From: Eubacteriales bacterium
Lineage (GTDB): Bacteria; Bacillota; Clostridia; Oscillospirales; JAAYXM01
Reading direction: 5' to 3'
DNA length: 64,000 nt
Assembly (NCBI GenBank): GCA_045580305.1
Contig: JAZNNQ010000002.1
Location: forward strand, 1,787 to 65,786
Part shown: in pieces, positions 1 through 64,000 of the stretch
How positions within the stretch are numbered: the stretch's first letter is position 1
Layout of the letters: every line of letters starts with the position of its first letter
Program-made: the position numbers and the translations under genes
Notes under the pieces: generated by a model
Seen by the model: the letters and a program-made list of their open reading frames with translations, nothing else
What the model was told of the DNA's origin: nothing
Database searches by the model: none

Positions 1-337
1 GATCGGCTTCTTAGGCTGCATCTTCTGCATCGGCGGTACCTTTGATATGCTGACAAATCTCGCGGTCTTCTCCTGCTGGATATTCTACACGCTCACCTTC
101 GCGGCGGTTATGACCTGGCGCAGAAAGCATCCGGAAATCGAGCGAAAGTACAAGGTGCCTTTCTATCCGGTCATTCCGATTTTGGCGATTATAAGCGGCG
201 TTTATGTTATCTTAAGCCAGATCTTCTGGTCGGGTGCGGCGGCAACTCAGCTCTCTGCCGGAAGTATTGTCGCGACCCTCATAGGACTGCCCATCTACTT
301 CTTAGTTAAAAAATACTATAAATCCAAAGAACAGTAA
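1..337 (+). CDS. amino-acid permease (APC-type), C-terminal fragment; 5' end lies outside the window
   Basis: The frame is open from the window edge. The tail is rich in TM helices (FSCWIFYTLTFAAVMTWRRKHPEIERKYKVPFYPVIPILAIISGVYVI), typical of APC permease C-termini. A terminator follows. Confidence 0.5.
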   Translation, partial: IGFLGCIFCIGGTFDMLTNLAVFSCWIFYTLTFAAVMTWRRKHPEIERKYKVPFYPVIPILAIISGVYVILSQIFWSGAAATQLSAGSIVATLIGLPIYFLVKKYYKSKEQ

Positions 338-339
338 TA

Positions 340-368
340 AAAAAGCCACCGTTTCGGTGGCTTTTTCT
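340..368 (+). terminator. rho-independent terminator
   Basis: Hairpin agccaccg-tttc-ggtggct followed by a T-run, directly after the stop codon. Confidence 0.8.
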
Positions 369-391
369 GTTGGGAATTTTGGCGAAAATTG

Positions 392-420
392 TTGAAAAAG
401 TAATCCTTCGGTGCTATAAT
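392..420 (+). promoter_or_regulatory. sigma-A type promoter (TTGAAA-17 nt-TATAAT, extended -10 TGn)
   Basis: ttgaaa at 392-397, 17-nt spacer, tgc-tataat at 412-420. Near-perfect consensus. Confidence 0.65.
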
Positions 421-441
421 CATATATGCTAGATACTTAAG

Positions 442-461
442 TTACAATGGGTATATTGTAA
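442..461. promoter_or_regulatory. perfect palindrome TTACAAT-N6-ATTGTAA, candidate operator for the WYL regulator
   Basis: 7-bp inverted half-sites read directly, located just downstream of the predicted transcription start. Confidence 0.4.
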
Positions 462-571
462 TTTTGTGTTGCGAAGAATATGTTACGGAAAAAACATACC
501 CCCTGACATACTTTGCAACATAAGTAATTTAAGTGTCTAGCAACCTTAAGCGTCAGAGGGCGATGTTTTTC

Positions 572-605
572 ATGCGTGGTCCTTCGGGGCTGCGCATTTT
601 TTATT
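572..605 (+). terminator. intrinsic terminator / attenuator hairpin inside the leader of the WYL operon
   Basis: atgcgtggtcc-ttcg-ggggctgcgcat, a UUCG-capped stem, followed by TTTTTT (597-602). It lies 80 nt upstream of the regulator ATG. Confidence 0.5.
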
Positions 606-683
606 ATACTTTTTCAGGCGGACATACACCTGTCTGTGTAATTTTATATAATACAATAAAATTACGAAAAGGGATGATTTTCA

Positions 684-1661
684 ATGGAGAATACAAAACA
701 GTACAGAATACTTGAAATCTTTTTCAGAGGCCTGCGAGGCGAGGATATATCGGTTCGTAAGCTTGCTGATGAGTACAATGTGTCCACAAAAAGCGTAAGC
801 CGCAGTATAAGCGAGCTGAAAAACTTTTTAGCGGACAACCGGGAGCTTGTGGGCAATACCGAACTGGAATATTCCTATCAGGACAAGTGCTACCGCCTGT
901 ATATGGATGAATTTTTGAGCAGTAAGGAGCTTTTTGCACTTGTTGAGGTGATGATCGGCGCCCGGGCATTTTCCCGAGAGGAGCTTTTAGAGATTACCGC
1001 AAAATTAAAGCGCTTTACAACGCCGGGTGACTCGCGTATGCTGAGCGAGCTTATCCGTAAGGAGCTGTATCATTACCCCGAGGTAAAGCACGATTGCGAG
1101 CGTGTGCAGGACAACCTCTGGCAGCTGATAAACTGCATAACCGAAAAAAAGGAGATTTCCATCGATTATTATAAGATGGACAGAACCTTTGTAACCCATA
1201 GGGTCTACCCGCTGTCGGTAATGTTCACGGACTATTATTTTTACCTTATCGCCGCAAAAAGCGGTGATGTGAGCAAGCCGGTGTACTTCAGGGTTGACAG
1301 AATAAAATACATAACCGAACACAGAAAAAAGAGCGAAAGATACATACCCGAATTTGACGAAGGCGTGCTCAGAAAGAGGAGCCTTTTTATGTGGCCGGGC
1401 AAGCTCCGCACGATACGGTTTGAATTTTCCGGGCCGTCGGTACAAGCGGTGCTGGACAAGCTGCCCACCGCGAAAATTATTGAGCGTATGGGAAACAAGC
1501 GATACTTGATTGAGGCGGAAACCTACGGCGACGGAATTAAGATGTGGCTGCTCAGTCAGGGGTCATGGGTAAAGGTCACCTCGCCTGCGGACTTTGTAGA
1601 AGAAATGAAAACCGAGCTTAAAAAAATGCTAAAGCTTTATAAAAAAGGGGATAAAAAATGA
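684..1661 (+). CDS. HTH-WYL domain transcriptional regulator (BrxR/CapW-like class)
   Basis: 325 aa. N-terminal HTH (ISVRKLADEYNVSTKSVSRSISEL) and a WYL-type region (VYPLSVMFTDYYFYLIAA..VYFRVDRI). ATGA overlap with the next gene. Confidence 0.8.
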   Translation: MENTKQYRILEIFFRGLRGEDISVRKLADEYNVSTKSVSRSISELKNFLADNRELVGNTELEYSYQDKCYRLYMDEFLSSKELFALVEVMIGARAFSREELLEITAKLKRFTTPGDSRMLSELIRKELYHYPEVKHDCERVQDNLWQLINCITEKKEISIDYYKMDRTFVTHRVYPLSVMFTDYYFYLIAAKSGDVSKPVYFRVDRIKYITEHRKKSERYIPEFDEGVLRKRSLFMWPGKLRTIRFEFSGPSVQAVLDKLPTAKIIERMGNKRYLIEAETYGDGIKMWLLSQGSWVKVTSPADFVEEMKTELKKMLKLYKKGDKK

Positions 1662-2161
1662 TTAACAAAGAGGTTGAAAAGCAGTACAACGATGTCCGGA
1701 TGTCTTTGGAAAACGCGCTGGAGCAGGCAAGTTCCATAGAAGTTTCCGGCGATGAAGAGAATGTAGAATTATCTCAGATCATAAAGACCTTGGAAACACT
1801 CAACGACGGATTTAAAGAGGAAATTGAGAAGCTGAAAAACTCAAGTGAGTGGGACAAGTTCTGTATTGCCTTTTTCGGCGAAACAAACGCCGGCAAATCA
1901 ACCGTAATCGAGTCGCTTAGAATAATTTACGATGAGGAAACACGGCGTGCGGAAGCGCTGGCACAAGAGAAGAAATATCATAGCGCGCTGAGCGAGCATT
2001 GCCAAGAGTATGAAAAGCTCATAACATCTCTTGAGGAGGTAAATACCGCGCTTAAAAGCAAACGCGGTAAAAAAACCCAGAAGATATTAAGTCTTGCTTT
2101 TGGCGTTGTGGGCATAGCGATCGGACTGGTTCTTGCCAATGCGGGGATAATCACATGGTAA
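1658..2161 (+). CDS. tail-anchored coiled-coil protein carrying only the G1 P-loop of a dynamin-like GTPase (N-terminal piece of a split DLP)
   Basis: 167 aa. G1 motif FFGETNAGKSTVIESL flanked by coiled coil, with a C-terminal TM helix ILSLAFGVVGIAIGLVLANAGIITW. No G3 or G4 motif in this ORF. Confidence 0.7.
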   Translation: MINKEVEKQYNDVRMSLENALEQASSIEVSGDEENVELSQIIKTLETLNDGFKEEIEKLKNSSEWDKFCIAFFGETNAGKSTVIESLRIIYDEETRRAEALAQEKKYHSALSEHCQEYEKLITSLEEVNTALKSKRGKKTQKILSLAFGVVGIAIGLVLANAGIITW

Positions 2162-3780
2162 AGAATAAAACTAAAGCAGCGGTAGCGACCTTCATTGAAA
2201 ATGAGAAGGCGTTCTATGACTCACTGAAGAAAATAACAGCATTGGAAAGCGATCTGGGTTGTGTTGACGGAAAGATAATCGGTACGGGTCAGCCGGATTA
2301 TACTCAGGGCTCTACCGAGTATAAACTCGTCGTGGATAACAAAGACTTTTTGCTTATTGACATTCCGGGAATTGAAGGTAAAGAAAAGGAATATAAGAAG
2401 ATAATTTTAAACTCCTTGGAAAAAGCCCATTTGATTTTCTATGTTAACGGTTCGGGCAAAAAGGCGGAAAAGAAGACCCTTGAGAGAATAAAGGCATATA
2501 TGCACGACGGAACATCCGTATATGCACTTTTCAATGTGCATTGTAAGGCCAAGAAAAAAAGAGTCCCGGGCATAGACAAGTCATATACGGAAGAGCTTGC
2601 AGAGGCATATAAGGTGCAGGGCGAGATTGCCGCCCAGACCGAGGCGGAATTCAAGCCGTTTTTGGGTGAGAATTTTAAGGGTAGTGTTTTGCTAAACGGT
2701 CTGCTGTCTTTCTGCTCCTTGGCAGCGGATGGCGACGGAAGTACAACTATCGTCAACGATGAAGAAAAAACCTTGAGAAACGATCAAGTAAAGCTTTTAA
2801 AAGAATACTCGGGCGATTTTGAGCAAATGAGAAGGGAGAGCCACATCGAACTTGTAGAGGATGTTATTGCCCGACACATAGAGCATTTTGATGAATATAT
2901 TATCGAGGAAAACTTAAAAAAGCTGAGAGTGCGTCTTGCCGATACAGTCAGCAAGGTGGAAAGCCTGAAAAAGATCGAGAGCGAGAAAATTAAAAATTTC
3001 CTGAGCGACTATGACGATTTTGAACGCCACTGCAAAAATGCCAAATATGACTTCACCCACACCATACAGCGGATAGGAAGAACAGAGGTGGAATCCGCTT
3101 TTATCGGGGTGAGGGAGGAACTGTTTGATGCGGTTGAGAAAAACGGCGGTAAAATCAAGAAAGAGCAAATTTCTGAGATCTTTGACAAGAGGAAAAACAA
3201 AATAACCAAGGATATAGAAAAGGCGGTAAGCGATAAAGTCAACGAAGCGGCACACGACTACCAGAGCGCGGTCAAAGAGGCTGAAAAAAGACTTTTAAAG
3301 GATTTGCAGCGGGAGCAGAAAAAATTTAAAATCGCGATGCAGGCAAATGCACTAAATTTGGATACTTCTTTTTTAAATGCCCTGAAATTTTCATTTAAAG
3401 ACTTTACCGACGGCGCGATGAAAATCGGTAGATATATTTGGGATATGACTATTGCAATCCCTATCCCGATAATCGGAAGCATTGTCGGACTGTTAGTAGG
3501 ACTATTTGATGTTATATGGGGATGGATTATCTCCAAAGAAAAGCGAATTAACAGGGCAAAGGCGAAGCTGCAAGAGGCTCTCAACGATAAGATAGACGAA
3601 ATAGTGGATGAGATTAAGAAAAGCATAAAAAAGCATAAGCCGGAGGAACAGATCAAACGGGCTCATACCGAAATTCAAAACGGCATTGAGCGACAGCGTG
3701 CGACTCTGCGCGATATTGAAAAACTGCTTGATGTGGTAACATTAAATTTAAACAAAAGCGCTAAGGCGTTAGACAGGTAA
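2155..3780 (+). CDS. dynamin-like protein lacking a P-loop (G2/G3 + stalk + membrane hairpin; C-terminal piece of a split DLP)
   Basis: 541 aa. The start overlaps the previous stop (ATGGTAA). G3-like FLLIDIPGIEG, a long helical region, and a hydrophobic hairpin IAIPIPIIGSIVGLLVGLFDVIWGWII. Confidence 0.7.
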   Translation: MVKNKTKAAVATFIENEKAFYDSLKKITALESDLGCVDGKIIGTGQPDYTQGSTEYKLVVDNKDFLLIDIPGIEGKEKEYKKIILNSLEKAHLIFYVNGSGKKAEKKTLERIKAYMHDGTSVYALFNVHCKAKKKRVPGIDKSYTEELAEAYKVQGEIAAQTEAEFKPFLGENFKGSVLLNGLLSFCSLAADGDGSTTIVNDEEKTLRNDQVKLLKEYSGDFEQMRRESHIELVEDVIARHIEHFDEYIIEENLKKLRVRLADTVSKVESLKKIESEKIKNFLSDYDDFERHCKNAKYDFTHTIQRIGRTEVESAFIGVREELFDAVEKNGGKIKKEQISEIFDKRKNKITKDIEKAVSDKVNEAAHDYQSAVKEAEKRLLKDLQREQKKFKIAMQANALNLDTSFLNALKFSFKDFTDGAMKIGRYIWDMTIAIPIPIIGSIVGLLVGLFDVIWGWIISKEKRINRAKAKLQEALNDKIDEIVDEIKKSIKKHKPEEQIKRAHTEIQNGIERQRATLRDIEKLLDVVTLNLNKSAKALDR

Positions 3781-3798
3781 AAACAGGAGGGAAAGAAA

Positions 3799-5490
3799 GT
3801 GTACGATTTTAAACAGCATACCGAGAACAAAAACGAGCTTCTTGCCAGAATGGACAGCACAAAAGCAAAAATAATTGAGCTTGAAGAATTTGGAATTGAT
3901 ATAAGCGAATCCGTACAGAAAATCGAGAGCGCGAAAGAGATGGTGCGCAACGACAAGATTTCCATCGTATTGGTAGGTGCATTTTCCGACGGTAAAACCA
4001 GTGTTGCGGCAGGTTGGCTCAACGAAAAAATGGACAATATGAAGATTGATACCGATGAATCTTCGGATGAGATATTATGCTACACACCAAGCTCCATTCC
4101 CGAGGGTTGTCAGATTGTTGATACTCCCGGTTTGTTTGGCGACAAAAAAGAAAACGACGGAACGATCACTCTGTCTGAAAAAACAAAAAAATTCATAAGC
4201 GAGGCAAATATAGTTCTTTATGTGGTCACAGCTAAAAACCCACTTAAGGACAGCCACAAGGAATTTGTCAAAAAACTTTTAAAGGACTTAAATAAGCTGC
4301 CCACAACGATTTTTGTCATCAACCGCATGGACGATGTTGCGGATGTGACCGACGAGGAAGAGTATGCCAAACTCGCTAAGATAAAGTCGGATAACCTCCG
4401 CAGTAAGCTTCTTGAATGTGGATTAACCCCTGCAGAGGTTGAAGAGGTTAAAATCGCGTGCATAAGCGCGGCGCCCGACGGTGCAGGCATAGAGATGTGG
4501 AAGAACGACAGAGAAGAGTATTTAAGCAGATCCCATCTGCCTGCGTTGGAAAAGTTTACCAATGATATACTTGAAAATTCCCGCGAACATCTGATAGCAA
4601 AAACCGGCTGTGATGTTCTCAATGCGGAAATTAAGAAAAACTTATCCGCAATTGAAGTTATCGCCAACGAAATAGAAGTTGAAATTCTACCTGTACAGAA
4701 GGAAACCATTCGTCGCAACACCAAGGATTTGCAGCAGCTTCGCAAACGCTTATTGAGTAGCAGAAAAGCAATTCGCGAAGAACTCTACACACTGGAAAAG
4801 AGAAAACTTTCAGCAATAAGAGCGGCGGCGATGGAAAACTTCAAAGATGTCTTAGAGGAGGAAATTGGACTTCTTCCCCAAAATGAAGGCTATCGCTTAA
4901 ATCGGGAAATCAATGATATTTTCGAGAACTATTGTGATAAACACGGCAATTGGGCATGTGAACTGGGCAACTCATTTCAAACTGAATATAACAAGCAAAA
5001 TGATATGATGCAATCCATCCTTTCAAAAAGCGGAGGAGCTCTGAGGGGTGCCGGAAAGCTTGGCACAGATGTGTTCAAAAAAGGTATTTTTGCGGGTCGA
5101 GATCTGCTGGGCAAGCTTGGTAAGACAATAAAGTTCAAGCCCTGGCAGGTTACAAAAATGGCAAATTTCGCAACAAAAGCTCTGCCTGTTATCGGTGCCG
5201 GTATTGATATCGTGATGGGCATAGTAGATAATGTGACGGCAAAGAAGCGGAACAAGGAATTTGAAGCAAACAAGGATGAATTGAAAATGGAGATTGCAGC
5301 ATTATTCAAAACCGTTCAAGACTCTTTGGACGACGAGCAGGCATACTTGAATGATTTTGCACCCGGCTACAATGAACTTCTTGAGAAAATTGCTGAGGAC
5401 GAAGAGACTATGAAGGTAATGGAAAAACAGCTTTCAGGCTTTAAGAAGTGGGAAAAGAATGTTATCGATGTTGACTTTACGGTCTGCTAA
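3799..5490 (+). CDS. bacterial dynamin-like GTPase (complete G domain)
   Basis: 563 aa. GTG start 8 nt after AGGAGG. G1 LVGAFSDGKTSV, G3 IVDTPGLFG, G4 VINRMDDV, a helical stalk, and a paddle-like stretch KALPVIGAGIDIVMGIV. Confidence 0.8.
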   Translation: MYDFKQHTENKNELLARMDSTKAKIIELEEFGIDISESVQKIESAKEMVRNDKISIVLVGAFSDGKTSVAAGWLNEKMDNMKIDTDESSDEILCYTPSSIPEGCQIVDTPGLFGDKKENDGTITLSEKTKKFISEANIVLYVVTAKNPLKDSHKEFVKKLLKDLNKLPTTIFVINRMDDVADVTDEEEYAKLAKIKSDNLRSKLLECGLTPAEVEEVKIACISAAPDGAGIEMWKNDREEYLSRSHLPALEKFTNDILENSREHLIAKTGCDVLNAEIKKNLSAIEVIANEIEVEILPVQKETIRRNTKDLQQLRKRLLSSRKAIREELYTLEKRKLSAIRAAAMENFKDVLEEEIGLLPQNEGYRLNREINDIFENYCDKHGNWACELGNSFQTEYNKQNDMMQSILSKSGGALRGAGKLGTDVFKKGIFAGRDLLGKLGKTIKFKPWQVTKMANFATKALPVIGAGIDIVMGIVDNVTAKKRNKEFEANKDELKMEIAALFKTVQDSLDDEQAYLNDFAPGYNELLEKIAEDEETMKVMEKQLSGFKKWEKNVIDVDFTVC

Positions 5491-5528
5491 TTCGTGTAAA
5501 AAAATATACATAAAGGGGAGAAAGTACA

Positions 5529-6002
5529 ATGGGTAAAATGAAAGCAATAGGCAAGGGAATTGCCAAGGCGTGCAAATGGGCGTACAAGCATTCTAAGGAA
5601 ATCGGTACGGCGGCTAAAGTGGGCTTTGCGGCTTATGATGAAATCCGCAAAACGCGCCATAAAAATAAGGAAACCAAGCCGGAGCTGGAAGAAAGCGGCG
5701 CAACAACCACGGAAAACACGGTTGTCTATGACAAAAGTGCCGTCCTGGCAATAGCAAATCTGGAAAAACGCTGCGAAGAAAAGTGGAAAGCCCTGGAGGA
5801 GTTAAATGCCGACAGGGAAAAGGAAATTTTCGCATTGAGCAAGGATGTCGAGGGCCACATCCAGGAGCTTCGCGATGCGATTGAAACCTTGATAGCCGAA
5901 CAAGAAAAGATCAACAAGAAGCAGAGCCTTGGATTAACGCTGATAAGCGTTATAGGAGGTGTCGGTATAGTAGCGGCCATTATACTGGCTATTGTTCTGT
6001 AA
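5529..6002 (+). CDS. tail-anchored coiled-coil membrane protein, unknown function
   Basis: 157 aa. Basic amphipathic N-terminus, coiled-coil middle, C-terminal TM LTLISVIGGVGIVAAIILAIVL. RBS GGGGAG. Confidence 0.6.
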   Translation: MGKMKAIGKGIAKACKWAYKHSKEIGTAAKVGFAAYDEIRKTRHKNKETKPELEESGATTTENTVVYDKSAVLAIANLEKRCEEKWKALEELNADREKEIFALSKDVEGHIQELRDAIETLIAEQEKINKKQSLGLTLISVIGGVGIVAAIILAIVL

Positions 6003-6016
6003 AAGGGGGATATAAT

Positions 6017-6229
6017 ATGTCAGCAATTGTTGTTAATGTAAAACATATTAAGAAATGCGCCTTTTGCAGAAATTGGTATGATCCTACCAACAGCGCGATT
6101 TCTCCAAAATCCCCGTCAATCGGGTTGTGGGAGATAAAGGACATAAATCAGAAAAACACCTGTACTAAGAAAAACATCCCAATGGCGGCAAACGCTTTTT
6201 GCAGTTCTGATTTTGAGAGTAAAATATAG
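6017..6229 (+). CDS. small Cys-containing protein, unknown function
   Basis: 70 aa. RBS AGGGGG 6 nt upstream. CAFC motif plus two further Cys. Last gene before the terminator. Confidence 0.4.
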   Translation: MSAIVVNVKHIKKCAFCRNWYDPTNSAISPKSPSIGLWEIKDINQKNTCTKKNIPMAANAFCSSDFESKI

Positions 6230-6274
6230 CGAGCGGGTGGCATCTGCAAAAAACGAAAAGAAGCATAAAAACAG

Positions 6275-6310
6275 AAAATCCTCCGAAAACCCGGGGGATT
6301 TTATGTTTAT
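6275..6310 (+). terminator. probable rho-independent terminator closing the WYL-dynamin operon
   Basis: aaaatcctcc-gaaaaccc-gggggatttt stem-loop followed by T-rich sequence. Confidence 0.5.
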
Positions 6311-6336
6311 ACGGACACCTGTATGTCTGACTTGGG

Positions 6337-6345
6337 TGCTATAAT
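6337..6345 (+). promoter_or_regulatory. extended -10 element (TGcTATAAT)
   Basis: tgctataat read directly, about 27 nt upstream of the next ATG. The -35 is weak. Confidence 0.35.
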
Positions 6346-6371
6346 ATGTATGTAAAAGGGAGGTGAAGCGA

Positions 6372-6707
6372 ATGCTGAAATACGAAATCGCAAAAAGCAT
6401 ATACGAAGAAATCAAGGACAAAGTGGCTCATGACACGAGGGAAGGAGTAGAGGGCTTTTATAAGGATTTTTTAGTCAGCGCTTGTGAGTATGCAAAAAAT
6501 CGCATCGACTGGTCCTTTATGAATGGGGAAGAGAAACTGGAGGACGATGCGAGCAGATCAGTAAAGCATGACGCCTTTATGTCAAGACTTAAAGCGGTTT
6601 GCAGAGCGTTACAAATTGACGGAATTGAAGAACTTATGCCGGACAGAAAAACAAAAGGTGACTTTGCCTGTTACATAGCAATGTTCCTGGCATTGGAACA
6701 GCGTTAA
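6372..6707 (+). CDS. hypothetical helical protein
   Basis: ATG at 6372 lies 9 nt after GGGAGG. The track ORF begins at GTG 6363. No recognisable motif. Confidence 0.5.
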   Translation: MLKYEIAKSIYEEIKDKVAHDTREGVEGFYKDFLVSACEYAKNRIDWSFMNGEEKLEDDASRSVKHDAFMSRLKAVCRALQIDGIEELMPDRKTKGDFACYIAMFLALEQR

Positions 6708-6719
6708 GAAAGGAAAAAT

Positions 6720-7316
6720 ATGCCCAAAAACTGGAAGTATATCAAAAAACTGTTGGAGAAGGAGTTTCTCTGCGAAAAACTTAAGGGTCACATAACCTAT
6801 GACCTGACCGATTACAGACCTGCGCCCTGGTATCAGCAGCATTTCATTATGAAATACGATGATGAGGTTCTGCTTTGTGCATCGCAGCCCGACCGCAAGT
6901 GGGACAAGCGCCATCCATATCAGCATACCTATTGGAAGCAGCGGGATGTAATCGCCGAAAAGCTCCGCGAAAAATATGACCTGTCGGAGGAGCAGCTTGC
7001 GGATGTTGTTGAAGATACAATCGAAGAGGTGGACAGAATAAATGCCCATTACGACGGGGTGTTTGGCGTCAAGGACATTGTTGATCTTATCGGCGAGTAT
7101 CTTCATTCGGATATTGAAGCAAGTCTCGGATATCGGCAGGACTACTTCATTAACGCCCTCGCCGTACTTGACAGACGCTGCGGCAAGCGCAGGCTCGAGA
7201 AGCTTGCAAAAACGGACTGTGCGGGATTTCCCGAGTGGTTAAGGCGGATATGCAGGATACGCTTTGAAGCGGAAGGTGTAAGCTACAACAAATATTTTGA
7301 TATTGCAAGAATTTAA
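6720..7316 (+). CDS. hypothetical protein
   Basis: 198 aa, 12-nt gap from the previous gene. No motif I can assign. Confidence 0.5.
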   Translation: MPKNWKYIKKLLEKEFLCEKLKGHITYDLTDYRPAPWYQQHFIMKYDDEVLLCASQPDRKWDKRHPYQHTYWKQRDVIAEKLREKYDLSEEQLADVVEDTIEEVDRINAHYDGVFGVKDIVDLIGEYLHSDIEASLGYRQDYFINALAVLDRRCGKRRLEKLAKTDCAGFPEWLRRICRIRFEAEGVSYNKYFDIARI

Positions 7317-7329
7317 AGGAGTGTATTTT

Positions 7330-7881
7330 ATGTTAGGAAAAATCTTTTCATTACTGGTTGGTTTAGGTATCGGTACCGCGACCGTGAAGCTGATTTCGGA
7401 TAAAATTGCCGATAATGCAAAAAGCAATATTTTATCAATGCTCTACGCGGCAAGAAAACAATACGATGCAGGCGAACTCACCCAGCTGCAGTATGATGAA
7501 ACCCTGAAAATATTACATAAATCCGTAAGCGAAAAGGATAGAAAAGCGATAGACGAGGAGCTGGAAGAGAGGTATTTCATAGCTGAGGATATGTTAAATA
7601 CCCATATCGAGCTATTGGACGAGATCGAGGAGGCGGGAGCTGCCTCGCTGCAGGAATACATTGAAAAGCACCCGAATGATGCCTATATAAACGGCATTGT
7701 GGGCCTGGATGATTATGTATATGAAGAAGGTGAAAAGTCCCCGGAGGAGGCAGAACGCCTTTTGAAAAAATACATATATAATGTCGGAGAAGAGAAAAAA
7801 GAGCTGATAGCAGAGGTAAAGATGCTCGGCGGCGACATTGACAGAGTACAGCGCATATTTGATAAAATAACATTTGAATAA
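7330..7881 (+). CDS. N-terminally membrane-anchored acidic coiled-coil protein
   Basis: ATG 7330 lies 8 nt after AAGGAG. TM MLGKIFSLLVGLGIGTATVKLI followed by Glu-rich helices. Confidence 0.55.
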   Translation: MLGKIFSLLVGLGIGTATVKLISDKIADNAKSNILSMLYAARKQYDAGELTQLQYDETLKILHKSVSEKDRKAIDEELEERYFIAEDMLNTHIELLDEIEEAGAASLQEYIEKHPNDAYINGIVGLDDYVYEEGEKSPEEAERLLKKYIYNVGEEKKELIAEVKMLGGDIDRVQRIFDKITFE

Positions 7882-7888
7882 ATAATAA

Positions 7889-7930
7889 AGGGAGCGCCCG
7901 ACAAATCATCGGGCGCCCCCTTTTGTTTTA
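7889..7930 (+). terminator. rho-independent terminator
   Basis: GC-rich stem gggagcgcccga / tcgggcgccccc followed by ttttgtttt. Confidence 0.85.
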
Positions 7931-7933
7931 TAA

Positions 7934-7962
7934 TTGAAAGATTTTCAAGGATGTGGTATAAT
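7934..7962 (+). promoter_or_regulatory. sigma-A type promoter (TTGAAA-17 nt-TATAAT with TGn)
   Basis: ttgaaa 7934-7939, tgg-tataat 7954-7962, about 55 nt upstream of the first TIR gene. Confidence 0.6.
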
Positions 7963-8015
7963 TCATTTATATAGTCTGCCTGCATTTATTACGAAGAATT
8001 TTAAGGAGATAATTT

Positions 8016-11000
8016 ATGGCATATGATATTTTTATATCCTATAAGGAAAGCGACGGCGCGCAATATGCAGAAAAGTTGAAAAAAGGATTGACAGGCAAAG
8101 GGTATAAATCTGTTTATTTTAACAAAACTGATAAGGACGAAGAAGGAAGTTTTATTACGAGACTTGAAAACGCGATCAAAACTTGTAAAGTTTTTATCTT
8201 TGTGTTGAGCGAAAACGCTAAACAATCTATATTAAATAAAACTGCAGAGAAGGGATCAAAAGAGTTTGATTATGTTTGTTGGGAACTTAGCAGGGCGCGT
8301 GAGTATAGTAAGCATGTGCTGATTTTAAACACAGGCTGTTCTTTTGATCCGTACACCGATAAATATAAATATGATGATATGAAGGATATCGAAATATATA
8401 CAGGAAGAGACTGCAAATCATCTTTGCTTGAAGCGCAGACATTTGAAATGGATAAGATACTTGATGAGCAAGGGGATTTGCTGAAAAGTGCGGGCGTTGA
8501 CATTTCTTTGCGAATGACACTTCGCAGGGTAATTTATGGAGTTTTATCTCTTAAATACAAAGCAAAGAATCCAGCTGGTAATTATGTTGATAAGGAATGT
8601 ATATTCAATAAACAGGCGTTGGAGGCATTGTGTGAATACATAACAAAAGATAACAGTATTACTACAGAAATAGAAAACTGTGCAACAGCGGAAAAATTAA
8701 CTGAATATATGAATAATACCAATCATGAAATGCTACAGGGATTTTGTGAACACTTTGAAATGGAGCCGGGCGGAAAAGAGCAAAAAGCAATTAATATCAA
8801 AATTAAAGACATTGCTATGTGTAAGTTGTATGAAATGGATTGTTGGGAGGTACTCGAGTATTTATATAATTCATATCTTATGATGAATTTTCACGAAGAC
8901 TATGCTTCTATAAGAAAGTTTTATTTAAACAAAACAATAAGTGATTACATTCTTGCGCTTGCTTGGAACAGATATTTTATTAAAAATAAAGATAAAAGAC
9001 GGGAACTTGTTTACAAAATTATTCCCGAACTTATAAGAACCCACAATCATGCGCAGAGATATTTGTTTGCTTTGATAGAAAAGGGAAGATTTGAAAGCGG
9101 GGATGAATGGCTTTTTTGCGATATTGGCGAAGAACACTCGAGCCAGATAAAAATTTTGTTTGGTGAATACTATCGGGATGTTTTTAATACCGATATGGCC
9201 AGATCAACATTTACAGAACGGCTTTTTATGTGGTTTAATCGTAATAAAGATAGTTTTGTTGATTTCTGTTTACAATTAATAAAAAAGTATAAATGCAGTG
9301 ATGCGGAAATATGGAATTTTTTGATTGTAAAATGTGATACGCTGGCAAATAAAAACAGTCTGGAGATTTTAAAAGGATATTTTTCAGAGTATGTAAAACA
9401 AAAAAACTATAAAGTTATCTTTAGAATGATTGAACAAGGGTTAAATAAATTTGTTTTTTTTAATGGTAACCAAGAAAAAGACCAAAAGTTATTTGACTTG
9501 TTATATGGGGCAACAACGAATAGAGAAGTTGTTGAAAAATATGGTCACGGATTAGCGAAAGCATTTTATACATTTTGGAAAAATGATCAGCATACAGAAG
9601 AAATCAAACAAATTACATATGAAAAACACCTCGATAAGATTGTTTCATTTAAAAATCTGTACAATATAGTTGAAGGAATTACCCTTGAAAACCCCGGTAT
9701 TCCCAAGAAAAAGTTTGAAGAAATTCTTCGAGAAACCGTAAACGAGTCGGACGATAAAATTTTAGAGGACAAACAATTTTTGTATGTATTAAATAACATA
9801 TGGGTTACAGACCAAAATGCAGATCTTTACAACAGGGCCGTGAGTAGATTGCTTGATGTATGTACATACTTAAACAGATATTATGGATTTACGGTACTTC
9901 TGTTTGTAAGATATGGAAGAAAAAGCTTTAATGAAGCAAACAGAAAAAGATTATTTGAATGCATAAAAGATTTTGCAGATAAATATGGAGCTGATGTAAA
10001 ACTTGAAGATAAACATTACGATAAAATGTTTAAAATTCTTGAGAATCATTATTTTGACGATATAAGAACAGATTTCAAAATGAAGGTGTTCGACAATGAA
10101 GGAGTAGCACCGGAAACTAAATTGAATATCTTTAACCTTTGGTACGATGTCGGGTTAAAAGAACGACTTAAAGAGAAAATAAAAGAAAATACCGACGAAA
10201 ACAACGAGACACAAAAGGCTTTTAAAATATTGTTTAAAGCCAAAAATAAGAGATGGAAAAATTTACAGGGCTGGAAGGCTGTCCATCTGTATCCTCTCAT
10301 TGAAGAACTTCTTGATTTTGAGAATTTTGTTGAGCTGAAGCCAGATATTCAGAAAAATTTAATACACAATGTAAAAACAAAGAAAGAGTTTTATCCGAAA
10401 ATCAAAGCGCTGTTAGATTCGTTTAAAGTGAATGAGTATGCATGGAATAGCTTAAGCGCTTCCGTAAAAATTGCATTTGTTATGCATATCAATAAAATCA
10501 TTGAAAAGTTTGAAGAAATAGATTTCATTAACTGCTTTGCGGAAAGTGTTATCGAGGATGTAGCATCCATGCGTAAGCGGCGCGGCGAAGTTGAAACGGA
10601 ATATGGAATCAGAGAAGAAACATTAATGTATCATATGATTTTGTTGTATCGAAAAAAACCATGGAAAACAGCAAGATTGTGTGCTGCGGCACAAGTAAAA
10701 TGGTATGGTCAACTTAAATATGAAGATGAAAAGGATGACTACAACAAGAAGAATATGCTCTTTGAACGCCGCGAGTTGTTTAAAACGGCAGTGTCAAATC
10801 CTTGCATCAAGGACTTGACCTGTTATTTAGCGAGAGCGAACTATTCTGTTGTGCGTCAAAATTCATCTGAAATAGCTAACGAGCCGGATGTTTTGAAAGA
10901 TTTTACAACGCTCTTCAGAAACATAATCGGAGGAAGGATTCCGCTGTGGTTTGGCGCGGAAGTGGCAGCGCCGATAAAAACCAAAATGCAGTGGATAGAA

Positions 11001-11591
11001 AATATTGATTTTGAAAGTGTTGTTAATGACTTCAAAAAACGCGATAGCGATCAAGGAAAGTCGTTGGAGGATCAAATACTTGATGCAGCCCAAAAAGGTA
11101 GAGACAATTTTGAAGAAAAGGCTGTTGATTTCGAGGAAGAAGCCGAGAAAATTATAGTATGGAAAAATTCAGAGTGTGATGAAAAGATATATGTTCTAAC
11201 ACGAAAAAGGCTTTTTGCAAGATATTTTGACAACAGCATATGGTATGAAGGGCTGAAGTTTAATGCCTTTCTGTTTATACCACAGATGTGCGAAGAGGTG
11301 TCTTTTGTTTCAACAAGAGATGTATTTGATGTTCGCGTGGAAATAGAGACGGTTAGAAAAGCAATAGAAGAAAAATTCAAATACGCTCTCGTTGAATTTG
11401 ATCCCGCAAAACCCAAATTTGACCGGTTTGTTAAAGGTTGTAGAATTGATAAAACTGTCCAAGAACCAATTAATCAGTTCTATAACGCATATTTGAATTA
11501 TTTAAAACTGGGAGCAATAAAACCTGAAATTGCTGAAGCATTTTCAGACTATGTTAGGCATATGAAACGCACAATTGAAAATATGAAATAG
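8016..11591 (+). CDS. TIR-domain protein with ~1050-aa helical C-terminal region of unknown function
   Basis: 1191 aa. N-terminus MAYDIFISYKESDG..VFIFVLS..DYVCWELSRA is a TIR signature that includes the conserved Glu. I found no Walker A motif. RBS AAGGAG. Confidence 0.75.
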   Translation: MAYDIFISYKESDGAQYAEKLKKGLTGKGYKSVYFNKTDKDEEGSFITRLENAIKTCKVFIFVLSENAKQSILNKTAEKGSKEFDYVCWELSRAREYSKHVLILNTGCSFDPYTDKYKYDDMKDIEIYTGRDCKSSLLEAQTFEMDKILDEQGDLLKSAGVDISLRMTLRRVIYGVLSLKYKAKNPAGNYVDKECIFNKQALEALCEYITKDNSITTEIENCATAEKLTEYMNNTNHEMLQGFCEHFEMEPGGKEQKAINIKIKDIAMCKLYEMDCWEVLEYLYNSYLMMNFHEDYASIRKFYLNKTISDYILALAWNRYFIKNKDKRRELVYKIIPELIRTHNHAQRYLFALIEKGRFESGDEWLFCDIGEEHSSQIKILFGEYYRDVFNTDMARSTFTERLFMWFNRNKDSFVDFCLQLIKKYKCSDAEIWNFLIVKCDTLANKNSLEILKGYFSEYVKQKNYKVIFRMIEQGLNKFVFFNGNQEKDQKLFDLLYGATTNREVVEKYGHGLAKAFYTFWKNDQHTEEIKQITYEKHLDKIVSFKNLYNIVEGITLENPGIPKKKFEEILRETVNESDDKILEDKQFLYVLNNIWVTDQNADLYNRAVSRLLDVCTYLNRYYGFTVLLFVRYGRKSFNEANRKRLFECIKDFADKYGADVKLEDKHYDKMFKILENHYFDDIRTDFKMKVFDNEGVAPETKLNIFNLWYDVGLKERLKEKIKENTDENNETQKAFKILFKAKNKRWKNLQGWKAVHLYPLIEELLDFENFVELKPDIQKNLIHNVKTKKEFYPKIKALLDSFKVNEYAWNSLSASVKIAFVMHINKIIEKFEEIDFINCFAESVIEDVASMRKRRGEVETEYGIREETLMYHMILLYRKKPWKTARLCAAAQVKWYGQLKYEDEKDDYNKKNMLFERRELFKTAVSNPCIKDLTCYLARANYSVVRQNSSEIANEPDVLKDFTTLFRNIIGGRIPLWFGAEVAAPIKTKMQWIENIDFESVVNDFKKRDSDQGKSLEDQILDAAQKGRDNFEEKAVDFEEEAEKIIVWKNSECDEKIYVLTRKRLFARYFDNSIWYEGLKFNAFLFIPQMCEEVSFVSTRDVFDVRVEIETVRKAIEEKFKYALVEFDPAKPKFDRFVKGCRIDKTVQEPINQFYNAYLNYLKLGAIKPEIAEAFSDYVRHMKRTIENMK

Positions 11592-11665
11592 TTTTGTCAT
11601 CTAAATTGTGCACTAATTCTATAATGAACTCAATATATGATCGTATATATTGAGTGGAGGGTACT

Positions 11666-12577
11666 ATGTCAAAATATGCAGTTAGTGATGAAGGTATAAA
11701 AGCTCTTAAAATAACAGCATCTAATGTTTTAAATGCCGTTGAACGGATATTGAATGCTACAAACTCTATAGAATCTGTTGCTGACGAGCATGTTGAAACT
11801 TTAGGACCACACTATGCTTCGTTAGTCGCTGCAATCACAGAGATACGCGAAGCGCAAAGACAAGCAGTTCAACCTGCATATGACATATCCGAAACATTGA
11901 ATGATATTGCCGATGCCTACCAAGATATAATAGATGATGATAAAATTCTTGCAGGCAACAGCGGAACATCTGCAGCAGGTGGTTTGCAGGGCGGAGGAAG
12001 CGACGGCAGTAACAAAGGTGGCAAAGTTGCGTCGTTTTTTGGGAAGATATTTGGCAGCACCGGCGCTTCAGGAAGCCGGTTTGGAGAGTTTAATGTGGAC
12101 TCAAACGGGTTTGTAAAGGGTAATGGATATGACTGTTTTATAAATGACTGGAATAGTTACGGGAAAGTGGAATTTGAAACAGACACGAAAAGTTATTCCG
12201 GGAAAAATGTTACTGAAACGATTGACCCCGGATTGATAGCGGGATTTCGGGTAAGAGAATATGACATCAAGAACCCGGGAACATTTTGGAGCCAACATCA
12301 AACGGGAGGCACTGCGGAGTCGTTTAAAGAAGTGGCTTCGCATATCCCGGAGGTAAAGAGTGAACTGGCTAAAGGCCGCTCTTTGGTTGATTTGGAGAAC
12401 GATCCGGTATTGGGCCCGTGTGCTTCAGTTTATTTTGATCCTGAGAATATGGTGAAAGTAATAAAGTGCGAAGGTTACTATGAATTCCAAGGCAATGGGC
12501 GCCATAGGATTCTTGCGGCAAGAGCCGCGGGGTATGATATTCCGGTGAAGATTGTCGGCAGCCGCAAAAGAAAATAA
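11666..12577 (+). CDS. helical N-domain / Gly-rich linker / ParB-Srx-like C-domain protein (polymorphic-toxin-like architecture)
   Basis: ATG 11666 follows GGAGGG. About 95 aa of helix, then the linker GNSGTSAAGGLQGGGSDGSNKGG, then C-terminal YYEFQGNGRHRILAARAAGYDIPVKIV (ParB/sulfiredoxin-type GxxRxxA motif). Confidence 0.45.
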   Translation: MSKYAVSDEGIKALKITASNVLNAVERILNATNSIESVADEHVETLGPHYASLVAAITEIREAQRQAVQPAYDISETLNDIADAYQDIIDDDKILAGNSGTSAAGGLQGGGSDGSNKGGKVASFFGKIFGSTGASGSRFGEFNVDSNGFVKGNGYDCFINDWNSYGKVEFETDTKSYSGKNVTETIDPGLIAGFRVREYDIKNPGTFWSQHQTGGTAESFKEVASHIPEVKSELAKGRSLVDLENDPVLGPCASVYFDPENMVKVIKCEGYYEFQGNGRHRILAARAAGYDIPVKIVGSRKRK

Positions 12578-12596
12578 ATCGCAAAAAGAAGACACA

Positions 12597-12816
12597 ATGG
12601 ACGAAACAAATAACGATGATATAAATTCTTGAGGTTATTCGCGATATAGAAAAATTTGATTTTGTTATATTTGGTGAGATTCTTATATCATATTGCATTG
12701 CCTACGAAAAATCGCAATTCAACGGTTCTTGTTTCAAAGAGTACATCTATCCACCGACAGCAACGGAGTTTCTCATTGAGGAGAGACAAATGAAGGAAAA
12801 GAGCTTTTGTCCCTGA
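12597..12816 (+). pseudogene. possible frameshifted small ORF (candidate cognate/immunity gene remnant)
   Basis: ATG 12597 gives 11 codons and then TGA. The +1 frame stays open for 61 more codons (EVIRDIEKFDFVIFGEILISYCIAYEKSQFNG..) with no start codon of its own. Confidence 0.2.
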
Positions 12817-12860
12817 CCAGACATAAAGTTTGTCTAATTATTCAAAAAAGGAGAAAATAT

Positions 12861-15800
12861 ATGAATACAAAAGAAGTAACTCCCTATATCTTCATATCAT
12901 ATGCACATGAAGATGCAAATATTGCAAAACGCATCACCGAGTATCTGCAAAATGAAGGTTTTGAAGTTTGGATAGACTATAATAATATTCGCGCAGGAGA
13001 AAAATTCAACGGTGAAATTGCCAAAGCAATTATTGATTCATCGCTACTTATAGCAGTAGTTTCAAATGTATATATATCAAAAGATAAAGATTATTGCACA
13101 AAAGAAATCACATACGCACATAACAGGCAAAAAAATTATATGCCCGTTTACATTGAAAAAGTAAAAGTTCCTATTGGGTGCGAACTGGATTTTGTTTTTC
13201 ATAATGCTTCTCAAGTAGGATTTAATATGAGTCTGGAAAACGACGATGATTTTAATGCGCTTTGTCATTCGATTACAAATTCTGAGTATATGGATTATCT
13301 AAAAGAGTATATGCAAGGCGACACGCCATTGCCTATGCCATATATTAAACCGGACCGATTCGATAAAATTAAGAAATATTATCAGAAGATTGCAAATGGC
13401 AATTATTATTTACCGTCCATCGAAACAGAACTGTTTCCTCCATTTAAAATTGATTCAAAAATAGAGCGGTCTGGTAACAACAATGGACTTTTGTTAGAAA
13501 AAATCATTCAGGATTATAAGACGAATTTTCTGATAATTGGCGATGGAGGTTCCGGAAAAACTGTAGCATTAAGAAGTATATTTAGAAACTTTATAGATAA
13601 TGAAATACCAGCATTGTACATTCCGCTAAATAAAATTCAATTTTCAGAGAAAGTAACCATTCAATCTTATTTAGAAGATGAGATGCAATTAACATGGCAT
13701 TCTCTAAAGATATACGGGAAGCGCGATTCAAGCAACAGTCCATTACGATTATTATTCGACGGATTAAATGAGATTCCGGGGGATCGAAGAGCAGTATTAA
13801 ATCAAATCAAAGAAATTATGCGGTGGGATAATGTTCAGATTATAATATCTTCAAGAAGTGATTTTAGCAATAATTTAACACGAGACATCATGTTTAAAAC
13901 CATTTATTTACAACCCCTTGAAGAAAACACAGTAAAAGCATTTCTTGAAAAAAAGAGTATGCCTGCTAACCTTAATAAGAAAATGACTTCGCTGTTACGT
14001 AATCCATTGATGCTCATGTTATACATAAATACTGATATGAGCATGTATGAGCCTTTGTCGAAATATTCAAATTACTACAAAATAAATATTTCCAGTTCCC
14101 CGTCTTCCGAAGAACAAATCATGTGGAATTTCTTACAAAGCCAGCTATATCGTGTTGATGAGAGCTTTTCAAGTCAGTTTGTTTGTGATGCATTTGTTAT
14201 AATTGAATTTCTTTTGCCATTATTGGCGAACCATATGATAATAAACGGTAAAAGCAACATCGACGAAAACGAACTTGATGATTTCTTAGATTCCTTGACA
14301 TCACGAGATGACTATAAATATTACAATAATAGGTTGAGGAAGATTGAGCGAACATTAGATATTGAGGAATACAAATACAAGGGGAACAATTTGAATAGGG
14401 TTTTATTTAACAAATTATCCTTAATGGTTGAGGCTGAAACGGGCGAGGAAGATGACTCGAAAAGGTATGAGTTCTTTCATCAAAGTTTCAGAGATTTTTT
14501 TGCAGCTATGTTTGTTGCAAAAAAGCTTGAAATGATAGCAAATGAAAAAACAACCAACTTTGAAGAAATATCAAAAATCCCGTATGAGATTGAGATTATC
14601 AAATATGTTGCGGAAATTTCTATGGAAAAACAAGCAAAGCCGGTTTGGACAGCAGAAGGATTAACTTATCCCGGAAAAAACGAACCTCTCTCTGCTTCCT
14701 CTTTTTCTGATGCTGAAAAATCGTTAAATGCGTATAGAGGTCTATTTGATGAAAGTGCTCAAAACATTGTTTGTAATGTTTACAAGATAATGTCGATAGG
14801 TAGAGACAGACATTTGTCAAATTGTGATTTTTCATCATTAGATTTAAGAAAATGCAATCTTAAGGGTGGGTACTATTCTGATTGGTATTGTGATAATGAG
14901 TATCCGTCATCTTTTGAAAATTCGTACATAGACCTGGATTGTTTTATATCACAAGGACATCAAGCTACAATAAAATCAATCTGTGAAGGAAATGGAGGAG
15001 TATTTACTGCAGATACTGAAGGTACAGTTAAGCATTGGCGGTTCGATGAAAATATACCTATATTTACTGTAACAACACCGGAAGGAGCTATTATAAGTAT
15101 AGATTATTCTGAAAAATCAAAGCAATTGGCTATTCTAAAACAACATGCCGTATATTTATATGATTTAGAAACAGATGTAGTGTCTATGATTGCATCTGCA
15201 AAAAGTACATATCGCTACATTAGGTTTAATACAGACGATCAAATAGAAGTAACATATGACACATCACCTTTAACATGGACGAACTTGTCCGGAGTAATAA
15301 CGACTGATTATTTGTCGTTAGATATTCCTTGCGGGTGCTCTGCCATTGATTCAAAACATACGCAGATACTGAGAAGTTATCTCTACGGCACTGTTCATAG
15401 GTATGACCCCTGTGATAATTCAATTATCGGTGAACTAAATATGTTAGAAAAAGCAGAGGGAAATGGAATTACCGACATCAAGTTTAGTAATGACGATTCA
15501 AGATTTCTGGTTGGCTTCGGGAACAATGTCTTTGAGTTTGATAGTCATTCATTGGAACAGCTACACAAGCTGGAATTCAAATCTTTAGTTAATTCTGTTA
15601 TGTACACAGCGGACGATAAAATTGTGGTTGCAACAGGTGTAAATATAGTTGTGTTAAATAAAGATTTTTCTTATTACAAAGAGTTTGCAGGTGAGTCTCT
15701 TCCTAATATAATTAAAAAATTGTTTAAGGATGATGGAAAACTTTATTTTCTCGACACGACTGGAACAATCAAGCTTATTTCAGACAAGATAACCGTAAGT

Positions 15801-16205
15801 AAAACCAGAAAACCTTGGTTTAAACCCCGCACAATAGCCTTTGGACATGATGGACTTGACAGACACTCTACCAAGATGTTTGCGATAACAAGTGCACCTA
15901 AATTAATTGGTAAAGAAAAGAAAGTATGCATTGGATATGATTATGAGAAGAACGCTATTTTCGATTTAGTCAAGGATTATGAGATTTTCAATGTTTTCCA
16001 TGGCAGGGATAACGATGAATATGAAATCCATATACTTGCAAATAAGATAGTTGCTATAAATAAAAAAACCAGCGAACGAGTACTGTTTGTTAATTACAAG
16101 GGAATTACCATTCATGGGTGTAACTTTAAAAACATTTTAGGTAGCATAACCGAAGATGAAGGCATACATTTACTTGTGCAGAATGGAGGAATTGTTAATG
16201 AATAA
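12861..16205 (+). CDS. TIR-NACHT(STAND NTPase)-WD40-like repeat protein
   Basis: ATG 12861 follows AAGGAG. TIR signature YIFISYAHED..DYCTKEITYA. Walker A IIGDGGSGKTVAL and Walker B LRLLFDGLNEIP. C-terminal WD-like units such as GHQATIKSI..DTEGTVKHWRF. Confidence 0.8.
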   Translation: MNTKEVTPYIFISYAHEDANIAKRITEYLQNEGFEVWIDYNNIRAGEKFNGEIAKAIIDSSLLIAVVSNVYISKDKDYCTKEITYAHNRQKNYMPVYIEKVKVPIGCELDFVFHNASQVGFNMSLENDDDFNALCHSITNSEYMDYLKEYMQGDTPLPMPYIKPDRFDKIKKYYQKIANGNYYLPSIETELFPPFKIDSKIERSGNNNGLLLEKIIQDYKTNFLIIGDGGSGKTVALRSIFRNFIDNEIPALYIPLNKIQFSEKVTIQSYLEDEMQLTWHSLKIYGKRDSSNSPLRLLFDGLNEIPGDRRAVLNQIKEIMRWDNVQIIISSRSDFSNNLTRDIMFKTIYLQPLEENTVKAFLEKKSMPANLNKKMTSLLRNPLMLMLYINTDMSMYEPLSKYSNYYKINISSSPSSEEQIMWNFLQSQLYRVDESFSSQFVCDAFVIIEFLLPLLANHMIINGKSNIDENELDDFLDSLTSRDDYKYYNNRLRKIERTLDIEEYKYKGNNLNRVLFNKLSLMVEAETGEEDDSKRYEFFHQSFRDFFAAMFVAKKLEMIANEKTTNFEEISKIPYEIEIIKYVAEISMEKQAKPVWTAEGLTYPGKNEPLSASSFSDAEKSLNAYRGLFDESAQNIVCNVYKIMSIGRDRHLSNCDFSSLDLRKCNLKGGYYSDWYCDNEYPSSFENSYIDLDCFISQGHQATIKSICEGNGGVFTADTEGTVKHWRFDENIPIFTVTTPEGAIISIDYSEKSKQLAILKQHAVYLYDLETDVVSMIASAKSTYRYIRFNTDDQIEVTYDTSPLTWTNLSGVITTDYLSLDIPCGCSAIDSKHTQILRSYLYGTVHRYDPCDNSIIGELNMLEKAEGNGITDIKFSNDDSRFLVGFGNNVFEFDSHSLEQLHKLEFKSLVNSVMYTADDKIVVATGVNIVVLNKDFSYYKEFAGESLPNIIKKLFKDDGKLYFLDTTGTIKLISDKITVSKTRKPWFKPRTIAFGHDGLDRHSTKMFAITSAPKLIGKEKKVCIGYDYEKNAIFDLVKDYEIFNVFHGRDNDEYEIHILANKIVAINKKTSERVLFVNYKGITIHGCNFKNILGSITEDEGIHLLVQNGGIVNE

Positions 16206-18045
16206 TAAGATAGAAGATTTAATAATAGAATTTTACGATTTTTCAATTTGTAAATGTAAAGCAAGTGTTAAGGTTTGCGAATTAGATATTTTTATACCGG
16301 ACTTTGTTGTAATGAATGCTTCAAATACAGTGGAAGTATATATGCCCGCTGCCTATAAAACTACATGGCCGTTTAAAGAAATAACATGGCACGAGATTCG
16401 GCATGCAGTTCTTGACGAATTCAAACAAAAATATCAATCCTTTGGAAGTTTTAATGTTGAGTTTGAGGCTATTGATAACAATGTATATCTTGCCAAGGTG
16501 GATTATGATTTCTTAGATATACACTTGGATGGGTGCAAAGTCAAAGTAAAAAACAAGCGCCCGTTTATAAATATGCCTGAAAATTTTAAAAATATATGGC
16601 CTTATCATTCCATCGCATGGTTGGATGTTCGCAATGCAATGGTAGAACATTTTAAGAAGCAAAGGAAAACTCAAAAAGATGTATTAAATTATATACCAAT
16701 GGTAAGTGTTCACGATGTATCTAACGACGGAACGGCGTTGTTTGATATAGAAATACCGGAATTGCAATATGAGCTTACAGATGGGGCCATATACTATATA
16801 AGTAATGATAATATCAATATTAATTTGCCGAGCGACTTTCCTGTTAACCCGGAAAATGGATTGACTCGAAAAGGTGTATTAAAAACTATACGCGAAGAAT
16901 ATTTAAAGCAAATTAATGGTATTGATATAACACCCTATTCCAAATCCGAAACACAATGCGAACTCGAATCGAACAAAAACAAATTCGGGAGAATAATGGA
17001 TGCTGATGGTAGGCCGTTCATGTTTGTTCCAAACACAGAATTAAGACCGATCGGAAAAATTTTTGATACGAATAAATTTCAAACAGCAAAAAAACTCCTT
17101 AAAGCATTAAGTAGCAATGACATAGGCATATTCGAAATTGATACATTATCTATAATTGAGAAATTTCGATATGTTAATAGTAATATGATCATAGATTTAT
17201 TTGCCAGCGGATATATTTCTCGAGGTTGGAGGAATATTAATAAAAATAAACTTGCTGGTATCTTTGACCGATTAGCAAAACATAATCTTGTAAATATATG
17301 CAAATTTGTGCGTGTAGATGAATCTTATCGAAACAATGTTACCGGCGAAGAAATTTACCGCATATTTTCGTTAGCTGAGACTGGAAATCGACTATTAAGT
17401 GAACTTGGTAGGGTTCACCACTATAATCCTTTTGATGTTTACCAAAACGGTAATTTTGTAAAAGCAATTCTAGCTGCAAATCAGTGGCTCGTTTATTGGC
17501 TAAGTTCTTATCCGGAGGAAATTAAGGACAAATATGACACCGCTAAAGTTATCCATGCTTTAGGTGCAGAGAAGAGTGGAGCAAAGATTTACTCTATGAT
17601 TACTTGCAATGATATAACTTTAATTGGAGAACCGTTAAGAAGAACATACGAATTTGATGAGCCTCAAAATGCGATTGAAATACAAGAGAAACTTAAACGC
17701 CTGTTCTACCTCATAGACTTTAAAGGTGATATATATACAAATAGCGGGTATAAGCCGGTTGAATACAATCTTGGAAATGATTCAATAATTTGCTACATAT
17801 GCGAAGATGACGACCATATTAAGGAAATGTGGCATATTGTAAAGTCCATAATAATGGATAATCCAAGCAAAAAAGTCTGGTTTACAACGGATGCGCGCTT
17901 ATTCAACTACTCTTGTGAAAACGAACGCTTTTTTATGTTTGACAAAGATGATCAAATGAACAGAGTGGATCTGTTTAATGAAATGAAACTTGGTAAAGAA
18001 CGCGCATATGATTTCATAGATCAGACAAGCACCGAATCGTTTTAA
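16198..18045 (+). CDS. protein with three tandem SpoVG-like repeats and a replication-relaxation-like winged-helix C-terminal half
   Basis: ATG 16198 lies 7 nt after GGAGGA and overlaps the upstream stop by 8 nt. There are three modules of about 80 aa, each ending ..MP..W/P..I.W..VR.A.L.EF/YK.Q. The C-terminal half contains IIEKFRYVNSNMIIDLF..IFDRLAKHNLV..IYRIFSLAETG. Confidence 0.45.
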   Translation: MNNKIEDLIIEFYDFSICKCKASVKVCELDIFIPDFVVMNASNTVEVYMPAAYKTTWPFKEITWHEIRHAVLDEFKQKYQSFGSFNVEFEAIDNNVYLAKVDYDFLDIHLDGCKVKVKNKRPFINMPENFKNIWPYHSIAWLDVRNAMVEHFKKQRKTQKDVLNYIPMVSVHDVSNDGTALFDIEIPELQYELTDGAIYYISNDNININLPSDFPVNPENGLTRKGVLKTIREEYLKQINGIDITPYSKSETQCELESNKNKFGRIMDADGRPFMFVPNTELRPIGKIFDTNKFQTAKKLLKALSSNDIGIFEIDTLSIIEKFRYVNSNMIIDLFASGYISRGWRNINKNKLAGIFDRLAKHNLVNICKFVRVDESYRNNVTGEEIYRIFSLAETGNRLLSELGRVHHYNPFDVYQNGNFVKAILAANQWLVYWLSSYPEEIKDKYDTAKVIHALGAEKSGAKIYSMITCNDITLIGEPLRRTYEFDEPQNAIEIQEKLKRLFYLIDFKGDIYTNSGYKPVEYNLGNDSIICYICEDDDHIKEMWHIVKSIIMDNPSKKVWFTTDARLFNYSCENERFFMFDKDDQMNRVDLFNEMKLGKERAYDFIDQTSTESF

Positions 18046-18282
18046 TATACACAAGCGACTATTGGTTAGGGATTTTAAAGAAAACGAAAATGCTGACAGG
18101 AGTTGAATGAATTGAGATGCACGATAAATGTAATAAAATTGGCAGATTGCTGATGGCATCAATAATAACTGCGAAGAAAGAACGAAAAATCAGTGATCTT
18201 TAAATCATGTGCTGATTTTACAATGTATCCAATCTAAGATGAATTTGGGCAACTTTAAATTTGACCTGAAAGAAGGATTATC

Positions 18283-20718
18283 ATGCATGAAGAGGAAAGA
18301 ATAGATGAAAGACACAGATATTTTGCTTTTGTAGCTTATACTCGATATAAAAGAAAAGATTTCAAATATGCAGAAAAAATATACAAAGAGCTTCAAAAGC
18401 ATAGATTACCCGCAAAGATTGCAAAGAAATATCCTGAAAAGCATAAAAGAACGAAGCCTTTATTTTTAGATCATTTTGATATGCCACCCGAAAATTACAA
18501 TAGGATTGATCCGCTTGCGTTAAAAGAGTCAAAGAAATTAATAGTAGTATGCTCAACCAGACTGGTCGAACATGAAACTACTGCCGTAATTAAGGAAATT
18601 CAAGACTTCTTGGATTCGGGACACGACTGGGATGATATTATTCCGGTTTTAGTGGAAAAACCGAATAAAAAAGAAGACCGTGACGCGCGTGTGCAAAGGT
18701 GCTTTCCTAAAATATTAAGAGAGTTAAATGCGAAAAATAACGGAGAATATAATAAGATAGCAGTTGATTTCTTCAAACCTTCCGGAAAAAAGGATGTGGA
18801 GAGTGTCATATACAAGATGATTTCATACATTCAAGGAATCAACTTGACGGAACTCGAAAGATTTGAGCGTAAGAGAAAAAGAATGCGAATGATTTTTGGC
18901 TCACTTTTATGTGCCGTTCTTATCCTGCTTGGTGTGCTTTTAATGGGGTGGACAAGCGAAAAGATCAATATAAAAAACGGAATACAAGAGGCAATCAATG
19001 TGTCCGAAAATAACACATATAATGCCATAACAAGTCTATTTGATATTGAAAAGCGCCAAAATCGTTTTTTATTGAATAACGAAAGAGTTTATAGTGCTCT
19101 TGAAGCGGCTGCCGATTACAAAGCGGGACAATGTTTGAGAAAAAAGCAATTTTATTTTAACAATATTGAAAGCATCGAGGTTGTTAATAAAGTGGGCAAC
19201 CTTTTTGGCGTCAAGACAACAGATCGATATTATGTTATAGATGTAAATGATTGTGAAATAAAGTATGAAATATCTGCCAATAACTTTTGGTATGAGAAAG
19301 AAAATAAAAAATATCAGATGGTTCTGAATAACGACGCGACAGGAGATTATGAACTTCAAAAAGTATGGTGTGACAATGATAAGGTATACCTTTCCATCGC
19401 ACCCCCAAATGATTACAATGCTGAAAAACTTGAAGTAGTTGTAGATATAGCCGACAATAGTTCATACCGCGCAGACATTATATGGGGCGATCAATCTTAT
19501 GCCAAAAAAGATGATGGGATTCAAATGTTGGGAACGGTTGTGTCAGTTCCTGATAAAGATGGAAATTTCACATCGCTGGTGCATGAATCTAATGTTGGCA
19601 CTTATGCGGTAAGGGCTGATTTGAATGTAATATGGTCTATGGATAAAACGGGTTGTGTGTATATTTGGTCAATGAGGAATGGATATTCTTTGGCCGATAA
19701 AATGTATGATAAGAACAATAGATATGTGTGGGCAACATCTACCGATGGATTATTGTTCAGAATCGATTTGGAAAGCGGCGAATTAACGAAGATAATAAAA
19801 AATAAAGAAATTTCTTTTATTGGACAAGATGATACGCAGATTTTTGTGGCAATAAAGAACGAAAATCTGGAATATCCGGCTATTTGCATGTGTGACAAAA
19901 AAACCGGTGTTGTAAAGCAAATAAACCGTCTCCCTGAAATAAATGAAAAAAATAAACATCTTATGACACCGCAATCAAATTCCCTGGTTGGAAGGGAATG
20001 TGTAATTGTAGCCCGAAGCCTTATCGATCACATTAATGGAAATCATCTGTCGGAGGCCTTGTTTGACAAGAACAATGCAATTAAATTTATGGATGTTCTT
20101 GAGGAAAATACTCTCGCTGATATTGAGGTATATTTCGATATGCAAAGCTCAGATGCATTTAATTCGATGAAAACCACTATCATATCAAACAGACAAACAG
20201 TGTTAATGCCAAGAATACACACCTTCAACGGTATGCTCACAGAGGAGCTATATAAAATCAATGATGGTGAATGGCGACCGATATATACAGATAGCGGTAT
20301 TTTAACTGGTATTGATATTCCGAAGGATTTAGATTTTGATAAAGAACATATTTTGCATATAAAAGCGGTTGATGGAAGTAAAAATGAAACGACCAAGTCG
20401 TTTAGATTTACTATGGAAAACCGGGAAGTTCAGTGGCGGATTGAAAGCGGCGGAAGACAACTTGCTTCCAAAGAAGTTACTGAGATAGAAACTCAGGATA
20501 TTGTAATTGAGTGTAAAGAAAATGCGGCCAATTCCGTAAAAGAAATTACATATGCTTTTGATAACGATCCGGAAGTATTTTGTGTGCAAGGCGAACGGGC
20601 AGAGATCAAAATACCTAAAAAATATCTCGATGGAAATGAACATAAGATATTGATATATTTTGTTTCTGAAAAGGTTACAACGAAGTATTATGTATATTCA
20701 TTTAAGTATGTAAAATGA
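18283..20718 (+). CDS. TIR-TM-extracytoplasmic beta-propeller/Ig-like protein
   Basis: 811 aa. TIR-like YFAFVAYTR..KPLFLD..KKLIVVCS..VIKEIQDF..IIPVLVEKP. KRKRMR plus TM IFGSLLCAVLILLGVLLMGW at aa ~203-223. WD-like strands and a beta-rich C-terminus. Confidence 0.65.
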   Translation: MHEEERIDERHRYFAFVAYTRYKRKDFKYAEKIYKELQKHRLPAKIAKKYPEKHKRTKPLFLDHFDMPPENYNRIDPLALKESKKLIVVCSTRLVEHETTAVIKEIQDFLDSGHDWDDIIPVLVEKPNKKEDRDARVQRCFPKILRELNAKNNGEYNKIAVDFFKPSGKKDVESVIYKMISYIQGINLTELERFERKRKRMRMIFGSLLCAVLILLGVLLMGWTSEKINIKNGIQEAINVSENNTYNAITSLFDIEKRQNRFLLNNERVYSALEAAADYKAGQCLRKKQFYFNNIESIEVVNKVGNLFGVKTTDRYYVIDVNDCEIKYEISANNFWYEKENKKYQMVLNNDATGDYELQKVWCDNDKVYLSIAPPNDYNAEKLEVVVDIADNSSYRADIIWGDQSYAKKDDGIQMLGTVVSVPDKDGNFTSLVHESNVGTYAVRADLNVIWSMDKTGCVYIWSMRNGYSLADKMYDKNNRYVWATSTDGLLFRIDLESGELTKIIKNKEISFIGQDDTQIFVAIKNENLEYPAICMCDKKTGVVKQINRLPEINEKNKHLMTPQSNSLVGRECVIVARSLIDHINGNHLSEALFDKNNAIKFMDVLEENTLADIEVYFDMQSSDAFNSMKTTIISNRQTVLMPRIHTFNGMLTEELYKINDGEWRPIYTDSGILTGIDIPKDLDFDKEHILHIKAVDGSKNETTKSFRFTMENREVQWRIESGGRQLASKEVTEIETQDIVIECKENAANSVKEITYAFDNDPEVFCVQGERAEIKIPKKYLDGNEHKILIYFVSEKVTTKYYVYSFKYVK

Positions 20719-20802
20719 TGAGCATATTAACCTAAAGGTGCGCTTGCGGGGCGTATGACTTGATTCTGCCGCAAGGAACACAAATTTTTTGGAGTGAAAG
20801 CA

Positions 20803-23226
20803 ATGAGTGAGCAATACACACACGACATATTTATAAGTTTCAGCTTTGCCGATCAGCAGGTGGCTGAGGAGATTGTCAACATACTGAACACCAAATACGG
20901 TTTTTCCTGCTGGATATGTACCCGTGACATTGACGGCGGCCGACGCTACAAGGCACTTATTCCCGATGCAATTGACGGCGCCCGCGCAGTGGTGTTCATT
21001 CAGAGTGAGAAGGCGCTGGCCTCCCGTGAGATACCCAAGGAAATCGGTATGGCATTTGACGCTGATAAGGTCATCATTCCCTTTAAACTTGACCAGGCGC
21101 AGCCTCAGGGTGACTTGCGCTACGATCTGTATGGTGTTGAGTACATAGATGCTACCGTTCCCACCAAGGAGCAGAGGATATACGAGCTGGCAAAGGCGGT
21201 CTCAAAAGCGATAGCGAAGCCTCTGCCCGATGATGCCGCGCCCTTGACGGGTGAACGGATTATTTCCACCCCGTCAGTTATTCCGAAGAATGTATTTTGT
21301 GGCAGAGAGTGTGTGCTGCAGACGCTTTGTGATAAGTTCGCCGAGGGTGAACGGGTGGTTTTCCTGCAGGGCATCGGAGGTATCGGAAAGACCGAGATTG
21401 CAAAGCAATACGCTAAAAGAAACAGAACAAAATATGATACAATCGTCTATGCCACCTACGGCGGAAGCATTGAAGATATTATAAATGGTGATGAGCCGTT
21501 TACACTTGAACCGGAACTGCCGCGGCTTCTTATGTCCGACGGAACCCGGGAGGATGACCGGGCATATTTTGCGAGAAAACTACGCAAGATACAGCAGATT
21601 ACCGATGAGAAAACCCTTATTATCATCGATAATTTTGACACAAAGAATGACCCGGCATTGACCGAACTTTTACAAGGCAGGTACCACCTGCTTATCACCA
21701 CCAGATGCGACTATGCCCGAATGTATCCCACTATTAAGGTCGGCCCCATTGATTCTATGGACAACCTGCTTGATGTGTTTATGGAAAATTACCGTGGCTT
21801 TGAGGTAGAGCGTGAGGATGAGGCGCTTAACGAGCTTATAGAGCTTGTAAACCGCCACACCTACACCATAGAGCTTCTGGCACAGCATATGGAAAACAGC
21901 GGCCAGACCGCAGAGGAGATGCTGGCCGCACTCAAAAAAGAGGGCATAATGTCCCTCAATGAAGAGGTTGGCTCTGCGGGCAATAAAACCCGCGTAGCAT
22001 ACGAAAACCTTATAAAAATGTTCAAGGTCTTTTCTCTGACTGATGAGGAGCAGCGTATATTGCGCTTGCTGTCCCTGATGCCGCTCGGCGGTGTGAATGT
22101 GCGGGACTTTAAGTTCTGGGCGAACCTTTCATCACTTAAAATATTAAACGATCTTGATTGCCGCGGCTGGATAATGCGAAATACCGGCGGTATCGCATTG
22201 CATCCTATTGTACGCGATGTTGTGCGTCACGAGCTGCCGGTAACCGAGGAAAATACGGGTGAGTTTTTACAACAATTCACCGAAACCATAGCAGAGAGCA
22301 AGACATGGCGCTACCCGATGGCGCAAAAAGAGGTCTATGCCGCAATTGCAGCGGAACTGCTGGATGTGTTCGACACCATCAATGAGGACACGCTGTCATT
22401 ATACCAGAAGGCGGAAACGCTGTTCAGCTTCTCGGTGCGTCCCGAGGCGGCGGTGGAGCTTGCTGCGCGTCTGTATGAGTATAATTGTGCTGCCGTCGGC
22501 AAGGAGAGCTTCCGTGCGGGTTATGCTGCTTTCAAGGCCGGTTGGGCGTATAAATTCAACCTCTGTCTTGAAAATGCGCTGGAAAACGCGGAAAAATGGC
22601 TTACTCTGGGCGGCGAGATTATGGGCGGACTTAAGCTCGATACATCCTTTGAAAATGCGACATACGGCCAGCTTTTGGGCAATCTTTCCCGCGTGTGCAT
22701 CCTGCTGTCCGAGGAGAAGTACGATAAGGAAAGACTGCTTTTGGCAAAGGCATATGCCGGTGACTCGGTTGATGTAAGTGAAGAGTGGCTTTTTCCGGGC
22801 GACCCACAGTATCCCAAAGTGGCAGGCGCGTATATGCAGATGGCAGATGCCTGCATCGCCCTTGAGGAATATGATCGCGCTAAGGAGTTGATTGATGCAT
22901 CCTACGACATCCTGTTTGCCCTTTTTGGCGACAATGATCCCGACACACTCCACGCGCTGGCGCGAAAGGCGACTATTCTATACCATACAGGCAAATATGA
23001 GGACGCTATCGCTACCGCATCACGGAGTATGGAAGGCTACGGCCATTTTTATGGCGAGCTTCACGGTGAGCGATATGAACAGCTTATCATTCTTTTGAAA
23101 TCCCACCTTGCTATGGGAAACACCGAAAAAGTGAAAGAACTGAAGGCGTATGCGCTGGAAATCGGCGGAAAGATATTTGCCGAAAATTCCGAACAGTTGC
23201 GGTACTTAAATGAATTAAAGGACTGA
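20803..23226 (+). CDS. TIR-NB-ARC(STAND)-TPR protein
   Basis: ATG 20803. TIR signature HDIFISFSFADQ..REIPKEIGMA. P-loop VVFLQGIGGIGKTEIAKQYA and Walker B LIIIDNFD. C-terminal TPR-like helical repeats. GC matches the flanking chromosome. Confidence 0.8.
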   Translation: MSEQYTHDIFISFSFADQQVAEEIVNILNTKYGFSCWICTRDIDGGRRYKALIPDAIDGARAVVFIQSEKALASREIPKEIGMAFDADKVIIPFKLDQAQPQGDLRYDLYGVEYIDATVPTKEQRIYELAKAVSKAIAKPLPDDAAPLTGERIISTPSVIPKNVFCGRECVLQTLCDKFAEGERVVFLQGIGGIGKTEIAKQYAKRNRTKYDTIVYATYGGSIEDIINGDEPFTLEPELPRLLMSDGTREDDRAYFARKLRKIQQITDEKTLIIIDNFDTKNDPALTELLQGRYHLLITTRCDYARMYPTIKVGPIDSMDNLLDVFMENYRGFEVEREDEALNELIELVNRHTYTIELLAQHMENSGQTAEEMLAALKKEGIMSLNEEVGSAGNKTRVAYENLIKMFKVFSLTDEEQRILRLLSLMPLGGVNVRDFKFWANLSSLKILNDLDCRGWIMRNTGGIALHPIVRDVVRHELPVTEENTGEFLQQFTETIAESKTWRYPMAQKEVYAAIAAELLDVFDTINEDTLSLYQKAETLFSFSVRPEAAVELAARLYEYNCAAVGKESFRAGYAAFKAGWAYKFNLCLENALENAEKWLTLGGEIMGGLKLDTSFENATYGQLLGNLSRVCILLSEEKYDKERLLLAKAYAGDSVDVSEEWLFPGDPQYPKVAGAYMQMADACIALEEYDRAKELIDASYDILFALFGDNDPDTLHALARKATILYHTGKYEDAIATASRSMEGYGHFYGELHGERYEQLIILLKSHLAMGNTEKVKELKAYALEIGGKIFAENSEQLRYLNELKD

Positions 23227-23231
23227 TTTTT

Positions 23232-24908
23232 ATGAAAAGATTACTTTGCGGCGGTAAGGTTGTAAATGTCTTCACCGGTGAGATAGAGTGCAAGAACATT
23301 CTTATTGACGGTGAGAAAATCATCGGCGTTGGCGACTATACTCCCGATGAGGCGGACACCGTTGAGGACATAACGGATAAATATGTTTGCCCGGGCTTTA
23401 TCGACGGCCATATACATATCGAGAGCACTATGCTCACACCGGCGGAGCTTGCGAAAATCTGCCTGCCCCACGGCACCACCGCCATCGTTGCGGATCCTCA
23501 CGAGATCGCCAATGTCTGCGGTACAAAGGGCATTGAATATATGCTCTCGGCGAGCGAAGGCCTTCCCATGAATGTGTTTTTCACACTTCCTTCCTGCGTG
23601 CCTGCCACCGCCTTTGACGAGTCGGCCACAGTGCTGAAAGCCGCTGATATCAAGGACTTTTATGATAATCCCCGCATTGTGGGACTGGCTGAAATGATGA
23701 ACTACCCGGGCGTAATACATAATGACCCCGAGGTTATGAAAAAGATAGAGGATGCAAAGGCTTCCGGCAAGGTACTCGACGGCCATGCACCACTTCTCAC
23801 CGGCAAGGATCTGGACAAATACATCTCTGCCGGCATTATGAGCGATCACGAATGCTCAAGCTTCGAGGAGGCATCCGAGCGTATTGCCAAGGGTCAGCAT
23901 ATTATGATCCGTCAGGGCACTGCGGCGCGGAATTTAATTGACCTTCTGCCGTTGTTTGAAGCGCCTTATAATACAAGGTGTATGCTGGTAACCGATGACC
24001 GCCACCCGGAGGATTTGATGGGTGAGGGTCATATCGACAATATTATCCGCCTGGCGGTGAAAAACGGCAAATCCGCAGTCACCGCAATCCAGATGGCGAC
24101 CATTCGCCCGGCGGAATACTTCGGGCTGAAGGGCCTTGGTGCTATCGCACCGGGATACAGAGCGGATTTTCTCATCTTAAACGACCTTGAAACCCTTGAG
24201 ATTACAGATGTCTACACACGGGGCGAAAAAGTGGTCGAGAATAAGATCGTCCGCCCCTTTAGCGCACCCATTGTTCCGGAAAAACTCAATGCGCGTGTGT
24301 ACAATTCCTTTAATGTGGGAACACTTTCCCCCGAGGATTTCAAAATAGAGGCAAAAGGTGAGAAGTGCCGCGTTATCGAGATACTTCCCGGCCAGCTTAT
24401 TACAAAGGAGTGCATCTGCGCGATAAACGGCGTTGATACCGAGCGGGATATATTAAAGCTCGCGGTAATCGAGCGGCATAACAATACCGGCCATATGGGC
24501 CTTGGCTATATAAAGGGCATTGGTATGAAAGCGGGCGCAATTGCATCATCCGTGTCCCACGATTCGCACAATATAATCGTAATCGGCACAAATGACGAGG
24601 ATATGGCGTGCGCTGCAAACCATATCCGTGAGTGCGGCGGAAATGTAGTGGTTAAAAACGGCGAAATCCTGGCTGAGATGCCCCTGCCCGTAGCGGGCCT
24701 TATGTCGGATAAGGATGGCGAAACAGTAGCGGCGGAGAACAGAAAAGTTCACGAAATGGTACATAAATTAGGCGTCAAGGAAAACATCGCGCCCTTTATG
24801 AATATGGCGTTTGTAAGCCTGTCGGTAATTCCCGACCTTAAAATGACAACTCAGGGTCTGGTGGATGTAAACCGCTGGGAGCGGGTTTCGTTATATATCG
24901 AAGATTAA
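23232..24908 (+). CDS. ade: adenine deaminase
   Basis: 558 aa. GFIDGHIHIESTM metal-binding motif and overall Ade-like layout. Only 5 nt after the TIR-NB-ARC stop. Confidence 0.85.
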   Translation: MKRLLCGGKVVNVFTGEIECKNILIDGEKIIGVGDYTPDEADTVEDITDKYVCPGFIDGHIHIESTMLTPAELAKICLPHGTTAIVADPHEIANVCGTKGIEYMLSASEGLPMNVFFTLPSCVPATAFDESATVLKAADIKDFYDNPRIVGLAEMMNYPGVIHNDPEVMKKIEDAKASGKVLDGHAPLLTGKDLDKYISAGIMSDHECSSFEEASERIAKGQHIMIRQGTAARNLIDLLPLFEAPYNTRCMLVTDDRHPEDLMGEGHIDNIIRLAVKNGKSAVTAIQMATIRPAEYFGLKGLGAIAPGYRADFLILNDLETLEITDVYTRGEKVVENKIVRPFSAPIVPEKLNARVYNSFNVGTLSPEDFKIEAKGEKCRVIEILPGQLITKECICAINGVDTERDILKLAVIERHNNTGHMGLGYIKGIGMKAGAIASSVSHDSHNIIVIGTNDEDMACAANHIRECGGNVVVKNGEILAEMPLPVAGLMSDKDGETVAAENRKVHEMVHKLGVKENIAPFMNMAFVSLSVIPDLKMTTQGLVDVNRWERVSLYIED

Positions 24909-24941
24909 AGAATATAATAGTGTAAGAAAGGAGTAAAAGTA

Positions 24942-25523
24942 ATGAGAATATGTGTATACGGTGCGGCATCGCCCACAATTGATGAGGAATATAAAACAAA
25001 GGTAGAGGAGCTCGGCAGGATTATGGTTGAGCGCGGCCATTCGCTGGTATTTGGCGGCGGCGGTAACGGCCTTATGGGCGCGGTTGCTCGTGGTGTCAAG
25101 GCGGCAGGCGGCGATATTCTCGGCATTATTCCCAAGTTTTTCGGCGATGAGGCGGTGGAGGAGATCTGCGGCTTCTGTAACCGACTTATCGAGCCGGACA
25201 GTATGCGCGAGCGCAAGATGATTATGGAATACAGCGCGGACGCCTTCATCGTAACCCCCGGCGGCATCGGCACCTTTGAGGAGTTTTTTGAGATACTTAC
25301 ATTAAAGCAGCTTTGCCGTCATAACAAGCCAATTGCGGTGTATAACATAAAGGGCTATTATGACGATATCCAAAATGTAATGGGTAACGCTATTGAAAAG
25401 AAATTTGTCAAGGAAAACTGCCTGGATTTATACAAGGTAACAGATAATCTTGATGAGCTTTTCGAGTATCTTGAGACCCCGGTGACAGAGACCCGCAATG
25501 TAAAGGAATTAAAAGACGGCTAA
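24942..25523 (+). CDS. LOG-family protein (nucleotide 5'-monophosphate phosphoribohydrolase, TIGR00730-type)
   Basis: 193 aa. Carries FGGGGNGLMGAV and the PGGIGTFEEFFE signature. Confidence 0.85.
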   Translation: MRICVYGAASPTIDEEYKTKVEELGRIMVERGHSLVFGGGGNGLMGAVARGVKAAGGDILGIIPKFFGDEAVEEICGFCNRLIEPDSMRERKMIMEYSADAFIVTPGGIGTFEEFFEILTLKQLCRHNKPIAVYNIKGYYDDIQNVMGNAIEKKFVKENCLDLYKVTDNLDELFEYLETPVTETRNVKELKDG

Positions 25524-25544
25524 AATTACGGCGCCTTCATTTAG

Positions 25545-25750
25545 GGAGGAATTGGTTTTGACCTGACCTTTTCCGCTAAAAGTTCATCAAAAAATCAGGT
25601 AATACGCCGGTATTACCTGATTTTTATTCTTTCTTTTAACGAAAAATTTCTATTTCAAAACTGCAAAGCATCTTAAAACTATCATTTTTTGATACAGAGC
25701 AAACAAAAAATAATGGATAATCCTGTCGGATATTCGATATTTTTTGTGCA
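25545..25750. repeat. ~200-bp interspersed repeat, copy 1 (contains a symmetric terminator hairpin)
   Basis: Aligns by eye with 40775-40975: ..attggttttga..catcaaaaa(t)..ggtaatacgcc(g/a)gtattacc..ttttattctttctttt..tttcaaaactgc..ataatcctg(t/a)cggatat.. Confidence 0.7.
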
Positions 25751-25866
25751 GCTATGTGCTAAAAATGGTGTTTTAAGACAATTTATCCCTAAGTGAAGGT
25801 GCCGTACACGGCGTACTATTAGGGACAGAAAAAGCCTTGAACTTTAAAAGTTCAAGGCTTTTTTTA

Positions 25867-25990
25867 GGCTCCCTCTGACGAGGGAGCTGTTGAGCGGAGA
25901 GCGAAACTGAGGGAGAGATTTTGAAGAATTATTTTCTCTCCTTCCGTCAAAACCTACGGTTTTGCCACCTTCCTCGTCAGAGGAAGGCTA
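25867..25990. repeat. REP-like palindromic repeat cluster (GGCTCCCTCTGAnGAGGGAGC / TCTCCnTCCGTCAAAA types)
   Basis: The same motifs recur at 34252, 49181, 57654-57775 and 58120. Confidence 0.7.
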
Positions 25991-26005
25991 AAAGAAGTAT
26001 ACTTA

Positions 26006-26749
26006 TTAATAAATATCAACCGGGTATAAAATCTTCAGCTGGTTTAAGTGGGAGGCGTATGCCTTCTGCTGCTTATCCTGAAGCACCGACTTCTTAAGCT
26101 GGGGTGCGATCTTCTCATAGGGGATCTCTGACGGCTCGTTCTTAGCCTCGAGCTTAATGAGGTGGTAGCCGAACTGGGTCTTAACCGGCTCGGAAATCGT
26201 ACCGACCTCCATGGAAAATGCAGCCTCCTCAAACTCGGGCACCATCTGACCGCGACCAAACTCACCGAGTGAGCCGCCCTCTTTACCGGAGGGGCAGGTG
26301 GAAAACCGCTTTGCAGCATCCTCGAAAGTGATTTTGCCCGCCTTGATGTCCTCGTAAACCTCTTTGATTTTCGCCTCATCCTCGATTAAAATGTGGCTTG
26401 CGGTAACTGTTTCCGGGGAAACAAACTCAGCCTTGTGCTCCTCATAATAAGCCTTCACATCGGCGTCAGTCACAGTAACCGTGGAAATTGCCTTCTCAAT
26501 TGCGAAATTGGCAAGCATCTCATCCTTAACGGTTGCAAGATCCTGCTGGAAGCGGGAGTCAGCCTCATAGAAATTAGCCTTTGCCTCATTTAAGAAAAGG
26601 TTCTTTGCAATAATCTGCTCAAGTACTGCTTTTTTGCCCTCGGGTGTGTTGTAGCCCGCACCGCGGGGGCCGAGTGCAGCGATGGTTTTGTCGATATCCG
26701 CCTCGGTAATAACGGTGTTACCGACCTTTGCTAAAATTTTACTGTCCAT
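26006..26749 (-). CDS. peptidyl-prolyl cis-trans isomerase, parvulin (PpiC) type
   Basis: 247 aa. SurA-N-like helices followed by a parvulin core (ASHILI..GGSLGEFGRGQMVPEFE..FGYHLIKL). Confidence 0.8.
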   Translation of the reverse strand: MDSKILAKVGNTVITEADIDKTIAALGPRGAGYNTPEGKKAVLEQIIAKNLFLNEAKANFYEADSRFQQDLATVKDEMLANFAIEKAISTVTVTDADVKAYYEEHKAEFVSPETVTASHILIEDEAKIKEVYEDIKAGKITFEDAAKRFSTCPSGKEGGSLGEFGRGQMVPEFEEAAFSMEVGTISEPVKTQFGYHLIKLEAKNEPSEIPYEKIAPQLKKSVLQDKQQKAYASHLNQLKILYPVDIY

Positions 26750-26871
26750 AATTTAATACCTCCAATTGTGAGGTATTATAACACATAAGTCAGCGCATTT
26801 CAATACTCTTGCAATTTGGAATATTTTGTGATAGAATAATTTTATCTGTTAAAAAAAGGAGAAAAGGTATA

Positions 26872-28404
26872 ATGGATATTTTAGCATTCGCATTGTACTT
26901 TGTTGCAATGGTAGTAATCGGCTTGGTTTTCTTTATCAAGTCAAAGAGCGCTACTGAAAAGGACTACTTCCTCGGTGGCCGTGCAATGGGCCCATGGGTA
27001 ACCGCTATGAGCGCCCAGGCATCCGATATGTCCGCTTGGCTTCTTATGGGTCTCCCTGGAAGCATTTTGGCATTCGGCTTCGGTCAGGCTTGGATCGGTA
27101 TCGGTCTTGCTATCGGTACTGCCGCAAACTGGATACTTGTTGCGAGAAGACTTCGTAAGTTCTCCCGCGCTGCAGGGGATTCCATCACGCTTCCCCAGTA
27201 TCTTACCAACCGTTTCGCATCCAAGAGTCGTGCGGTTTCTGTAATTTGCGCTATCGTGTTCCTTGTATGCTTTACAATTTATGTAGCATCAGCCTTCGTT
27301 GCAGGTGCAGATGTGTTTACAACACTTATCCCCGAGCTTGATTATCAGCTTGCTATGATCATCTTTGCGGCAATCGTTGTAATTTACACCTTCCTTGGCG
27401 GCTTTAAGGCGGTTTGCTGGACCGACTTCTTCCAGGGCCTTCTTATGATCGCGGCGCTCCTTATCGTGCCCATCGTTGTAGGCTTTGTTAAGGATCTTGA
27501 CTTATCAGCACTCAACACCATCTACCACGGCCCGAACGGTGAGGAGTTTAAGTTCGTTGCAAACTTCTTCAATGCAACTCCTCAGGACATTATTTCCGGT
27601 CTCGGCTGGGGTCTCGGATACTTCGGTATGCCCCACATTATCGTTCGCTTTATGGCAATTGAGAAGCCCTCTATGGTTAAGAAGAGCGCGACCGTTGCTA
27701 TCATCTGGGTAGTACTTGCACTTGCTGCTACCATCTTAATCGGCTACCTTGGCAGAATGTTTGTCTATGCTGACGGTACCGATCTTTCCGCAAAATTACT
27801 TGCTGAGGGTGCACAGTCTCTCATTTTCGTAGAGCTCGCCCGTGATGTATTCCCCGGCTTTATTGCAGGACTTCTCCTTGCTGCTATCATCGCGGCAAGT
27901 ATGTCAACCGCTGACTCTCAGCTCCTTGTTGCGGCGTCTTCCTTCTCTTCTGACCTTTACAAGCCTATGATCAGAAAGAACGCGTCCAATAAGGAAATGC
28001 TCTGGGTAAGCCGTATTATCGTTGTTGTTATCGCTGTAGTAGCGTTCTTTATCGCGTCAAGCGAGGGCGAGGCTGCTCAGGCGATTATGAACCTTGTATC
28101 CAATGCTTGGGGTATCTTCGGTGCCGCATTCGGCCCTGTAGTTCTGTTCTCCCTTTTCTGGAAGCGCTTTACCTACAAGGGCGCTGTTGCAGGTATTATC
28201 ACCGGTGCTGTGGTCGATATGCTCTGGCTGTGGTTACCCGTTGCAGGAAGCACCCTTACCGCAATTACCGGTATCTACGAGATCATCCCGGGCTTTATCC
28301 TCGGCGCTGTTGCCGCTGTCGTTGCAACCTTAATTGACAAGAAGCCGTCTGCTGAGGTTCTTGCTATTTACGAGTCTGCAACAGACAACTCAATCGACGA
28401 TTAG
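26872..28404 (+). CDS. putP: sodium:proline symporter (SSS family)
   Basis: ATG 26872 follows AAGGAG. DYFLGGRAMGPWVTAMSAQASDMSAWLLMGLPG matches the PutP N-terminal signature. Multi-TM. Confidence 0.85.
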   Translation: MDILAFALYFVAMVVIGLVFFIKSKSATEKDYFLGGRAMGPWVTAMSAQASDMSAWLLMGLPGSILAFGFGQAWIGIGLAIGTAANWILVARRLRKFSRAAGDSITLPQYLTNRFASKSRAVSVICAIVFLVCFTIYVASAFVAGADVFTTLIPELDYQLAMIIFAAIVVIYTFLGGFKAVCWTDFFQGLLMIAALLIVPIVVGFVKDLDLSALNTIYHGPNGEEFKFVANFFNATPQDIISGLGWGLGYFGMPHIIVRFMAIEKPSMVKKSATVAIIWVVLALAATILIGYLGRMFVYADGTDLSAKLLAEGAQSLIFVELARDVFPGFIAGLLLAAIIAASMSTADSQLLVAASSFSSDLYKPMIRKNASNKEMLWVSRIIVVVIAVVAFFIASSEGEAAQAIMNLVSNAWGIFGAAFGPVVLFSLFWKRFTYKGAVAGIITGAVVDMLWLWLPVAGSTLTAITGIYEIIPGFILGAVAAVVATLIDKKPSAEVLAIYESATDNSIDD

Positions 28405-28571
28405 CGTCAAAGCAAAGGAAGCGGTTCTCCGTTTCCGCTAAAAAGCGAAAACTGCGATTACTTCCTTGCTTCTCCTTTTTCAAAACAAACCCACTGCGTT
28501 GGGCTTTGTTTTGAGGGGCGAATAAAAATTCGCCCTATTACAATTTAATATCGTATCTTAACAGTGTGTCG

Positions 28572-28745
28572 GCTATATTGCATAAGATATAGTCGGTGAA
28601 AAGGGAACACGGTGAGAACCCGTGACGATAACCGTCGCTGTATGTGTTTTGCTTATGCCCGTCGGCGAAAGCCGGTCATTGGGAAACTGAGAAGGCAGGG
28701 TGTAAGCGCTAAGGCACGAGCCAGAAGACCTGCATTGATATTCTA
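28572..28745 (+). promoter_or_regulatory. cobalamin (B12) riboswitch aptamer
   Basis: Conserved blocks aagggaacacggtgagaacccgtgac, ..ccgtcgctgt.., gggaaactgagaaggc and the B12-box-like gagccagaagacctgc. Confidence 0.8.
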
Positions 28746-28816
28746 CCGTACTTGTACCTTGTACATAGGTAGGATAGCGGGACTTCTGCGCCCTAAATAA
28801 GATAATCACAGGAAAA

Positions 28817-28862
28817 CTCGGCTGTGGTAGAACTTTATGTTTTACCACAGCCGTTTTTTTAT
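28817..28862 (+). terminator. riboswitch expression-platform terminator
   Basis: cggctgtggta..taccacagccg stem followed by TTTTTTT, 43 nt before the regulated ATG. Confidence 0.8.
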
Positions 28863-28904
28863 ATTTATCCAAGCCAACCGGCTTAAGAAAGGTCGTAGAA
28901 GAAA

Positions 28905-31133
28905 ATGTTAAAAAGAATAGTTTCACTAATGATGTGTATGGTTCTTATAGTCGGAATCATACCGATTTGTGCCAAGGCAACCGATGCGGTTACCGTTTCG
29001 GTGTCATTTAGCATAAATGGCACCCTTGAAGCGGACAAATACGGCGAGATAATCGCAAACCGCGAGATAGAGCTTTCGGGTAAAGAGAGTTACACCGCAA
29101 ATGACGCCCTTCATGCGCTCCACACCTTATATCATCCCGATGGCGAGGAGGCTTACGGAACAGATGTTTCCACCTCCGACTGGGGCACATACTCCTACAT
29201 AACAAAACTTTGGGGCGACAATAGCGGCAAATTCGGCTACCAGGTAAACGGCGGCGAGGTAAGCACAACCTTAGATACCCCAATGGGTGACGGGGATACG
29301 CTGGATGTGTGTATCTATGAAAATTACTACCCCGACACCGAGGATTACACAAAATTCGATATAAGATACGCCGAGGTGATTGAGGGCGAGAGCGTGTATT
29401 TAACCCTAAGCTATTGCAGCGGTTATGATGATAACACCTTTGCTATGATTTTCTCACCCCTTGAAGGCGCTACCATCACCATCGACGGTGAGAAAACCGA
29501 TATTGTGACCGATGCAGACGGCAGAGCGGAGATAACAGTAGAGGATGCAGGGAACTACATCATCTCGGCCGCTATGACAAAAACCTTAGCGGGAGAAAAC
29601 CCGAAGGTTGTTGGTGCAATCACCGCGCCCGCGTGCACACTTAAAGTAACTATGCGCCCTGAAAATGCGCTACTTCACGGCATTGCAGGTGCATATTTAG
29701 ACGACGGGGTGCTTGATAGCGGCTCAAACCTTCCTTGGATAGTGGCAGACCTTGCGGTATATGCCGAGCTTTACCCGAACGGTAAAAATGTGTTTGGCAA
29801 AAATCTCCGTCAGGCGTGCCTTGATAAGCTTATAAGCAATGCAGCCACTATGAACTCCCCCGGAGACCTTGCAAAGACGATTATTGCACTGTCTGCTCTG
29901 GGATATGATGCGAGTGCGGTTTATACCTCGAGCGGTGCGGAGCTTAAATTAGTTGAAAAATTAATCGCTCTTGTGGATGCACAAAGTGAAGATGTAACCA
30001 ATATGTACACCCTTCCTTATGTGATTATCGCGCTGGGCGCGGGGGACTATGCAACCCATGCACAAATGGAGTACCTTGTAAATTCCGCGATAAGCACCAA
30101 AGCGGACTGGTTAAAGGTAGAGGATATGGGCACCGACGCCATGACACCTATGATTCTTGCCCTTGCGCCATATGACGCGGCAAAGGACGCAATAGACGAG
30201 GCGGTTACCGTGCTTCTCGGTGAACAGCGTGAGGACGGACTTATTGACGGCTTGCCCGGCTATGAAAGCGCATCCACAGCCCTTGCAATTTGTGCGCTTT
30301 CCGCTCTGGATTATGATGTAACCGAGATTACAAAGGGCGGGGACAGCCTTATGGCGGGACTTATCTCTGATGCCAATGAAGATATGACTGCGCTCAGCAA
30401 CGCCTTTGCAACCGAGCAGGGTTTCCGCGCACTTTTAGCTTGGAAAATGCAGGGCGAGGGCGTGTACGATTTTTCGGATTTCCCCAAGGATGAAGCCCAC
30501 GCAACCCGAGTAGCCATCGGTGGCGGCGGTGGTGGCGGCACCACAAAGCCGGTAGTGCCCGAAGAAGAACCGGAGGAAATTCCCGAGGAGGTGCCCGCAA
30601 TTTCCTTCCCGGATGTAAAAGAGGGCGACTGGTACTATGATGCGGTTTCCTTCGTTTGCAATGAAGGCCTTTTCAATGGTACCGGTAACGGCTTTGAGCC
30701 GAACGGCAAAATGACCCGAGCAATGCTTGTGACCGTGCTGTATCGCTTAGGCGGTGAGCAGACCGCAGAGGCAAGCGCCTTTGACGATGTGAAAGCGGGG
30801 GACTGGTATTTTGACGCGGTAAATTGGGCGGCATCAAAGGGCATTGTAAAGGGTGTTAATGAATATGCCTTCGCGCCCAATGAAAGCGTAACAAGAGAAC
30901 AGCTTGCCACTATTTTATACCGCTTTGCGGCATCAAAGGGCGAGGATACAGAGGGTAGTGACATAAGCACCTTTGCGGATGCAGATACCGTGTCCTCTTA
31001 TGCAATCGACGCTATTTCCTTTGCGGTTGCCCGCGGTATTGTGACCGGTAAGGGTGAGGGCATTCTCGCGCCTCGTGACACCGCAACCAGAGCCGAGGTC
31101 GCAACAATGCTTATGAGGTATACTTCCAAATGA
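28905..31133 (+). CDS. cell-surface protein: signal peptide, DUF4430 (transcobalamin-like) domain, alpha/alpha-toroid (prenyltransferase-like) region, three SLH domains
   Basis: 742 aa. N-terminal signal. DUF4430-like ..YQVNGGEV..DGDTLDVCIYE. Gly run GGGGGG. Three SLH repeats (FPDVKEGDWYYDAV.., FDDVKAGDWYFDAV.., FADADTVSSYAIDAI..). Confidence 0.7.
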   Translation: MLKRIVSLMMCMVLIVGIIPICAKATDAVTVSVSFSINGTLEADKYGEIIANREIELSGKESYTANDALHALHTLYHPDGEEAYGTDVSTSDWGTYSYITKLWGDNSGKFGYQVNGGEVSTTLDTPMGDGDTLDVCIYENYYPDTEDYTKFDIRYAEVIEGESVYLTLSYCSGYDDNTFAMIFSPLEGATITIDGEKTDIVTDADGRAEITVEDAGNYIISAAMTKTLAGENPKVVGAITAPACTLKVTMRPENALLHGIAGAYLDDGVLDSGSNLPWIVADLAVYAELYPNGKNVFGKNLRQACLDKLISNAATMNSPGDLAKTIIALSALGYDASAVYTSSGAELKLVEKLIALVDAQSEDVTNMYTLPYVIIALGAGDYATHAQMEYLVNSAISTKADWLKVEDMGTDAMTPMILALAPYDAAKDAIDEAVTVLLGEQREDGLIDGLPGYESASTALAICALSALDYDVTEITKGGDSLMAGLISDANEDMTALSNAFATEQGFRALLAWKMQGEGVYDFSDFPKDEAHATRVAIGGGGGGGTTKPVVPEEEPEEIPEEVPAISFPDVKEGDWYYDAVSFVCNEGLFNGTGNGFEPNGKMTRAMLVTVLYRLGGEQTAEASAFDDVKAGDWYFDAVNWAASKGIVKGVNEYAFAPNESVTREQLATILYRFAASKGEDTEGSDISTFADADTVSSYAIDAISFAVARGIVTGKGEGILAPRDTATRAEVATMLMRYTSK

Positions 31134-31729
31134 GAAGGATAATATTATGTTTTCTCAGCTTAATACTCCTTTGCGCCTGCGGTGCGCCCGAGGTGGTACC
31201 CGAGCCACCGGTTAAGGTTGTTGAGCAGGAGGTTGAAGAAATTCTTAAGGCAGCAAAGCCTGCCCCCGAGGTGCTTGAACCTGCCCCACAAGCGGCGGTA
31301 AAGGAAGATCCCCCCAAAGCAGAAGAGCCGATTACACCGCCGGAAACCAAACCCGAGAAAGCGCCCGAGGAAGAGGAAGAAAAACCCCTTTGCACACTGT
31401 CGATAACCTGCGAAAAGGCGGTAGGTAAAAAGGAAAACCTGCCCGAGAACGGCGTTTTATTAAATGCCGTAACCGTAGAATTTACCGAGGGTGAAAGCGT
31501 TTTCGATGTGCTTAAAAGATGCCTTGCGGAAAAGGGTATTGCTCTTGAATACCGCGAGGATGCGACTTTTAAATCTATCTATATCGTTTCGATCGGCCCT
31601 CTTTCGGAAAAGGACTGCGGCGCATATTCCGGCTGGATGTATAAGGTAAACGGTACACCACCTACCTATGCTTCCTCGGAATATAAACTAAAAGATGGCG
31701 ATGTTATAGAGTTTTATTACAGCTGTTAG
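31130..31729 (+). CDS. lipoprotein with Pro/Glu-rich linker and C-terminal DUF4430 (B12-binding-like) domain
   Basis: 199 aa. Lipobox LLCACG. C-terminus SGWMYKVNGTPP..LKDGDVIEFYYS. 4-nt overlap with the upstream gene. Confidence 0.7.
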   Translation: MRRIILCFLSLILLCACGAPEVVPEPPVKVVEQEVEEILKAAKPAPEVLEPAPQAAVKEDPPKAEEPITPPETKPEKAPEEEEEKPLCTLSITCEKAVGKKENLPENGVLLNAVTVEFTEGESVFDVLKRCLAEKGIALEYREDATFKSIYIVSIGPLSEKDCGAYSGWMYKVNGTPPTYASSEYKLKDGDVIEFYYSC

Positions 31730-31741
31730 AAACCTCTGTAG

Positions 31742-31818
31742 GGGTCGATGCCCTCATCGACCCGAAATAAAGCCTTCCCCTTGAGGGGAAGGGGAACCGC
31801 TTTAGCGGTGGATGAGGT
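31742..31818. repeat. REP-like double-hairpin repeat (GGGGTCG..CGACCC and CCTTCCCCTnGAGGGGAAGGGGnACCGCnnnGCGGTGGATGAG types)
   Basis: The second type recurs nearly verbatim at 36979-37027 and 63205-63250. Confidence 0.7.
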
Positions 31819-31819
31819 A

Positions 31820-31856
31820 AAAAATACCCCCTATGGATTTCCATAGGGGGATATTT
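31820..31856. terminator. bidirectional terminator between convergent genes
   Basis: aaaaataccccctatgg-attt-ccatagggggatatttt. Confidence 0.75.
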
Positions 31857-31862
31857 TATGTA

Positions 31863-32924
31863 TTAGTCGCAGTAAACAATAGGCTTAATGAGGTCTCTCG
31901 GTTTGTCCTTCATAAGCTGAAGTGCTTCGCCCATCTTGTCAAAGCCGTGGAACTCGTGAGTGATCATACGGGACGGATCAAGACGGTCAGCCATAAGCAT
32001 ATTGGTAAGGCGCTCAGCACGGCGTCTGCCACCCGGGCAAAGACCGCCGCGAATGGTCTTATGACCCATAAAGCCGCCGCTGATGGACATATAGTCAAAC
32101 TTAAACTCAGCAACGCCGGTAATTACATTGAGGTTAACCATGCTGCCACCGCAACGGGTAACAGCCATAGCCTGAGCGAGAGTCTTGTCATCGCCGCCTG
32201 CAACGATAGCAGCGTCAACACCGCGACCGTTGGTGAGAGCCATAATCTGCTCTACTAAATCGCCGTCCTTGTAGGAAACGATGTCGGTTGCGCCGTACTC
32301 TTTAGCGAGAGCAACACAGTTGGGACGGGTACCAACAGCGATAATCTGACCTGCACCCATAAGCTTAGAACCTGCAACAGCCATAAGACCGACAGGGCCG
32401 ATACCGAATACAACAACGGAGTCGCCGTAGCGAACCTCGGCAAGCTCGGAGCCGTGGAAGCCGGTGGTCATCATATCAACAACCATAATAGCCTTCTTGA
32501 TGTCTAAGCCTTCGGGCAGGTGGCATAAGTTCATATCAGCGGAGCGGACCTTGAACTTTTCAGCCATAGTGCCGTCCTCATAGTTTGAGAAGTTGATGCC
32601 TGCGAACATTCCGCCTGCATCCCAGGGATCGCCGTCCTGAATGTCAGGATGCTTCCAGGTGGGGGTGGTACAGGGGACGATTACCTTGTCGCCAACCTTA
32701 AAATCGGTTACATTAGCGCCAACCTCAATAACCTCACCGATAGCCTCGTGGCCTAAAGTGATGTCCTTAAGATGGGGACCGTCCATTTCCCAAGCGGTAT
32801 GTACATCGGAAGAACAGGGGCAAAGTGCGATAGGTTTACAAATTGCGTCGTCGGGCCCGCAGATAGGATCGGGCTTTTCCATCCAACCTACAACACCCAT
32901 TTCGTGTCTTACATAAGCTTTCAT
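31863..32924 (-). CDS. adh: zinc-dependent NAD(P)-dependent (secondary) alcohol dehydrogenase
   Basis: 353 aa. The N-terminus ..VGWMEKPDPICGPDDAICKPIALCPCSSDVHT resembles Thermoanaerobacter/Clostridium secondary ADHs. GxGxxG motif VVVFGIGPVG. Confidence 0.8.
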   Translation of the reverse strand: MKAYVRHEMGVVGWMEKPDPICGPDDAICKPIALCPCSSDVHTAWEMDGPHLKDITLGHEAIGEVIEVGANVTDFKVGDKVIVPCTTPTWKHPDIQDGDPWDAGGMFAGINFSNYEDGTMAEKFKVRSADMNLCHLPEGLDIKKAIMVVDMMTTGFHGSELAEVRYGDSVVVFGIGPVGLMAVAGSKLMGAGQIIAVGTRPNCVALAKEYGATDIVSYKDGDLVEQIMALTNGRGVDAAIVAGGDDKTLAQAMAVTRCGGSMVNLNVITGVAEFKFDYMSISGGFMGHKTIRGGLCPGGRRRAERLTNMLMADRLDPSRMITHEFHGFDKMGEALQLMKDKPRDLIKPIVYCD

Positions 32925-33063
32925 GGGATATACCTCCTAAGTAAAATATTAACTTAATTTGTATTATATCATAGATTATGGCCGAAAACAAGGCTTTTTT
33001 GAAAACAAAAACCAGTTAAAATTACGGGGTTGAATTTAGGGGCGAAAGTGTATATACTTTTAT

Positions 33064-34248
33064 ATGGAAAGGGGCGTGAAAGCCTTGAATTTCAAACCGC
33101 TTGAAGCATTGATGGATCACCTTACATCCTGGCGCATCCCGGGCAATTCCGTTGTGATTACCCTGAATAACAAAGAGGTTTTTTCATATTCCTCGGGCTA
33201 TGCATCCCTTGAAGAAAAAATCCCGATGGACAGGGATAAGATTATAAATATTTACTCATCCAGTAAGGTGCTCACCGCCACCGCAGGTATGCAGCTGGTT
33301 GAAAAAGGGCTTTTAGACCTTGATGCACCCCTTTACGACTACATTCCCGAATACAGGGAAATGTACTTAACTAATGGCGAAAAAGCCAAAAAACCAATTA
33401 CCATACGCCATCTTTTCACAATGACCGCGGGCTTCCACTATGACAGAAATGTAGAGGCGTTTAAAAAGTCCCGCGTGGAAACAGAGGGCAGGATGGAAAC
33501 CCTTAAGGTTATCCGCAATCTTGCAAAAGAGCCGCTTATGAGTGATCCGGGCGAGCGTTACCGCTACAGCTTCTGCCACGATGTATTGGCGGCGGTAATT
33601 GAGGTAATCTCGGGTAAAAAATACCGTGATTATGTTAAAGAAAATATTTACGCACCCCTCGATATGCAAAGGTCGTTTTTCCACAATGACGATATCCGCC
33701 ACCTTATGGCGGAGCAATACCTCTATGAAAATTCTGATGAAAAGGACATTGTAAAGCTCCAGAACGATGAAAGAAACGGAAAAGACGGCAAAATTGTAAA
33801 TGTGGGCAAGGAGGTCGGCCTTATTTTCGGCCCTGAGTACGACTCCGGCGGCGCGGGAGTAATAACCACGGTTTCCGACTACTCTAAATTCACCTCAGCC
33901 CTTGCAAATTGGGGTGTTGGGCAGGATGGAGAGCGGATATTGAATAAGGCTTCCGTTGAGCTTTTAAGAACGCCGCAGCTTCCCCATACCCATCTTTATA
34001 CATATCATCCCCATCCGCCTCTTTTGGGCTATGCCTACGGTCTGGGTGTGCGGGTAATGGAGGATTTAGCTCTTGCAAAATCAAAGGGCAGGATAGGGGA
34101 GTTTGGCTGGAACGGCGCGGCGGGATCGGCGGTAATAATCGACCCTGAAATCGGACTTTCCGTGTTCTACGCCCACCATATGATAAACCCACAGGAGGAG
34201 TATTTTATGCCACGCCTCCGCAACACGGTGTACGACTGCTTGAAATAG
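33064..34248 (+). CDS. serine hydrolase, beta-lactamase/PBP4*-like family
   Basis: 394 aa. SxxK motif YSSSKVLTA. Start codon uncertain. Confidence 0.65.
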   Translation: MERGVKALNFKPLEALMDHLTSWRIPGNSVVITLNNKEVFSYSSGYASLEEKIPMDRDKIINIYSSSKVLTATAGMQLVEKGLLDLDAPLYDYIPEYREMYLTNGEKAKKPITIRHLFTMTAGFHYDRNVEAFKKSRVETEGRMETLKVIRNLAKEPLMSDPGERYRYSFCHDVLAAVIEVISGKKYRDYVKENIYAPLDMQRSFFHNDDIRHLMAEQYLYENSDEKDIVKLQNDERNGKDGKIVNVGKEVGLIFGPEYDSGGAGVITTVSDYSKFTSALANWGVGQDGERILNKASVELLRTPQLPHTHLYTYHPHPPLLGYAYGLGVRVMEDLALAKSKGRIGEFGWNGAAGSAVIIDPEIGLSVFYAHHMINPQEEYFMPRLRNTVYDCLK

Positions 34249-34251
34249 AAA

Positions 34252-34492
34252 AAGCCTCCCTCTGATTGAGGGAAGCGATGGGAGCGCCGCCGGTGGCGGA
34301 TGAAGAGACCTGAGCGCGTAGCAGCGGTCGAAATTTTGTGAGGCTTTACGCCGAACTAAAAATTTCGGGCACCGCAATAGAAGTACCGATATTTTGTCAC
34401 CGCAGGTGACGGAGGGAGAGATAACCAAAACTAAATTCTATCCCCTCCGCCTCACTACCGTTCAGCACCTCCACTTACTATAAGGAGAGGCC
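34252..34492. repeat. REP-like repeat cluster
   Basis: gcctccctctgattgagggaagc, ..cggtggcggatgaag.., gacggagggagag, and ccctccgcctcac..cacctccac. Confidence 0.6.
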
Positions 34493-34512
34493 TGCTATAA
34501 AGGAGTAAATTT

Positions 34513-35430
34513 ATGGTAACACAGCTTTTAATATATAAAATCGCCCAGCTTGCAATTATGATGGCAATCGGCTTTGCGCTGGTTAAATTCAAGGTGCTGA
34601 AAAGCGGGGACAGCGTGGTGCTGTCCAAAATGTCGCTGTATATTTTTATGCCGGCGGTAATTGTAAACGCCTTTAATAAAGAGCTTACCGCTGAGGTAAT
34701 GGAGGGGCTCGGCCTTGCATTTTTAGCGGCCATCGTGCTGCACATTGTATTCCTGCTCATCGATCAGGTTTGTAAGCGGGCGTTAAAGTGCACCACCGTT
34801 GAGCGAACATCTGTAGTGTACTCCAATTCGGGAAACCTTATCATCCCTATTGTGGGCTACATTTTAGGTAATGAATGGGTAATTTACAGCTGCGCCTTTT
34901 TGATTATCGCGCTGATTCTTACATGGACACACGAGGTGCGCCTATTCAATAAACACGAAAAATTCAATATACTGAAAATCCTCTTGAATGTGAATATGCT
35001 CACCATTCTTCTCTGCCTTGCAATAGTTGCATTCGGCATAAAGCTCCCCGCCTTCTGCTATGAGATAACCGGGGATCTGGGCAATATGCTTGCACCTTCC
35101 GCAATGCTTGTTGCGGGAATGCTGGCGGCGAATATCGACTTTAAGAAATACCTTAAAAAGGGCAGGCTGTATCTGGTTACCTTCTGCCGCCTTGTAGCAG
35201 TGCCTGCGGTTATTCTGGTGCTGTTTAAAATAGCGATGCCCTATATAAGCGTGGCAAATGCAGATAAAATCCTGCTTATTTCCTTTTTAGCAAGCATAAC
35301 ACCCTCCGCATCCACGGTAATACAGATGTCACAGGTATACGGTGACGATGTGGAATACGCGGTTGCAATAAACTTTATGACCACCGCTTTGTGTATAATT
35401 ACAATGCCGATTTTAGTGGCGTTGTTTTAA
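34513..35430 (+). CDS. AEC (auxin efflux carrier) family transporter
   Basis: 305 aa, multi-TM, AEC-like N-terminus. Confidence 0.7.
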   Translation: MVTQLLIYKIAQLAIMMAIGFALVKFKVLKSGDSVVLSKMSLYIFMPAVIVNAFNKELTAEVMEGLGLAFLAAIVLHIVFLLIDQVCKRALKCTTVERTSVVYSNSGNLIIPIVGYILGNEWVIYSCAFLIIALILTWTHEVRLFNKHEKFNILKILLNVNMLTILLCLAIVAFGIKLPAFCYEITGDLGNMLAPSAMLVAGMLAANIDFKKYLKKGRLYLVTFCRLVAVPAVILVLFKIAMPYISVANADKILLISFLASITPSASTVIQMSQVYGDDVEYAVAINFMTTALCIITMPILVALF

Positions 35431-35457
35431 TAAAAGGACAGAAGGAGGCATTAATTT

Positions 35458-36159
35458 ATGAGCGAATACATATTAGAGTGCATCGGTCTCAGCAAAAGAT
35501 TTGAAGTAAAACCTGCGCTTAGCAATGTGTCCCTATCCATCGGCCGCGGGAAGATCATCGGCCTTTTAGGCCCTAACGGAAGCGGCAAAACAACACTTAT
35601 TAAAATAGCCAACGGCCTTATCCTACCCACGAGCGGGAGTGTGCTTATCGACGGGAAGCAGCCCGGCTATGAAAGCAAGAAGATAGTATCCTATCTCCCT
35701 GACAGAAATTATTTAGTAGGCAAAATGAAGGTTTCGGAGATCGTTCAAATGTTTGAGGATTTCTACGAGGATTTTGACAGTGCAAAAGCGTATGCAATGA
35801 TAGAGCGCCTGCATATAAGTCCGGAGGATAAGCTGGGTATCCTTTCCAAGGGAAATAAGGAAAAGGTACAGCTCATCCTTGTTATGAGCAGAAAAGCGGA
35901 TCTTTACCTTTTGGATGAGCCTATCGGCGGTGTTGACCCCGCTACCCGAGACTATATTTTAGACACCATAGTTAAAAACCACTCTGAAAATTCAACGGTA
36001 ATCATATCCACCCATTTGATAAGCGATGTGGAAAAAATTCTTGATGAAGTGATTTTCATTAAGGACGGCGGTGTCATTCTGCACGAAAATGCGGAAACAC
36101 TGCGCTCTCGTGAGGGCAAGAGCGTGGACCTGGTGTTCAGGGAGGTATTCAGATGTTAG
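35458..36159 (+). CDS. ABC transporter ATP-binding protein
   Basis: Walker A LLGPNGSGKTTL, signature LSKGNKEKV, Walker B LYLLDEP. Confidence 0.9.
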   Translation: MSEYILECIGLSKRFEVKPALSNVSLSIGRGKIIGLLGPNGSGKTTLIKIANGLILPTSGSVLIDGKQPGYESKKIVSYLPDRNYLVGKMKVSEIVQMFEDFYEDFDSAKAYAMIERLHISPEDKLGILSKGNKEKVQLILVMSRKADLYLLDEPIGGVDPATRDYILDTIVKNHSENSTVIISTHLISDVEKILDEVIFIKDGGVILHENAETLRSREGKSVDLVFREVFRC

Positions 36160-36977
36160 GAAAGCTTATTAAATACGAATTTAAAGCTACCTGCAAATTT
36201 ATGTTTCTGATATACACACTGCTTATAGCCATGGCTGTGATAATATCGGTGAGCGTTGCCTTTGACATTACCGAGGTACTGGGAAGGATCGCAGAGAAAT
36301 TTCAGCCTGCAAGCACGGTTTTGGATGTGTTTGCAATCACCGTTATCATACTTTTTGTTGTTGTCAATGTGGTTGTATTCTCGGGAATGTTCTTTTATGC
36401 CATAAAAAGATTTAAGGATAACCTGCTTGGCGATGAGGGCTATCTTATGCACACACTGCCGGTTAAAACACGGGACAATATCATTGCAAAATGCACGGTT
36501 TCGGTTGTATGGACGATGCTTAGTTCTTTTGTCGTGATAATCGCCTATACCATTCTGGCTGTTGGAATGTTCGGAATAGGGGCGCTTGGCGGAATTCCGT
36601 TTTTAATCGGTGAAATATTGGAAAACGGCACCGGTGTAGCGGATATATTGCTTTTTTCGGCCGAGGGTGTAATTCTATCGATTGTTATGTTGGTAAGTTC
36701 ATATCTGCACATATATGCAAGTATGGCGGCAGGCTATTCTTACAACACCCACAGAGTAGCAAGGTCAATAGGCATTTATGTGGTGCTCTCAATGATAGCA
36801 AGTGCATTGAAATCCACAACGACAAATGTTTTGTCAATGCTGTATATTGCTGAAGTTGACAGTATGGTTACCTTTCATATTGCGCTTTGTATGGAAATCA
36901 TTTTTAGTGCAGCTTGCGCCGTGGTGCTGTATTTTATAACCCACCATTTTATGAATAAGAAATTGAATTTACAATAA
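36153..36977 (+). CDS. ABC-2-type / unknown multi-TM permease partner
   Basis: 274 aa. Overlaps the ATPase gene by 7 nt. About 6 TM helices. Confidence 0.6.
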   Translation: MLGKLIKYEFKATCKFMFLIYTLLIAMAVIISVSVAFDITEVLGRIAEKFQPASTVLDVFAITVIILFVVVNVVVFSGMFFYAIKRFKDNLLGDEGYLMHTLPVKTRDNIIAKCTVSVVWTMLSSFVVIIAYTILAVGMFGIGALGGIPFLIGEILENGTGVADILLFSAEGVILSIVMLVSSYLHIYASMAAGYSYNTHRVARSIGIYVVLSMIASALKSTTTNVLSMLYIAEVDSMVTFHIALCMEIIFSAACAVVLYFITHHFMNKKLNLQ

Positions 36978-36978
36978 C

Positions 36979-37027
36979 GCCCCCCTTTGTGTAAAGGAAG
37001 GGGGACCGCCTTGGCGGTGGATGAGAT
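36979..37027. repeat. REP-like double hairpin (CCTTCCCC/GGGGAAGG + ACCGC/GCGGT type)
   Basis: ccccctttgtgtaaaggaagggggaccgccttggcggtggatgag. Confidence 0.65.
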
Positions 37028-37122
37028 GTAAAAAAAGCAAGGGAAACCCCTTGCTTTTTTATTGCCAAAATCTGCAAAGTATGTTAAAATGACTTTGATT
37101 TCGCTTATGAGGTGATTCACCC

Positions 37123-38091
37123 ATGGAAATGTTCTACAGCACACTAAGCCAGATGCTTATGATGTTTACCCTCATCGCAGCGGGCTTTGTACTTCGAAAG
37201 TGCTCTATTCTGCCACTCGACTCGGATACGGGTATGGCGCGGGCTGAGACTTTTATTTTCGGACCTGCCCTATATATCGGAACCCAGATGCAGCAGTGCT
37301 CAGTCGAGATGTTCCGTGAGAATTATACACTTATAATCTACGGTCTTATAATTACTGTCTGTGCTATAGTTGTATCGTACCCCTTGTGCCGCATCTTCAT
37401 CCGCAAAAAAGGCGCAAGTGAGGCTCAGCTTTATCAGCAGAATGTGTATAAATACGCCCTTGCTTTTGGAAACTACGGCTTTATGGGAAACTTTATCGCC
37501 CTTACCGTTTTTGGCCCGGAATTTCTAAATAAATACATCCTCTTTACCTTCTTTGTGGGCATCCTTTGCCTTACCTGGGGTCTGTATGTTCTGGTTCCGA
37601 AAGATCAAGGACAGAGCATAGGGCACAATATAAGAAAAGGCCTTTTAAATCCTATGACCATCGGCCTGCTTTTAGGTATGGCGTTGGGCCTTTTGAATGT
37701 CAGAGAATATGTACCGCAGTTTCTTTTGACCGCCCTTGACCAGGCGGGTGCCTGCCAGGGCCCGGTTGCAATGATACTTGCGGGTTTTGTAATCGGCGGC
37801 TATAATTTCAAAGAGCTGCTGCTCAATAAAAAGGTGTATCTTGCCACCGCTTTCCGCCTTGTCCTCATCCCTGCGGTAATGCTTCTTATCTTGAGGGTAT
37901 CTGGCGCGAGTGATGAGCTTATGATTTTAACCCTCATCGCATTCGGTACACCCCTTGGACTTAATACCATCGTGTTCCCCGCGGCATACGGCGGTGAAAC
38001 CAAGACCGGCGCATCAATGGCGATGATTTCACACACACTATCGGTAATTACGATACCTTTGATGTATCTTGTATTTATAGTTTTATTATAA
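37123..38091 (+). CDS. AEC family transporter (second copy)
   Basis: 322 aa, multi-TM, paralogous in layout to 34513-35430. Confidence 0.7.
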   Translation: MEMFYSTLSQMLMMFTLIAAGFVLRKCSILPLDSDTGMARAETFIFGPALYIGTQMQQCSVEMFRENYTLIIYGLIITVCAIVVSYPLCRIFIRKKGASEAQLYQQNVYKYALAFGNYGFMGNFIALTVFGPEFLNKYILFTFFVGILCLTWGLYVLVPKDQGQSIGHNIRKGLLNPMTIGLLLGMALGLLNVREYVPQFLLTALDQAGACQGPVAMILAGFVIGGYNFKELLLNKKVYLATAFRLVLIPAVMLLILRVSGASDELMILTLIAFGTPLGLNTIVFPAAYGGETKTGASMAMISHTLSVITIPLMYLVFIVLL

Positions 38092-38101
38092 GGAGAACTA
38101 T

Positions 38102-39517
38102 ATGAGAAAAACGAAAATTATCTGCACAATAGGTCCTGCCTCCGCAAATGAGGAGACCCTTATCAAAATGTGCAAAGCGGGTATGAATGTTGCCCGCCTT
38201 AACTTCTCCCACGGCACACACGCAGACCATAAGGAAAAAATTGACCTTATTAAAAAGGTCCGTGAGGAACTTAATCTCCCCATCGCAATTATGCTTGACA
38301 CCAAAGGGCCTGAGTACCGTATCGGTACTTTTGAGAGTGGCAAGGTCGAGGTAAAGGAAGGAGAGTGCTTCACCTTCACCACCCGGGATGTGATGGGCGA
38401 TGAAACCATCGTCTCGGTAAATTATGAGAATCTTGCCGACGACCTTGCGGTGGGTGACAATATCCTTGTAAATAACGGACTTGTCCGTTTTGAGGTCGAG
38501 GAGATTGCGGACACCGAGGTTAAGTGCCGCGTCATATCGGGCGGCGTGCTCTCTAATAAAAAGAGTATGAACTTCCCCAATAAGGTGCTCAAGGGCGACT
38601 TTTTGAGCGAGCAGGACAAGGCTGACCTTCTCTTTGGTATCGAGCAGGATGTTGACTTTGTTGCCGCATCCTTCGTTTCAAATAAGGCGGATATCAAGGC
38701 GATGCGCGACTTTTTGGATGCAAACGGCGGCGAAAAGATAGAACTTACCGCGAAAATTGAGAACCGCGCAGGCGTTCTTAATGTGGATGAAATCTGCGAA
38801 ATTGCCGACGGTATTATGGTTGCGCGCGGCGATCTCGGCGTTGAAATTCCCTTTATCGAGGTGCCCTCGGTACAGAAGTTTTTAATTAATCGCTGCCGCT
38901 TACTCGGTAAGCGCGTTATCACCGCAACCGAGATGCTCGAGAGTATGATCCACAACGCCCGCCCCACCAGAGCGGAGATTTCCGATGTGGCAAACGCGGT
39001 GTATGACGGAAGCTCCTGTGTAATGCTCTCCGGCGAGACCGCTGCGGGCAAGTATCCGGTGGAAGCGGTCAGCAATATGGCACAAATTGCGGAGTTCACC
39101 GAAAGCCACATCGACTATGCAAAGTGGTTTAAGGAGAAGGAATATAAGATTAAAAACAACTTAGACGCTATCTGCCATTCCGCGGTTGCAATGGCGATCG
39201 ATGTGGGCGCAAAGGCGCTTGTTGTAAACTCAATGTCAGGCCGCACCATCCGTAAGGTAAGCCGTTTCAGAGGCCCTGCGGACATCGTGGGCACCACCAC
39301 CGATAAAAAGGTGTGGCGTCAGCTGAATATGAGCTGGGGCGTCATTCCGGTAATGACAGAAAAATATTCCTCTATTGACATTGTGTTCTATGAAGCGTTA
39401 AAATTAGCAAGAAGCGTGCTTAACCTGGAGACCGGTGACCATGTGGTTATGACCGGCGGTCTTATAAACGGCGAGCCGGGAAATACAAGCACGATTAAAC
39501 TTGAAGTTGTAAGATAA
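38102..39517 (+). CDS. pyk: pyruvate kinase
   Basis: MRKTKIICTIGPAS.., ..MVARGDLGVEIP.., 471 aa. Confidence 0.95.
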   Translation: MRKTKIICTIGPASANEETLIKMCKAGMNVARLNFSHGTHADHKEKIDLIKKVREELNLPIAIMLDTKGPEYRIGTFESGKVEVKEGECFTFTTRDVMGDETIVSVNYENLADDLAVGDNILVNNGLVRFEVEEIADTEVKCRVISGGVLSNKKSMNFPNKVLKGDFLSEQDKADLLFGIEQDVDFVAASFVSNKADIKAMRDFLDANGGEKIELTAKIENRAGVLNVDEICEIADGIMVARGDLGVEIPFIEVPSVQKFLINRCRLLGKRVITATEMLESMIHNARPTRAEISDVANAVYDGSSCVMLSGETAAGKYPVEAVSNMAQIAEFTESHIDYAKWFKEKEYKIKNNLDAICHSAVAMAIDVGAKALVVNSMSGRTIRKVSRFRGPADIVGTTTDKKVWRQLNMSWGVIPVMTEKYSSIDIVFYEALKLARSVLNLETGDHVVMTGGLINGEPGNTSTIKLEVVR

Positions 39518-39530
39518 AAGGAGAAAAATT

Positions 39531-39959
39531 ATGAAAAAGACAGTATTACTTATTTTAGCAGCTCTTATGTGTGTAACACTCATCTCTTGCGGCGGAAACC
39601 AGTCGGGCACAATCGAGACCACCGTTAAGGAGATAACACCGGAGGGTAACCTCATTCTTGATGCCGACATCGGCGATCTTGAAGGCGAGGCAATCATCCC
39701 CGGTAACGAGATTTTAATCACCATCGTGGCAGCTGATGCTCCCAAATTAAAGGAAGGCGAGGAGTTTACCGGCAAGTACAAGGCGGTTATGCTCTTTAAC
39801 CGTGAGTATTTAGAGGGTAAGGGTATCGATCAGATGTATGCCAATGCAGATGAGGACAAGGTCGAGATTTTGACCTACGAGGGCAACTTCGCTGAGACCT
39901 ACAGCATCACAGCAGGTGATAAGATCACCATCACCAAAATTATTCAGCCTGCAGCGTAA
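39531..39959 (+). CDS. small lipoprotein, unknown function
   Basis: Signal peptide plus lipobox LISCGG. 142 aa. Confidence 0.6.
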   Translation: MKKTVLLILAALMCVTLISCGGNQSGTIETTVKEITPEGNLILDADIGDLEGEAIIPGNEILITIVAADAPKLKEGEEFTGKYKAVMLFNREYLEGKGIDQMYANADEDKVEILTYEGNFAETYSITAGDKITITKIIQPAA

Positions 39960-39968
39960 AAAATCGAG

Positions 39969-39998
39969 AGCCGGGAGTGCAACGCTCCTGGCTTTTTA
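39969..39998 (+). terminator. rho-independent terminator
   Basis: agccgggag-tgcaacg-ctcctggct followed by TTTTT. Confidence 0.75.
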
Positions 39999-40012
39999 AT
40001 ATGCAATATAGT

Positions 40013-40044
40013 AAACATAAATTATATTATGTAAACTATAAAAT
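40013..40044. repeat. 31-bp direct repeat, left copy (AACATAAATtATATTATGTAAACTA..AAAAT)
   Basis: Matches 42922-42953 with one mismatch and one indel. Contains the inverted half-sites ACATAA/TTATGT. Confidence 0.7.
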
Positions 40045-40141
40045 AAACAAATTAAAAAATTTTTTAAAATTACATCTTTACAAGCTAAAAAAAGTGTGCT
40101 AAAATATAGGACATATTATAGGATATAAAGGAGGTATAAAT

Positions 40142-40384
40142 ATGACAATTGATGTAAAGAGTATTGTCAATATAAGCGAGGCTAACCAGAATTTCACTAA
40201 GGTTGCCAAAATAGCGGAAGAGAATGGCCAGGCAGTTATTTTCAAGCACAACAAGCCTAAATTTGTACTTGTTGATTTGGAAAACGGCGGCTATTTGCAG
40301 CTGTCTGACAGCGAAAAAATTGACATTGCGGCAAAACGAGTTATGGAAAAATATATGATAGCATTTAAGGAGCTTGCAAAATGA
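40142..40384 (+). CDS. Phd/YefM-type antitoxin
   Basis: 80 aa. 4-nt overlap with the Doc gene. Typical size and position. Confidence 0.75.
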   Translation: MTIDVKSIVNISEANQNFTKVAKIAEENGQAVIFKHNKPKFVLVDLENGGYLQLSDSEKIDIAAKRVMEKYMIAFKELAK

Positions 40385-40758
40385 TAACATTTACTAAAGA
40401 AAAGGTGCTTTATTTGCACAATATGATGGCAAATGCCACCGGCGGCAGCGTAGGTCTGCGGGATGAGGGACTTTTAGAGAGCGCGTTGTACAGTGTTAAT
40501 GCGGGTTTTGGTGGCGAGGAATTCTACAAAACCATTGAGGAAAAGGCGGCACACCTCGGCTTTTCCCTGATTTCAAACCACGCCTTTGTTGACGGCAATA
40601 AGCGCATCGGCGTTTTTGTAATGCTGACATTTTTAGAGGTAATGGGCGTAAATATGACCTGTACAAATGATGATGTAATTAAACTGGGGCTCGGCGTGGC
40701 AGACGGCAGTATGAAATACGACAAAATTTTAGACTGGATAAAAAAACACAGTAACTAA
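40381..40758 (+). CDS. doc: Doc (death-on-curing) Fic-fold toxin
   Basis: HAFVDGNKRIG = Doc-type Fic motif. 125 aa. Confidence 0.9.
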   Translation: MITFTKEKVLYLHNMMANATGGSVGLRDEGLLESALYSVNAGFGGEEFYKTIEEKAAHLGFSLISNHAFVDGNKRIGVFVMLTFLEVMGVNMTCTNDDVIKLGLGVADGSMKYDKILDWIKKHSN

Positions 40759-40774
40759 CGCCGCAGCCAGATAA

Positions 40775-40975
40775 GGAAGCATTGGTTTTGATACCATATT
40801 TTCCGTAAATAGTGCATCAAAAATTCCGGTAATACGCCAGTATTACCGGAATTTTATTCTTTCTTTTTACAAAAAATCTTGCTTTCAAAACTGCCTTGCA
40901 TCCTGAAAAGATGAATTTTGGATGAAGTTCAAGCTAAAAACGCCTCATAATCCTGACGGATATGGGGTGTTTTTA
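40775..40975. repeat. ~200-bp interspersed repeat, copy 2
   Basis: See 25545-25750. Contains the hairpin ccggtaatacgccagtattaccgg flanked by A and T runs. Confidence 0.7.
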
Positions 40976-40976
40976 T

Positions 40977-41807
40977 TTATTGTCCGTATACAAGGTAAAT
41001 TTCCGCGTCCTTATCGGCGCCCTTTGACTGATAGGGGATGGTGCACTGGTGATTACCGAAAGCGGATTTATAACCTTCGGGCACATCCAGTTTAAAACTG
41101 TCGCCCTTTAATGTGCGACCGACGACCGAGCGCTGGTTTGAATGATGGGGATCCAAGGTTACCTTGACCGTGCGGCACTGATTTGCCGGCGCGGTAAGGC
41201 GTGAATATAAATTCGCCGCCATATCCGGGCGGGGCAGGTCATACTCAACGGTAATGTCCGCGAAAAGTTCACCGTCCAGATAAATCTGCTGTGCCGCAAA
41301 CTCGTGACTTTCTTTATTTACCACATAAACCACCTCGAACTTGCCCTCGGTGATACCGTACTCCTCATAGAGAAGCTTTGTATAGGCATCAGTGGGGCGT
41401 GTCCTGACGGTGAGAAGCTCATTTTCCTCGTTCTTTTCAAGTACGGTTGAAACCTTCGCACTCTCAGCAACGAGGGGTGCGGTAAAACGCTCCTTTAACA
41501 TATGGAAGCTGTAGTCCTCGCGCAGATAAAGCTCGGTATAAAACTTGCCGTCAGAGTAGGAATAACAGCCGCTGGAAAGGTATACGGTCTGCTTCTCATC
41601 ATTGTAGAAGTAGGCAAAATTAGGCTGATAAAAACGACTAAAGCTGCTACCGTCCGCCATGGTGGTGGTCAGGGTAAAGGAAGTGTGGTTTTTGAAGACG
41701 GAGGCAAGTGTGTTGGCATTGTATAATTGCTTCATATTGTCCCTGCCGCAGCCTGCAAGACAGGTAAGGCAGAGAATAAGTGCTAAAACCAAAGATATCT
41801 TTCGCAT
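40977..41807 (-). CDS. lipoprotein, unknown function
   Basis: The start at internal Met 41807 (MRKISLVLALILCLTCLAGCG, with lipobox) follows GGAGGG. Confidence 0.65.
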   Translation of the reverse strand: MRKISLVLALILCLTCLAGCGRDNMKQLYNANTLASVFKNHTSFTLTTTMADGSSFSRFYQPNFAYFYNDEKQTVYLSSGCYSYSDGKFYTELYLREDYSFHMLKERFTAPLVAESAKVSTVLEKNEENELLTVRTRPTDAYTKLLYEEYGITEGKFEVVYVVNKESHEFAAQQIYLDGELFADITVEYDLPRPDMAANLYSRLTAPANQCRTVKVTLDPHHSNQRSVVGRTLKGDSFKLDVPEGYKSAFGNHQCTIPYQSKGADKDAEIYLVYGQ

Positions 41808-41808
41808 A

Positions 41809-42030
41809 TTATCTTCCCTCCGGATCAATAGAAAAATCGCTCACATCAAAGCCCAGTTCAATGTCGTCATCCGATGGGGGAGTGCGACTGAAGGGGTTGT
41901 ATTCATAATGGCGGCACTTGAAGTTCTTGGCAACAACGCCGTGACGCTTGCATACCACCATATCGTCATTTACCGGATTACCCTCGGCACAGTATGCACA
42001 GCAGGGTTGTATGTCCTTGTTAAAAAGCAT
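41809..42030 (-). CDS. small Cys-rich protein, unknown function
   Basis: 73 aa. Carries CCAYCAEG..VCKRH..KCRH, probably zinc-binding. Confidence 0.45.
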   Translation of the reverse strand: MLFNKDIQPCCAYCAEGNPVNDDMVVCKRHGVVAKNFKCRHYEYNPFSRTPPSDDDIELGFDVSDFSIDPEGR

Positions 42031-42058
42031 AAGTTTTCACCTCGGTATACAGTATATA

Positions 42059-42919
42059 TCATAAGATGAAAAATGTCAAAAAAAGAACAAAAACCGCCGC
42101 AAGTGCGCCGTGGAGAAGCTTGCCGATAAAATGCCGTTTTGGACTGAGTCCCGCATCAAAGCAGAGGGACGCCACCTGCGCCTGAACACACAAGCCGCCA
42201 AAGCTTGTGAAAAATGCGGCGCACACCACACCGAAGGTGTCTCTCGGCAGGGAAAACACACCGCGAGACATCTCAATAACACCGATTAAAAAGTTGCTGA
42301 TCGGTAAAAAATATCCCAAAACAGCCAATAATACACTAAAAAATATCACAAAAGCACAGATGTTAAGACAACTGAACAGCCCGCGCTGCACACCGTCGGT
42401 GAAGGAAGCGGAAAAGGGCAGTGAGGGCGCGGGCTTGACTACTGTTTTAGGTGAAAAAATACGGATAACAAGAGCGGAGAGTATGTGAGCAGCCCAGACG
42501 ATAAGGGCGATTTTTATACTGCCGAATGCACCGCCAACCGCCCCAAAAATAAAACCCGCACCGCAAAGGGAGCAGTAGGGCAGAGCACCTTCGGCGGCCT
42601 GCTTTGAAATAAGTCCTTCCCTGTACATATCGCAGATAATACTCGCACCCAAAGGATATCCGCCAACCGCTCCCAAAATCATCGGCGATGTTGGGACAAG
42701 CCCCGCCTTTATGATGAAATTTGACAGCACGAAAAAGGGGAAAAGTGACGGTATAAGCGACCTTCCGCAAAGTGCGACGGCAGAGGACACCGCCTCGGCA
42801 ACCACTTGGGGCAGCAGTAAAAACACCGCCGCAACAAGCAGACAAAAACAAAGAAAAACAGCCTTTTTCAAAACATCACCCCAACTAAGTGTATTGCCGC
42901 GCTTCGCACAAAATGCCAA
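42059..42919 (-). CDS. multi-TM membrane protein (nucleoside-recognition/YlbJ-like, tentative)
   Basis: 286 aa, about 7 TM helices. The family call rests on memory of N-terminal similarity only. Confidence 0.35.
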   Translation of the reverse strand: MAFCAKRGNTLSWGDVLKKAVFLCFCLLVAAVFLLLPQVVAEAVSSAVALCGRSLIPSLFPFFVLSNFIIKAGLVPTSPMILGAVGGYPLGASIICDMYREGLISKQAAEGALPYCSLCGAGFIFGAVGGAFGSIKIALIVWAAHILSALVIRIFSPKTVVKPAPSLPFSASFTDGVQRGLFSCLNICAFVIFFSVLLAVLGYFLPISNFLIGVIEMSRGVFSLPRDTFGVVCAAFFTSFGGLCVQAQVASLCFDAGLSPKRHFIGKLLHGALAAVFVLFLTFFIL

Positions 42920-42921
42920 GT

Positions 42922-42953
42922 GAACATAAATAATATTATGTAAACTAAAAATA
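42922..42953. repeat. 31-bp direct repeat, right copy
   Basis: gaacataaataatattatgtaaactaaaaata. Confidence 0.7.
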
Positions 42954-43144
42954 CAGGTGTACTATGTTGAAAATGGTATCCGAATGTGGTAAACTTTTAT
43001 ATGCGAGTGACAAAAAGCATTCCCCCCCGAGGGGAAGGTGGATTGTAGGGCACAGCCTTTAGGATGTGTCGTAAAATATACAATACGGCAAGCCGTACGA
43101 TAATTTAAGCGGAGAAAACAGCAATTTTACAAGGAGCAAAAGCA

Positions 43145-44524
43145 ATGAAACGACTTATCGGGTCGAAAGACCTTTACAAAAAAATAATAAAGCTTGCCAT
43201 TCCCATAATGGTACAGAATCTTATAACCAACTTTGTCGCGCTTATCGACAATATTATGATCGGCGCGGTCGGTACAGAGCAGATGTCGGGTGTCGCGATA
43301 GTTAATCAGATATTCTTCGTGTTCAACCTTGCGGTGTTCGGCGCGGTGAGTGGCGCGGGCATCTTCTGTGCACAGTTTTTCGGCAAAGGCGATTATAATG
43401 GCGTGCGGCATACCCTGCGGTTTAAAATTATATCCGCAATTGCCATAACCGCCGTGGGTATGGGTGTTTTCCTGCTTTTGGGTGATAATCTTATCACCTC
43501 ATTCCTCCACGACGCGGACAAGGGCATTGACCTCGCCCTTACCTTTGACAGTGCCAAAACCTATATGCTCATAATGCTTGTGGGAAATGTGGCATTTGCC
43601 TTGGAGAGCGCCTATTCCTCCACACTTCGCGAAGGCGGTAACACAACCGTTCCAATGGCTGCAGGTATTGCGGCAATTATCACCAACACCTGTTTAAACT
43701 GGCTTTTAATCTTCGGTATCGGCCCGTTCCCCGAACTTGGCGTTGCGGGTGCGGCTATCGCCACGGTCATATCGCGCTTTGTGCAGGTGAGCATCGTCAT
43801 CTTCTGGACACATAAAAACCGTAACCGTCTTGTATACCCCAAAGGTCTGTATCGCGGTTTCAAAATACCTCTTGCTCTGGCAAAGCGTATTACCGTAAAA
43901 GGCTTCTTACCGCTGGTGCTCAATGAAACTCTTTGGGCGGCGGGTATGGCAATGCTGACCCAGTGCTACTCGCTAAGGGGTATCGATGTGGTGGCAGGCC
44001 TTAATATCTCCACCACCGTGTCAAACCTTTTTAATGTAATGTTTATCGCAATCGGCTCGGGCGTGTCAATAATCCAGGGCCAGTTTTTGGGCGCAGGCAA
44101 ATTCTATGAGGCAAAGGACTCCGCCCCCAAGCTCATCGCCTTTTCCACCGTTATATGCATTTTTGTGGGTGCCGTAATGGCAAGCCTTTCATCGGTTTTC
44201 CCAATGGTGTACAACACCAGCGAACACATCAAGTCACTGGCTACCAATTTCATCCTGCTCTCGGCACTTTTTATGCCGATACACGGTATGTGCCACTCCA
44301 CATATTTCACCATCCGCGCGGGTGGCAAGACCGGCATAACCTTCCTTTTCGACTCGGGTTATACCTGGCTTGTGGCGGTACCTCTGGCGTATTGCCTGGC
44401 GCATTTTACCGATCTTGGCATCTTCACGGTGTATTTTTTAGTCCAGGGCGCTGAGATGGCAAAATGTATTATCGGCGGCGTGCTGGTATCAAAGAATGTG
44501 TGGCTGTCAAACATAGTTAAATAA
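43145..44524 (+). CDS. MATE family efflux transporter
   Basis: 459 aa, 12 TM. N-terminus ..LAIPIMVQNLITNFVALIDNIMIG.. is typical of MATE. Confidence 0.85.
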   Translation: MKRLIGSKDLYKKIIKLAIPIMVQNLITNFVALIDNIMIGAVGTEQMSGVAIVNQIFFVFNLAVFGAVSGAGIFCAQFFGKGDYNGVRHTLRFKIISAIAITAVGMGVFLLLGDNLITSFLHDADKGIDLALTFDSAKTYMLIMLVGNVAFALESAYSSTLREGGNTTVPMAAGIAAIITNTCLNWLLIFGIGPFPELGVAGAAIATVISRFVQVSIVIFWTHKNRNRLVYPKGLYRGFKIPLALAKRITVKGFLPLVLNETLWAAGMAMLTQCYSLRGIDVVAGLNISTTVSNLFNVMFIAIGSGVSIIQGQFLGAGKFYEAKDSAPKLIAFSTVICIFVGAVMASLSSVFPMVYNTSEHIKSLATNFILLSALFMPIHGMCHSTYFTIRAGGKTGITFLFDSGYTWLVAVPLAYCLAHFTDLGIFTVYFLVQGAEMAKCIIGGVLVSKNVWLSNIVK

Positions 44525-44671
44525 TAAAAACGGCAATGAACGGCGATTTATCCCTATGACCAACCGCCGAATCCATTGTCGTTTTCTTCTTATATTTATG
44601 TCTTGCTTATGGCGTGAAACTATGTTATACTTATACCAAGTATATATTTATGTTAAAATGAGGCGTTTTAT

Positions 44672-45439
44672 ATGAAAAAAGAATTTGAAAATAAAACTAT
44701 TGATGGTCTTATCGAGGGCAGAAATGCGGTGCACGAGGCACTGCGCGCCCACCGTGTTATAAATAAGGTTTTTTACGCTAAAGGTGACGGTGACAGAATG
44801 CTTTCGCACCTTGCACATCAAGCAAAGGAAGCGGGTGCGGTGGTCGTTGCCTGCGACAGAAGAAAGCTTGACTCAATGAGCGAGACCGGTGCACATCAGG
44901 GCATCATCGCCTTTGCCGCCGCTCACGATTATGCAAGTGTTGAGGACATTCTTGAAAACGCCGCCGCTTCGGGCAGAGCACCTCTTGTGGTGGTATGTGA
45001 CGAGATAAGCGATCCCCACAATTTAGGCGCTATAATCCGCTCGGCGGAGGCTGCAGGCGCCCACGGCGTAATCATTCCCAAAAGAAGATCGGCCGCACTC
45101 ACCGCGGTGGTTGAGAAGGCATCCGCCGGCGCAACCTCATACCTGCCGGTGGCCCGCGTTCCCAATATCGCCGCTTGCCTTGACAATCTCAAAAAGCGGG
45201 GCCTGTGGGTATTTGGCACTGCACTGCAGGAAAACAGCATCTCACTTTATGAGGCTGACCTTAAGGGCGCTGTGGCGATTGTTATCGGTTCCGAGGGCGA
45301 GGGGATGAGCCGCCTCACCCGTGAAAAGTGTGACTTTACGGTAAAAATCCCGATGATAGGTAAAATAGAGTCGCTTAACGCCTCCTGCGCCGCGGCAGTG
45401 GTGCTGTACGAGGCTGTGCGACAGAGGATAGGGGGTTAA
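44672..45439 (+). CDS. rlmB: 23S rRNA (guanosine-2'-O)-methyltransferase, SpoU/TrmH family
   Basis: IEGRNAVHEAL.., ..DEISDPHNLGAIIRSAEAAGAHGVII.., ..ESLNASCAAAVVLYE. Confidence 0.85.
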   Translation: MKKEFENKTIDGLIEGRNAVHEALRAHRVINKVFYAKGDGDRMLSHLAHQAKEAGAVVVACDRRKLDSMSETGAHQGIIAFAAAHDYASVEDILENAAASGRAPLVVVCDEISDPHNLGAIIRSAEAAGAHGVIIPKRRSAALTAVVEKASAGATSYLPVARVPNIAACLDNLKKRGLWVFGTALQENSISLYEADLKGAVAIVIGSEGEGMSRLTREKCDFTVKIPMIGKIESLNASCAAAVVLYEAVRQRIGG

Positions 45440-45442
45440 AAT

Positions 45443-47566
45443 ATGTCAGATTATGAATGGGGCGACGAGAACTTGGATGAGTTTTCCCTTGAAGATATAC
45501 TGGCGGAATTCCGCGAGGACAAGCCGAAGTTCGAGCCGAAGATCGATGATATTTTAGAGGAGTTTCGCGAGGAAAAGGCAAAGCCTGCTGTACAACCGGA
45601 AGAGGCTGATGAGCAGGATAAACCGATTATCGATCAGGGTCTTTTTGACGAGATAAAGGCTGAAAATGCAAAACCCAAGACAATGAAGAAGCAGGCGAAG
45701 CAGAAAAAAGGCTTCTCCTCAACCTTTGATATTTTCCGCAAAAAGGACAAAACTCCCGAGAAAATGCCCACAAAGACAAATGCTCCTCACGCGGTACTTG
45801 CTGAGCGCCCGCCAAAGGTCAAAAAGGACAAGGAAAAACTGTCCAATACCATTGACTTAAATAAACTTTTTGAAAAGGGTGAGGAGTACGATCGTGCCGT
45901 GGAAACAAAGCACGAAAACTACGAGAAGCCGTCAGACTATGTGCGCCACAACGCCCTCCGCGTTCGCTCGGGCGTATTCCTTGTTATCTTAAGCTTTATC
46001 GTAATGCTGCCCGCAATTTACTTAAATTTCGGCGCATCCATGGGCCTTCCCATTCCCGAGGCTATCTCCTGGGACGCACACCCCTTCAGGTACTTAATTG
46101 CGCTCAGCGGTCTGCTGTTGGCGTCTGTCCTTATAAATGTCAAAATCTTCTGGCGCGGTTTAAAGGGCATCTTTACATTAAGTGCCAATATGTACTCAAT
46201 GATAACCGTGTCGGCGGTGGCATCCCTTGCCCACGCGGGCTTTATGATGCTGAATCGCGACTGCCGTCAGAGCCTGCCTTATTGCGGCATCTGCGTGGTG
46301 CTTCTCTTCTTTTCATCCCTGGGTCATTATTTCAGGGAGAGTGCGCGCCTTCGTGCCTGCAAGGCGGCTTGCGCCTCAAAGACACCCAGCGGTATCTTTA
46401 TTTCCGAGCGCGACGGGCAAATTAATCTTATCAAGCACCCGGTTACCGAGACCGAGCCCTTTACAAAATATGTGTGTATGCCCGACGGCGCAGAGCGTTT
46501 CTGGACATATCTTGCGCCAATTCTGCTTATATTAAGCTTAGTGCTGGCGTTTATCGCATCTGTGGGTCGCGGTCAGGCGCAGAACTTCTTCTGGGCATAC
46601 GCGGCGATAACCTCGGTGGCATCGCCATTCTTTATCCTGCTGTCCTACGGCTTGCCCTTCTCCAAGATAACAAAAAAACTCAGCGTAATGGGCGCCGCGC
46701 TGGGCGGCTGGTACGCGGCATTTTCGCTATCTGGCAAGCGCAATCTCATTATGCGCGACAGCGACCTTTTCCCCAAGGGCACCATCAGCTCCCACGGTAT
46801 GAAGGTGTTTAACGACTTCTCCTACGACACTATCGTGTCCTATGCGACCAGTATGCTCTCCGCCGCAAAAAGCGGTCTTTATCCGCTGTTCTCCGAGATA
46901 CTCAAGAGCCAGTACGGCAAGTGCGAGCCGGTCCATCAGCTTATGCACCACGAGGCCGGCGGTATGCAGGGCGAGATAAACGGCGACAATGTGCTTCTCG
47001 GCACAGAGAGCTTCGTTCTCCGTATGAGCGTGCAGCTTTTGGAGCGCAGTTCGGCTAAAAACACATTGTATCTTGTAATAAACGGCCGACTTGCCGCTGC
47101 ATTCAATCTCAAGTACCGCCTCAGCGAGGATGTAAAGGCGGGCCTTGATAACTGTGTACAGGGCAGGGTAAATCCGGTGCTTGCATCGGTTGACTGTAAC
47201 CTTACACCGGTTATGATCGAGGATGAAATGGGTCTTAAATCGGGTACTATCGACTATCCCAATATTGAGGAGCGCCTTGACCTTTCCGGTGAGGAGCAGT
47301 ATCTGGAATACGACCCCTCCGCATTTATCACCCGCGCGGGTCTTACACCCTTTGCGGCGGCGGTAAATTCCGCACGACGCCTGCGCAAGGTGACCATCCG
47401 CAACACCGTGCTCGCCACCGTGTGTGCGGGTCTGGGTGTGGCGTTTATGTTCTACATCACATTTGTACAGTCTTTTGAGTCGGGCGCGCCCTATAATGTG
47501 TTTATCTATATGCTGCTTTGGACGCTTTCCGTATATATTTTATCATCGAGAGGTAATGTAAATTGA
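45443..47566 (+). CDS. large membrane protein; resembles a degenerate P-type (P1B-like) ATPase without the DKTGT motif (tentative)
   Basis: 707 aa. Charged low-complexity N-terminus, then TM blocks. LFFSSLGHYFRESARLR.. and ..LVINGRLAAAFNLKYRLSEDVKAGLD.. recall P1B ATPases. No DKTGT found. Confidence 0.35.
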   Translation: MSDYEWGDENLDEFSLEDILAEFREDKPKFEPKIDDILEEFREEKAKPAVQPEEADEQDKPIIDQGLFDEIKAENAKPKTMKKQAKQKKGFSSTFDIFRKKDKTPEKMPTKTNAPHAVLAERPPKVKKDKEKLSNTIDLNKLFEKGEEYDRAVETKHENYEKPSDYVRHNALRVRSGVFLVILSFIVMLPAIYLNFGASMGLPIPEAISWDAHPFRYLIALSGLLLASVLINVKIFWRGLKGIFTLSANMYSMITVSAVASLAHAGFMMLNRDCRQSLPYCGICVVLLFFSSLGHYFRESARLRACKAACASKTPSGIFISERDGQINLIKHPVTETEPFTKYVCMPDGAERFWTYLAPILLILSLVLAFIASVGRGQAQNFFWAYAAITSVASPFFILLSYGLPFSKITKKLSVMGAALGGWYAAFSLSGKRNLIMRDSDLFPKGTISSHGMKVFNDFSYDTIVSYATSMLSAAKSGLYPLFSEILKSQYGKCEPVHQLMHHEAGGMQGEINGDNVLLGTESFVLRMSVQLLERSSAKNTLYLVINGRLAAAFNLKYRLSEDVKAGLDNCVQGRVNPVLASVDCNLTPVMIEDEMGLKSGTIDYPNIEERLDLSGEEQYLEYDPSAFITRAGLTPFAAAVNSARRLRKVTIRNTVLATVCAGLGVAFMFYITFVQSFESGAPYNVFIYMLLWTLSVYILSSRGNVN

Positions 47567-48447
47567 TTAAAAGATCCGGTATGGTATCAATCGTAGGTCG
47601 CCCCAATGTGGGTAAATCCACGCTGATAAACGCCCTTGCGGGGGAGAAGATCGCGATTGTAAGTGACAAACCACAAACCACCCGTAACCGTATTATGGGT
47701 GTTATAACAAAAGGTGAGTGTCAGGTGGTCTTTATGGACACACCGGGCATCCACAAGCCGAAAACCAAGCTGGGCGAGTATATGGTAAAGGTAGTACGCG
47801 ACTCGGTTTGCTATGTTGACGCCATCCTTATGCTGGTGCATCCGGTTGCCGAGATCGGCAAGGCTGAGGAGGCACTTATCGAGAGCATTGCGGCGTCCAA
47901 CCTTCCCGCGATACTCGTTATAAATAAGATCGACACGGTGGAGCCGGAAAAACTCTTCCCGGTAATCGCAATGTATAAAGAGCGCTTCGATTTCGAGGCG
48001 ATCATCCCGATCTCAGCGCTGCAAGGCGACGGGGTTAAACTTGTGCTGGATGAGGTGGAAAAGTTCATTCCCGAGGGTCCTGCGCTGTTCCCCGAGGATA
48101 TGACCACCGATCAGCCGGAAAAGGCAATGATTGCGGAGATAATCCGCGAAAAACTGCTTAATTCTCTAAGCCGTGAGGTGCCACACGGCACCGCGGTGGA
48201 GATAACCAAATTCACAGAGCGGGAGAATGAAATTATCGATGTCTGCGCCACCATCTATTGCGAGAAGGCGAGCCACAAGGGCATCATCATCGGAAAAAAG
48301 GGCGCGATGCTTAAAAAGATAAGCAGCGAGTCACGAGAAGAGATAGAGCGCTTTATGGGCACCAAGGTCTACCTTGAAACCTGGGTCAAGGTCAAGGAAA
48401 ACTGGCGCGAGAGCGACTTTTTACTGAGGAACTTCGGCTATGAATAA
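47563..48447 (+). CDS. era: GTPase Era
   Basis: IVGRPNVGKSTLINAL, DTPG, NKID, C-terminal KH domain. Confidence 0.95.
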   Translation: MIKRSGMVSIVGRPNVGKSTLINALAGEKIAIVSDKPQTTRNRIMGVITKGECQVVFMDTPGIHKPKTKLGEYMVKVVRDSVCYVDAILMLVHPVAEIGKAEEALIESIAASNLPAILVINKIDTVEPEKLFPVIAMYKERFDFEAIIPISALQGDGVKLVLDEVEKFIPEGPALFPEDMTTDQPEKAMIAEIIREKLLNSLSREVPHGTAVEITKFTERENEIIDVCATIYCEKASHKGIIIGKKGAMLKKISSESREEIERFMGTKVYLETWVKVKENWRESDFLLRNFGYE

Positions 48448-49180
48448 AACCCATCGGGTGGAGCGGGGCATAGTACTCCGTGCCACAGCCTATAAGGACG
48501 CGGATGTTATGCTCACCCTGCTTACCGAATGTAGCGGCAAGCTCTCGGTTATGGCGCGGGGTGCACGCCGAAAGGGCAGTAGACTTGGCGCCGCAATAGA
48601 GCCGCTTGCTTATTCCGAGTTTACACTTTACAGTAACGGCAACAGCTTCACATTAAATGAGGCAGAGCCGATAGAACTGTTTTACAGTCTGCGCTCGGAT
48701 CTGGACGCGCTCACCCTGGGTAACTATTTTGCCGAGGTGGCGGACAGAGCGGCAGATGCGGAGTTTGCAGACCCTCATCTTCTGCGGCTGGTACTCAATT
48801 CCCTTTACGCGTTAAGTAAAAAATTAGCGCCAATTGAACTTATAAAAGCCGCATTTGAACTTAAAATCGCCTGCCTTGCAGGTTATCAGCCAAGCCTTTT
48901 TATCTGCGCCAACTGCGACACACCCGTTGCCGAGGGTCGCTTTAGCGTAACCAACTCCGCCATTTACTGTAACTGCTGTCCTCAGCCGGGCGTCTTTTTG
49001 GACAGTGGTGTGCTCGCCGCAATGCGCTATATAATCGGCGCGGATGTAAAGCGGCTATTCTCCTTTAAATTGAGTGATAGCGGGGTCAGGATTATGGGTG
49101 AGCTTTGTGAGGCGTACCTTAAGCACCACTTCGATTGTGAATTTAAAAGCCTGAATTTATATAATACGATTAAAGTATAA
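48440..49180 (+). CDS. recO: DNA repair protein RecO
   Basis: 246 aa. Follows era (conserved synteny). Zn-finger CANCD..CNCC. Confidence 0.85.
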   Translation: MNKTHRVERGIVLRATAYKDADVMLTLLTECSGKLSVMARGARRKGSRLGAAIEPLAYSEFTLYSNGNSFTLNEAEPIELFYSLRSDLDALTLGNYFAEVADRAADAEFADPHLLRLVLNSLYALSKKLAPIELIKAAFELKIACLAGYQPSLFICANCDTPVAEGRFSVTNSAIYCNCCPQPGVFLDSGVLAAMRYIIGADVKRLFSFKLSDSGVRIMGELCEAYLKHHFDCEFKSLNLYNTIKV

Positions 49181-49360
49181 AAGCCTCCCTCTGATGAGGG
49201 AGGTGCCGAGGCACGAGGCGGAGGGAGAGATGCTCCCAATTTACTTTATCTCTCCCTCAGTCAAACCTTCGGTTTGCCAGCTCCCTCGTCAGAGGGAGCC
49301 CGTAGGGGTCGGCCTCCCGGGCGACCCGTATTCCGGAAGGGATAAATCCCTTCCCTACGC
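49181..49360. repeat. REP-like repeat cluster (three motif types)
   Basis: aagcctccctctgatgagggagg; tctccctcagtcaaaccttcggtttgcc; ctccctcgtcagagggagc; ggggtcggcctcccgggcgaccc. Confidence 0.7.
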
Positions 49361-49378
49361 TTGTAAAGGATAGAGAAA

Positions 49379-51763
49379 ATGACTGATTTAACGCTAAAAT
49401 CAATAAAAACCTTAGAGCTTCCCGCGGTACTTGAGCTTCTTGCGGCTCAGGCAACTGGTGAGGAGGCTAAAAGTCTTGCCCGAAACCTTGTGCCTTTTAC
49501 CCATATCGAGGATATAAAGACCGCGTTGGGCGAGACCGACTGTGCAAAAAATCTTATCTCCACACGGGGCGCACCATCCTTTGCGGGCATCCGCAATCCG
49601 GAGTCCTCGGTGTTCCGCGCAAGTCGCGGCGGTGTGCTCTCCTGTAAGGAGCTTCTTGCCATTGCGAGCCTTCTTAAATGTGTGCGAGGTGTTGTAAACT
49701 GGCGCGGGGAAGAGGGTAAGCTATCACTTGACCCCTTCTTCTTCTCACTTGTGCCCAATAAATATTTAGAGGACGCTATCAATACCGCGATAATAAGCGA
49801 GGACGAGGTGTCCGACCGTGCGTCCGCAACCCTTGCGGACATCCGCCGCAAAATGCGGGAGAAAAATGCAAAAATCCGTGACTCGCTCTCCAAGATCATC
49901 TCCTCACCCACACAGTCAAAGCTCCTGCAGGAGGCGATCATTACTCAGCGCGGCGGCAGATATGTAGTGCCGGTAAAGGCAGAGCATAAGACCCTTATCC
50001 CGGGTATCACACATGATGTTTCCGCCTCGGGCGCAACACTTTTTATAGAGCCGATGGCGGTAGTGAACTTGAATAACGATTTAAGAGAGCTTGAAGGTAA
50101 AGAGAAGGACGAAATTGAGCGCATCCTCGCGGAACTTTCCGCCTCGGTGTCCGACTATGGCGAGGCGCTTAGTGAAAACTATAAGATACTGACCCGTCTT
50201 GACTTTATCTTTGCAAAGGCAAAACTGTCCTTTGAAATGAACGGCGACGCGCCGGATGTGAATGATAAGGGCGAAACACTCTTAAAGCACGCCCGCCATC
50301 CGTTACTTGATAAAAAGAAGACCGTTCCGGTGGACATCCGCTTAGGCCTTGATTTTGACACCCTTATTATCACCGGCCCCAATACCGGCGGTAAAACCGT
50401 GTCCCTTAAAACCCTCGGTCTTTTGACAATTATGACCCAGTGCGGCCTGCACATTCCCGTGTCCGACGGAAGTCAGGTGGCGGTATATGACAAGATTTTT
50501 GCGGACATCGGTGACGAGCAGAGTATAGAGCAGTCACTTTCCACCTTCTCGTCACATATGGTAAATATCGTGGCGATACTTAAAGAGGCTGACTCCTCAT
50601 CCCTCATTCTGTTTGACGAATTAGGCGCCGGCACCGACCCGGTAGAGGGTGCGGCCCTTGCGGTAAGCATTATCGAATATGCCCGCGCCCTTGGCGCAAA
50701 GATCGCCGCAAGCACACATTATACCGAACTTAAGAGCTATGCGCTTACCACCGAGCATGTGGAAAACGCAAGTTGTGAATTTGATGTTGCCACCCTGCGC
50801 CCCACATACAAGCTGCTTATCGGCGTGCCGGGTAAGAGTAACGCTTTTGCTATTTCAAAGAGTTTGGGCCTTCCCGAGTATATTATCGACAAGGCAAGCA
50901 CGCTGCTGGACAGCGAGGACAAGCGCTTTGAGGAGATAATAGAGAGCCTCGAGGAAAAGCGATGCGCGCTGGAGCGTGACCGTGCCGAGGCGGCGCGACT
51001 TCGCCGTGAGGCAAGCGAGATATACCGTCGCGCCGAGGAATTTGACGCCAAAATCGAACACGATCGCGACACAGCACTCCAAAAGGCAAAGGCGGAGGCG
51101 GAGCGACTCATCAAGGATGCCCGCGCTACCGCAGATCAGGTCTTTGACGAGCTGAGCGAGCTTCGCAAAAAGAAAATAAAAGACGACAATTACAAGCAGG
51201 AAAATGAGGCCCGTGCCGCACTCCGCAAGAGTCTTAATGAGGCTGAGGATAAGCTTCACGGTATGAACAAGAAAAAGGCAAAGGTCGCCGAAAAACCCGC
51301 CCGCCCCTTGAAAGTGGGCGACACGGTAGAACTTATAAACCTGGGCGCAAGGGGTACTGTGCTCACCCTGCCCGATAAAAACGGAAGCCTTCAGATCCAG
51401 GCGGGTATTATGAAGGTAAGTGTAAAACTCCGCGAGTTAAAACTTGTTGAAAACAGCGGCGATAAGACCGTGCAGGACTTCATAAAAAAGAAAACCATAG
51501 AACTTCGAAATGTCAAAATCGCCCCCGAGGTGGATCTCCGCGGTATGATGGCGGAGGAAGCAATTGATACTCTGGAGCGCTATATTGACAACGCCTTTCT
51601 CGCGAAGCTTCCCTCCGTGCGTATCATACACGGCAAGGGTACAGGCGTACTCAGAAAGGCTGTTCAGGACTCACTCAAAACCAACCGCCATGTAAAATCC
51701 TTCCGCCTTGGCACCTTCGGCGAGGGCGAAACGGGAGTTACCATCGCGGAACTCCGTATATAG
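49379..51763 (+). CDS. mutS2: endonuclease MutS2
   Basis: 794 aa. Walker A ITGPNTGGKT, long coiled coil, C-terminal Smr domain (..IIHGKGTGVLR..). Confidence 0.95.
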   Translation: MTDLTLKSIKTLELPAVLELLAAQATGEEAKSLARNLVPFTHIEDIKTALGETDCAKNLISTRGAPSFAGIRNPESSVFRASRGGVLSCKELLAIASLLKCVRGVVNWRGEEGKLSLDPFFFSLVPNKYLEDAINTAIISEDEVSDRASATLADIRRKMREKNAKIRDSLSKIISSPTQSKLLQEAIITQRGGRYVVPVKAEHKTLIPGITHDVSASGATLFIEPMAVVNLNNDLRELEGKEKDEIERILAELSASVSDYGEALSENYKILTRLDFIFAKAKLSFEMNGDAPDVNDKGETLLKHARHPLLDKKKTVPVDIRLGLDFDTLIITGPNTGGKTVSLKTLGLLTIMTQCGLHIPVSDGSQVAVYDKIFADIGDEQSIEQSLSTFSSHMVNIVAILKEADSSSLILFDELGAGTDPVEGAALAVSIIEYARALGAKIAASTHYTELKSYALTTEHVENASCEFDVATLRPTYKLLIGVPGKSNAFAISKSLGLPEYIIDKASTLLDSEDKRFEEIIESLEEKRCALERDRAEAARLRREASEIYRRAEEFDAKIEHDRDTALQKAKAEAERLIKDARATADQVFDELSELRKKKIKDDNYKQENEARAALRKSLNEAEDKLHGMNKKKAKVAEKPARPLKVGDTVELINLGARGTVLTLPDKNGSLQIQAGIMKVSVKLRELKLVENSGDKTVQDFIKKKTIELRNVKIAPEVDLRGMMAEEAIDTLERYIDNAFLAKLPSVRIIHGKGTGVLRKAVQDSLKTNRHVKSFRLGTFGEGETGVTIAELRI

Positions 51764-51950
51764 CGATATAAATTACCAGGGGTAATTTGCGATATGCTTT
51801 AAGGCGCGATATATGCGATGCATACGATATGCCTTGCGGCACGATAATTTATATCATATCGCAATCGCAAAGTGAGCGGTTATATCGCATTTTGAATAAC
51901 AAAATATACCGCACGAACGAAGTGAGTATATCGCGAAAGAGGAGTTATTG

Positions 51951-52295
51951 ATGGAAAACAAAACAATAAAAGAATTGGCAGTCGAACTGACAATTGAAAT
52001 AACAACTGTATGCGATGATATTAAAGGGTGAGCTGTATTTACAAATCAGCTTCTTCGGTCATGTTCCTCTGTAGGGGCGAATGCATATGAAGCGAAATAT
52101 GCACAGAGCAAAGCGGATTTTATAAGCAAAATGGAGATTGCACTTAAAGAGTGTTATGAAACAGAGTATTGGCTGGAAATCCTTTTTAAAATCGGCGCTA
52201 TTGATGACGGAACTTATAAAAAACTTATTAACAAAAGTGGTACAATAAGGAGAAAACTTATTGCATCCGTTAAAACGGTGAAAACCCCAAAATAA
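51951..52295 (+). pseudogene. four-helix-bundle protein (23S rRNA intervening-sequence protein family) interrupted by an in-frame TGA at codon 27
   Basis: MENKTIKELAVELTIEITTVCDDIKG-TGA-AVFTNQLLRSCSSVGANAYEAKYAQSKADFISKMEIALKECYETEYWLEILFK.. in a single frame. Stop at 52029-52031. Confidence 0.7.
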
Positions 52296-52470
52296 GTTTT
52301 TGTAAAGTGTTCATAAAAATCCTTATAGTGAAAATATACAAGAATTACACCCTTGAAGGTGAAAAATTCTTGTCTTTGACTATGAAAAAACAGTTGACGA
52401 AGTGACTTGAAATTTGTTATTCTATGTATAATAAGAATGATAGCAAATTTGTGAACGGAGGCCACATTTT

Positions 52471-52734
52471 ATGTGTTCTAAAGTAGTTGTAATCAATAAC
52501 CAGATCGGACTTCGTGCCCGTCCTGCAACCTTCTTTATCCAGAAGGCAAACGAGTTTAAATCAAGCATCACCGTTGAGCGTGAGGAGCGTCGCGTTAATG
52601 CGAAGAGCTTACTTGGCGTTCTCTCCCTTGGCATTGTTAAGGGTACCGAGATCACTATCACCGCTGAAGGTAGTGACGAGAATGAAGCACTTTTAGCACT
52701 TTGCGAGCTTGTAAACTCCAACTTTTCCGAGTAA
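52471..52734 (+). CDS. HPr-like phosphocarrier-fold protein with Arg at the His15 position (Crh-like)
   Basis: 87 aa. GLRARPA where HPr has G(I/L)HARPA. The Ser46 context is retained (VNAKSLLGVLSL). Confidence 0.8.
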   Translation: MCSKVVVINNQIGLRARPATFFIQKANEFKSSITVEREERRVNAKSLLGVLSLGIVKGTEITITAEGSDENEALLALCELVNSNFSE

Positions 52735-52753
52735 TTCATAAAGAAGATCATTT

Positions 52754-52786
52754 AAAAGGCAGGATGGGTAATCCTGCCTTTTTTTG
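52754..52786 (+). terminator. rho-independent terminator
   Basis: ggcaggat-gggta-atcctgcc followed by TTTTTTT. Confidence 0.85.
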
Positions 52787-52790
52787 TCAA

Positions 52791-53065
52791 AGCCGAGGGA
52801 AAATGATGCCCCTTAAGGTTTTAAAACTTAAATTTCGCGAAATACCGCATAAAATTCTGCAAATATACGCCAGTATTATTCTTGAATTTTACTTGTCTTT
52901 CGACAAAATTTATTGTTTTAAAACTCTTCGACCTTAAACGCCGGAAAATTTTATGGATTTTCGGTACGGAGGACGAAGGTAGGCTGGCGCCTTGCGAGGA
53001 CGACAAGGCGAAAAGACGAAAATTTAACAAGTTTAAGGCTTGAGGGGCATCGTTTTCCCTCGGCT
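52791..53065. mobile_element. MITE-like element: 22-bp terminal inverted repeats enclosing ~230 bp of non-coding A+T-rich DNA
   Basis: agccgagggaaaatgatgcccc (52791-52812) against ggggcatcgttttccctcggct (53044-53065), 21/22 complementary. Imperfect complementarity extends further inward. Confidence 0.45.
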
Positions 53066-53079
53066 AAGGAGGTGATTAT

Positions 53080-54876
53080 ATGGTCAATTTACACGACAAG
53101 GCGAGAAGCCTGCCCGCACTTCCCGGCGTTTACATTATGATGAACAAAACAGGTGAAGTGATATATGTCGGCAAGGCGAAGAAACTGATAAACCGCGTAA
53201 GCTCATACTTTGCGCCAAATCCCAACCACAATTACAAAACCTCGGTTATGGTAAGCCGTGTGCACGATTTTGACTATGTGGTCACCGATACCGAATTTGA
53301 GGCGCTGATACTTGAAAACTCACTTATAAAGCGCCATAAGCCGCGGTATAATATACTTTTAAAGGACGATAAGGGCTATCCCTTCATCCGCCTTGATGTG
53401 AAGGCGGAGTATCCGCGGTTTTCCATCGTGTCAAAAATCGCCTCGGACGGTGCCCGTTATTTCGGACCTTACGGCGGCAGATCACTTTCCAAGGCCGCCA
53501 TTGACGCGGTGTGTCAGGTAATGAAACTTCCCACCTGCAAGCGGGCATTTCCCCAAACCATCGGGCGTGGCAGACCCTGTTTAAATGCCCATCTCGGCAG
53601 ATGCGACGCGGTGTGTGGCGGCAAGGTATCAAAGGAAGAATATCGGGCAAAAATCGACCGCGCCATAGAGCTTTTTGAGGGCAAGGGCGAAAAGCTGCTT
53701 GCGGAAATGCGGGCGCGAATGGAAGTTCACGCCGAAAAGATGGAATTTGAGGCGGCGGCAAAGCTCCGTGACGAAATACGCGCCATTGAAAACCTCGGCG
53801 TGCGGCAGAAAATTATTTCCGGCGCACTGAGCGATACCGATGTAATCGCGCTGGAAATAGGGGAGAGCAAGTGTGCTTTCTCGGTGCTCCATTATATCGA
53901 GGGCGCGCTCTTGGAGAGCGAGTGTGAGCTTATTGACACTCCGGTATATACAGAGCGTGCAGAACTTCTTGCGGACTTTATCCGTCGGTACTATATGCCC
54001 AAGCGTGTACTGCCGAAAAACATATATGTAGCAGGTGAGGTGGCAGATTGCACCCTTCTGTCGCAATGGCTCACTTCGGTTGCAACACATAAGGTGGAAC
54101 TTACCTCACCCCAGCGTGGCGACAAGGTAAAACTTACCCAAATGGCACAGCAAAACGCGGCGGAAAAGTTAAAGATTGCGGTAAGTGACGAGGAAAAATG
54201 CGCCCGTGTAATCGAGGATTTGCAGCATCTGCTTGGTTTAGATAAGCCACCACGCCGTATAGAGTGCTACGACATTTCAAATACCGGCGGCGAAAATCAG
54301 GTAGCGTCAATGGTGGTCTGGCAGGACGGAAAGCCGAAACGCTCGGACTATCGCAAATTCAAAATTAAAACCATAGCTGACCAGAACGATGTGGAGGCCC
54401 ACCGTGAGGTAATCTCCCGCAGGATGGAGCGGTATAACGCGGGTGATGCTAAATTTTCGCCTCTGCCCGACCTTATTTTCCTTGATGGCGGCAAGCCGCA
54501 GGTAAACGGTGTTGTTGCGCTGGGTATCGACATTCCCGTGTTCGGTCTTGTCAAGGATGAAAAGCACCGCACCCGCGCGATAATAAATGCGGCGGGTGAG
54601 GAGGTGTCCATCTCCGCATCGCCCGCGGTTTTCAAGCTTTGCGCGGGCATTCAGGAGGAGGTGCACCGCGTCGCCATTTCCTACCACCGTTCACTGCGCG
54701 ACAAGGTAGGCTCCACCCTTACCAAAATTGAGGGCGTGGGCGAGGTGCGCGCAAAAAAACTTTTACGCCATTTTAAAAGCATTACCGCCATTAAAACAGC
54801 CGATGTTTCCGAATTAGCTGCGGTGGTGCCCGAGGATGTGGCGATTAACATCCACAATTATTTTAAGGAGAAATAA
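53080..54876 (+). CDS. uvrC: excinuclease ABC subunit C
   Basis: 598 aa. GIY-YIG N-terminus (PGVYIMMNKTGEVIYVGKAKKL), with UvrBC and HhH regions. Confidence 0.95.
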   Translation: MVNLHDKARSLPALPGVYIMMNKTGEVIYVGKAKKLINRVSSYFAPNPNHNYKTSVMVSRVHDFDYVVTDTEFEALILENSLIKRHKPRYNILLKDDKGYPFIRLDVKAEYPRFSIVSKIASDGARYFGPYGGRSLSKAAIDAVCQVMKLPTCKRAFPQTIGRGRPCLNAHLGRCDAVCGGKVSKEEYRAKIDRAIELFEGKGEKLLAEMRARMEVHAEKMEFEAAAKLRDEIRAIENLGVRQKIISGALSDTDVIALEIGESKCAFSVLHYIEGALLESECELIDTPVYTERAELLADFIRRYYMPKRVLPKNIYVAGEVADCTLLSQWLTSVATHKVELTSPQRGDKVKLTQMAQQNAAEKLKIAVSDEEKCARVIEDLQHLLGLDKPPRRIECYDISNTGGENQVASMVVWQDGKPKRSDYRKFKIKTIADQNDVEAHREVISRRMERYNAGDAKFSPLPDLIFLDGGKPQVNGVVALGIDIPVFGLVKDEKHRTRAIINAAGEEVSISASPAVFKLCAGIQEEVHRVAISYHRSLRDKVGSTLTKIEGVGEVRAKKLLRHFKSITAIKTADVSELAAVVPEDVAINIHNYFKEK

Positions 54877-54878
54877 AT

Positions 54879-55421
54879 ATGAGAGTTATAACAGGTACGG
54901 CGCGCGGCCGTAAACTTAAAACCTTAGAGGGCCTTGACACCCGCCCGACAACCGACAGAATTAAGGAGTCGATTTTCAATATAATCCAGTTTGAAATCCC
55001 GGGCAGAAAGATACTCGACCTTTTCGGCGGCAGCGGCCAGATGGCAATCGAGGCGCTAAGTCGCGGTGCGGAAAGTGCGGTCATCGTCGATGCATCCACC
55101 GCCGCAACAAAAATAATTGCGGAAAATGTAAAGACCTGCGGCTTTGAGAAGCAGACAAATGTAATAACCGGCGATTTTTCAAACTTTCTTTCCACCACAA
55201 AGGAGAAGTTTGATGTTATCTTTTTAGACCCGCCTTACCGTGAAAATTTTCTTGTGCGCGCCATAAATAAGATTTGTGACATTGACATTTTGACAGATAG
55301 TGGTATAATAGTATGTGAGAGTGCCCGCGAAACGGTTATGCCCGATGTGACTGAGCCGTATACCAAGGGCCGTGAGTATCTTTACGGAAAGTCGAAGATT
55401 ACCGTGTATCGAAGGGGATAG
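54879..55421 (+). CDS. rsmD: 16S rRNA (guanine966-N2)-methyltransferase
   Basis: MRVITGTARGRKLKT.., DLFGGSGQMAIEALSRGA, FLDPPY. Confidence 0.9.
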   Translation: MRVITGTARGRKLKTLEGLDTRPTTDRIKESIFNIIQFEIPGRKILDLFGGSGQMAIEALSRGAESAVIVDASTAATKIIAENVKTCGFEKQTNVITGDFSNFLSTTKEKFDVIFLDPPYRENFLVRAINKICDIDILTDSGIIVCESARETVMPDVTEPYTKGREYLYGKSKITVYRRG

Positions 55422-55423
55422 TT

Positions 55424-55909
55424 ATGAAAACTTGTATCTATCCGGGCAGTTTTGACCCGGTTACCCTCGGGCATCTTGATGTTATCCGTCGCGCCGCTTC
55501 TATCTTTGATAAGGTAGTGGTGGTGGTAATGGTAAACGCCAAGAAAAAGACCCTCTTCACACTTGAAGAGCGGTCAGAGCTTATTAAGCGTGTAACTCGC
55601 GATCTGCCCAATGTAAGCGTTTCCTTTTCCGATGATCTGCTCTCCCGCTATGCGGACACCTTGGGTGACTGCGTGGTGGTCAAGGGTCTGCGCGCAATAA
55701 GCGATTTTGAGGCTGAGTTCCAGCAGGCGCTTATTAACCGCAAGCTTAATCCGAAACTCGAAACCGTGTTCCTGCCGACCTCGGAGGAGTATTTGTACCT
55801 TTCCTCAAGCCTTGTTAAAGAGGTGGGCCTTTTAGACGGTGATATTTCCAAATTTGTACCCGGTGAAATTTTAGACGATGTTAAGAAAAAATTAAGTAAG
55901 GGGAATTAG
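55424..55909 (+). CDS. coaD: pantetheine-phosphate adenylyltransferase
   Basis: IYPGSFDPVTLGHLDVIRRA. 161 aa. Confidence 0.95.
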   Translation: MKTCIYPGSFDPVTLGHLDVIRRAASIFDKVVVVVMVNAKKKTLFTLEERSELIKRVTRDLPNVSVSFSDDLLSRYADTLGDCVVVKGLRAISDFEAEFQQALINRKLNPKLETVFLPTSEEYLYLSSSLVKEVGLLDGDISKFVPGEILDDVKKKLSKGN

Positions 55910-55913
55910 ACTT

Positions 55914-56378
55914 ATGGCTGTAAGAATAGAAGAATTAATCGGTATGTTACACGACGCGATTTCAGACGCATTTACACTGCCCTTCGGCGGTGGCAAGTGT
56001 CTTGTTGATAAGGATGAGGCTCTCGGCTTACTTGACGAAATCCGTGAGAACCTGCCCCAGGATTTAGAGCAGGCACGCGTTATCGTTGAGGAGCGCAACG
56101 ATATTTTAGCTCAGTCCAAGCGTGAGGCTGAGAATATCAAACGCGCCGCTGAAGAGCGTGCACGCCAGCTTGTGTCCGAGGACGAGATTTTACTTACCGC
56201 AAAGCAGAAGGCAAATGAGATGATTACCCTTGCTGAGACCAAGTCCAAGGAGCTCTCCCGTACCGCAAACGAGTATGTTGACGACTCACTCCGCCGCTTA
56301 GAGCAGGTTATGGAGCAGGCGCTCAACGAAACCCATCGCGCAAGAGAGGACTTCAAGAAAGTCTCCGGTAAACAGTAA
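55914..56378 (+). CDS. conserved coiled-coil protein of unknown function
   Basis: 154 aa, highly charged helices. Follows coaD. Confidence 0.5.
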   Translation: MAVRIEELIGMLHDAISDAFTLPFGGGKCLVDKDEALGLLDEIRENLPQDLEQARVIVEERNDILAQSKREAENIKRAAEERARQLVSEDEILLTAKQKANEMITLAETKSKELSRTANEYVDDSLRRLEQVMEQALNETHRAREDFKKVSGKQ

Positions 56379-56384
56379 AAAATC

Positions 56385-56420
56385 AAAAGGCTGTGGCTCA
56401 CCCACAGCCTTTTTCGTTTT
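56385..56420 (+). terminator. rho-independent terminator
   Basis: ggctgtgg-ctca-cccacagcc followed by TTTTT. Confidence 0.85.
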
Positions 56421-56447
56421 TAGTTTTAAGAAAAGAGATGATAAACC

Positions 56448-56882
56448 GTGAATGTCGCGAAAACAAATAAAGATTATCCAGATCCATTGGATGTGAGATA
56501 TAAGCACGACCTTACGCACATCAATGACATAATGGAGCCCTATAGCGACGAAGTGATTTTTTGCGCATTTGGTACCGATTTGCCTATGTTTCATATGACA
56601 GATGATCATTTATATGATATTTTCCAACATGCACCGAGGCATGGCTTAGGATGGCGCGGACTTACTCGTGATTACAATCAGATGGAAGGCACTTTCGGGG
56701 ATTACTTGTGCGTATGGGTGGTTATACCGGATTTAGATGAGTGGATTGAAGATTTGCTGTATTATCAGCACTTCACTTTTTCGTTTGAGGAAACAACGCG
56801 ACCTGCGTATTACGCTCTTCTGGATTGGCTTGGTGCGGCGAAGAAAAGCGTATGCAAAGAGGTTTTGTGTTGTAGGCGGTAG
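56448..56882 (+). CDS. hypothetical protein
   Basis: 144 aa, GTG start. No motif recognised. Confidence 0.4.
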   Translation: MNVAKTNKDYPDPLDVRYKHDLTHINDIMEPYSDEVIFCAFGTDLPMFHMTDDHLYDIFQHAPRHGLGWRGLTRDYNQMEGTFGDYLCVWVVIPDLDEWIEDLLYYQHFTFSFEETTRPAYYALLDWLGAAKKSVCKEVLCCRR

Positions 56883-56927
56883 TTGAGGAAAATACCACAG
56901 CTTTTTTATATCAAAGTAGGTGATTAT

Positions 56928-57602
56928 ATGATATACATAACCGGGGATACTCATATTCCCATAGATATTCAGAAATTATCTTCAAAGTTGTTTCCTGAGC
57001 AGAAGAAAATGACAAAAGGCGACTATGTGATAATTTGCGGCGATTTCGGCGGCCTTTGGGACGGAGGCAATGAAGAAAAATATTGGGTCAAATGGCTTAA
57101 AGATAAAAACTTTACAACCCTGTTCGTGGACGGAAATCACGAGAATTTCTCACTGCTCAACAGCCTGCCGGTAATGGATTTTGCGGGCGGTAAGGTGCAC
57201 CGTGTGGAGGAGGGTGTTTACCACCTTATGCGCGGCGAAATTTACAACCTTGAGGGTAAGAACTTTTTTACCTTTGGCGGCGCGGCGTCTCATGACAGAG
57301 CATATCGTACCGAGGGCAAGAACTGGTGGTCTGAGGAGCTGCCGAGTACGGCGGAATATGAGTACGGGTTGGAAAATTTAAAAAGCCATAACTTTTTCGT
57401 GGATTATATAATCACACACTGCGCACCTGCAGATGTGCAGAATATGATAGCCGCACATTATAAACAAAGCGAACTTACCGCGTTTCTGCAGGAGATAAAA
57501 GCGAAAACCACATATACTCATTGGTATTTCGGTCACTATCACAGAGATATTGCCCTTGACGAAAAGCACACGGTGGTATTTGAAAAGAAGATACTATTAT
57601 AA
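56928..57602 (+). CDS. metallophosphoesterase (calcineurin-like)
   Basis: The internal ATG 56928 follows an RBS. Motifs ITGDTH, CGDFGG, DGNHEN and ITHCAP. Confidence 0.8.
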   Translation: MIYITGDTHIPIDIQKLSSKLFPEQKKMTKGDYVIICGDFGGLWDGGNEEKYWVKWLKDKNFTTLFVDGNHENFSLLNSLPVMDFAGGKVHRVEEGVYHLMRGEIYNLEGKNFFTFGGAASHDRAYRTEGKNWWSEELPSTAEYEYGLENLKSHNFFVDYIITHCAPADVQNMIAAHYKQSELTAFLQEIKAKTTYTHWYFGHYHRDIALDEKHTVVFEKKILL

Positions 57603-57637
57603 AAAGGCTGTGAGCATACCCACAGCCTTTTTGTTTT
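57603..57637 (+). terminator. rho-independent terminator (near-duplicate of 56385-56420)
   Basis: ggctgtg-agcatac-ccacagcc followed by TTTTT. Confidence 0.85.
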
Positions 57638-57653
57638 AGCCCTTTCCTCGTAT

Positions 57654-57712
57654 CTATCTCTCCCTCCGTCAAAAATCAGAGATTTTTGCCACCTCCCTCA
57701 TCATAGGGAGGC
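57654..57712. repeat. 59-bp direct repeat, left copy
   Basis: tatctctccctccgtcaaaaatcagagatttttgccacctccctcatcatagggaggct. Confidence 0.8.
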
Positions 57713-57746
57713 TTTATTTTTTTGGCTCCCTCTGATGAGGGAGCTG

Positions 57747-58115
57747 TCAGCGAAGCTGACTGAGGGAGAGAGTTTTAACAACAAAATCTATGTGTTCGCA
57801 AACACCTGCGAAATTACGGTCTATATCTGTGTTGCAAATTCGTAACACAGATAACCCCATATCTTCCAGTTCTTTTTTGCGGAGGTTATCTTTTTGTTTT
57901 TGTGTATCGGTGTAATGCTCTCCACCGTCAAGCTCAAGTACAAGCTTAGCTTTTGCACAATAGAAGTCAGCGATATAATTTGCTATGGTTTTTTGTCGTT
58001 GGAAACGCGGAGAATAACCTCTTAAGAAATTGTACCACAGCTTTCTTTCCCAAGGGGTCATATTTTTTCTTAATTCTTTTGCCAAAGGAATATTATTTTT
58101 ATTATAGGGTATCAT
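57747..58115 (-). CDS. DUF559 / Vsr-fold endonuclease-domain protein
   Basis: 122 aa. ..RFQRQKTIANYIADFYCAKAKLVLELDGGEH.. is typical of DUF559. The C-terminus runs into a REP-like sequence. Confidence 0.75.
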   Translation of the reverse strand: MIPYNKNNIPLAKELRKNMTPWERKLWYNFLRGYSPRFQRQKTIANYIADFYCAKAKLVLELDGGEHYTDTQKQKDNLRKKELEDMGLSVLRICNTDIDRNFAGVCEHIDFVVKTLSLSQLR

Positions 58116-58119
58116 TTTG

Positions 58120-58178
58120 TATCTCTCCCTCCGTCAAAAATCAGAGATTTATTAAGCCTCCCTCATCATAGGGAGGCT
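58120..58178. repeat. 59-bp direct repeat, right copy
   Basis: tatctctccctccgtcaaaaatcagagatttattaagcctccctcatcatagggaggct. Confidence 0.8.
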
Positions 58179-58180
58179 GA

Positions 58181-58212
58181 ATAAAAACTCCCGTGGAATT
58201 TTCCACGGGAGT
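58181..58212 (-). terminator. rho-independent terminator of purA
   Basis: ctcccgtggaa..ttccacgggag with a T-run on the minus strand. Confidence 0.8.
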
Positions 58213-58217
58213 TAAAC

Positions 58218-59522
<1,305 letters not shown>

Positions 59523-59680
59523 TTATAACACAGATAAAAGAAAAATACAAACCTTTTTTTAAAAATATTTATATAAATTATAGTAGATTTATTTGCGGAA
59601 TTGAGTTATAATATACTATGTATAGATATGTGATAAAGCCTTCCCCTCGAGGAGAAGCCCAAAATAGGCAGGAGTATTTT

Positions 59681-60748
59681 ATGATTTATTTGGACAATGC
59701 CGCCACTACAAAAATGACGGACGCGGCAAAAAATGCATATATTGAAGCGCCCTTCGGCAACCCGTCCTCATTACATAATCTGGGCATTGAGGCCGAGCGT
59801 GTGGTGCGTGACACTCGCGAAAAGCTTGCGAAAAAACTAAATGCCACACGCGAGGAGGTTTTCTTTACCTCCGGCGGCAGTGAGAGCAACAACACCGCTA
59901 TCTTCGGTGCCGCTCGGGCGAGAGCGCGTCGGGGTAAGCATATAATCACCACCGCGGTGGAGCACGCGTCTGTCCTTGAGGCGTGCAAGACGCTTGAAAA
60001 GGACGGCTTTAAGGTTACCTACCTTGCGCCCCAAGACATAACCCCCGAAGGTGTTGTGTCCGCAATGGGTGATGACACGGTTTTAGTATCAATTATGGCG
60101 GTAAATAACGAGGTTGGTGAAGTTTTCCCGATTTTCGATATTGCAAGAGCGGTTAAGGCGAAAAACAAGGATGTTATTTTCCACAGTGACGCGGTTCAGG
60201 CGTTTGGTAAGATACCATTAAATCTCCGTGATGGCAATATTGACCTGCTCAGCATTTCGGGCCATAAAATTCACGCGCCCAAAGGAATAGGTGCGCTTTA
60301 TGTGCGCCGTGGGGTGCGAATTCTGCCACTTATCTGCGGCGGCGGTCAGGAAAAGGGTATGCGCTCGGGCACCGAGAATGTGCCGGGTATCGCCGCTCTT
60401 GGTGCAGTGCTGGATTTTGATATTATGGACGGCACTTTGATAAACAGATTAAAAGACGGGCTTTCCCAAGTCGAGAGTGTGCATATTCTCAAAGAGCCGA
60501 AAGCGCCCCATGTGCTCTCGATATCAATTCCCAAGTACCCCAGCGAGGTGCTTATGCGAATTCTTGAGGAGCGGGGCATATATGTATCCTCCGGCTCTGC
60601 CTGCTCAAAGGGTAAACGGAGCTATGTACTCTCTGCATACGGTGTCAACCCAAAGCTTATTGATTCTGCAATAAGGGTGAGCTTATCGCGATACACCACC
60701 GAGGAAGAGATAGATGAATTTATAAAAGCGGTAAAAGAACTGTTTTAA
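59681..60748 (+). CDS. nifS: cysteine desulfurase (NifS/IscS class V aminotransferase)
   Basis: The ATG at 59681 gives MIYLDNAATT... PLP lysine context SGHKIHAPKG. Catalytic SGSACS. Adjacent to thiI. Confidence 0.9.
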   Translation: MIYLDNAATTKMTDAAKNAYIEAPFGNPSSLHNLGIEAERVVRDTREKLAKKLNATREEVFFTSGGSESNNTAIFGAARARARRGKHIITTAVEHASVLEACKTLEKDGFKVTYLAPQDITPEGVVSAMGDDTVLVSIMAVNNEVGEVFPIFDIARAVKAKNKDVIFHSDAVQAFGKIPLNLRDGNIDLLSISGHKIHAPKGIGALYVRRGVRILPLICGGGQEKGMRSGTENVPGIAALGAVLDFDIMDGTLINRLKDGLSQVESVHILKEPKAPHVLSISIPKYPSEVLMRILEERGIYVSSGSACSKGKRSYVLSAYGVNPKLIDSAIRVSLSRYTTEEEIDEFIKAVKELF

Positions 60749-60762
60749 GTGAGGCATAAATA

Positions 60763-61929
60763 ATGAAAGAAATATTACTGTTAAAATTAGGTGAAATCGT
60801 ACTTAAGGGTTTAAACAGAGGCGCATTTGAGAAGCGTCTTATGAAAAATGTTGCGTGGCGTATCCACGATTTAGGTAAGTTTAAAATCTACTGTCTTCAG
60901 TCTACAATATATGTAGAGCCTGAGGATGAGGGTATTGATATGCTCGAGGTCGAGGACAGAATTGCCAAGGTCTTCGGCGTTGTCAGCATCTGCCGCGCGG
61001 CAGAGTGTCCTAAGGATATGGACGCGATTTTTGACACTGCGGTAAAATTTTTAGGTGATAAATTAAAAAGCGCAAAAACCTTCAAGGTTGACGGTAAGCG
61101 CTCCGACAAGTCCTTCCCGAAAAAGTCACCGGAGATTGCAATGGAAATCGGCGGAAGATTACACGACTTATATCCCAATTTAACCGTCGATGTAAAGAAC
61201 CCCGAGCTTTTAATTAAGGTGGAGGTCAGAGACCGCGCCGCATTTGTACACGCTAATCCCAGAATGGGCGCGGGCGGTATGCCGGTAGGTGCAAACGGTC
61301 GGGCGGCGCTCCTGCTCTCCGGCGGCATCGATTCACCGGTTGCGGGCTATATGATAGCAAAAAGAGGTGTTTCCCTTATGGGCATCCACTTCTTCTCATA
61401 CCCCTATACCTCTGAGCGCGCGAAGCAGAAGGTAATCGAGCTTGCGGAAAAGGTCAGCGCATACACCGGTAAAATGTATGTGGCAATGGTGCCATTTACC
61501 GAAATTCAGGAGAAAATCCGCGATAATTGCGACGAGGATCTGTTCACCCTCATTATGCGCCGCTTTATGATGCGTATTGCTGAGAAAATTGCGATTAAAA
61601 ACGACTGTAAGGCACTTATTACCGGTGAGAGCTTAGGTCAGGTCGCAAGCCAGACTATGGAAGCTCTCGGTGTTACCGCAAGTATGTGCACCTTACCCGT
61701 GCTCCGTCCGGTAATCGGTATGGATAAGGAGGAGATCGTTGTTATCTCCCGTAAGATCGACACCTTTGAAACATCAATCCTGCCTTATGAGGACTGCTGT
61801 ACCGTATTTACACCCAAGCACCCGAAAACCAAGCCGAGACTTTACGATATCGAGGCGGCTGAGGCGGCACTTGATGTTGAGGCTTTGGTAGCGGAGGCTA
61901 TCGAGAAAACCGAATTTGTAGAAATTTAG
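60763..61929 (+). CDS. thiI: tRNA 4-thiouridine synthase
   Basis: THUMP N-terminus. PP-loop LLLSGGIDSPVAGYM. Confidence 0.9.
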   Translation: MKEILLLKLGEIVLKGLNRGAFEKRLMKNVAWRIHDLGKFKIYCLQSTIYVEPEDEGIDMLEVEDRIAKVFGVVSICRAAECPKDMDAIFDTAVKFLGDKLKSAKTFKVDGKRSDKSFPKKSPEIAMEIGGRLHDLYPNLTVDVKNPELLIKVEVRDRAAFVHANPRMGAGGMPVGANGRAALLLSGGIDSPVAGYMIAKRGVSLMGIHFFSYPYTSERAKQKVIELAEKVSAYTGKMYVAMVPFTEIQEKIRDNCDEDLFTLIMRRFMMRIAEKIAIKNDCKALITGESLGQVASQTMEALGVTASMCTLPVLRPVIGMDKEEIVVISRKIDTFETSILPYEDCCTVFTPKHPKTKPRLYDIEAAEAALDVEALVAEAIEKTEFVEI

Positions 61930-61942
61930 AGGTGAATTTGCT

Positions 61943-63187
61943 TTGAGTAAAAGCGCTGAAATTATTGCCGTAGGAACAGAATTGCTCCTTGGCAATATCG
62001 CAAACACAGATGCACAGATGATATCTCAGGCTTTAAGTGAGCTTGGTATAAATGTTTTCTACCACACGGTGGTAGGTGATAATCCCGAGCGCCTTAAGAA
62101 AACCGTGGCAATTGCGAAGGAGCGAGCTGACATTTTAATCACCACCGGCGGTCTTGGCCCCACCTTTGACGATCTTACCAAGCAGACCTTAGCCGAGGCT
62201 TTCGGCAAGGAGCTTTACCGTGACGAGGAGGAGATGGCAAAATTACACGCCTTCTTTGAAAAGCGCGGCACGCCGATGACCAAAAATAACGAACAGCAGG
62301 CGTACCTGCCCGTGGGCTGTACGGTACTTACCAACCCTTGGGGTACCGCACCCGGCTGCGCCTTTGAGGCGGAGGGTAAGGTGGTTATTATGCTGCCCGG
62401 CCCGCCCAGAGAGTGTAAGCCTATGATGTACGAGCGTGCGATGCCGTATCTTAAGAAATTTGTAGACGCTACCATTGTGTCTCACGAGATTAATATTTTC
62501 GGTATGGGTGAGAGCGCGGTCGAGGACAAGATAAAAGAAATCGCCGAGCATATGGAAAACCCCACCCTTGCGCCTTATGCAAAAGAGGGTCAGGTGGTAC
62601 TCCGCGTTACAGGAAAGGCTGAGAATGAGGAAAAGGCAGACGCTCTTACCCGCCCGGTAATCGAACAGGTAAAGAATATTCTGGGCGATGTTATCTACGG
62701 CGTGGATGCAAAATCTTTAGAGGCAAGAGTGGCGGAACTTTTAAAGGAAAAGGGCAAAACCCTGTCCACCGCTGAGTCCTGCACCGCGGGACTTCTTTCC
62801 AAGCGCATTACCGACATCCCGGGCACATCAAGCGTGTTCCTCGGCGGTGTGGTGGTATACAGTAATGAAGCCAAGGAAAATCTCCTGGGCATTCCCCACG
62901 AATTGCTTTCGGATTTCGGCGCGGTAAGCCGCGAATGTGCAACTATGCTCTCCCGCAATGTGGCACAGCTTTTCGGCGCTGACATCGGCGTTGGAATTAC
63001 CGGAATTGCAGGGCCTGACGGCGGCACTGAGGAAAAGCCGGTAGGTACCGTTTATGTATCGGTATCCGCAGGCGGTGTTACCTGGTGCAAGACCATCCGC
63101 CCGCAAAGAGACCGCGCGCTAAACCGCAATATGGCGACCTTAACCGCACTTGATATGGTGAGAAGATATTTAGAAGGACTTAAATAG
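61943..63187 (+). CDS. cinA: competence/damage-inducible protein CinA (NMN amidohydrolase family)
   Basis: TTG start. AEIIAVGTELLLGNIANTD.., C-terminal PncC-like domain. Confidence 0.9.
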   Translation: MSKSAEIIAVGTELLLGNIANTDAQMISQALSELGINVFYHTVVGDNPERLKKTVAIAKERADILITTGGLGPTFDDLTKQTLAEAFGKELYRDEEEMAKLHAFFEKRGTPMTKNNEQQAYLPVGCTVLTNPWGTAPGCAFEAEGKVVIMLPGPPRECKPMMYERAMPYLKKFVDATIVSHEINIFGMGESAVEDKIKEIAEHMENPTLAPYAKEGQVVLRVTGKAENEEKADALTRPVIEQVKNILGDVIYGVDAKSLEARVAELLKEKGKTLSTAESCTAGLLSKRITDIPGTSSVFLGGVVVYSNEAKENLLGIPHELLSDFGAVSRECATMLSRNVAQLFGADIGVGITGIAGPDGGTEEKPVGTVYVSVSAGGVTWCKTIRPQRDRALNRNMATLTALDMVRRYLEGLK

Positions 63188-63204
63188 AGCCTCCTACAAC
63201 AAAT

Positions 63205-63250
63205 AGCCTTCCCCTGGAGGGGAAGGGGGACCGCTTGCGGTGGATGAGGG
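63205..63250. repeat. REP-like double hairpin
   Basis: agccttcccctggaggggaagggggaccgcttgcggtggatgagggg. Confidence 0.7.
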
Positions 63251-63285
63251 GCCTTCCTAAAAAACAAGACCTAAAAAGGTGAATT

Positions 63286-63999
63286 ATGGCTTATTTTGAC
63301 TGCTTTTACGATTCTGATAAACTGAATAAGAAAACCGCCTTTCGGGTAAATATTCCCGACGGTGTGGATGTGACAAGTGCGCCTGTGGTGTATCTGCTTC
63401 ACGGACTTGACGGCACATATCTTTCCTGGTTTGACAATACCGATTTAATCGGCGCTTCAAACCGCGCGGGAGTTATAATCGTATCACCCGATGCGGGCAA
63501 CAGCTTTTACACCGGCGCGCACCTTGACTTTATTGTTGAGGAGCTTATTCCCTTTACCGAGCGCACCTTTAATTTAAAGGGTAAACGGCATATAGCGGGC
63601 GTTTCAATGGGCGGTCACGGCGCTTATAAAATAGCGCTCAAATATCCTGAGCTTTTTGAAACCGCGGGGTCATTTTCCGGTGTGCTTGATCTTCAAGCGC
63701 CCATTAACGACGCCATAGATACCCGTGCAAGAGCTTGTATGGAAGCGGTATTCGGTAAGGATTTCGATCTTAAAGGTACGGAAAACGACCTTTTTGACTT
63801 GATTTATAAGTCAAAGCCTATGAAAATGTACCAGTTCTGCGGTAAGGAGGATTTCCTCTATTCGGTTAATTTAAGCTTCCGCAGACACGGAAACTTCGCA
63901 AAGATGGACATTGATTTCTTCGAGGCGCAGGGCGACCATACATGGCCTACCTGGGCAAGACAGATAGACCACTATCTCAATTGGGTAAAAGAGGTGTAA
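63286..63999 (+). CDS. esterase family protein (alpha/beta hydrolase, esterase D-like)
   Basis: 237 aa. LLHGLDG.., nucleophile elbow GVSMGGHGA, C-terminal ..GDHTW. Confidence 0.75.
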   Translation: MAYFDCFYDSDKLNKKTAFRVNIPDGVDVTSAPVVYLLHGLDGTYLSWFDNTDLIGASNRAGVIIVSPDAGNSFYTGAHLDFIVEELIPFTERTFNLKGKRHIAGVSMGGHGAYKIALKYPELFETAGSFSGVLDLQAPINDAIDTRARACMEAVFGKDFDLKGTENDLFDLIYKSKPMKMYQFCGKEDFLYSVNLSFRRHGNFAKMDIDFFEAQGDHTWPTWARQIDHYLNWVKEV

Positions 64000-64000
64000 A

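What the first reader, a model, noticed from the sequence alone, without database searches (positions are those of the whole stretch)
12861..18045. TIR-NACHT-WD40-like sensor translationally coupled to a nucleic-acid-binding-like partner: a possible two-gene NLR-type module
The 1114-aa protein combines a TIR with a STAND NTPase (GDGGSGKT; LLFDGLNE) and WD-like repeats (GHQATIKSI..DTEGTVKHWRF). Bacterial NACHT and Avs-type STAND proteins are established single-gene phage sensors. Here the stop codon is overlapped by 8 nt by the ATG of a 615-aa gene whose RBS (GGAGGA) lies inside the NLR coding sequence, implying obligatory co-expression. That partner has three SpoVG-like repeats and a replication-relaxation-like winged-helix half. 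Both are folds associated with DNA or RNA binding, not with known NLR accessory proteins. An NLR-like TIR protein with a dedicated nucleic-acid-binding partner is, to my knowledge, not a described system.
Basis: partly seen in the sequence, partly recalled or inferred. Interest (0 to 1): 0.75.

Follow-up and report, generated by a model that had tools for sequence, protein, structure and literature searches.

The report
Two-gene bacterial NLR immune module
A bacterial relative of animal and plant NLR immune receptors is always encoded with one dedicated, previously undescribed partner protein, which suggests some bacterial NLRs work as two-subunit receptors rather than single proteins.

Summary
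A 1114-aa TIR / NACHT-like NTPase / WD40 gene (12861-16205) overlaps by 8 nt the start of a 615-aa gene (16198-18045), whose GGAGGA ribosome-binding site lies inside the upstream gene.

The partner has three SpoVG-fold repeats, a winged helix and a restriction-endonuclease-fold domain distantly related to Replic_Relax.

The pairing is not accidental. In all 39 loci where it could be checked (window included), from Clostridia, Synergistota and Bacteroides, an NLR homologue ends at the partner's start. These are the only two genes shared by 19 diverse loci. None was found in viral contigs.

The NLR's N-terminal effector is swapped (TIR, double TIR, protein kinase, unknown) while the partner stays. 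So the partner belongs to the NACHT-WD40 body, not to the TIR. Its SpoVG array is the fastest-changing part of the unit; its winged helix is the most conserved.

Caveats: the SpoVG DNA-contact residues are lost, the array is acidic, and no canonical nuclease motif could be mapped. Nucleic-acid binding is therefore unproven.

Most likely this is a two-subunit NLR-type defence module with the partner as co-sensor or guarded bait. No description of such a partner was found. There are no experimental data.

The parts
12848..12853 (+). Shine-Dalgarno (AAGGAG) of the NLR gene, 7 nt before the ATG
   Evidence: Read directly from the sequence.
12861..16205 (+). NLR gene, 1114 aa: TIR / NACHT-like STAND NTPase / WD40 propeller
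   Evidence: ORF. Pfam domains. Family profile against the PDB. Homologous over its full body to the upstream gene of every partner locus.
12888..13172 (+). TIR domain (aa 10-104), with putative catalytic Glu82 in the C-x-x-E motif
   Evidence: TIR_2 E=2.2e-21. PDB profile hits to the NADase TIRs Cat1, AbTIR, SARM1 and Roq1. E82 is conserved in all TIR-bearing family members. Its catalytic role is inferred from knowledge of TIR NADases.
13530..13952 (+). NACHT-like NTPase core (aa 224-364), with Walker A GDGGSGKT (aa 227-234, nt 13539-13562) and Walker B LLFDGLNE (aa 297-304, nt 13749-13772)
   Evidence: Pfam NACHT 24.3 bits against a 26.7 cutoff. Homologues reach the cutoff or pass it. G-x-G-G-x-G-K-T and D-G-x-N-E are invariant in 17 family members.
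14811..14960 (+). Most conserved NLR segment (aa 651-700, CDFSxLDLRxCxL...), between the NTPase module and the first WD40 blade; a candidate docking or regulatory element
   Evidence: Mean pairwise identity of 0.53 against 0.25-0.43 elsewhere, with no indels. Its function is unknown.
14943..16160 (+). WD40-type beta-propeller region (about aa 695-1100)
   Evidence: Pfam beta-propeller hits. Family profile against WD40 proteins, E=3.5e-23, and against the Apaf-1 propeller.
16186..16191 (+). Shine-Dalgarno (GGAGGA) of the partner gene, inside the NLR coding sequence; it encodes part of the invariant NLR tail N1108-G1109-G1110
   Evidence: A GGAGG or GGGGG is present at the same place in all 8 junctions shown.
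16198..16205 (+). 8-nt overlap ATGAATAA (partner start codon and NLR stop codon)
   Evidence: Junctions in homologues overlap by 1-44 nt or lie 2 nt apart in 15 of 16 intact loci; the -31 value for L030 is a start-codon calling artefact.
16198..18045 (+). Partner gene, 615 aa: three SpoVG-fold repeats, a linker, a winged helix and a PD-(D/E)XK-fold (Replic_Relax-like) domain
   Evidence: ORF. Family of 79 representatives at 50% identity. AlphaFold models. Fold searches.
16219..16434 (+). SpoVG-fold repeat 1 (aa 8-79)
   Evidence: Beta4-alpha unit in the model. Related to repeat 2 (E=1.4e-6) and to P0014 aa 93-166, which hits Pfam SpoVG. Foldseek match to 2ia9, prob 1.00.
16450..16674 (+). SpoVG-fold repeat 2 (aa 85-159)
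16699..16914 (+). SpoVG-fold repeat 3 (aa 168-239), the most divergent
   Evidence: Same beta4-alpha topology in the model. Sequence similarity to repeats 1 and 2 is not significant.
17074..17448 (+). Winged-helix region (aa 293-417), basic (pI 9.4) and the best-conserved part of the two-gene unit
   Evidence: Model. PadR and NadR/MarR matches. Conservation. Charge.
17449..18012 (+). PD-(D/E)XK (restriction-endonuclease) fold domain (aa 418-605), with invariant Q429, R481, E536, H540 and D565 and the motifs NQWLVYWL, GEPxRR, YICEDDEH and WFTTD
   Evidence: Foldseek matches to Cdn1, VC1899, Can2, Card1, McrC, Bax1, R.BspD6I, an XisH-like protein and a CdiA-CT nuclease. Invariant columns in 52 sequences. 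hhalign to Replic_Relax-like P0084. No canonical D...(D/E)xK could be mapped.

Best explanation
The two genes form one translationally coupled, two-subunit NLR-type (STAND) conflict module, most likely an abortive-infection phage or mobile-element defence.

Subunit 1 has a swappable N-terminal effector (here a TIR predicted to cleave NAD+), a NACHT-like NTPase switch and a WD40 propeller.

Subunit 2 is tied to the NACHT-WD40 body, not to the effector. I therefore place it on the input side, as a co-sensor or adaptor, or as a guarded bait. Its fast-changing array of SpoVG-fold repeats would meet the invader's molecule. Its conserved winged-helix plus Replic_Relax-type core would contact the NLR (the propeller and/or the conserved 651-700 segment), and possibly DNA.

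A change in the partner's state would release autoinhibition. The NTPase would then oligomerise, the TIR domains would cluster, NAD+ would be destroyed and the infected cell would stop growing.

Shown here: gene structure, folds, strict co-occurrence, effector swapping and the divergence pattern. Inferred: the defence role, NADase activity, physical contact between the subunits and the input-side placement.
For: Coupling: an 8-nt overlap with the SD inside gene 1. 15 of 16 intact homologous junctions overlap by 1-44 nt or lie 2 nt apart, and GGAGG (GGGGG in two) is present in all 8 junction sequences shown.

Co-occurrence: 12 of 12 loci found through partner homologues, 25 of 25 informative genome and metagenome loci, and the closest NLR relative, L041. 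Hosts include Oscillospiraceae and other Clostridia, Fretibacterium and Bacteroides. Only the NLR and partner clusters are shared by 19 diverse loci. A CHAT-NACHT outgroup has no partner.

Effector swaps with the partner retained: kinase in L006 (35% identity over the NLR body), an unknown domain in L008 against TIR in its 54%-identical relative L016, and TIR-TIR in L010.

NLR competence: Walker A and the D-G-x-N-E Walker B are invariant, and TIR Glu82 is conserved.

Divergence: the SpoVG array is the most diverged and indel-rich region in all 13 pairwise comparisons, with whole repeats gained or lost. The wHTH is the most conserved region.

Context: the window holds a run of TIR genes in a low-GC stretch. 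L041 sits among TIR genes, a TraG-like gene and DarT.

Precedent: bacterial NACHT and Avs proteins are antiphage sensors, and some need a second protein for sensing, such as DnaJ for bNACHT25 and EF-Tu for Avs7.
Against: There are no experimental data of any kind.

The partner has no hit in PADLOC or any other defence library.

The WD40 propeller could be a complete sensor on its own, as in other STANDs.

The partner's nuclease-fold domain has an invariant E/H/D/R/Q constellation, and its best structural matches are ligand-activated effector nucleases (Card1, Can2, Cdn1). Both points fit an output-side role equally well.

The SpoVG repeats lack the basic doublet required for DNA binding, and the array is acidic. 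So what the array binds is unknown.

The reciprocal search for NLR-clade members lacking a partner was shallow, with only 7 hits.
Confidence: 0.45

Rival explanations
1. Output-side model. The partner is a second effector: a PD-(D/E)XK-fold nuclease with a nucleic-acid-handling SpoVG/wHTH front end. The oligomerised NLR recruits or activates it, so the module has two killing activities (NAD+ depletion plus nucleic-acid cleavage). The analogy is the separately encoded pro-nuclease Avs1a of AVAST type 1, or the Card1/Can2 nucleases.
For: The best structural matches of the C-terminal half are Cdn1, VC1899, Can2 and Card1 (wHTH plus REase nuclease effectors), McrC, Bax1, R.BspD6I and a CdiA-CT DNase toxin. 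Q429, R481, E536, H540 and D565 are invariant, and acidic and basic residues are nearly invariant, in 52 sequences. P0007 carries two tandem cores, as expected for a fold that works as a dimer. A STAND protein with an operon-encoded nuclease exists in AVAST type 1.
Against: The NLR already carries its own effector, and that effector is swapped (TIR, kinase, unknown) without any change of partner family. This is hard to reconcile with effector-specific activation of the partner. No canonical D...(D/E)xK triad could be placed on the predicted strands. The conserved 'catalytic' part would be expected to be accompanied by a conserved substrate-binding part, not a rapidly changing one.
Confidence: 0.25
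2. Regulator model. The partner is a negative regulator of the NLR. Either it is an antitoxin-like inhibitor made in fixed ratio by translational coupling and removed on infection, or it is a wHTH transcription factor that autoregulates the operon.
For: The wHTH is basic and is the most conserved part. Replic_Relax proteins were described as predicted transcriptional regulators with HTH fusions. Translational coupling suits stoichiometric inhibitor-toxin pairs. The kinase variant in L006 carries its own PP2C phosphatase upstream, showing that these modules do include built-in antidotes.
Against: A 600-830-aa protein with 2-4 variable repeats and an invariant E/H/D pocket is far more than a repressor needs. 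Regulators of defence islands are usually small and upstream or divergent, whereas this gene is always downstream. NLRs are normally autoinhibited in cis. An inhibitor that is removed on infection is in practice the guard or bait version of the best explanation.
Confidence: 0.15
3. The module is not immune at all. It would be a signalling or housekeeping NTPase system, for example one responding to nucleic-acid or stress states, that happens to use TIR and kinase outputs.
For: No defence assay exists. The partner's two building blocks come from housekeeping families: SpoVG, and a chromosomal protein of about 310 aa next to pseudouridine synthase, SSB and ribosomal genes. No known defence system was detected by PADLOC beyond TIR-domain similarity.
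Against: The distribution is patchy across three phyla, in different flanks each time, with pseudogenised copies. Neighbours include transposase, integrase-fragment, TraG and DarT genes, and the window copy lies in a low-GC run of TIR genes. All of this is typical of mobile defence cargo. Effector swapping on a constant sensor body is the hallmark of immune STANDs.
Confidence: 0.08
4. Accidental adjacency. The partner would be a plasmid or ICE replication-relaxation gene that merely sits beside a TIR-NACHT gene in this genome.
For: The C-terminal half is distantly related to Replic_Relax, a family named after plasmid functions.
Against: Every informative related locus has the pair, with conserved overlapping or abutting junctions and no other shared gene. 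NLR and partner identities fall off in the same order.
Confidence: 0.02

Closest known systems
Bacterial NACHT / NLR-related antiphage proteins (bNACHT; Kibby et al., preprint 10.1101/2022.07.19.500537)
   Same: Tripartite effector / NACHT-type NTPase / repeat-sensor architecture. TIR is one of the known N-terminal effectors. Effector modularity is shared.
   Different: [quoted passage not shown] Here a partner gene is strictly conserved and translationally coupled. The window protein scores just below the Pfam NACHT cutoff, and its Walker B is DGxNE rather than DGxDE.
AVAST/Avs type 1 (STAND Avs1b with a fused protease, plus the separately encoded pro-nuclease Avs1a; PMC12799240)
   Same: A STAND NTPase that works with a protein encoded by an adjacent gene; that partner is a nuclease-fold protein.
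   Different: The partner there is an MBL-fold nuclease encoded upstream and activated by a trypsin-like protease domain. Here there is no protease, the partner is downstream, it has a PD-(D/E)XK fold with SpoVG repeats, and it is retained across different effector domains.
STAND sensors that need a second protein for sensing: bNACHT25 with DnaJ (PMC12169576) and Avs7 with EF-Tu (10.64898/2026.01.04.697583)
   Same: The concept is shared: a second protein assists ligand recognition by a bacterial NLR-like protein.
   Different: Those cofactors are unlinked host housekeeping proteins. Here the second protein is dedicated, operon-encoded and co-inherited with the receptor.
Apaf-1 and Apaf-1-like WD40 STANDs
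   Same: An NTPase followed by a WD40 propeller as the C-terminal sensor. The Apaf-1 propeller is among the PDB hits. WD40 sensors are noted among bacterial STANDs.
   Different: Apaf-1 is an AP-ATPase with a CARD effector and binds cytochrome c. There is no dedicated co-encoded partner of this kind.
Card1 / Can2 / Cdn1 / VC1899 (ligand-activated wHTH plus PD-(D/E)XK nucleases)
   Same: These are the best structural matches for the partner's C-terminal half. They share the order: sensor domain, then winged helix, then REase-fold domain.
   Different: The matches are weak globally (TM about 0.25, E about 1e-3 to 1e-4). There is no CARF domain, SpoVG repeats take its place, and the catalytic motif is not canonical.
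SpoVG (PF04026; 2ia9)
   Same: The fold of the three N-terminal repeats matches (prob 1.00, TM-target 0.57). Some family members carry genuine SpoVG domains (E down to 5.8e-42).
   Different: SpoVG is a small single-domain protein. Here 2-4 tandem copies are fused to another module. The K/R doublet essential for SpoVG DNA binding is lost and replaced by the signature MPxx[MYF]xxxWx[YF]. The window protein itself does not hit the Pfam model.
Replic_Relax (PF13814; HTH plus PD-(D/E)XK fold, Steczkiewicz et al. 2012, PMC3424549)
   Same: The architecture is the same: a winged helix plus a PD-(D/E)XK-fold domain. There is transitive homology through P0084 (hhalign 99.1%, E=1e-18, with shared motifs NQ[WF]L, ExxRR and ICEDxxH), and P0084's family carries PF13814 hits.
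   Different: Neither the window protein nor any of the 52 family members scanned hits PF13814. The stand-alone relatives are about 310 aa and sit in chromosomal housekeeping neighbourhoods, not beside NLRs.
Plant paired NLRs, integrated decoys and guard-guardee systems (from general knowledge; not tested here)
   Same: The idea is shared: an NLR monitors a dedicated bait derived from host proteins. Both halves of the partner derive from host housekeeping families.
   Different: The analogy is purely conceptual. There is no homology, and no evidence here that the partner is targeted by phage proteins.

Membership tests
NACHT-clade STAND NTPase (bNACHT / NLR-related) | Match to the NACHT module (PF05729) above the curated threshold | tested here: inconclusive
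   The window protein scores 24.3 bits against a 26.7 cutoff. The homologue in L006 scores exactly 26.7, and the L007 homologue has an unmarked precomputed NACHT hit. Other members hit nSTAND_NTPase5, nSTAND3 or NPHP3_N instead.
NACHT-clade STAND NTPase (bNACHT / NLR-related) | Walker A GxxxxGK[ST]; Walker B Asp followed by a small residue, with acidic residues two to four positions later (hhhhDGxDE) | tested here: met
   G227-x-G-G-x-G-K-T234 is invariant. D300-G301-x-N303-E304 is invariant in 17 members. The small residue after the Asp is present, and the D at +3 is replaced by N. The motif definition is from general knowledge of the NACHT family.
NACHT-clade STAND NTPase (bNACHT / NLR-related) | Tripartite architecture: N-terminal effector, central NTPase, C-terminal repeat sensor | tested here: met
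   TIR, then NTPase, then WD40. The effector position is swapped for a kinase, a double TIR or an unknown domain in relatives.
NACHT-clade STAND NTPase (bNACHT / NLR-related) | Confers phage defence | not testable with these tools
   This needs expression and phage challenge.
TIR NADase effectors | TIR domain with the conserved catalytic glutamate | tested here: met
   TIR_2 E=2.2e-21. Profile hits to Cat1, AbTIR and SARM1. E82 in C-x-x-E is conserved in all TIR-bearing members. Assigning E82 as catalytic rests on motif position, not on a structural superposition.
WD40 beta-propeller | Significant match to WD40 repeats | tested here: met
   The family profile hits WD40 proteins at E=3.5e-23 and the Apaf-1 propeller at about 1e-8. 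Pfam propeller families cover aa 695-927.
SpoVG (PF04026) | Sequence match to the SpoVG model | tested here: not met
   The window protein has no SpoVG hit even at E<=10. Seven of 52 family members do hit it.
SpoVG (PF04026) | SpoVG fold | tested here: met
   Foldseek match to 2ia9_F: prob 1.00, TM-target 0.57, 76 columns, 22% identity. There is also a transitive sequence link: repeat 1 to P0014 aa 93-166 to SpoVG.
SpoVG (PF04026) | Basic doublet after the MPS turn, required for DNA binding (K50-R51 in S. aureus; PMC3688583) | tested here: not met
   The repeats read MPAAYKTTW, MPENFKNIW and LPSDFPVNP. The doublet is kept only in members with genuine SpoVG domains, for example P0065 AMPSRKN.
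Replic_Relax (PF13814) | Sequence match to the Replic_Relax model | tested here: not met
   The window protein has no hit at E<=10, and none of the 52 family members hits at E<=0.01.
Replic_Relax (PF13814) | Homology to recognised Replic_Relax proteins, with HTH plus PD-(D/E)XK-fold architecture | tested here: met
   hhalign of the partner core against P0084: 99.1%, E=1e-18, 239 columns. P0084 hits PF13814 at 6.1e-5 (23.6 bits against 25.3), and more than 20 of its relatives have precomputed PF13814 hits. The fold searches give wHTH and REase-fold matches. The architecture definition is from PMC3424549.
PD-(D/E)XK nucleases | Canonical catalytic D...(D/E)xK on strands beta2 and beta3 | tested here: inconclusive
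   The predicted strand at 461-470 has no conserved acidic residue. The strand at 473-479 ends in E478-P-x-R-R. The other invariant residues (E536, H540, D565) follow later strands. Model coordinates could not be inspected.
CARF-family effector nucleases (Card1/Can2) | N-terminal CARF ligand-binding domain | tested here: not met
   The N-terminal region consists of SpoVG-fold repeats, and there is no CARF hit.
AVAST type 1 | [quoted passage not shown] | tested here: not met
   No protease or MBL domain is present in either protein. The family definition is from PMC12799240.
Thoeris | A ThsB TIR protein together with a ThsA-type effector gene | tested here: not met
   Only domain-level TIR similarity to ThsB and ThcB4 models, far below family cutoffs. 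There is no ThsA-like gene in the pair.

The most novel reading that the evidence does not exclude
The partner is a dedicated bait (guardee or decoy) assembled from paralogues of two host housekeeping nucleic-acid-associated proteins. One is SpoVG. The other is a chromosomal Replic_Relax-like protein encoded next to pseudouridine synthase, SSB and ribosomal genes. The NACHT-WD40 protein would guard this bait and fire when a phage factor binds or modifies it. That would be a bacterial counterpart of plant guard and integrated-decoy NLR pairs. The rapidly changing, acidic SpoVG array, which has lost its DNA-contact residues, would be the decoy surface.
Probability: 0.2. Interest if true: 0.9.

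Novelty: new variant of a known kind. Interest (0 to 1): 0.7.

Why it matters
Bacterial NLR-like proteins are currently understood as single-chain receptors that bind a phage protein directly, sometimes helped by an unlinked host protein. A clade in which the receptor is always inherited with one dedicated partner, across three phyla and across effector swaps, would change that picture. It would show that two-subunit sensing, through an adaptor, co-receptor or guarded bait, also exists in bacteria.

It would also provide a compact, genetically defined system for studying how an NLR reads a second protein.

It defines a new protein family (SpoVG-fold array plus Replic_Relax-type core, about 79 clusters at 50% identity). 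It gives two folds so far linked to gene regulation and plasmid biology a new context in conflict systems.

In practice, the pair could be added to defence-system finders as a two-gene signature.

Tried and rejected
(1) Direct Pfam, PADLOC, PHROG and NCBIfam scans of the partner found nothing credible. Only CATSPERB_2nd and HTH_55 appeared, far below their cutoffs.

(2) A sequence-profile search of the partner family against the PDB gave only chance hits to gp120.

(3) BLASTP self-comparison of the N-terminal half found no repeats. phmmer with single repeats did find the repeat 1 to repeat 2 relation.

(5) The promoter and terminator scan was uninformative, with counts below the shuffled expectation. 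Transcript boundaries remain unknown.

(6) Viral contigs hold no relative, so a phage-borne origin was rejected.

(7) The accidental-adjacency and plasmid-replication readings were rejected on the co-occurrence data.

(8) A TIR-signal-receptor role for the partner (Thoeris-like) was considered and down-weighted, because the partner is retained when TIR is replaced by a kinase or an unknown domain.

(9) The N-terminal effector of the L008 NLR could not be identified.

(10) The literature hits for SpoVG with anti-phage or TIR terms were irrelevant; they only used the spoVG ribosome-binding site.

(11) The organism of the window was not determined. The closest relatives are Oscillospiraceae and Clostridia MAGs, the cluster look-up returned no names, and the window has no tRNA.

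Full report
**Observation.**
- The upstream gene starts at ATG 12861, 7 nt after AAGGAG, and ends with TAA at 16203-16205. It encodes 1114 aa.
- The downstream gene starts at ATG 16198 and ends at 18045. It encodes 615 aa.
- The two overlap by the 8 nt ATGAATAA. A GGAGGA at 16186-16191 lies 6 nt before the second ATG, inside the first gene.
- An upstream in-frame ATG at 16156 has no ribosome-binding site. Homologues begin at the position equivalent to 16198.

**Anatomy of the NLR.**
- Pfam finds TIR_2 at aa 10-104 (E=2.2e-21), NACHT at aa 224-364 (24.3 bits, just below the 26.7 cutoff) and beta-propeller families at aa 695-927.
- A profile of 15 family members hits WD40 proteins in the PDB at E=3.5e-23. 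It also hits the Apaf-1 propeller and the NADase-type TIRs Cat1, AbTIR, SARM1 and Roq1.
- Across 17 members, Walker A (G-x-G-G-x-G-K-T, aa 227-234) and Walker B (D300-G-x-N-E304) are invariant. Glu82, in the C-x-x-E motif of the TIR, is conserved in every TIR-bearing member.
- The best-conserved stretch is aa 651-700 (CDFSxLDLRxC...), between the NTPase module and the first WD40 blade.
- The C-terminal tail N1108-G1109-G1110 is invariant. Its codons (AAT GGA GG) double as the partner's Shine-Dalgarno.

**Anatomy of the partner.**
- No library recognises it directly.
- An exhaustive HMMER search finds a small family of 79 representatives at 50% identity. The conserved core is the C-terminal half (aa ~257-605), and the N-terminal parts vary.
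- AlphaFold models are confident: pLDDT 79.9 for the full length; pLDDT 82.7 and pTM 0.86 for the C-terminal half.

*N-terminal half.*
- It consists of three beta4-alpha units (aa 8-79, 85-159, 168-239). Foldseek matches B. subtilis SpoVG (2ia9; prob 1.00, TM-target 0.57).
- Repeats 1 and 2 are significantly similar to each other and to multi-copy repeats in relatives.
- Seven of 52 family members hit Pfam SpoVG (best 5.8e-42). P0014 aa 94-167 hits SpoVG and also aligns with the window's repeat 1.

*C-terminal half.*
- It is a winged helix (PadR and NadR matches) followed by a restriction-endonuclease-fold domain. The matches are Cdn1 (6.8e-4), VC1899 (1.1e-3), Can2, Card1, McrC, Bax1, R.BspD6I, an XisH-like protein and a CdiA-CT DNase.
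- A stand-alone 305-aa distant relative, P0084, aligns with this core at hhalign probability 99.1% (E=1e-18). It shares the motifs NQ[WF]L, ExxRR and ICEDxxH.
- P0084 hits Pfam Replic_Relax (6.1e-5), and more than 20 of its 116 relatives carry PF13814.
- Replic_Relax was classified as a PD-(D/E)XK-fold family usually fused to HTH domains (PMC3424549).

*Caveats on function.*
- SpoVG needs a basic doublet after its MPS turn to bind DNA (PMC3688583). The window's repeats read MPAAYKTTW, MPENFKNIW and LPSDFPVNP.
- The family has its own signature, MPxx[MYF]xxxWx[YF]. The array is acidic (net charge -3, +2 and -7 for the three repeats). Only the wHTH is basic (pI 9.4).
- In the nuclease-fold domain, Q429, R481, E536, H540 and D565 are invariant in 52 sequences. 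I could not place a canonical D...(D/E)xK on the predicted strands.

**Is the pairing real?**
- For eight different partner clusters, the gene immediately upstream is a 1100-1390-aa NLR that overlaps or abuts the partner's start.
- Four species-representative genomes (an Oscillospiraceae MAG, a Clostridia MAG, Fretibacterium, Bacteroides) and 24 metagenome loci were added. tblastn finds an NLR homologue ending at the partner in all 25 loci with enough upstream DNA. The other three contigs are too short.
- The closest NLR relative (69% identity, L041) has an overlapping 624-aa gene downstream (not compared with the partner). A CHAT-NACHT outgroup has none.
- Of 16 intact junctions, 14 overlap by 1-44 nt and one (L010; also L012) lies 2 nt apart, while a GGAGG-type site is seen in all 8 junctions inspected. 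The -31 value for L030 comes from ATG-only start calling; tblastn shows its partner reading frame continuing upstream of that ATG.
- Clustering all ORFs of 19 diverse loci shows only two families shared by all: the NLR and the partner.
- No relative exists in 2.9 million viral contigs.
- Several copies carry frameshifts (L033-35, L037, L039). This is either decay or assembly error.

**What the partner is tied to.**
- The NLR bodies are homologous from about aa 167 to the end in every locus, but the N-terminal effector changes.
- Most have a TIR. L010 and L012 have tandem TIR-TIR. L006 has a protein kinase (35% identity over 950 aa of body, with a PP2C phosphatase gene overlapping its start).
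- L008 has an unidentified domain, although its body is 54% identical to the TIR-bearing L016.
- The partner persists through all these swaps, so it belongs to the NACHT-WD40 body rather than to TIR.

**Divergence pattern.**
- In 13 pairwise comparisons, the SpoVG array is always the most diverged and indel-rich region, with whole repeats gained or lost. In L030 against L031 the propeller is 83% identical, yet the array has 86 gap positions.
- The wHTH is the best-conserved region of the whole unit.
- The propeller is moderately conserved with almost no indels.

**Origin of the partner's parts.**
- Stand-alone relatives of the core are proteins of about 310 aa in conserved chromosomal neighbourhoods. 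S4-pseudouridine synthase genes lie immediately upstream, with SSB, an S1-domain protein, Ddl and ribosomal proteins nearby. They are not on plasmids or ICEs and not beside NLRs.
- SpoVG is likewise a housekeeping regulator.
- The partner is therefore a fusion of paralogues of two host nucleic-acid-associated families.

**Mechanism.**
- I commit to a two-subunit NLR-type defence module (confidence about 0.8 for 'obligate two-gene unit').
- Within it, I place the partner on the input side, as co-sensor, adaptor or guarded bait (about 0.45). The reasons are that it is linked to the sensor body across effector swaps, that it carries the most variable surface of the system, and that the NLR already has its own effector.
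- Activation would follow the standard STAND route: ligand-dependent release, NTP-dependent oligomerisation, TIR clustering and NAD+ cleavage. This is inferred from knowledge of bNACHT, Avs and TIR systems.
- The main rival (0.25) is that the partner is a second effector nuclease. This is suggested by the Card1/Can2-like matches, the invariant E/H/D pocket, the tandem-core variant P0007 and the AVAST type 1 precedent.
- A regulator or antitoxin role (0.15) and a non-immune role (0.08) remain possible. Accidental adjacency is excluded.

**Comparison with known systems.**
- The NLR is a member, or a near neighbour, of the bacterial NACHT clade.
- The 2026 STAND survey mentions WD40 sensors and host cofactors (EF-Tu), but no such partner.
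- bNACHT25 uses the unlinked host protein DnaJ.
- AVAST type 1 has an adjacent nuclease gene, but of a different fold and logic.
- PADLOC has no model for the partner.
- Full-text searches for SpoVG with NACHT, STAND, TIR or anti-phage terms found nothing relevant.

**Verdict.**
- This is a real, strictly conserved and apparently undescribed two-gene variant of bacterial NLR systems, with a new partner family. The function is untested.

Noticed in passing
window 8016-23226: A same-strand run of TIR-domain genes, with the 8-20 kb part at low GC (0.32-0.36 against 0.42-0.52 in the flanks). Gene A (8016-11591) has a TIR plus about 1090 aa with no hit in any library. Gene E (18283-20718) has a sub-threshold TIR, a hydrophobic helix and weak propeller-like hits. 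Gene F (20794-23226) is TIR / AAA_16-NB-ARC / TPR, FxSxx_TPR-like, at higher GC. This looks like a multi-TIR defence island.
   Followed up: partly
window 11654-12577: A 307-aa protein between two TIR genes. It has a weak EspC/WXG100-like helical N-terminus and a C-terminal 'GNGRHRILAARAAGYDIPVKIVG' that looks ParB/Srx-like by eye. It may be a small LXG-type polymorphic toxin or an accessory of gene A.
   Followed up: no
window 684-7316: Upstream of the island: a WYL+WCX HTH regulator (684-1661), two GTPase or dynamin-like genes (2155-3780 and 3799-5490; DLP_helical 5e-54), and an SF0329-family gene (6720-7316). WYL regulators and dynamin-like pairs are often defence-associated.
   Followed up: no
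L006 3617-8120: In the kinase-effector variant, a PP2C phosphatase gene overlaps the start of the kinase-NACHT-WD40 gene by 17 nt. The kinase version of the module therefore seems to carry its own antidote, making a three- or four-gene operon.
   Followed up: no
L007 8938-11424 (P0007): This 828-aa partner variant has two tandem copies of the wHTH plus nuclease-fold core and a shortened N-terminal region. This hints that the core works as a dimer.
   Followed up: no
window 16182-16205 and homologous junctions: The NLR's invariant C-terminal N-G-G is encoded by AAT GGA GG, which is the partner's Shine-Dalgarno. It is conserved even in Bacteroides-type loci (L008, L016), where the overlap is 26-32 nt. 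It is unclear whether the constraint is on the protein, on the RNA, or on both.
   Followed up: partly
L033, L034, L035, L037, L039: These copies have frameshifts in the NLR, the partner or both. This is either pseudogenisation of the module or errors in the assemblies.
   Followed up: no
L041 (closest NLR relative, 69% identity): Here the pair sits beside TIR-Sel1 and TIR-DUF6273 genes, a 942-aa TPR protein, a TraG-like T4SS coupling protein, ClpP and a DarT1-NADAR gene. That is a mobile-element and defence context similar in spirit to the window.
   Followed up: no
L044-L048 (stand-alone Replic_Relax-like relatives): A family of about 310-aa proteins (116 clusters) lies in a conserved position just downstream of S4-pseudouridine synthase genes, near SSB, an S1-domain protein and ribosomal genes in Clostridia-type contigs. 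It is an uncharacterised, apparently housekeeping, member of a family named after plasmid functions.
   Followed up: partly
BFVD entry A7KUX4: A 283-aa viral protein is the best structural match to the partner in the viral library (E=2.4e-5, TM-target 0.52, 313 columns). It may be a phage-encoded wHTH plus nuclease-fold protein.
   Followed up: no

What the first reader, a model, noticed from the sequence alone, without database searches (positions are those of the whole stretch)
18283..20718. Single-pass membrane TIR protein with a large predicted extracytoplasmic beta-rich domain (receptor-like topology)
The N-terminal ~190 aa match the common bacterial TIR pattern (YFAFVAYTR..LFLD..LIVVCS..VIKEIQDF..IIPVLVEKP). 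A KRKRMR cluster is followed by one TM helix (aa ~203-223). By the positive-inside rule, the TIR is cytoplasmic and the remaining ~585 aa are outside. That outer part includes WD/propeller-like strands such as GCVYIWSMRNG and TDGLLFRIDLESGE, plus Ig/FN3-like C-terminal segments. An outward-facing sensor wired to an intracellular TIR would allow detection of events at the cell surface, such as phage adsorption or envelope damage. This is conceptually TLR-like and not typical of characterised bacterial TIR systems.
Basis: partly seen in the sequence, partly recalled or inferred. Interest (0 to 1): 0.6.

Follow-up and report, generated by a model that had tools for sequence, protein, structure and literature searches.

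The report
Single-pass membrane TIR receptor-like protein
A gut or rumen Clostridia bacterium encodes a protein with an immune-type TIR domain inside the cell, one membrane-spanning helix and a large outward-facing domain; this layout proves common but unstudied in bacteria, and may let them sense threats from outside.

Summary

**TIR domain.** The match is weak for this sequence alone (Pfam TIR_2 23 bits, cut-off 28). It is secure through the family: a profile of its close homologues reaches 6,017 cluster representatives, and 49 of 51 sampled match TIR_2. The catalytic-type Glu (E105) is invariant.

**Topology.** There is one strong TM helix (aa 203-225). K/R is enriched on the TIR side in 136 of 137 relatives. 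That puts the TIR in the cytoplasm and 585 aa outside.

**Outer part.** It has a helical stalk, a beta-rich and possibly propeller-like region (low-confidence model, no significant WD40 sequence match), a linker, and two Ig-like domains. This outer part is very rare (about six sequences). It also occurs fused to a Ser/Thr kinase across a TM helix. Its C-terminal domain is repeated in a secreted SLH cell-wall protein. Both facts support an outside location.

**Context and reading.** The gene lies in a low-GC island with three other TIR genes. No conserved partner gene was found. The most likely function is an outside-in sensor that clusters a cytoplasmic TIR, but that is inference.

TIR-TM-X is abundant in sequence databases, usually with WD40 outside, yet I found no published description. 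The topology is the reverse of TLRs.

The parts
18112..18166 (+). Two overlapping sigma-70-like promoter matches in the 237-nt gap upstream of the gene (consensus matches only)
   Evidence: 10 of 12 matches each; sequence
18272..18277 (+). Shine-Dalgarno-like GAAGGA, 5 nt before the ATG
   Evidence: read directly
18283..20718 (+). Complete gene, 811 aa: TIR, juxtamembrane helix, one TM helix, 585-aa outer region
18316..18732 (+). TIR domain (aa about 12-150). Putative catalytic Glu is E105 (codon 18595-18597). Divergent from the family: A18, E70 and A101 replace the consensus Ser, BB-loop Gly and Trp/Tyr
   Evidence: Pfam TIR_2 E = 1.2e-4; profile hits to TLR2, AbTIR, TcpB and MyD88 TIRs; 49 of 51 relatives match TIR_2; column counts; alternating strand/helix order in the AF2 model
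18733..18888 (+). Helical extension and juxtamembrane segment (aa 151-202), ending in the basic cluster ERKRKRMR. Conserved with the TIR across the TIR-TM family (CFP motif at aa 140-142, RK at aa 196-197)
18889..18957 (+). Transmembrane helix, aa 203-225 (MIFGSLLCAVLILLGVLLMGWTS)
   Evidence: 7 K/R before, 2 after; same bias in 136 of 137 relatives
18958..19146 (+). Predicted helical stalk outside the membrane (aa 226-288), with the conserved GQCLRK motif
19147..19923 (+). Beta-rich region (aa 289-547, about 25 strands), possibly a 6-7-bladed propeller. Contains one WD40-like motif, LVHESNVGTYAVRADLNVIWSMDKTGCVYIWSM
   Evidence: AF2 pLDDT 60-88; Foldseek propeller hits with low TM-scores; non-significant WD40 hits; no sequence repeats
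19924..20235 (+). Segment modelled with very low confidence (aa 548-651); structure unknown
   Evidence: pLDDT about 24-45
20236..20715 (+). Two tandem Ig-like beta-sandwich domains (aa about 652-715 and 716-811). They are homologous to a domain repeated four times in a secreted SLH cell-wall protein (P0036)
   Evidence: AF2; E = 1.1e-25 with 4 matched stretches; BLASTP 35% identity, E = 4e-17 across both domains; SLH domain in P0036
8016..11591 (+). Context only: 1191-aa protein with an N-terminal TIR. No functional link to the target shown
   Evidence: TIR_2 E = 1.1e-10
12807..16205 (+). Context only: TIR-NACHT-beta-propeller (STAND) protein
16156..18045 (+). Context only: 629-aa ORF immediately upstream, with no match in any library. 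Not conserved next to homologues of the target
20794..23226 (+). Context only: TIR-AAA16/NB-ARC-TPR (STAND) protein, 75 nt downstream. Host-like GC (0.50), unlike the island

Best explanation
The gene encodes a bitopic, N-in/C-out membrane protein of a monoderm Clostridia bacterium.

**Anatomy.** A cytoplasmic TIR domain, of the enzymatic type judged by its invariant Glu, connects through a conserved helical extension and a basic juxtamembrane segment to one TM helix. A 585-aa region follows outside the membrane: helical stalk, beta-rich and possibly propeller-like domain, linker, and two Ig-like domains of a kind also used by cell-wall proteins.

**Family.** It is a rare outer-domain variant of a very large, uncharacterised family in which a constant TIR-TM module is joined to interchangeable outer domains.

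**Proposed mechanism (inferred, not shown).** The outer domain binds a ligand or detects a change at the cell surface or wall. That changes the oligomeric state of the protein in the membrane. The cytoplasmic TIR domains are brought together, which is the established way TIR enzymes are switched on. They then cleave NAD+, either depleting it (growth arrest or abortive infection) or making a signalling nucleotide.

**Role.** The location in a horizontally acquired island with three other TIR genes, two of them STAND NTPases, suggests immunity or inter-microbial conflict.
For: **TIR assignment.**
- Weak direct Pfam hit.
- A profile of five N-termini hits mostly TIR structures in the PDB (22 of 25): TLR2 at E = 6e-4, then AbTIR, TcpB, MyD88, RPV1.
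- The homologue profile reaches 6,017 representatives at E <= 1e-3 and 1,661 at E <= 1e-10. Nearly all of the best 150 match only positions about 8-220.
- 49 of 51 sampled match TIR_2 and 40 of 51 match ThsB_TIR.
- E105 is present in 49 of 49 and aligns with the Glu of the AbTIR motif WTNYELD.

**Topology.**
- One TM helix.
- K/R flank counts average 6.2 on the N side against 2.3 on the C side, with N > C in 136 of 137 relatives.
- There is no signal peptide.
- P0008 carries a Pkinase domain (E = 3e-19), a TM helix and the same outer domain along its whole length (E = 1e-63). Both the kinase and the TIR need cytoplasmic substrates.
- P0036, which has a signal peptide and an SLH domain, carries four copies of the C-terminal domain.
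- Published predictions place WD40/TPR arrays of kinase-TM-WD40 proteins in the periplasm (PMC11032199).

**Modularity.** Among 128 outer domains there are 64 WD40, 45 of an unknown class, 5 of this class, and singletons.

**Stand-alone unit.** No partner gene is conserved among homologue loci. The gene has its own promoter-like sites. It is the only membrane protein among the neighbouring TIR genes.

**Context.** There is a low-GC island, four TIR genes within 15 kb, and TIR genes next to homologues in L001 and L004.

**Basis of the mechanism.** Activation of TIR enzymes by induced proximity is established knowledge (SARM1, plant TNLs, TIR-STING, TIR-SAVED). I did not test it here.
Against: - No experiment supports topology, NADase activity or any ligand.
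- This TIR is a divergent member of its family. It lacks the Ser of the first strand (A18), the BB-loop Gly (E70) and the aromatic residue four positions before the Glu (A101; Trp or Tyr in 44 of 49 relatives). Catalysis could therefore be weak or altered.
- The structure models are poor (mean pLDDT 56 and 63). The propeller is not established.
- More distant family members (P0005, P0006) sit among housekeeping genes rather than in defence islands.
- There is no PADLOC or PHROGs match.
- The outer domain is not more variable than the TIR among the three close homologues (57-58% against 62 and 43% identity). That is not the pattern expected of a fast-evolving pathogen sensor.
Confidence: 0.5

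Rival explanations
1. Membrane-anchored TIR effector with an inside trigger. The outer region is a cell-wall or surface anchoring and localisation module rather than a sensor. The TIR is switched on from the cytoplasmic side, for example by hetero-association with the neighbouring TIR or STAND proteins or by a nucleotide signal.
For: - The C-terminal Ig-like domain is shared with an SLH cell-wall protein, so it may simply bind wall polymers.
- TIR genes recur beside the target and its homologues: in the window, in L001 and in L004.
- The outer domain is not hypervariable.
Against: - The neighbouring TIR genes are not orthologous between loci.
- Distant family members are solitary genes.
- A 585-aa multi-domain outer region that is swapped wholesale between TIR and kinase outputs is more typical of input domains than of anchors.
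Confidence: 0.2
2. Housekeeping or social signalling receptor rather than immunity. The protein reports cell-wall status, nutrients or cell-cell contact, as PknB/PrkC-type receptor kinases do. The TIR acts as a scaffold or makes a regulatory nucleotide without killing the cell.
For: - The same outer domain drives a Hanks-type kinase in P0008, a typical physiological signalling output.
- The best Foldseek hits are periplasmic sensor domains of Bacteroides hybrid two-component systems that sense glycans.
- Family members P0005 and P0006 lie among metabolic genes, one next to a glycoside hydrolase.
- The window TIR lacks several consensus residues.
Against: - The Foldseek TM-scores are 0.12-0.16, so the match to glycan sensors is only local.
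- The window gene sits in a low-GC island full of TIR/STAND genes, a WYL regulator and dynamin-like GTPases.
- The kinase variant is next to AbiEi.
- The catalytic-type Glu is invariant.
Confidence: 0.2
3. The topology is wrong. Either the hydrophobic segment is not membrane-spanning, or the C-terminal region is cytoplasmic, which would make this an ordinary soluble or peripherally attached TIR + beta-propeller protein like the many cytoplasmic TIR-WD40 and TIR-STAND proteins.
For: - No topology predictor or experiment was run.
- WD40 domains are mostly cytoplasmic in characterised proteins.
- The neighbouring gene at 12807-16205 is a cytoplasmic TIR-NACHT-propeller protein.
Against: - The segment is 23 uncharged residues with Kyte-Doolittle 2.81, flanked by RKRKRMR.
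- A hydrophobic segment at the same position, with varying sequence, occurs in 137 of the best 150 relatives. The charge bias holds in 136 of 137.
- The homologous domain occurs in a protein with a signal peptide.
- Moving a 200-aa highly charged N-terminal TIR across the membrane without a signal peptide is implausible.
Confidence: 0.05

Closest known systems
Bacterial enzymatic TIR proteins of anti-phage systems (Thoeris ThsB, TIR-STING, TIR-SAVED/CBASS, PycTIR, TIR-Avs, AbTir)
   Same: TIR_2/ThsB_TIR-type domain with the conserved catalytic-type Glu. N-terminal TIR fused to a variable C-terminal region. Located in a defence-like island beside TIR-STAND genes.
   Different: All characterised systems are cytoplasmic and are triggered by intracellular cues such as phage proteins or nucleotide signals. 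This protein spans the membrane with its non-TIR part outside. It has no ThsA-type effector, cyclase or STAND module of its own and no PADLOC match. Its TIR lacks the Trp/Tyr and BB-loop Gly of its own family.
Animal Toll-like and IL-1 receptors
   Same: Single-pass membrane protein with a cytoplasmic TIR and a large extracellular beta-rich or Ig-like region. The best PDB sequence-profile hit of the TIR is TLR2. Signalling by induced TIR proximity is the natural mechanism for both.
   Different: Topology is reversed (type II, with the TIR at the N-terminus). There are no LRRs, no signal peptide and no MyD88-type adaptors. The Glu typical of NADase TIRs is kept. The resemblance is therefore convergent architecture, not orthology.
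Receptor-type Hanks Ser/Thr kinases (PknB/PrkC; kinase-TM-WD40/TPR proteins of Planctomycetota, PMC11032199)
   Same: Same overall plan: N-terminal cytoplasmic enzyme, basic juxtamembrane segment, one TM helix, C-terminal outer sensor. One relative (P0008) is exactly such a kinase carrying this very outer domain.
   Different: The output domain is a TIR rather than a kinase. The outer domain is neither PASTA nor recognisable WD40/TPR.
Periplasmic sensor domains of Bacteroides hybrid two-component systems (BT4663, BT4673: two propellers plus a Y_Y_Y Ig-like domain)
   Same: Best Foldseek hits for both models (E about 4e-11). The order is also a beta-propeller-like region followed by Ig-like domain(s) outside the membrane.
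   Different: TM-scores are 0.12-0.16 and rmsd exceeds 20 A. There is no Pfam Reg_prop or Y_Y_Y match, and no PDB sequence-profile hit to them. Homology is not shown.
Metacaspase-TM-sensor proteins of bacteria (PMC3501461)
   Same: A cell-death-type effector domain in the cytoplasm is coupled through TM helices to predicted extracellular receptor domains.
   Different: The effector is different (a caspase-like protease), and these proteins are likewise uncharacterised experimentally.

Membership tests
TIR domain superfamily (Pfam TIR_2, PF13676) | Single-sequence match above Pfam's gathering score | tested here: not met
   23 bits against a cut-off of 28, E = 1.2e-4. The close homologue P0007 is similar, at 24.1 bits.
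TIR domain superfamily (Pfam TIR_2, PF13676) | Profile-level or transitive homology to bona fide TIR domains | tested here: met
   The profile of five N-termini hits mostly TIR structures (22 of 25). The homologue profile hits proteins at E = 1e-20 to 1e-49, of which 49 of 51 sampled match TIR_2 above E = 1e-3, the best at 4.8e-17. All 120 listed hits carry precomputed PF13676.
TIR domain superfamily (Pfam TIR_2, PF13676) | Flavodoxin-like alternating strand/helix fold (bA-aA-bB-aB-bC-aC-bD-aD-aE) | tested here: inconclusive
   The AF2 model shows the expected order (E12-19, H24-39, E57-63, H77-82, E85-90, H101-111, E119-123, H130-151, H169-184), but at pLDDT 50-75.
Enzymatic (NADase) TIR domains | Catalytic Glu in helix aC | tested here: met
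   E105 is present in 49 of 49 family members. It aligns with the Glu of AbTIR ...WTNYELD.... That this Glu is AbTir's catalytic residue, and that it corresponds to SARM1 E642 in WVHKEI, is from my own knowledge.
Enzymatic (NADase) TIR domains | Aromatic residue (Trp) four positions before the Glu, and BB-loop Gly | tested here: not met
   A101 where 44 of 49 relatives have Trp or Tyr. E70 where 45 of 49 have Gly.
Enzymatic (NADase) TIR domains | NAD+ cleavage activity | not testable with these tools
   Needs a biochemical assay.
TIR-TM-X family (unnamed; N-terminal TIR + conserved helical extension + basic juxtamembrane + one TM + variable C-terminal region) | Homology across TIR, extension and juxtamembrane segment | tested here: met
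   Matches run over profile positions about 8-220 with E down to 1e-49. Conserved columns include C140, F141, P142, R196 and K197.
TIR-TM-X family (unnamed; N-terminal TIR + conserved helical extension + basic juxtamembrane + one TM + variable C-terminal region) | Single TM helix at about residue 175-230 with K/R excess on the TIR side | tested here: met
   aa 203-225, with 7 K/R before and 2 after. The family averages 6.2 against 2.3, with N > C in 136 of 137.
Toll-like receptors (animal) | Type I topology: N-terminal signal peptide and LRR ectodomain, C-terminal TIR | tested here: not met
   The TIR is N-terminal. There is no signal peptide and no LRR match in Pfam.
Thoeris | TIR (ThsB) gene paired with a ThsA-type effector (SIR2/SLOG, Macro-TM and so on) in one operon | tested here: not met
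   No PADLOC match for the target. The neighbours are TIR-STAND proteins and an unknown ORF. No partner is conserved at homologue loci.
WD40 beta-propeller | Significant match to WD40 or propeller profiles, or detectable blade repeats | tested here: not met
   Pfam shows only E = 0.05-0.06 hits to DUF6923 and a propeller family. hhalign against WD40 relatives gives probability about 1%. Self-comparison finds no repeats. PDB profile hits to WD40 proteins have E >= 0.38.
WD40 beta-propeller | Propeller fold | tested here: inconclusive
   The AF2 model has about 25 strands at pLDDT 60-88. Foldseek returns hundreds of propeller hits at E <= 1e-3, but with TM-scores of 0.1-0.2.
Hybrid two-component system periplasmic sensor (Reg_prop + Y_Y_Y) | Match to Reg_prop/Y_Y_Y profiles, or a global structural match | tested here: not met
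   No Pfam hit. These are the top Foldseek hits, but with TM-scores of 0.12-0.16.
Receptor-type Hanks Ser/Thr kinases | Pkinase catalytic domain | tested here: not met
   Absent in the window protein. Present in relative P0008, which shares the outer domain.

The most novel reading that the evidence does not exclude
The window protein and the thousands of TIR-TM-X relatives form a widespread class of bacterial outside-in innate immune receptors. An extracytoplasmic domain (WD40, this beta-rich/Ig module, or others) would recognise phage particles, competitor toxins or wall damage at the cell surface. It would then switch on a cytoplasmic TIR NADase by induced clustering. This would be a convergent bacterial counterpart of Toll-like receptors, and the first bacterial TIR pathway triggered before the invader's genome or proteins reach the cytoplasm.
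Probability: 0.3. Interest if true: 0.85.

Novelty: new variant of a known kind. Interest (0 to 1): 0.6.

Why it matters
Every bacterial TIR system characterised so far senses events inside the cell. A TIR wired to an outward-facing domain would give bacteria a way to respond at the stage of adsorption, wall breach or contact with a competitor. It would also show that the 'extracellular sensor, one TM helix, cytoplasmic TIR' logic of animal TLR/IL-1R signalling arose independently in bacteria.

The practical value of this work lies mainly in three points:
- **Family size.** The architecture is not a one-off. It is a large, generically annotated family with at least 1,661 clusters at 50% identity (E <= 1e-10), which makes it open to systematic testing.
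- **Interchangeable outputs.** The same outer domain is also used by a receptor kinase, so the outputs can be swapped.
- **A concrete construct.** The boundaries are defined for experiments: TIR 1-200, TM 203-225, outer region 226-811, and E105.

If the TIR proves inactive, or the outer part is only an anchor, the finding reduces to an unusual membrane-tethered TIR protein.

Tried and rejected
1. **Direct family assignment of the whole protein.** Pfam gave only a sub-threshold TIR_2 hit. PADLOC, NCBIfam and PHROGs gave nothing.
2. **Single-sequence search of the PDB.** Nothing meaningful.
3. **Deepening the outer-domain alignment.**
   - The word-indexed search with the alignment returned only the four known sequences.
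   - The exhaustive representative search added only P0007, P0008 and the repeat protein P0036.
   - A scan of one genome per GTDB species found no relative.
4. **Structure prediction.** Two AF2 runs gave mean pLDDT of 56 and 63. Fold assignments beyond 'beta-rich plus two beta-sandwiches' are therefore not reliable.
6. **WD40 membership by sequence.** hhalign against P0005 and P0006 and self-comparison for blades were all negative.
7. **Conserved operon partner.** All-against-all BLAST of neighbours at four homologue loci found none. Only non-orthologous TIR genes and a recurring DUF3232 gene turned up.
8. **Mobile-element borders.** No tRNA and no convincing flanking repeats.
9. **Exact look-up of the window protein's contig.** Not on record. 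Cluster look-up gave no names. The host was therefore inferred from the adenine deaminase gene.
10. **Literature.** Seven full-text searches (TIR-TM, TIR-WD40, transmembrane TIR, single-pass and others) found no description of bacterial TIR-TM-sensor proteins. Only analogous kinase and metacaspase architectures came up. Subscription journals are not covered.
Full report
**1. The observation**

A GAAGGA ribosome-binding site lies 5 nt before the ATG. Two promoter-like matches lie in the 237-nt upstream gap.

A hydrophobicity scan finds one outstanding segment only: aa 203-221, Kyte-Doolittle 2.81. It extends to 23 uncharged residues, aa 203-225. It is preceded by LTELERFERKRKRMR (7 K/R) and followed by a stretch with 2 K/R. 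The N-terminus is highly charged and is not a signal peptide.

Full-length homologues of 58% and 53% identity (P0002, P0003) and about 30% identity (P0007) come from unrelated metagenomes. This is therefore a real, conserved gene.

**2. Is the N-terminus a TIR?**

On its own the sequence only grazes Pfam TIR_2 (E = 1.2e-4, 23 bits against a cut-off of 28). It has no PADLOC or NCBIfam match. Three further lines settle the question.

- **PDB profile search.** A profile of five N-termini finds mostly TIR domains (22 of 25 hits): TLR2 at E = 6e-4, then AbTIR, TcpB, PdTIR, MyD88, RPV1 and SNC1.
- **Exhaustive search.** An HMM search of 1.84 billion cluster representatives with the homologue profile gives 6,017 hits at E <= 1e-3 and 1,661 at E <= 1e-10. 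Almost all of the best 150 match only profile positions about 8-220. Of 51 sampled, 49 match TIR_2 (best 4.8e-17) and 40 match ThsB_TIR.
- **Predicted structure.** The AF2 model has the expected alternation of strands and helices, though at low confidence.

The Glu that aligns with the AbTIR ...WTNYELD... Glu is E105, and it is invariant in 49 of 49 relatives. That this is the catalytic residue, equivalent to SARM1 E642, comes from my own knowledge.

The window protein and its close kin are nonetheless a divergent branch. They have Ala for the near-invariant Ser of the first strand. They have Glu for the BB-loop Gly (45 of 49). They have Ala where 44 of 49 relatives have Trp or Tyr four residues before the Glu. 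This explains the weak Pfam score. It also leaves some doubt about catalytic strength.

**3. Topology**

The single TM helix and the positive-inside rule place the TIR in the cytoplasm. This is a property of the whole family. A hydrophobic segment sits at residue about 173-236 in 137 of the best 150 relatives. The 15-residue flank on the TIR side holds on average 6.2 K/R against 2.3 on the other side, and is richer in 136 of 137.

Two comparative observations support an outside location for residues 226-811.

- **A kinase fusion.** P0008 (967 aa) has a Hanks-type kinase domain (Pkinase E = 3e-19, aa 102-314), a basic stretch (KKTKRR), a TM helix, and then the same outer domain aligned end to end (E = 1e-63, 28% identity). 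A kinase and a TIR both need cytoplasmic substrates (ATP and NAD+). The shared domain must therefore be on the other side.
- **A secreted relative.** The last 90-140 residues are homologous to a domain repeated four times in P0036 (35% identity, E = 4e-17, spanning two tandem copies). P0036 starts with a typical signal peptide (MNKKIVSIFLVVIMLMTYIAPFSIA) and ends with DUF11 and SLH cell-wall domains.

Published work predicts the same arrangement for kinase-TM-WD40/TPR proteins of Planctomycetota, with the kinase in the cytoplasm and the repeats in the periplasm (PMC11032199). It also describes metacaspases joined to extracellular receptor domains (PMC3501461). I could not run a dedicated topology predictor, and no experiment exists.

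**4. What the outer part is**

AF2 on the six-sequence alignment (mean pLDDT 63, pTM 0.45) predicts four parts:
- three helices just after the membrane (aa 226-288);
- about 25 strands (aa 289-547, pLDDT 60-88);
- a stretch without confident structure (aa 548-651);
- two beta-sandwich domains (aa 652-811, pLDDT up to 88).

Foldseek returns hundreds of beta-propellers. The periplasmic sensors of Bacteroides hybrid two-component systems rank first (E about 4e-11). TM-scores are 0.12-0.2 and rmsd is about 20 A, so only local blade-like similarity is shown.

At the sequence level, one segment (LVHESNVGTYAVRADLNVIWSMDKTGCVYIWSM) looks like a WD40 repeat and draws only WD40 proteins from the PDB. 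Those hits have E >= 0.38. Profile comparison with the WD40 relatives P0005 and P0006 gives about 1% probability. Self-comparison finds no repeats.

I therefore call this region 'beta-rich, possibly a propeller'.

This outer domain is very rare. Exhaustive and word-based searches recover only P0001-P0004, P0007 and P0008. None is found in one genome per GTDB species.

**5. The wider family**

Clustering the post-TM regions of 128 relatives gives 64 with canonical WD40 arrays. Another 45 share a roughly 744-aa region with no Pfam match at all. Five belong to the present type, and the rest are small groups. Further C-terminal domains seen among shorter hits include Sel1, TPR and CarboxypepD_reg-like domains.

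NCBI names these proteins only 'toll/interleukin-1 receptor domain-containing protein'. They come from Bacteroidales, Synergistaceae, Elusimicrobia, Rhodanobacteraceae and other taxa.

Seven full-text searches found no paper describing this bacterial architecture. A recent systematic survey of bacterial TIR signalling explicitly set aside stand-alone TIR proteins.

**6. Genomic setting**

The nearest relatives of the adjacent adenine deaminase gene are uncultured Oscillospiraceae and rumen Clostridia genomes (63-64% identity). The host is therefore a monoderm Clostridia bacterium, and 'outside' means the wall zone.

The gene lies at the end of a low-GC block. Genes from 8016 to 20718 have GC of 0.34-0.35, except the short 11654-12577 gene at 0.44. 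The surrounding sequence is about 0.48.

The region holds four TIR genes in 15 kb:
- a 1191-aa TIR protein;
- a TIR-NACHT-propeller protein;
- the target;
- just beyond the block, a TIR-NB-ARC-TPR protein.

It also holds an unknown 629-aa ORF. Upstream lie a WYL regulator, a dynamin-like GTPase pair and an SF0329 protein. The target is the only membrane protein among the TIR genes.

At homologue loci the neighbours differ. L001 has a 1036-aa protein with a TIR-like segment. L004 has two TIR genes and a methyltransferase. L003 has ComEC and HolA downstream. The kinase variant sits next to an HTH gene, an unknown 487-aa gene and, in one contig, AbiEi.

Nothing is orthologous across the loci apart from a DUF3232 gene seen twice. 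The more distant TIR-TM-WD40 genes P0005 and P0006 sit among ordinary metabolic genes. I conclude that the protein is a self-contained unit. Its defence role is suggested by context but not established.

**7. Mechanism**

*Shown by computation:* domain identities, one TM helix, the charge bias, swapping of outer domains and of output domains, and the invariant Glu.

*Inferred:* the outer domain binds something or senses a change at the surface. This alters oligomerisation. Clustered TIR domains then cleave NAD+. TIR enzymes are known to be activated by induced proximity (SARM1, plant TNL resistosomes, TIR-STING and TIR-SAVED filaments); this is established knowledge that I did not test here.

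A continuous predicted helix runs from the juxtamembrane segment through the TM helix (aa 188-221). It would be a simple way to couple the two sides.

The rivals are:
- an anchoring role for the outer part, with activation from inside;
- a physiological rather than immune signalling role, as with receptor kinases;
- with low probability, a wrong topology.

The fairly even conservation of the outer domain and the TIR among the close homologues argues against a rapidly evolving pathogen sensor in this small clade.

**8. Comparison and verdict**

The protein may work like a TLR or IL-1R: sensor outside, one TM helix, TIR inside. It is not a member of that family, because the topology is reversed, there are no LRRs, and the TIR is of the enzymatic type.

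It is a member of the TIR superfamily. It is also a member of a large unnamed TIR-TM-X family. It shares its plan, and in one relative its actual outer domain, with receptor-type Ser/Thr kinases.

I rate it a new variant of a known kind. The interest is moderate to high (0.6) because the family is large, apparently undescribed, and directly testable. All functional statements remain inference.

Noticed in passing
window 8016-23226: Four TIR-domain genes lie on the + strand within 15 kb: 8016-11591 (TIR plus about 1000 aa with no family), 12807-16205 (TIR-NACHT-propeller), 18283-20718 (the target) and 20794-23226 (TIR-NB-ARC/AAA16-TPR, NCBIfam FxSxx_TPR E = 1e-22). TIR genes also sit beside homologues of the target in L001 and L004. 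This could be defence-island clustering or functional cooperation.
   Followed up: partly
window about 8000-21000: A low-GC block (0.31-0.39; genes at 0.34-0.35) lies in a genome region of about 0.48 GC, which suggests horizontal acquisition. No tRNA, integrase or flanking repeats were found.
   Followed up: partly
window 16156-18045: A 629-aa ORF directly upstream of the target has no match in Pfam, NCBIfam, PADLOC or PHROGs. It overlaps the end of the TIR-NACHT gene by 50 nt. By eye, its N-terminal third holds about three internal repeats (..TWHEIRHAVLDEFKQKY / ..AWLDVRNAMVEHFKKQ / ..RKGVLKTIREEYLKQ). It may be a partner of the TIR-NACHT gene.
   Followed up: no
window 11654-12577: A 307-aa protein has a weak EspC/WXG-like helical N-terminus (E = 5e-3), a Gly/Ser-rich linker and a basic C-terminal domain. 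It looks like a type VII secretion (LXG-like) polymorphic toxin set among the TIR genes. Its GC (0.44) is higher than its neighbours'.
   Followed up: no
window 684-7881: Upstream module: a WYL-WCX transcription regulator, a 167-aa protein, a GTPase (MMR_HSR1), a dynamin-like protein (DLP_helical E = 5e-54) and an SF0329-family protein. This resembles a dynamin-type defence or membrane-repair cassette.
   Followed up: no
L001 5901-6287; L002 3858-4244; L004 10863-11252: A DUF3232 gene (128-129 aa, 51% identical between loci) recurs downstream of homologues of the target. It is adjacent in L001 and L002 and 3.6 kb away in L004. It was not among the window genes scanned.
   Followed up: partly
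proteins P0011, P0013, P0016, P0019 and 41 others: The second largest class of TIR-TM proteins has a roughly 744-aa region after the TM helix that starts with a conserved DYYVPK..YYLDYT motif. It matches no Pfam family at all. This is a large unknown outer domain.
   Followed up: partly
L005 2556-5459 and L006 5164-8067 (protein P0008): A Hanks-type Ser/Thr kinase is fused through one TM helix to the same rare outer domain as the target. It is preceded by an HTH gene and an unknown 487-aa gene, and in L006 lies next to AbiEi. It comes from the same JGI sample (3300031555) as the TIR homologue P0002.
   Followed up: partly
proteins P0023, P0037, P0079: Three giant proteins (1,969-3,011 aa) carry the TIR-TM module in the middle (around residues 1466-1804) and a further TM segment near residue 180. 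They may be tandem fusions of two such receptors or gene-calling artefacts.
   Followed up: no
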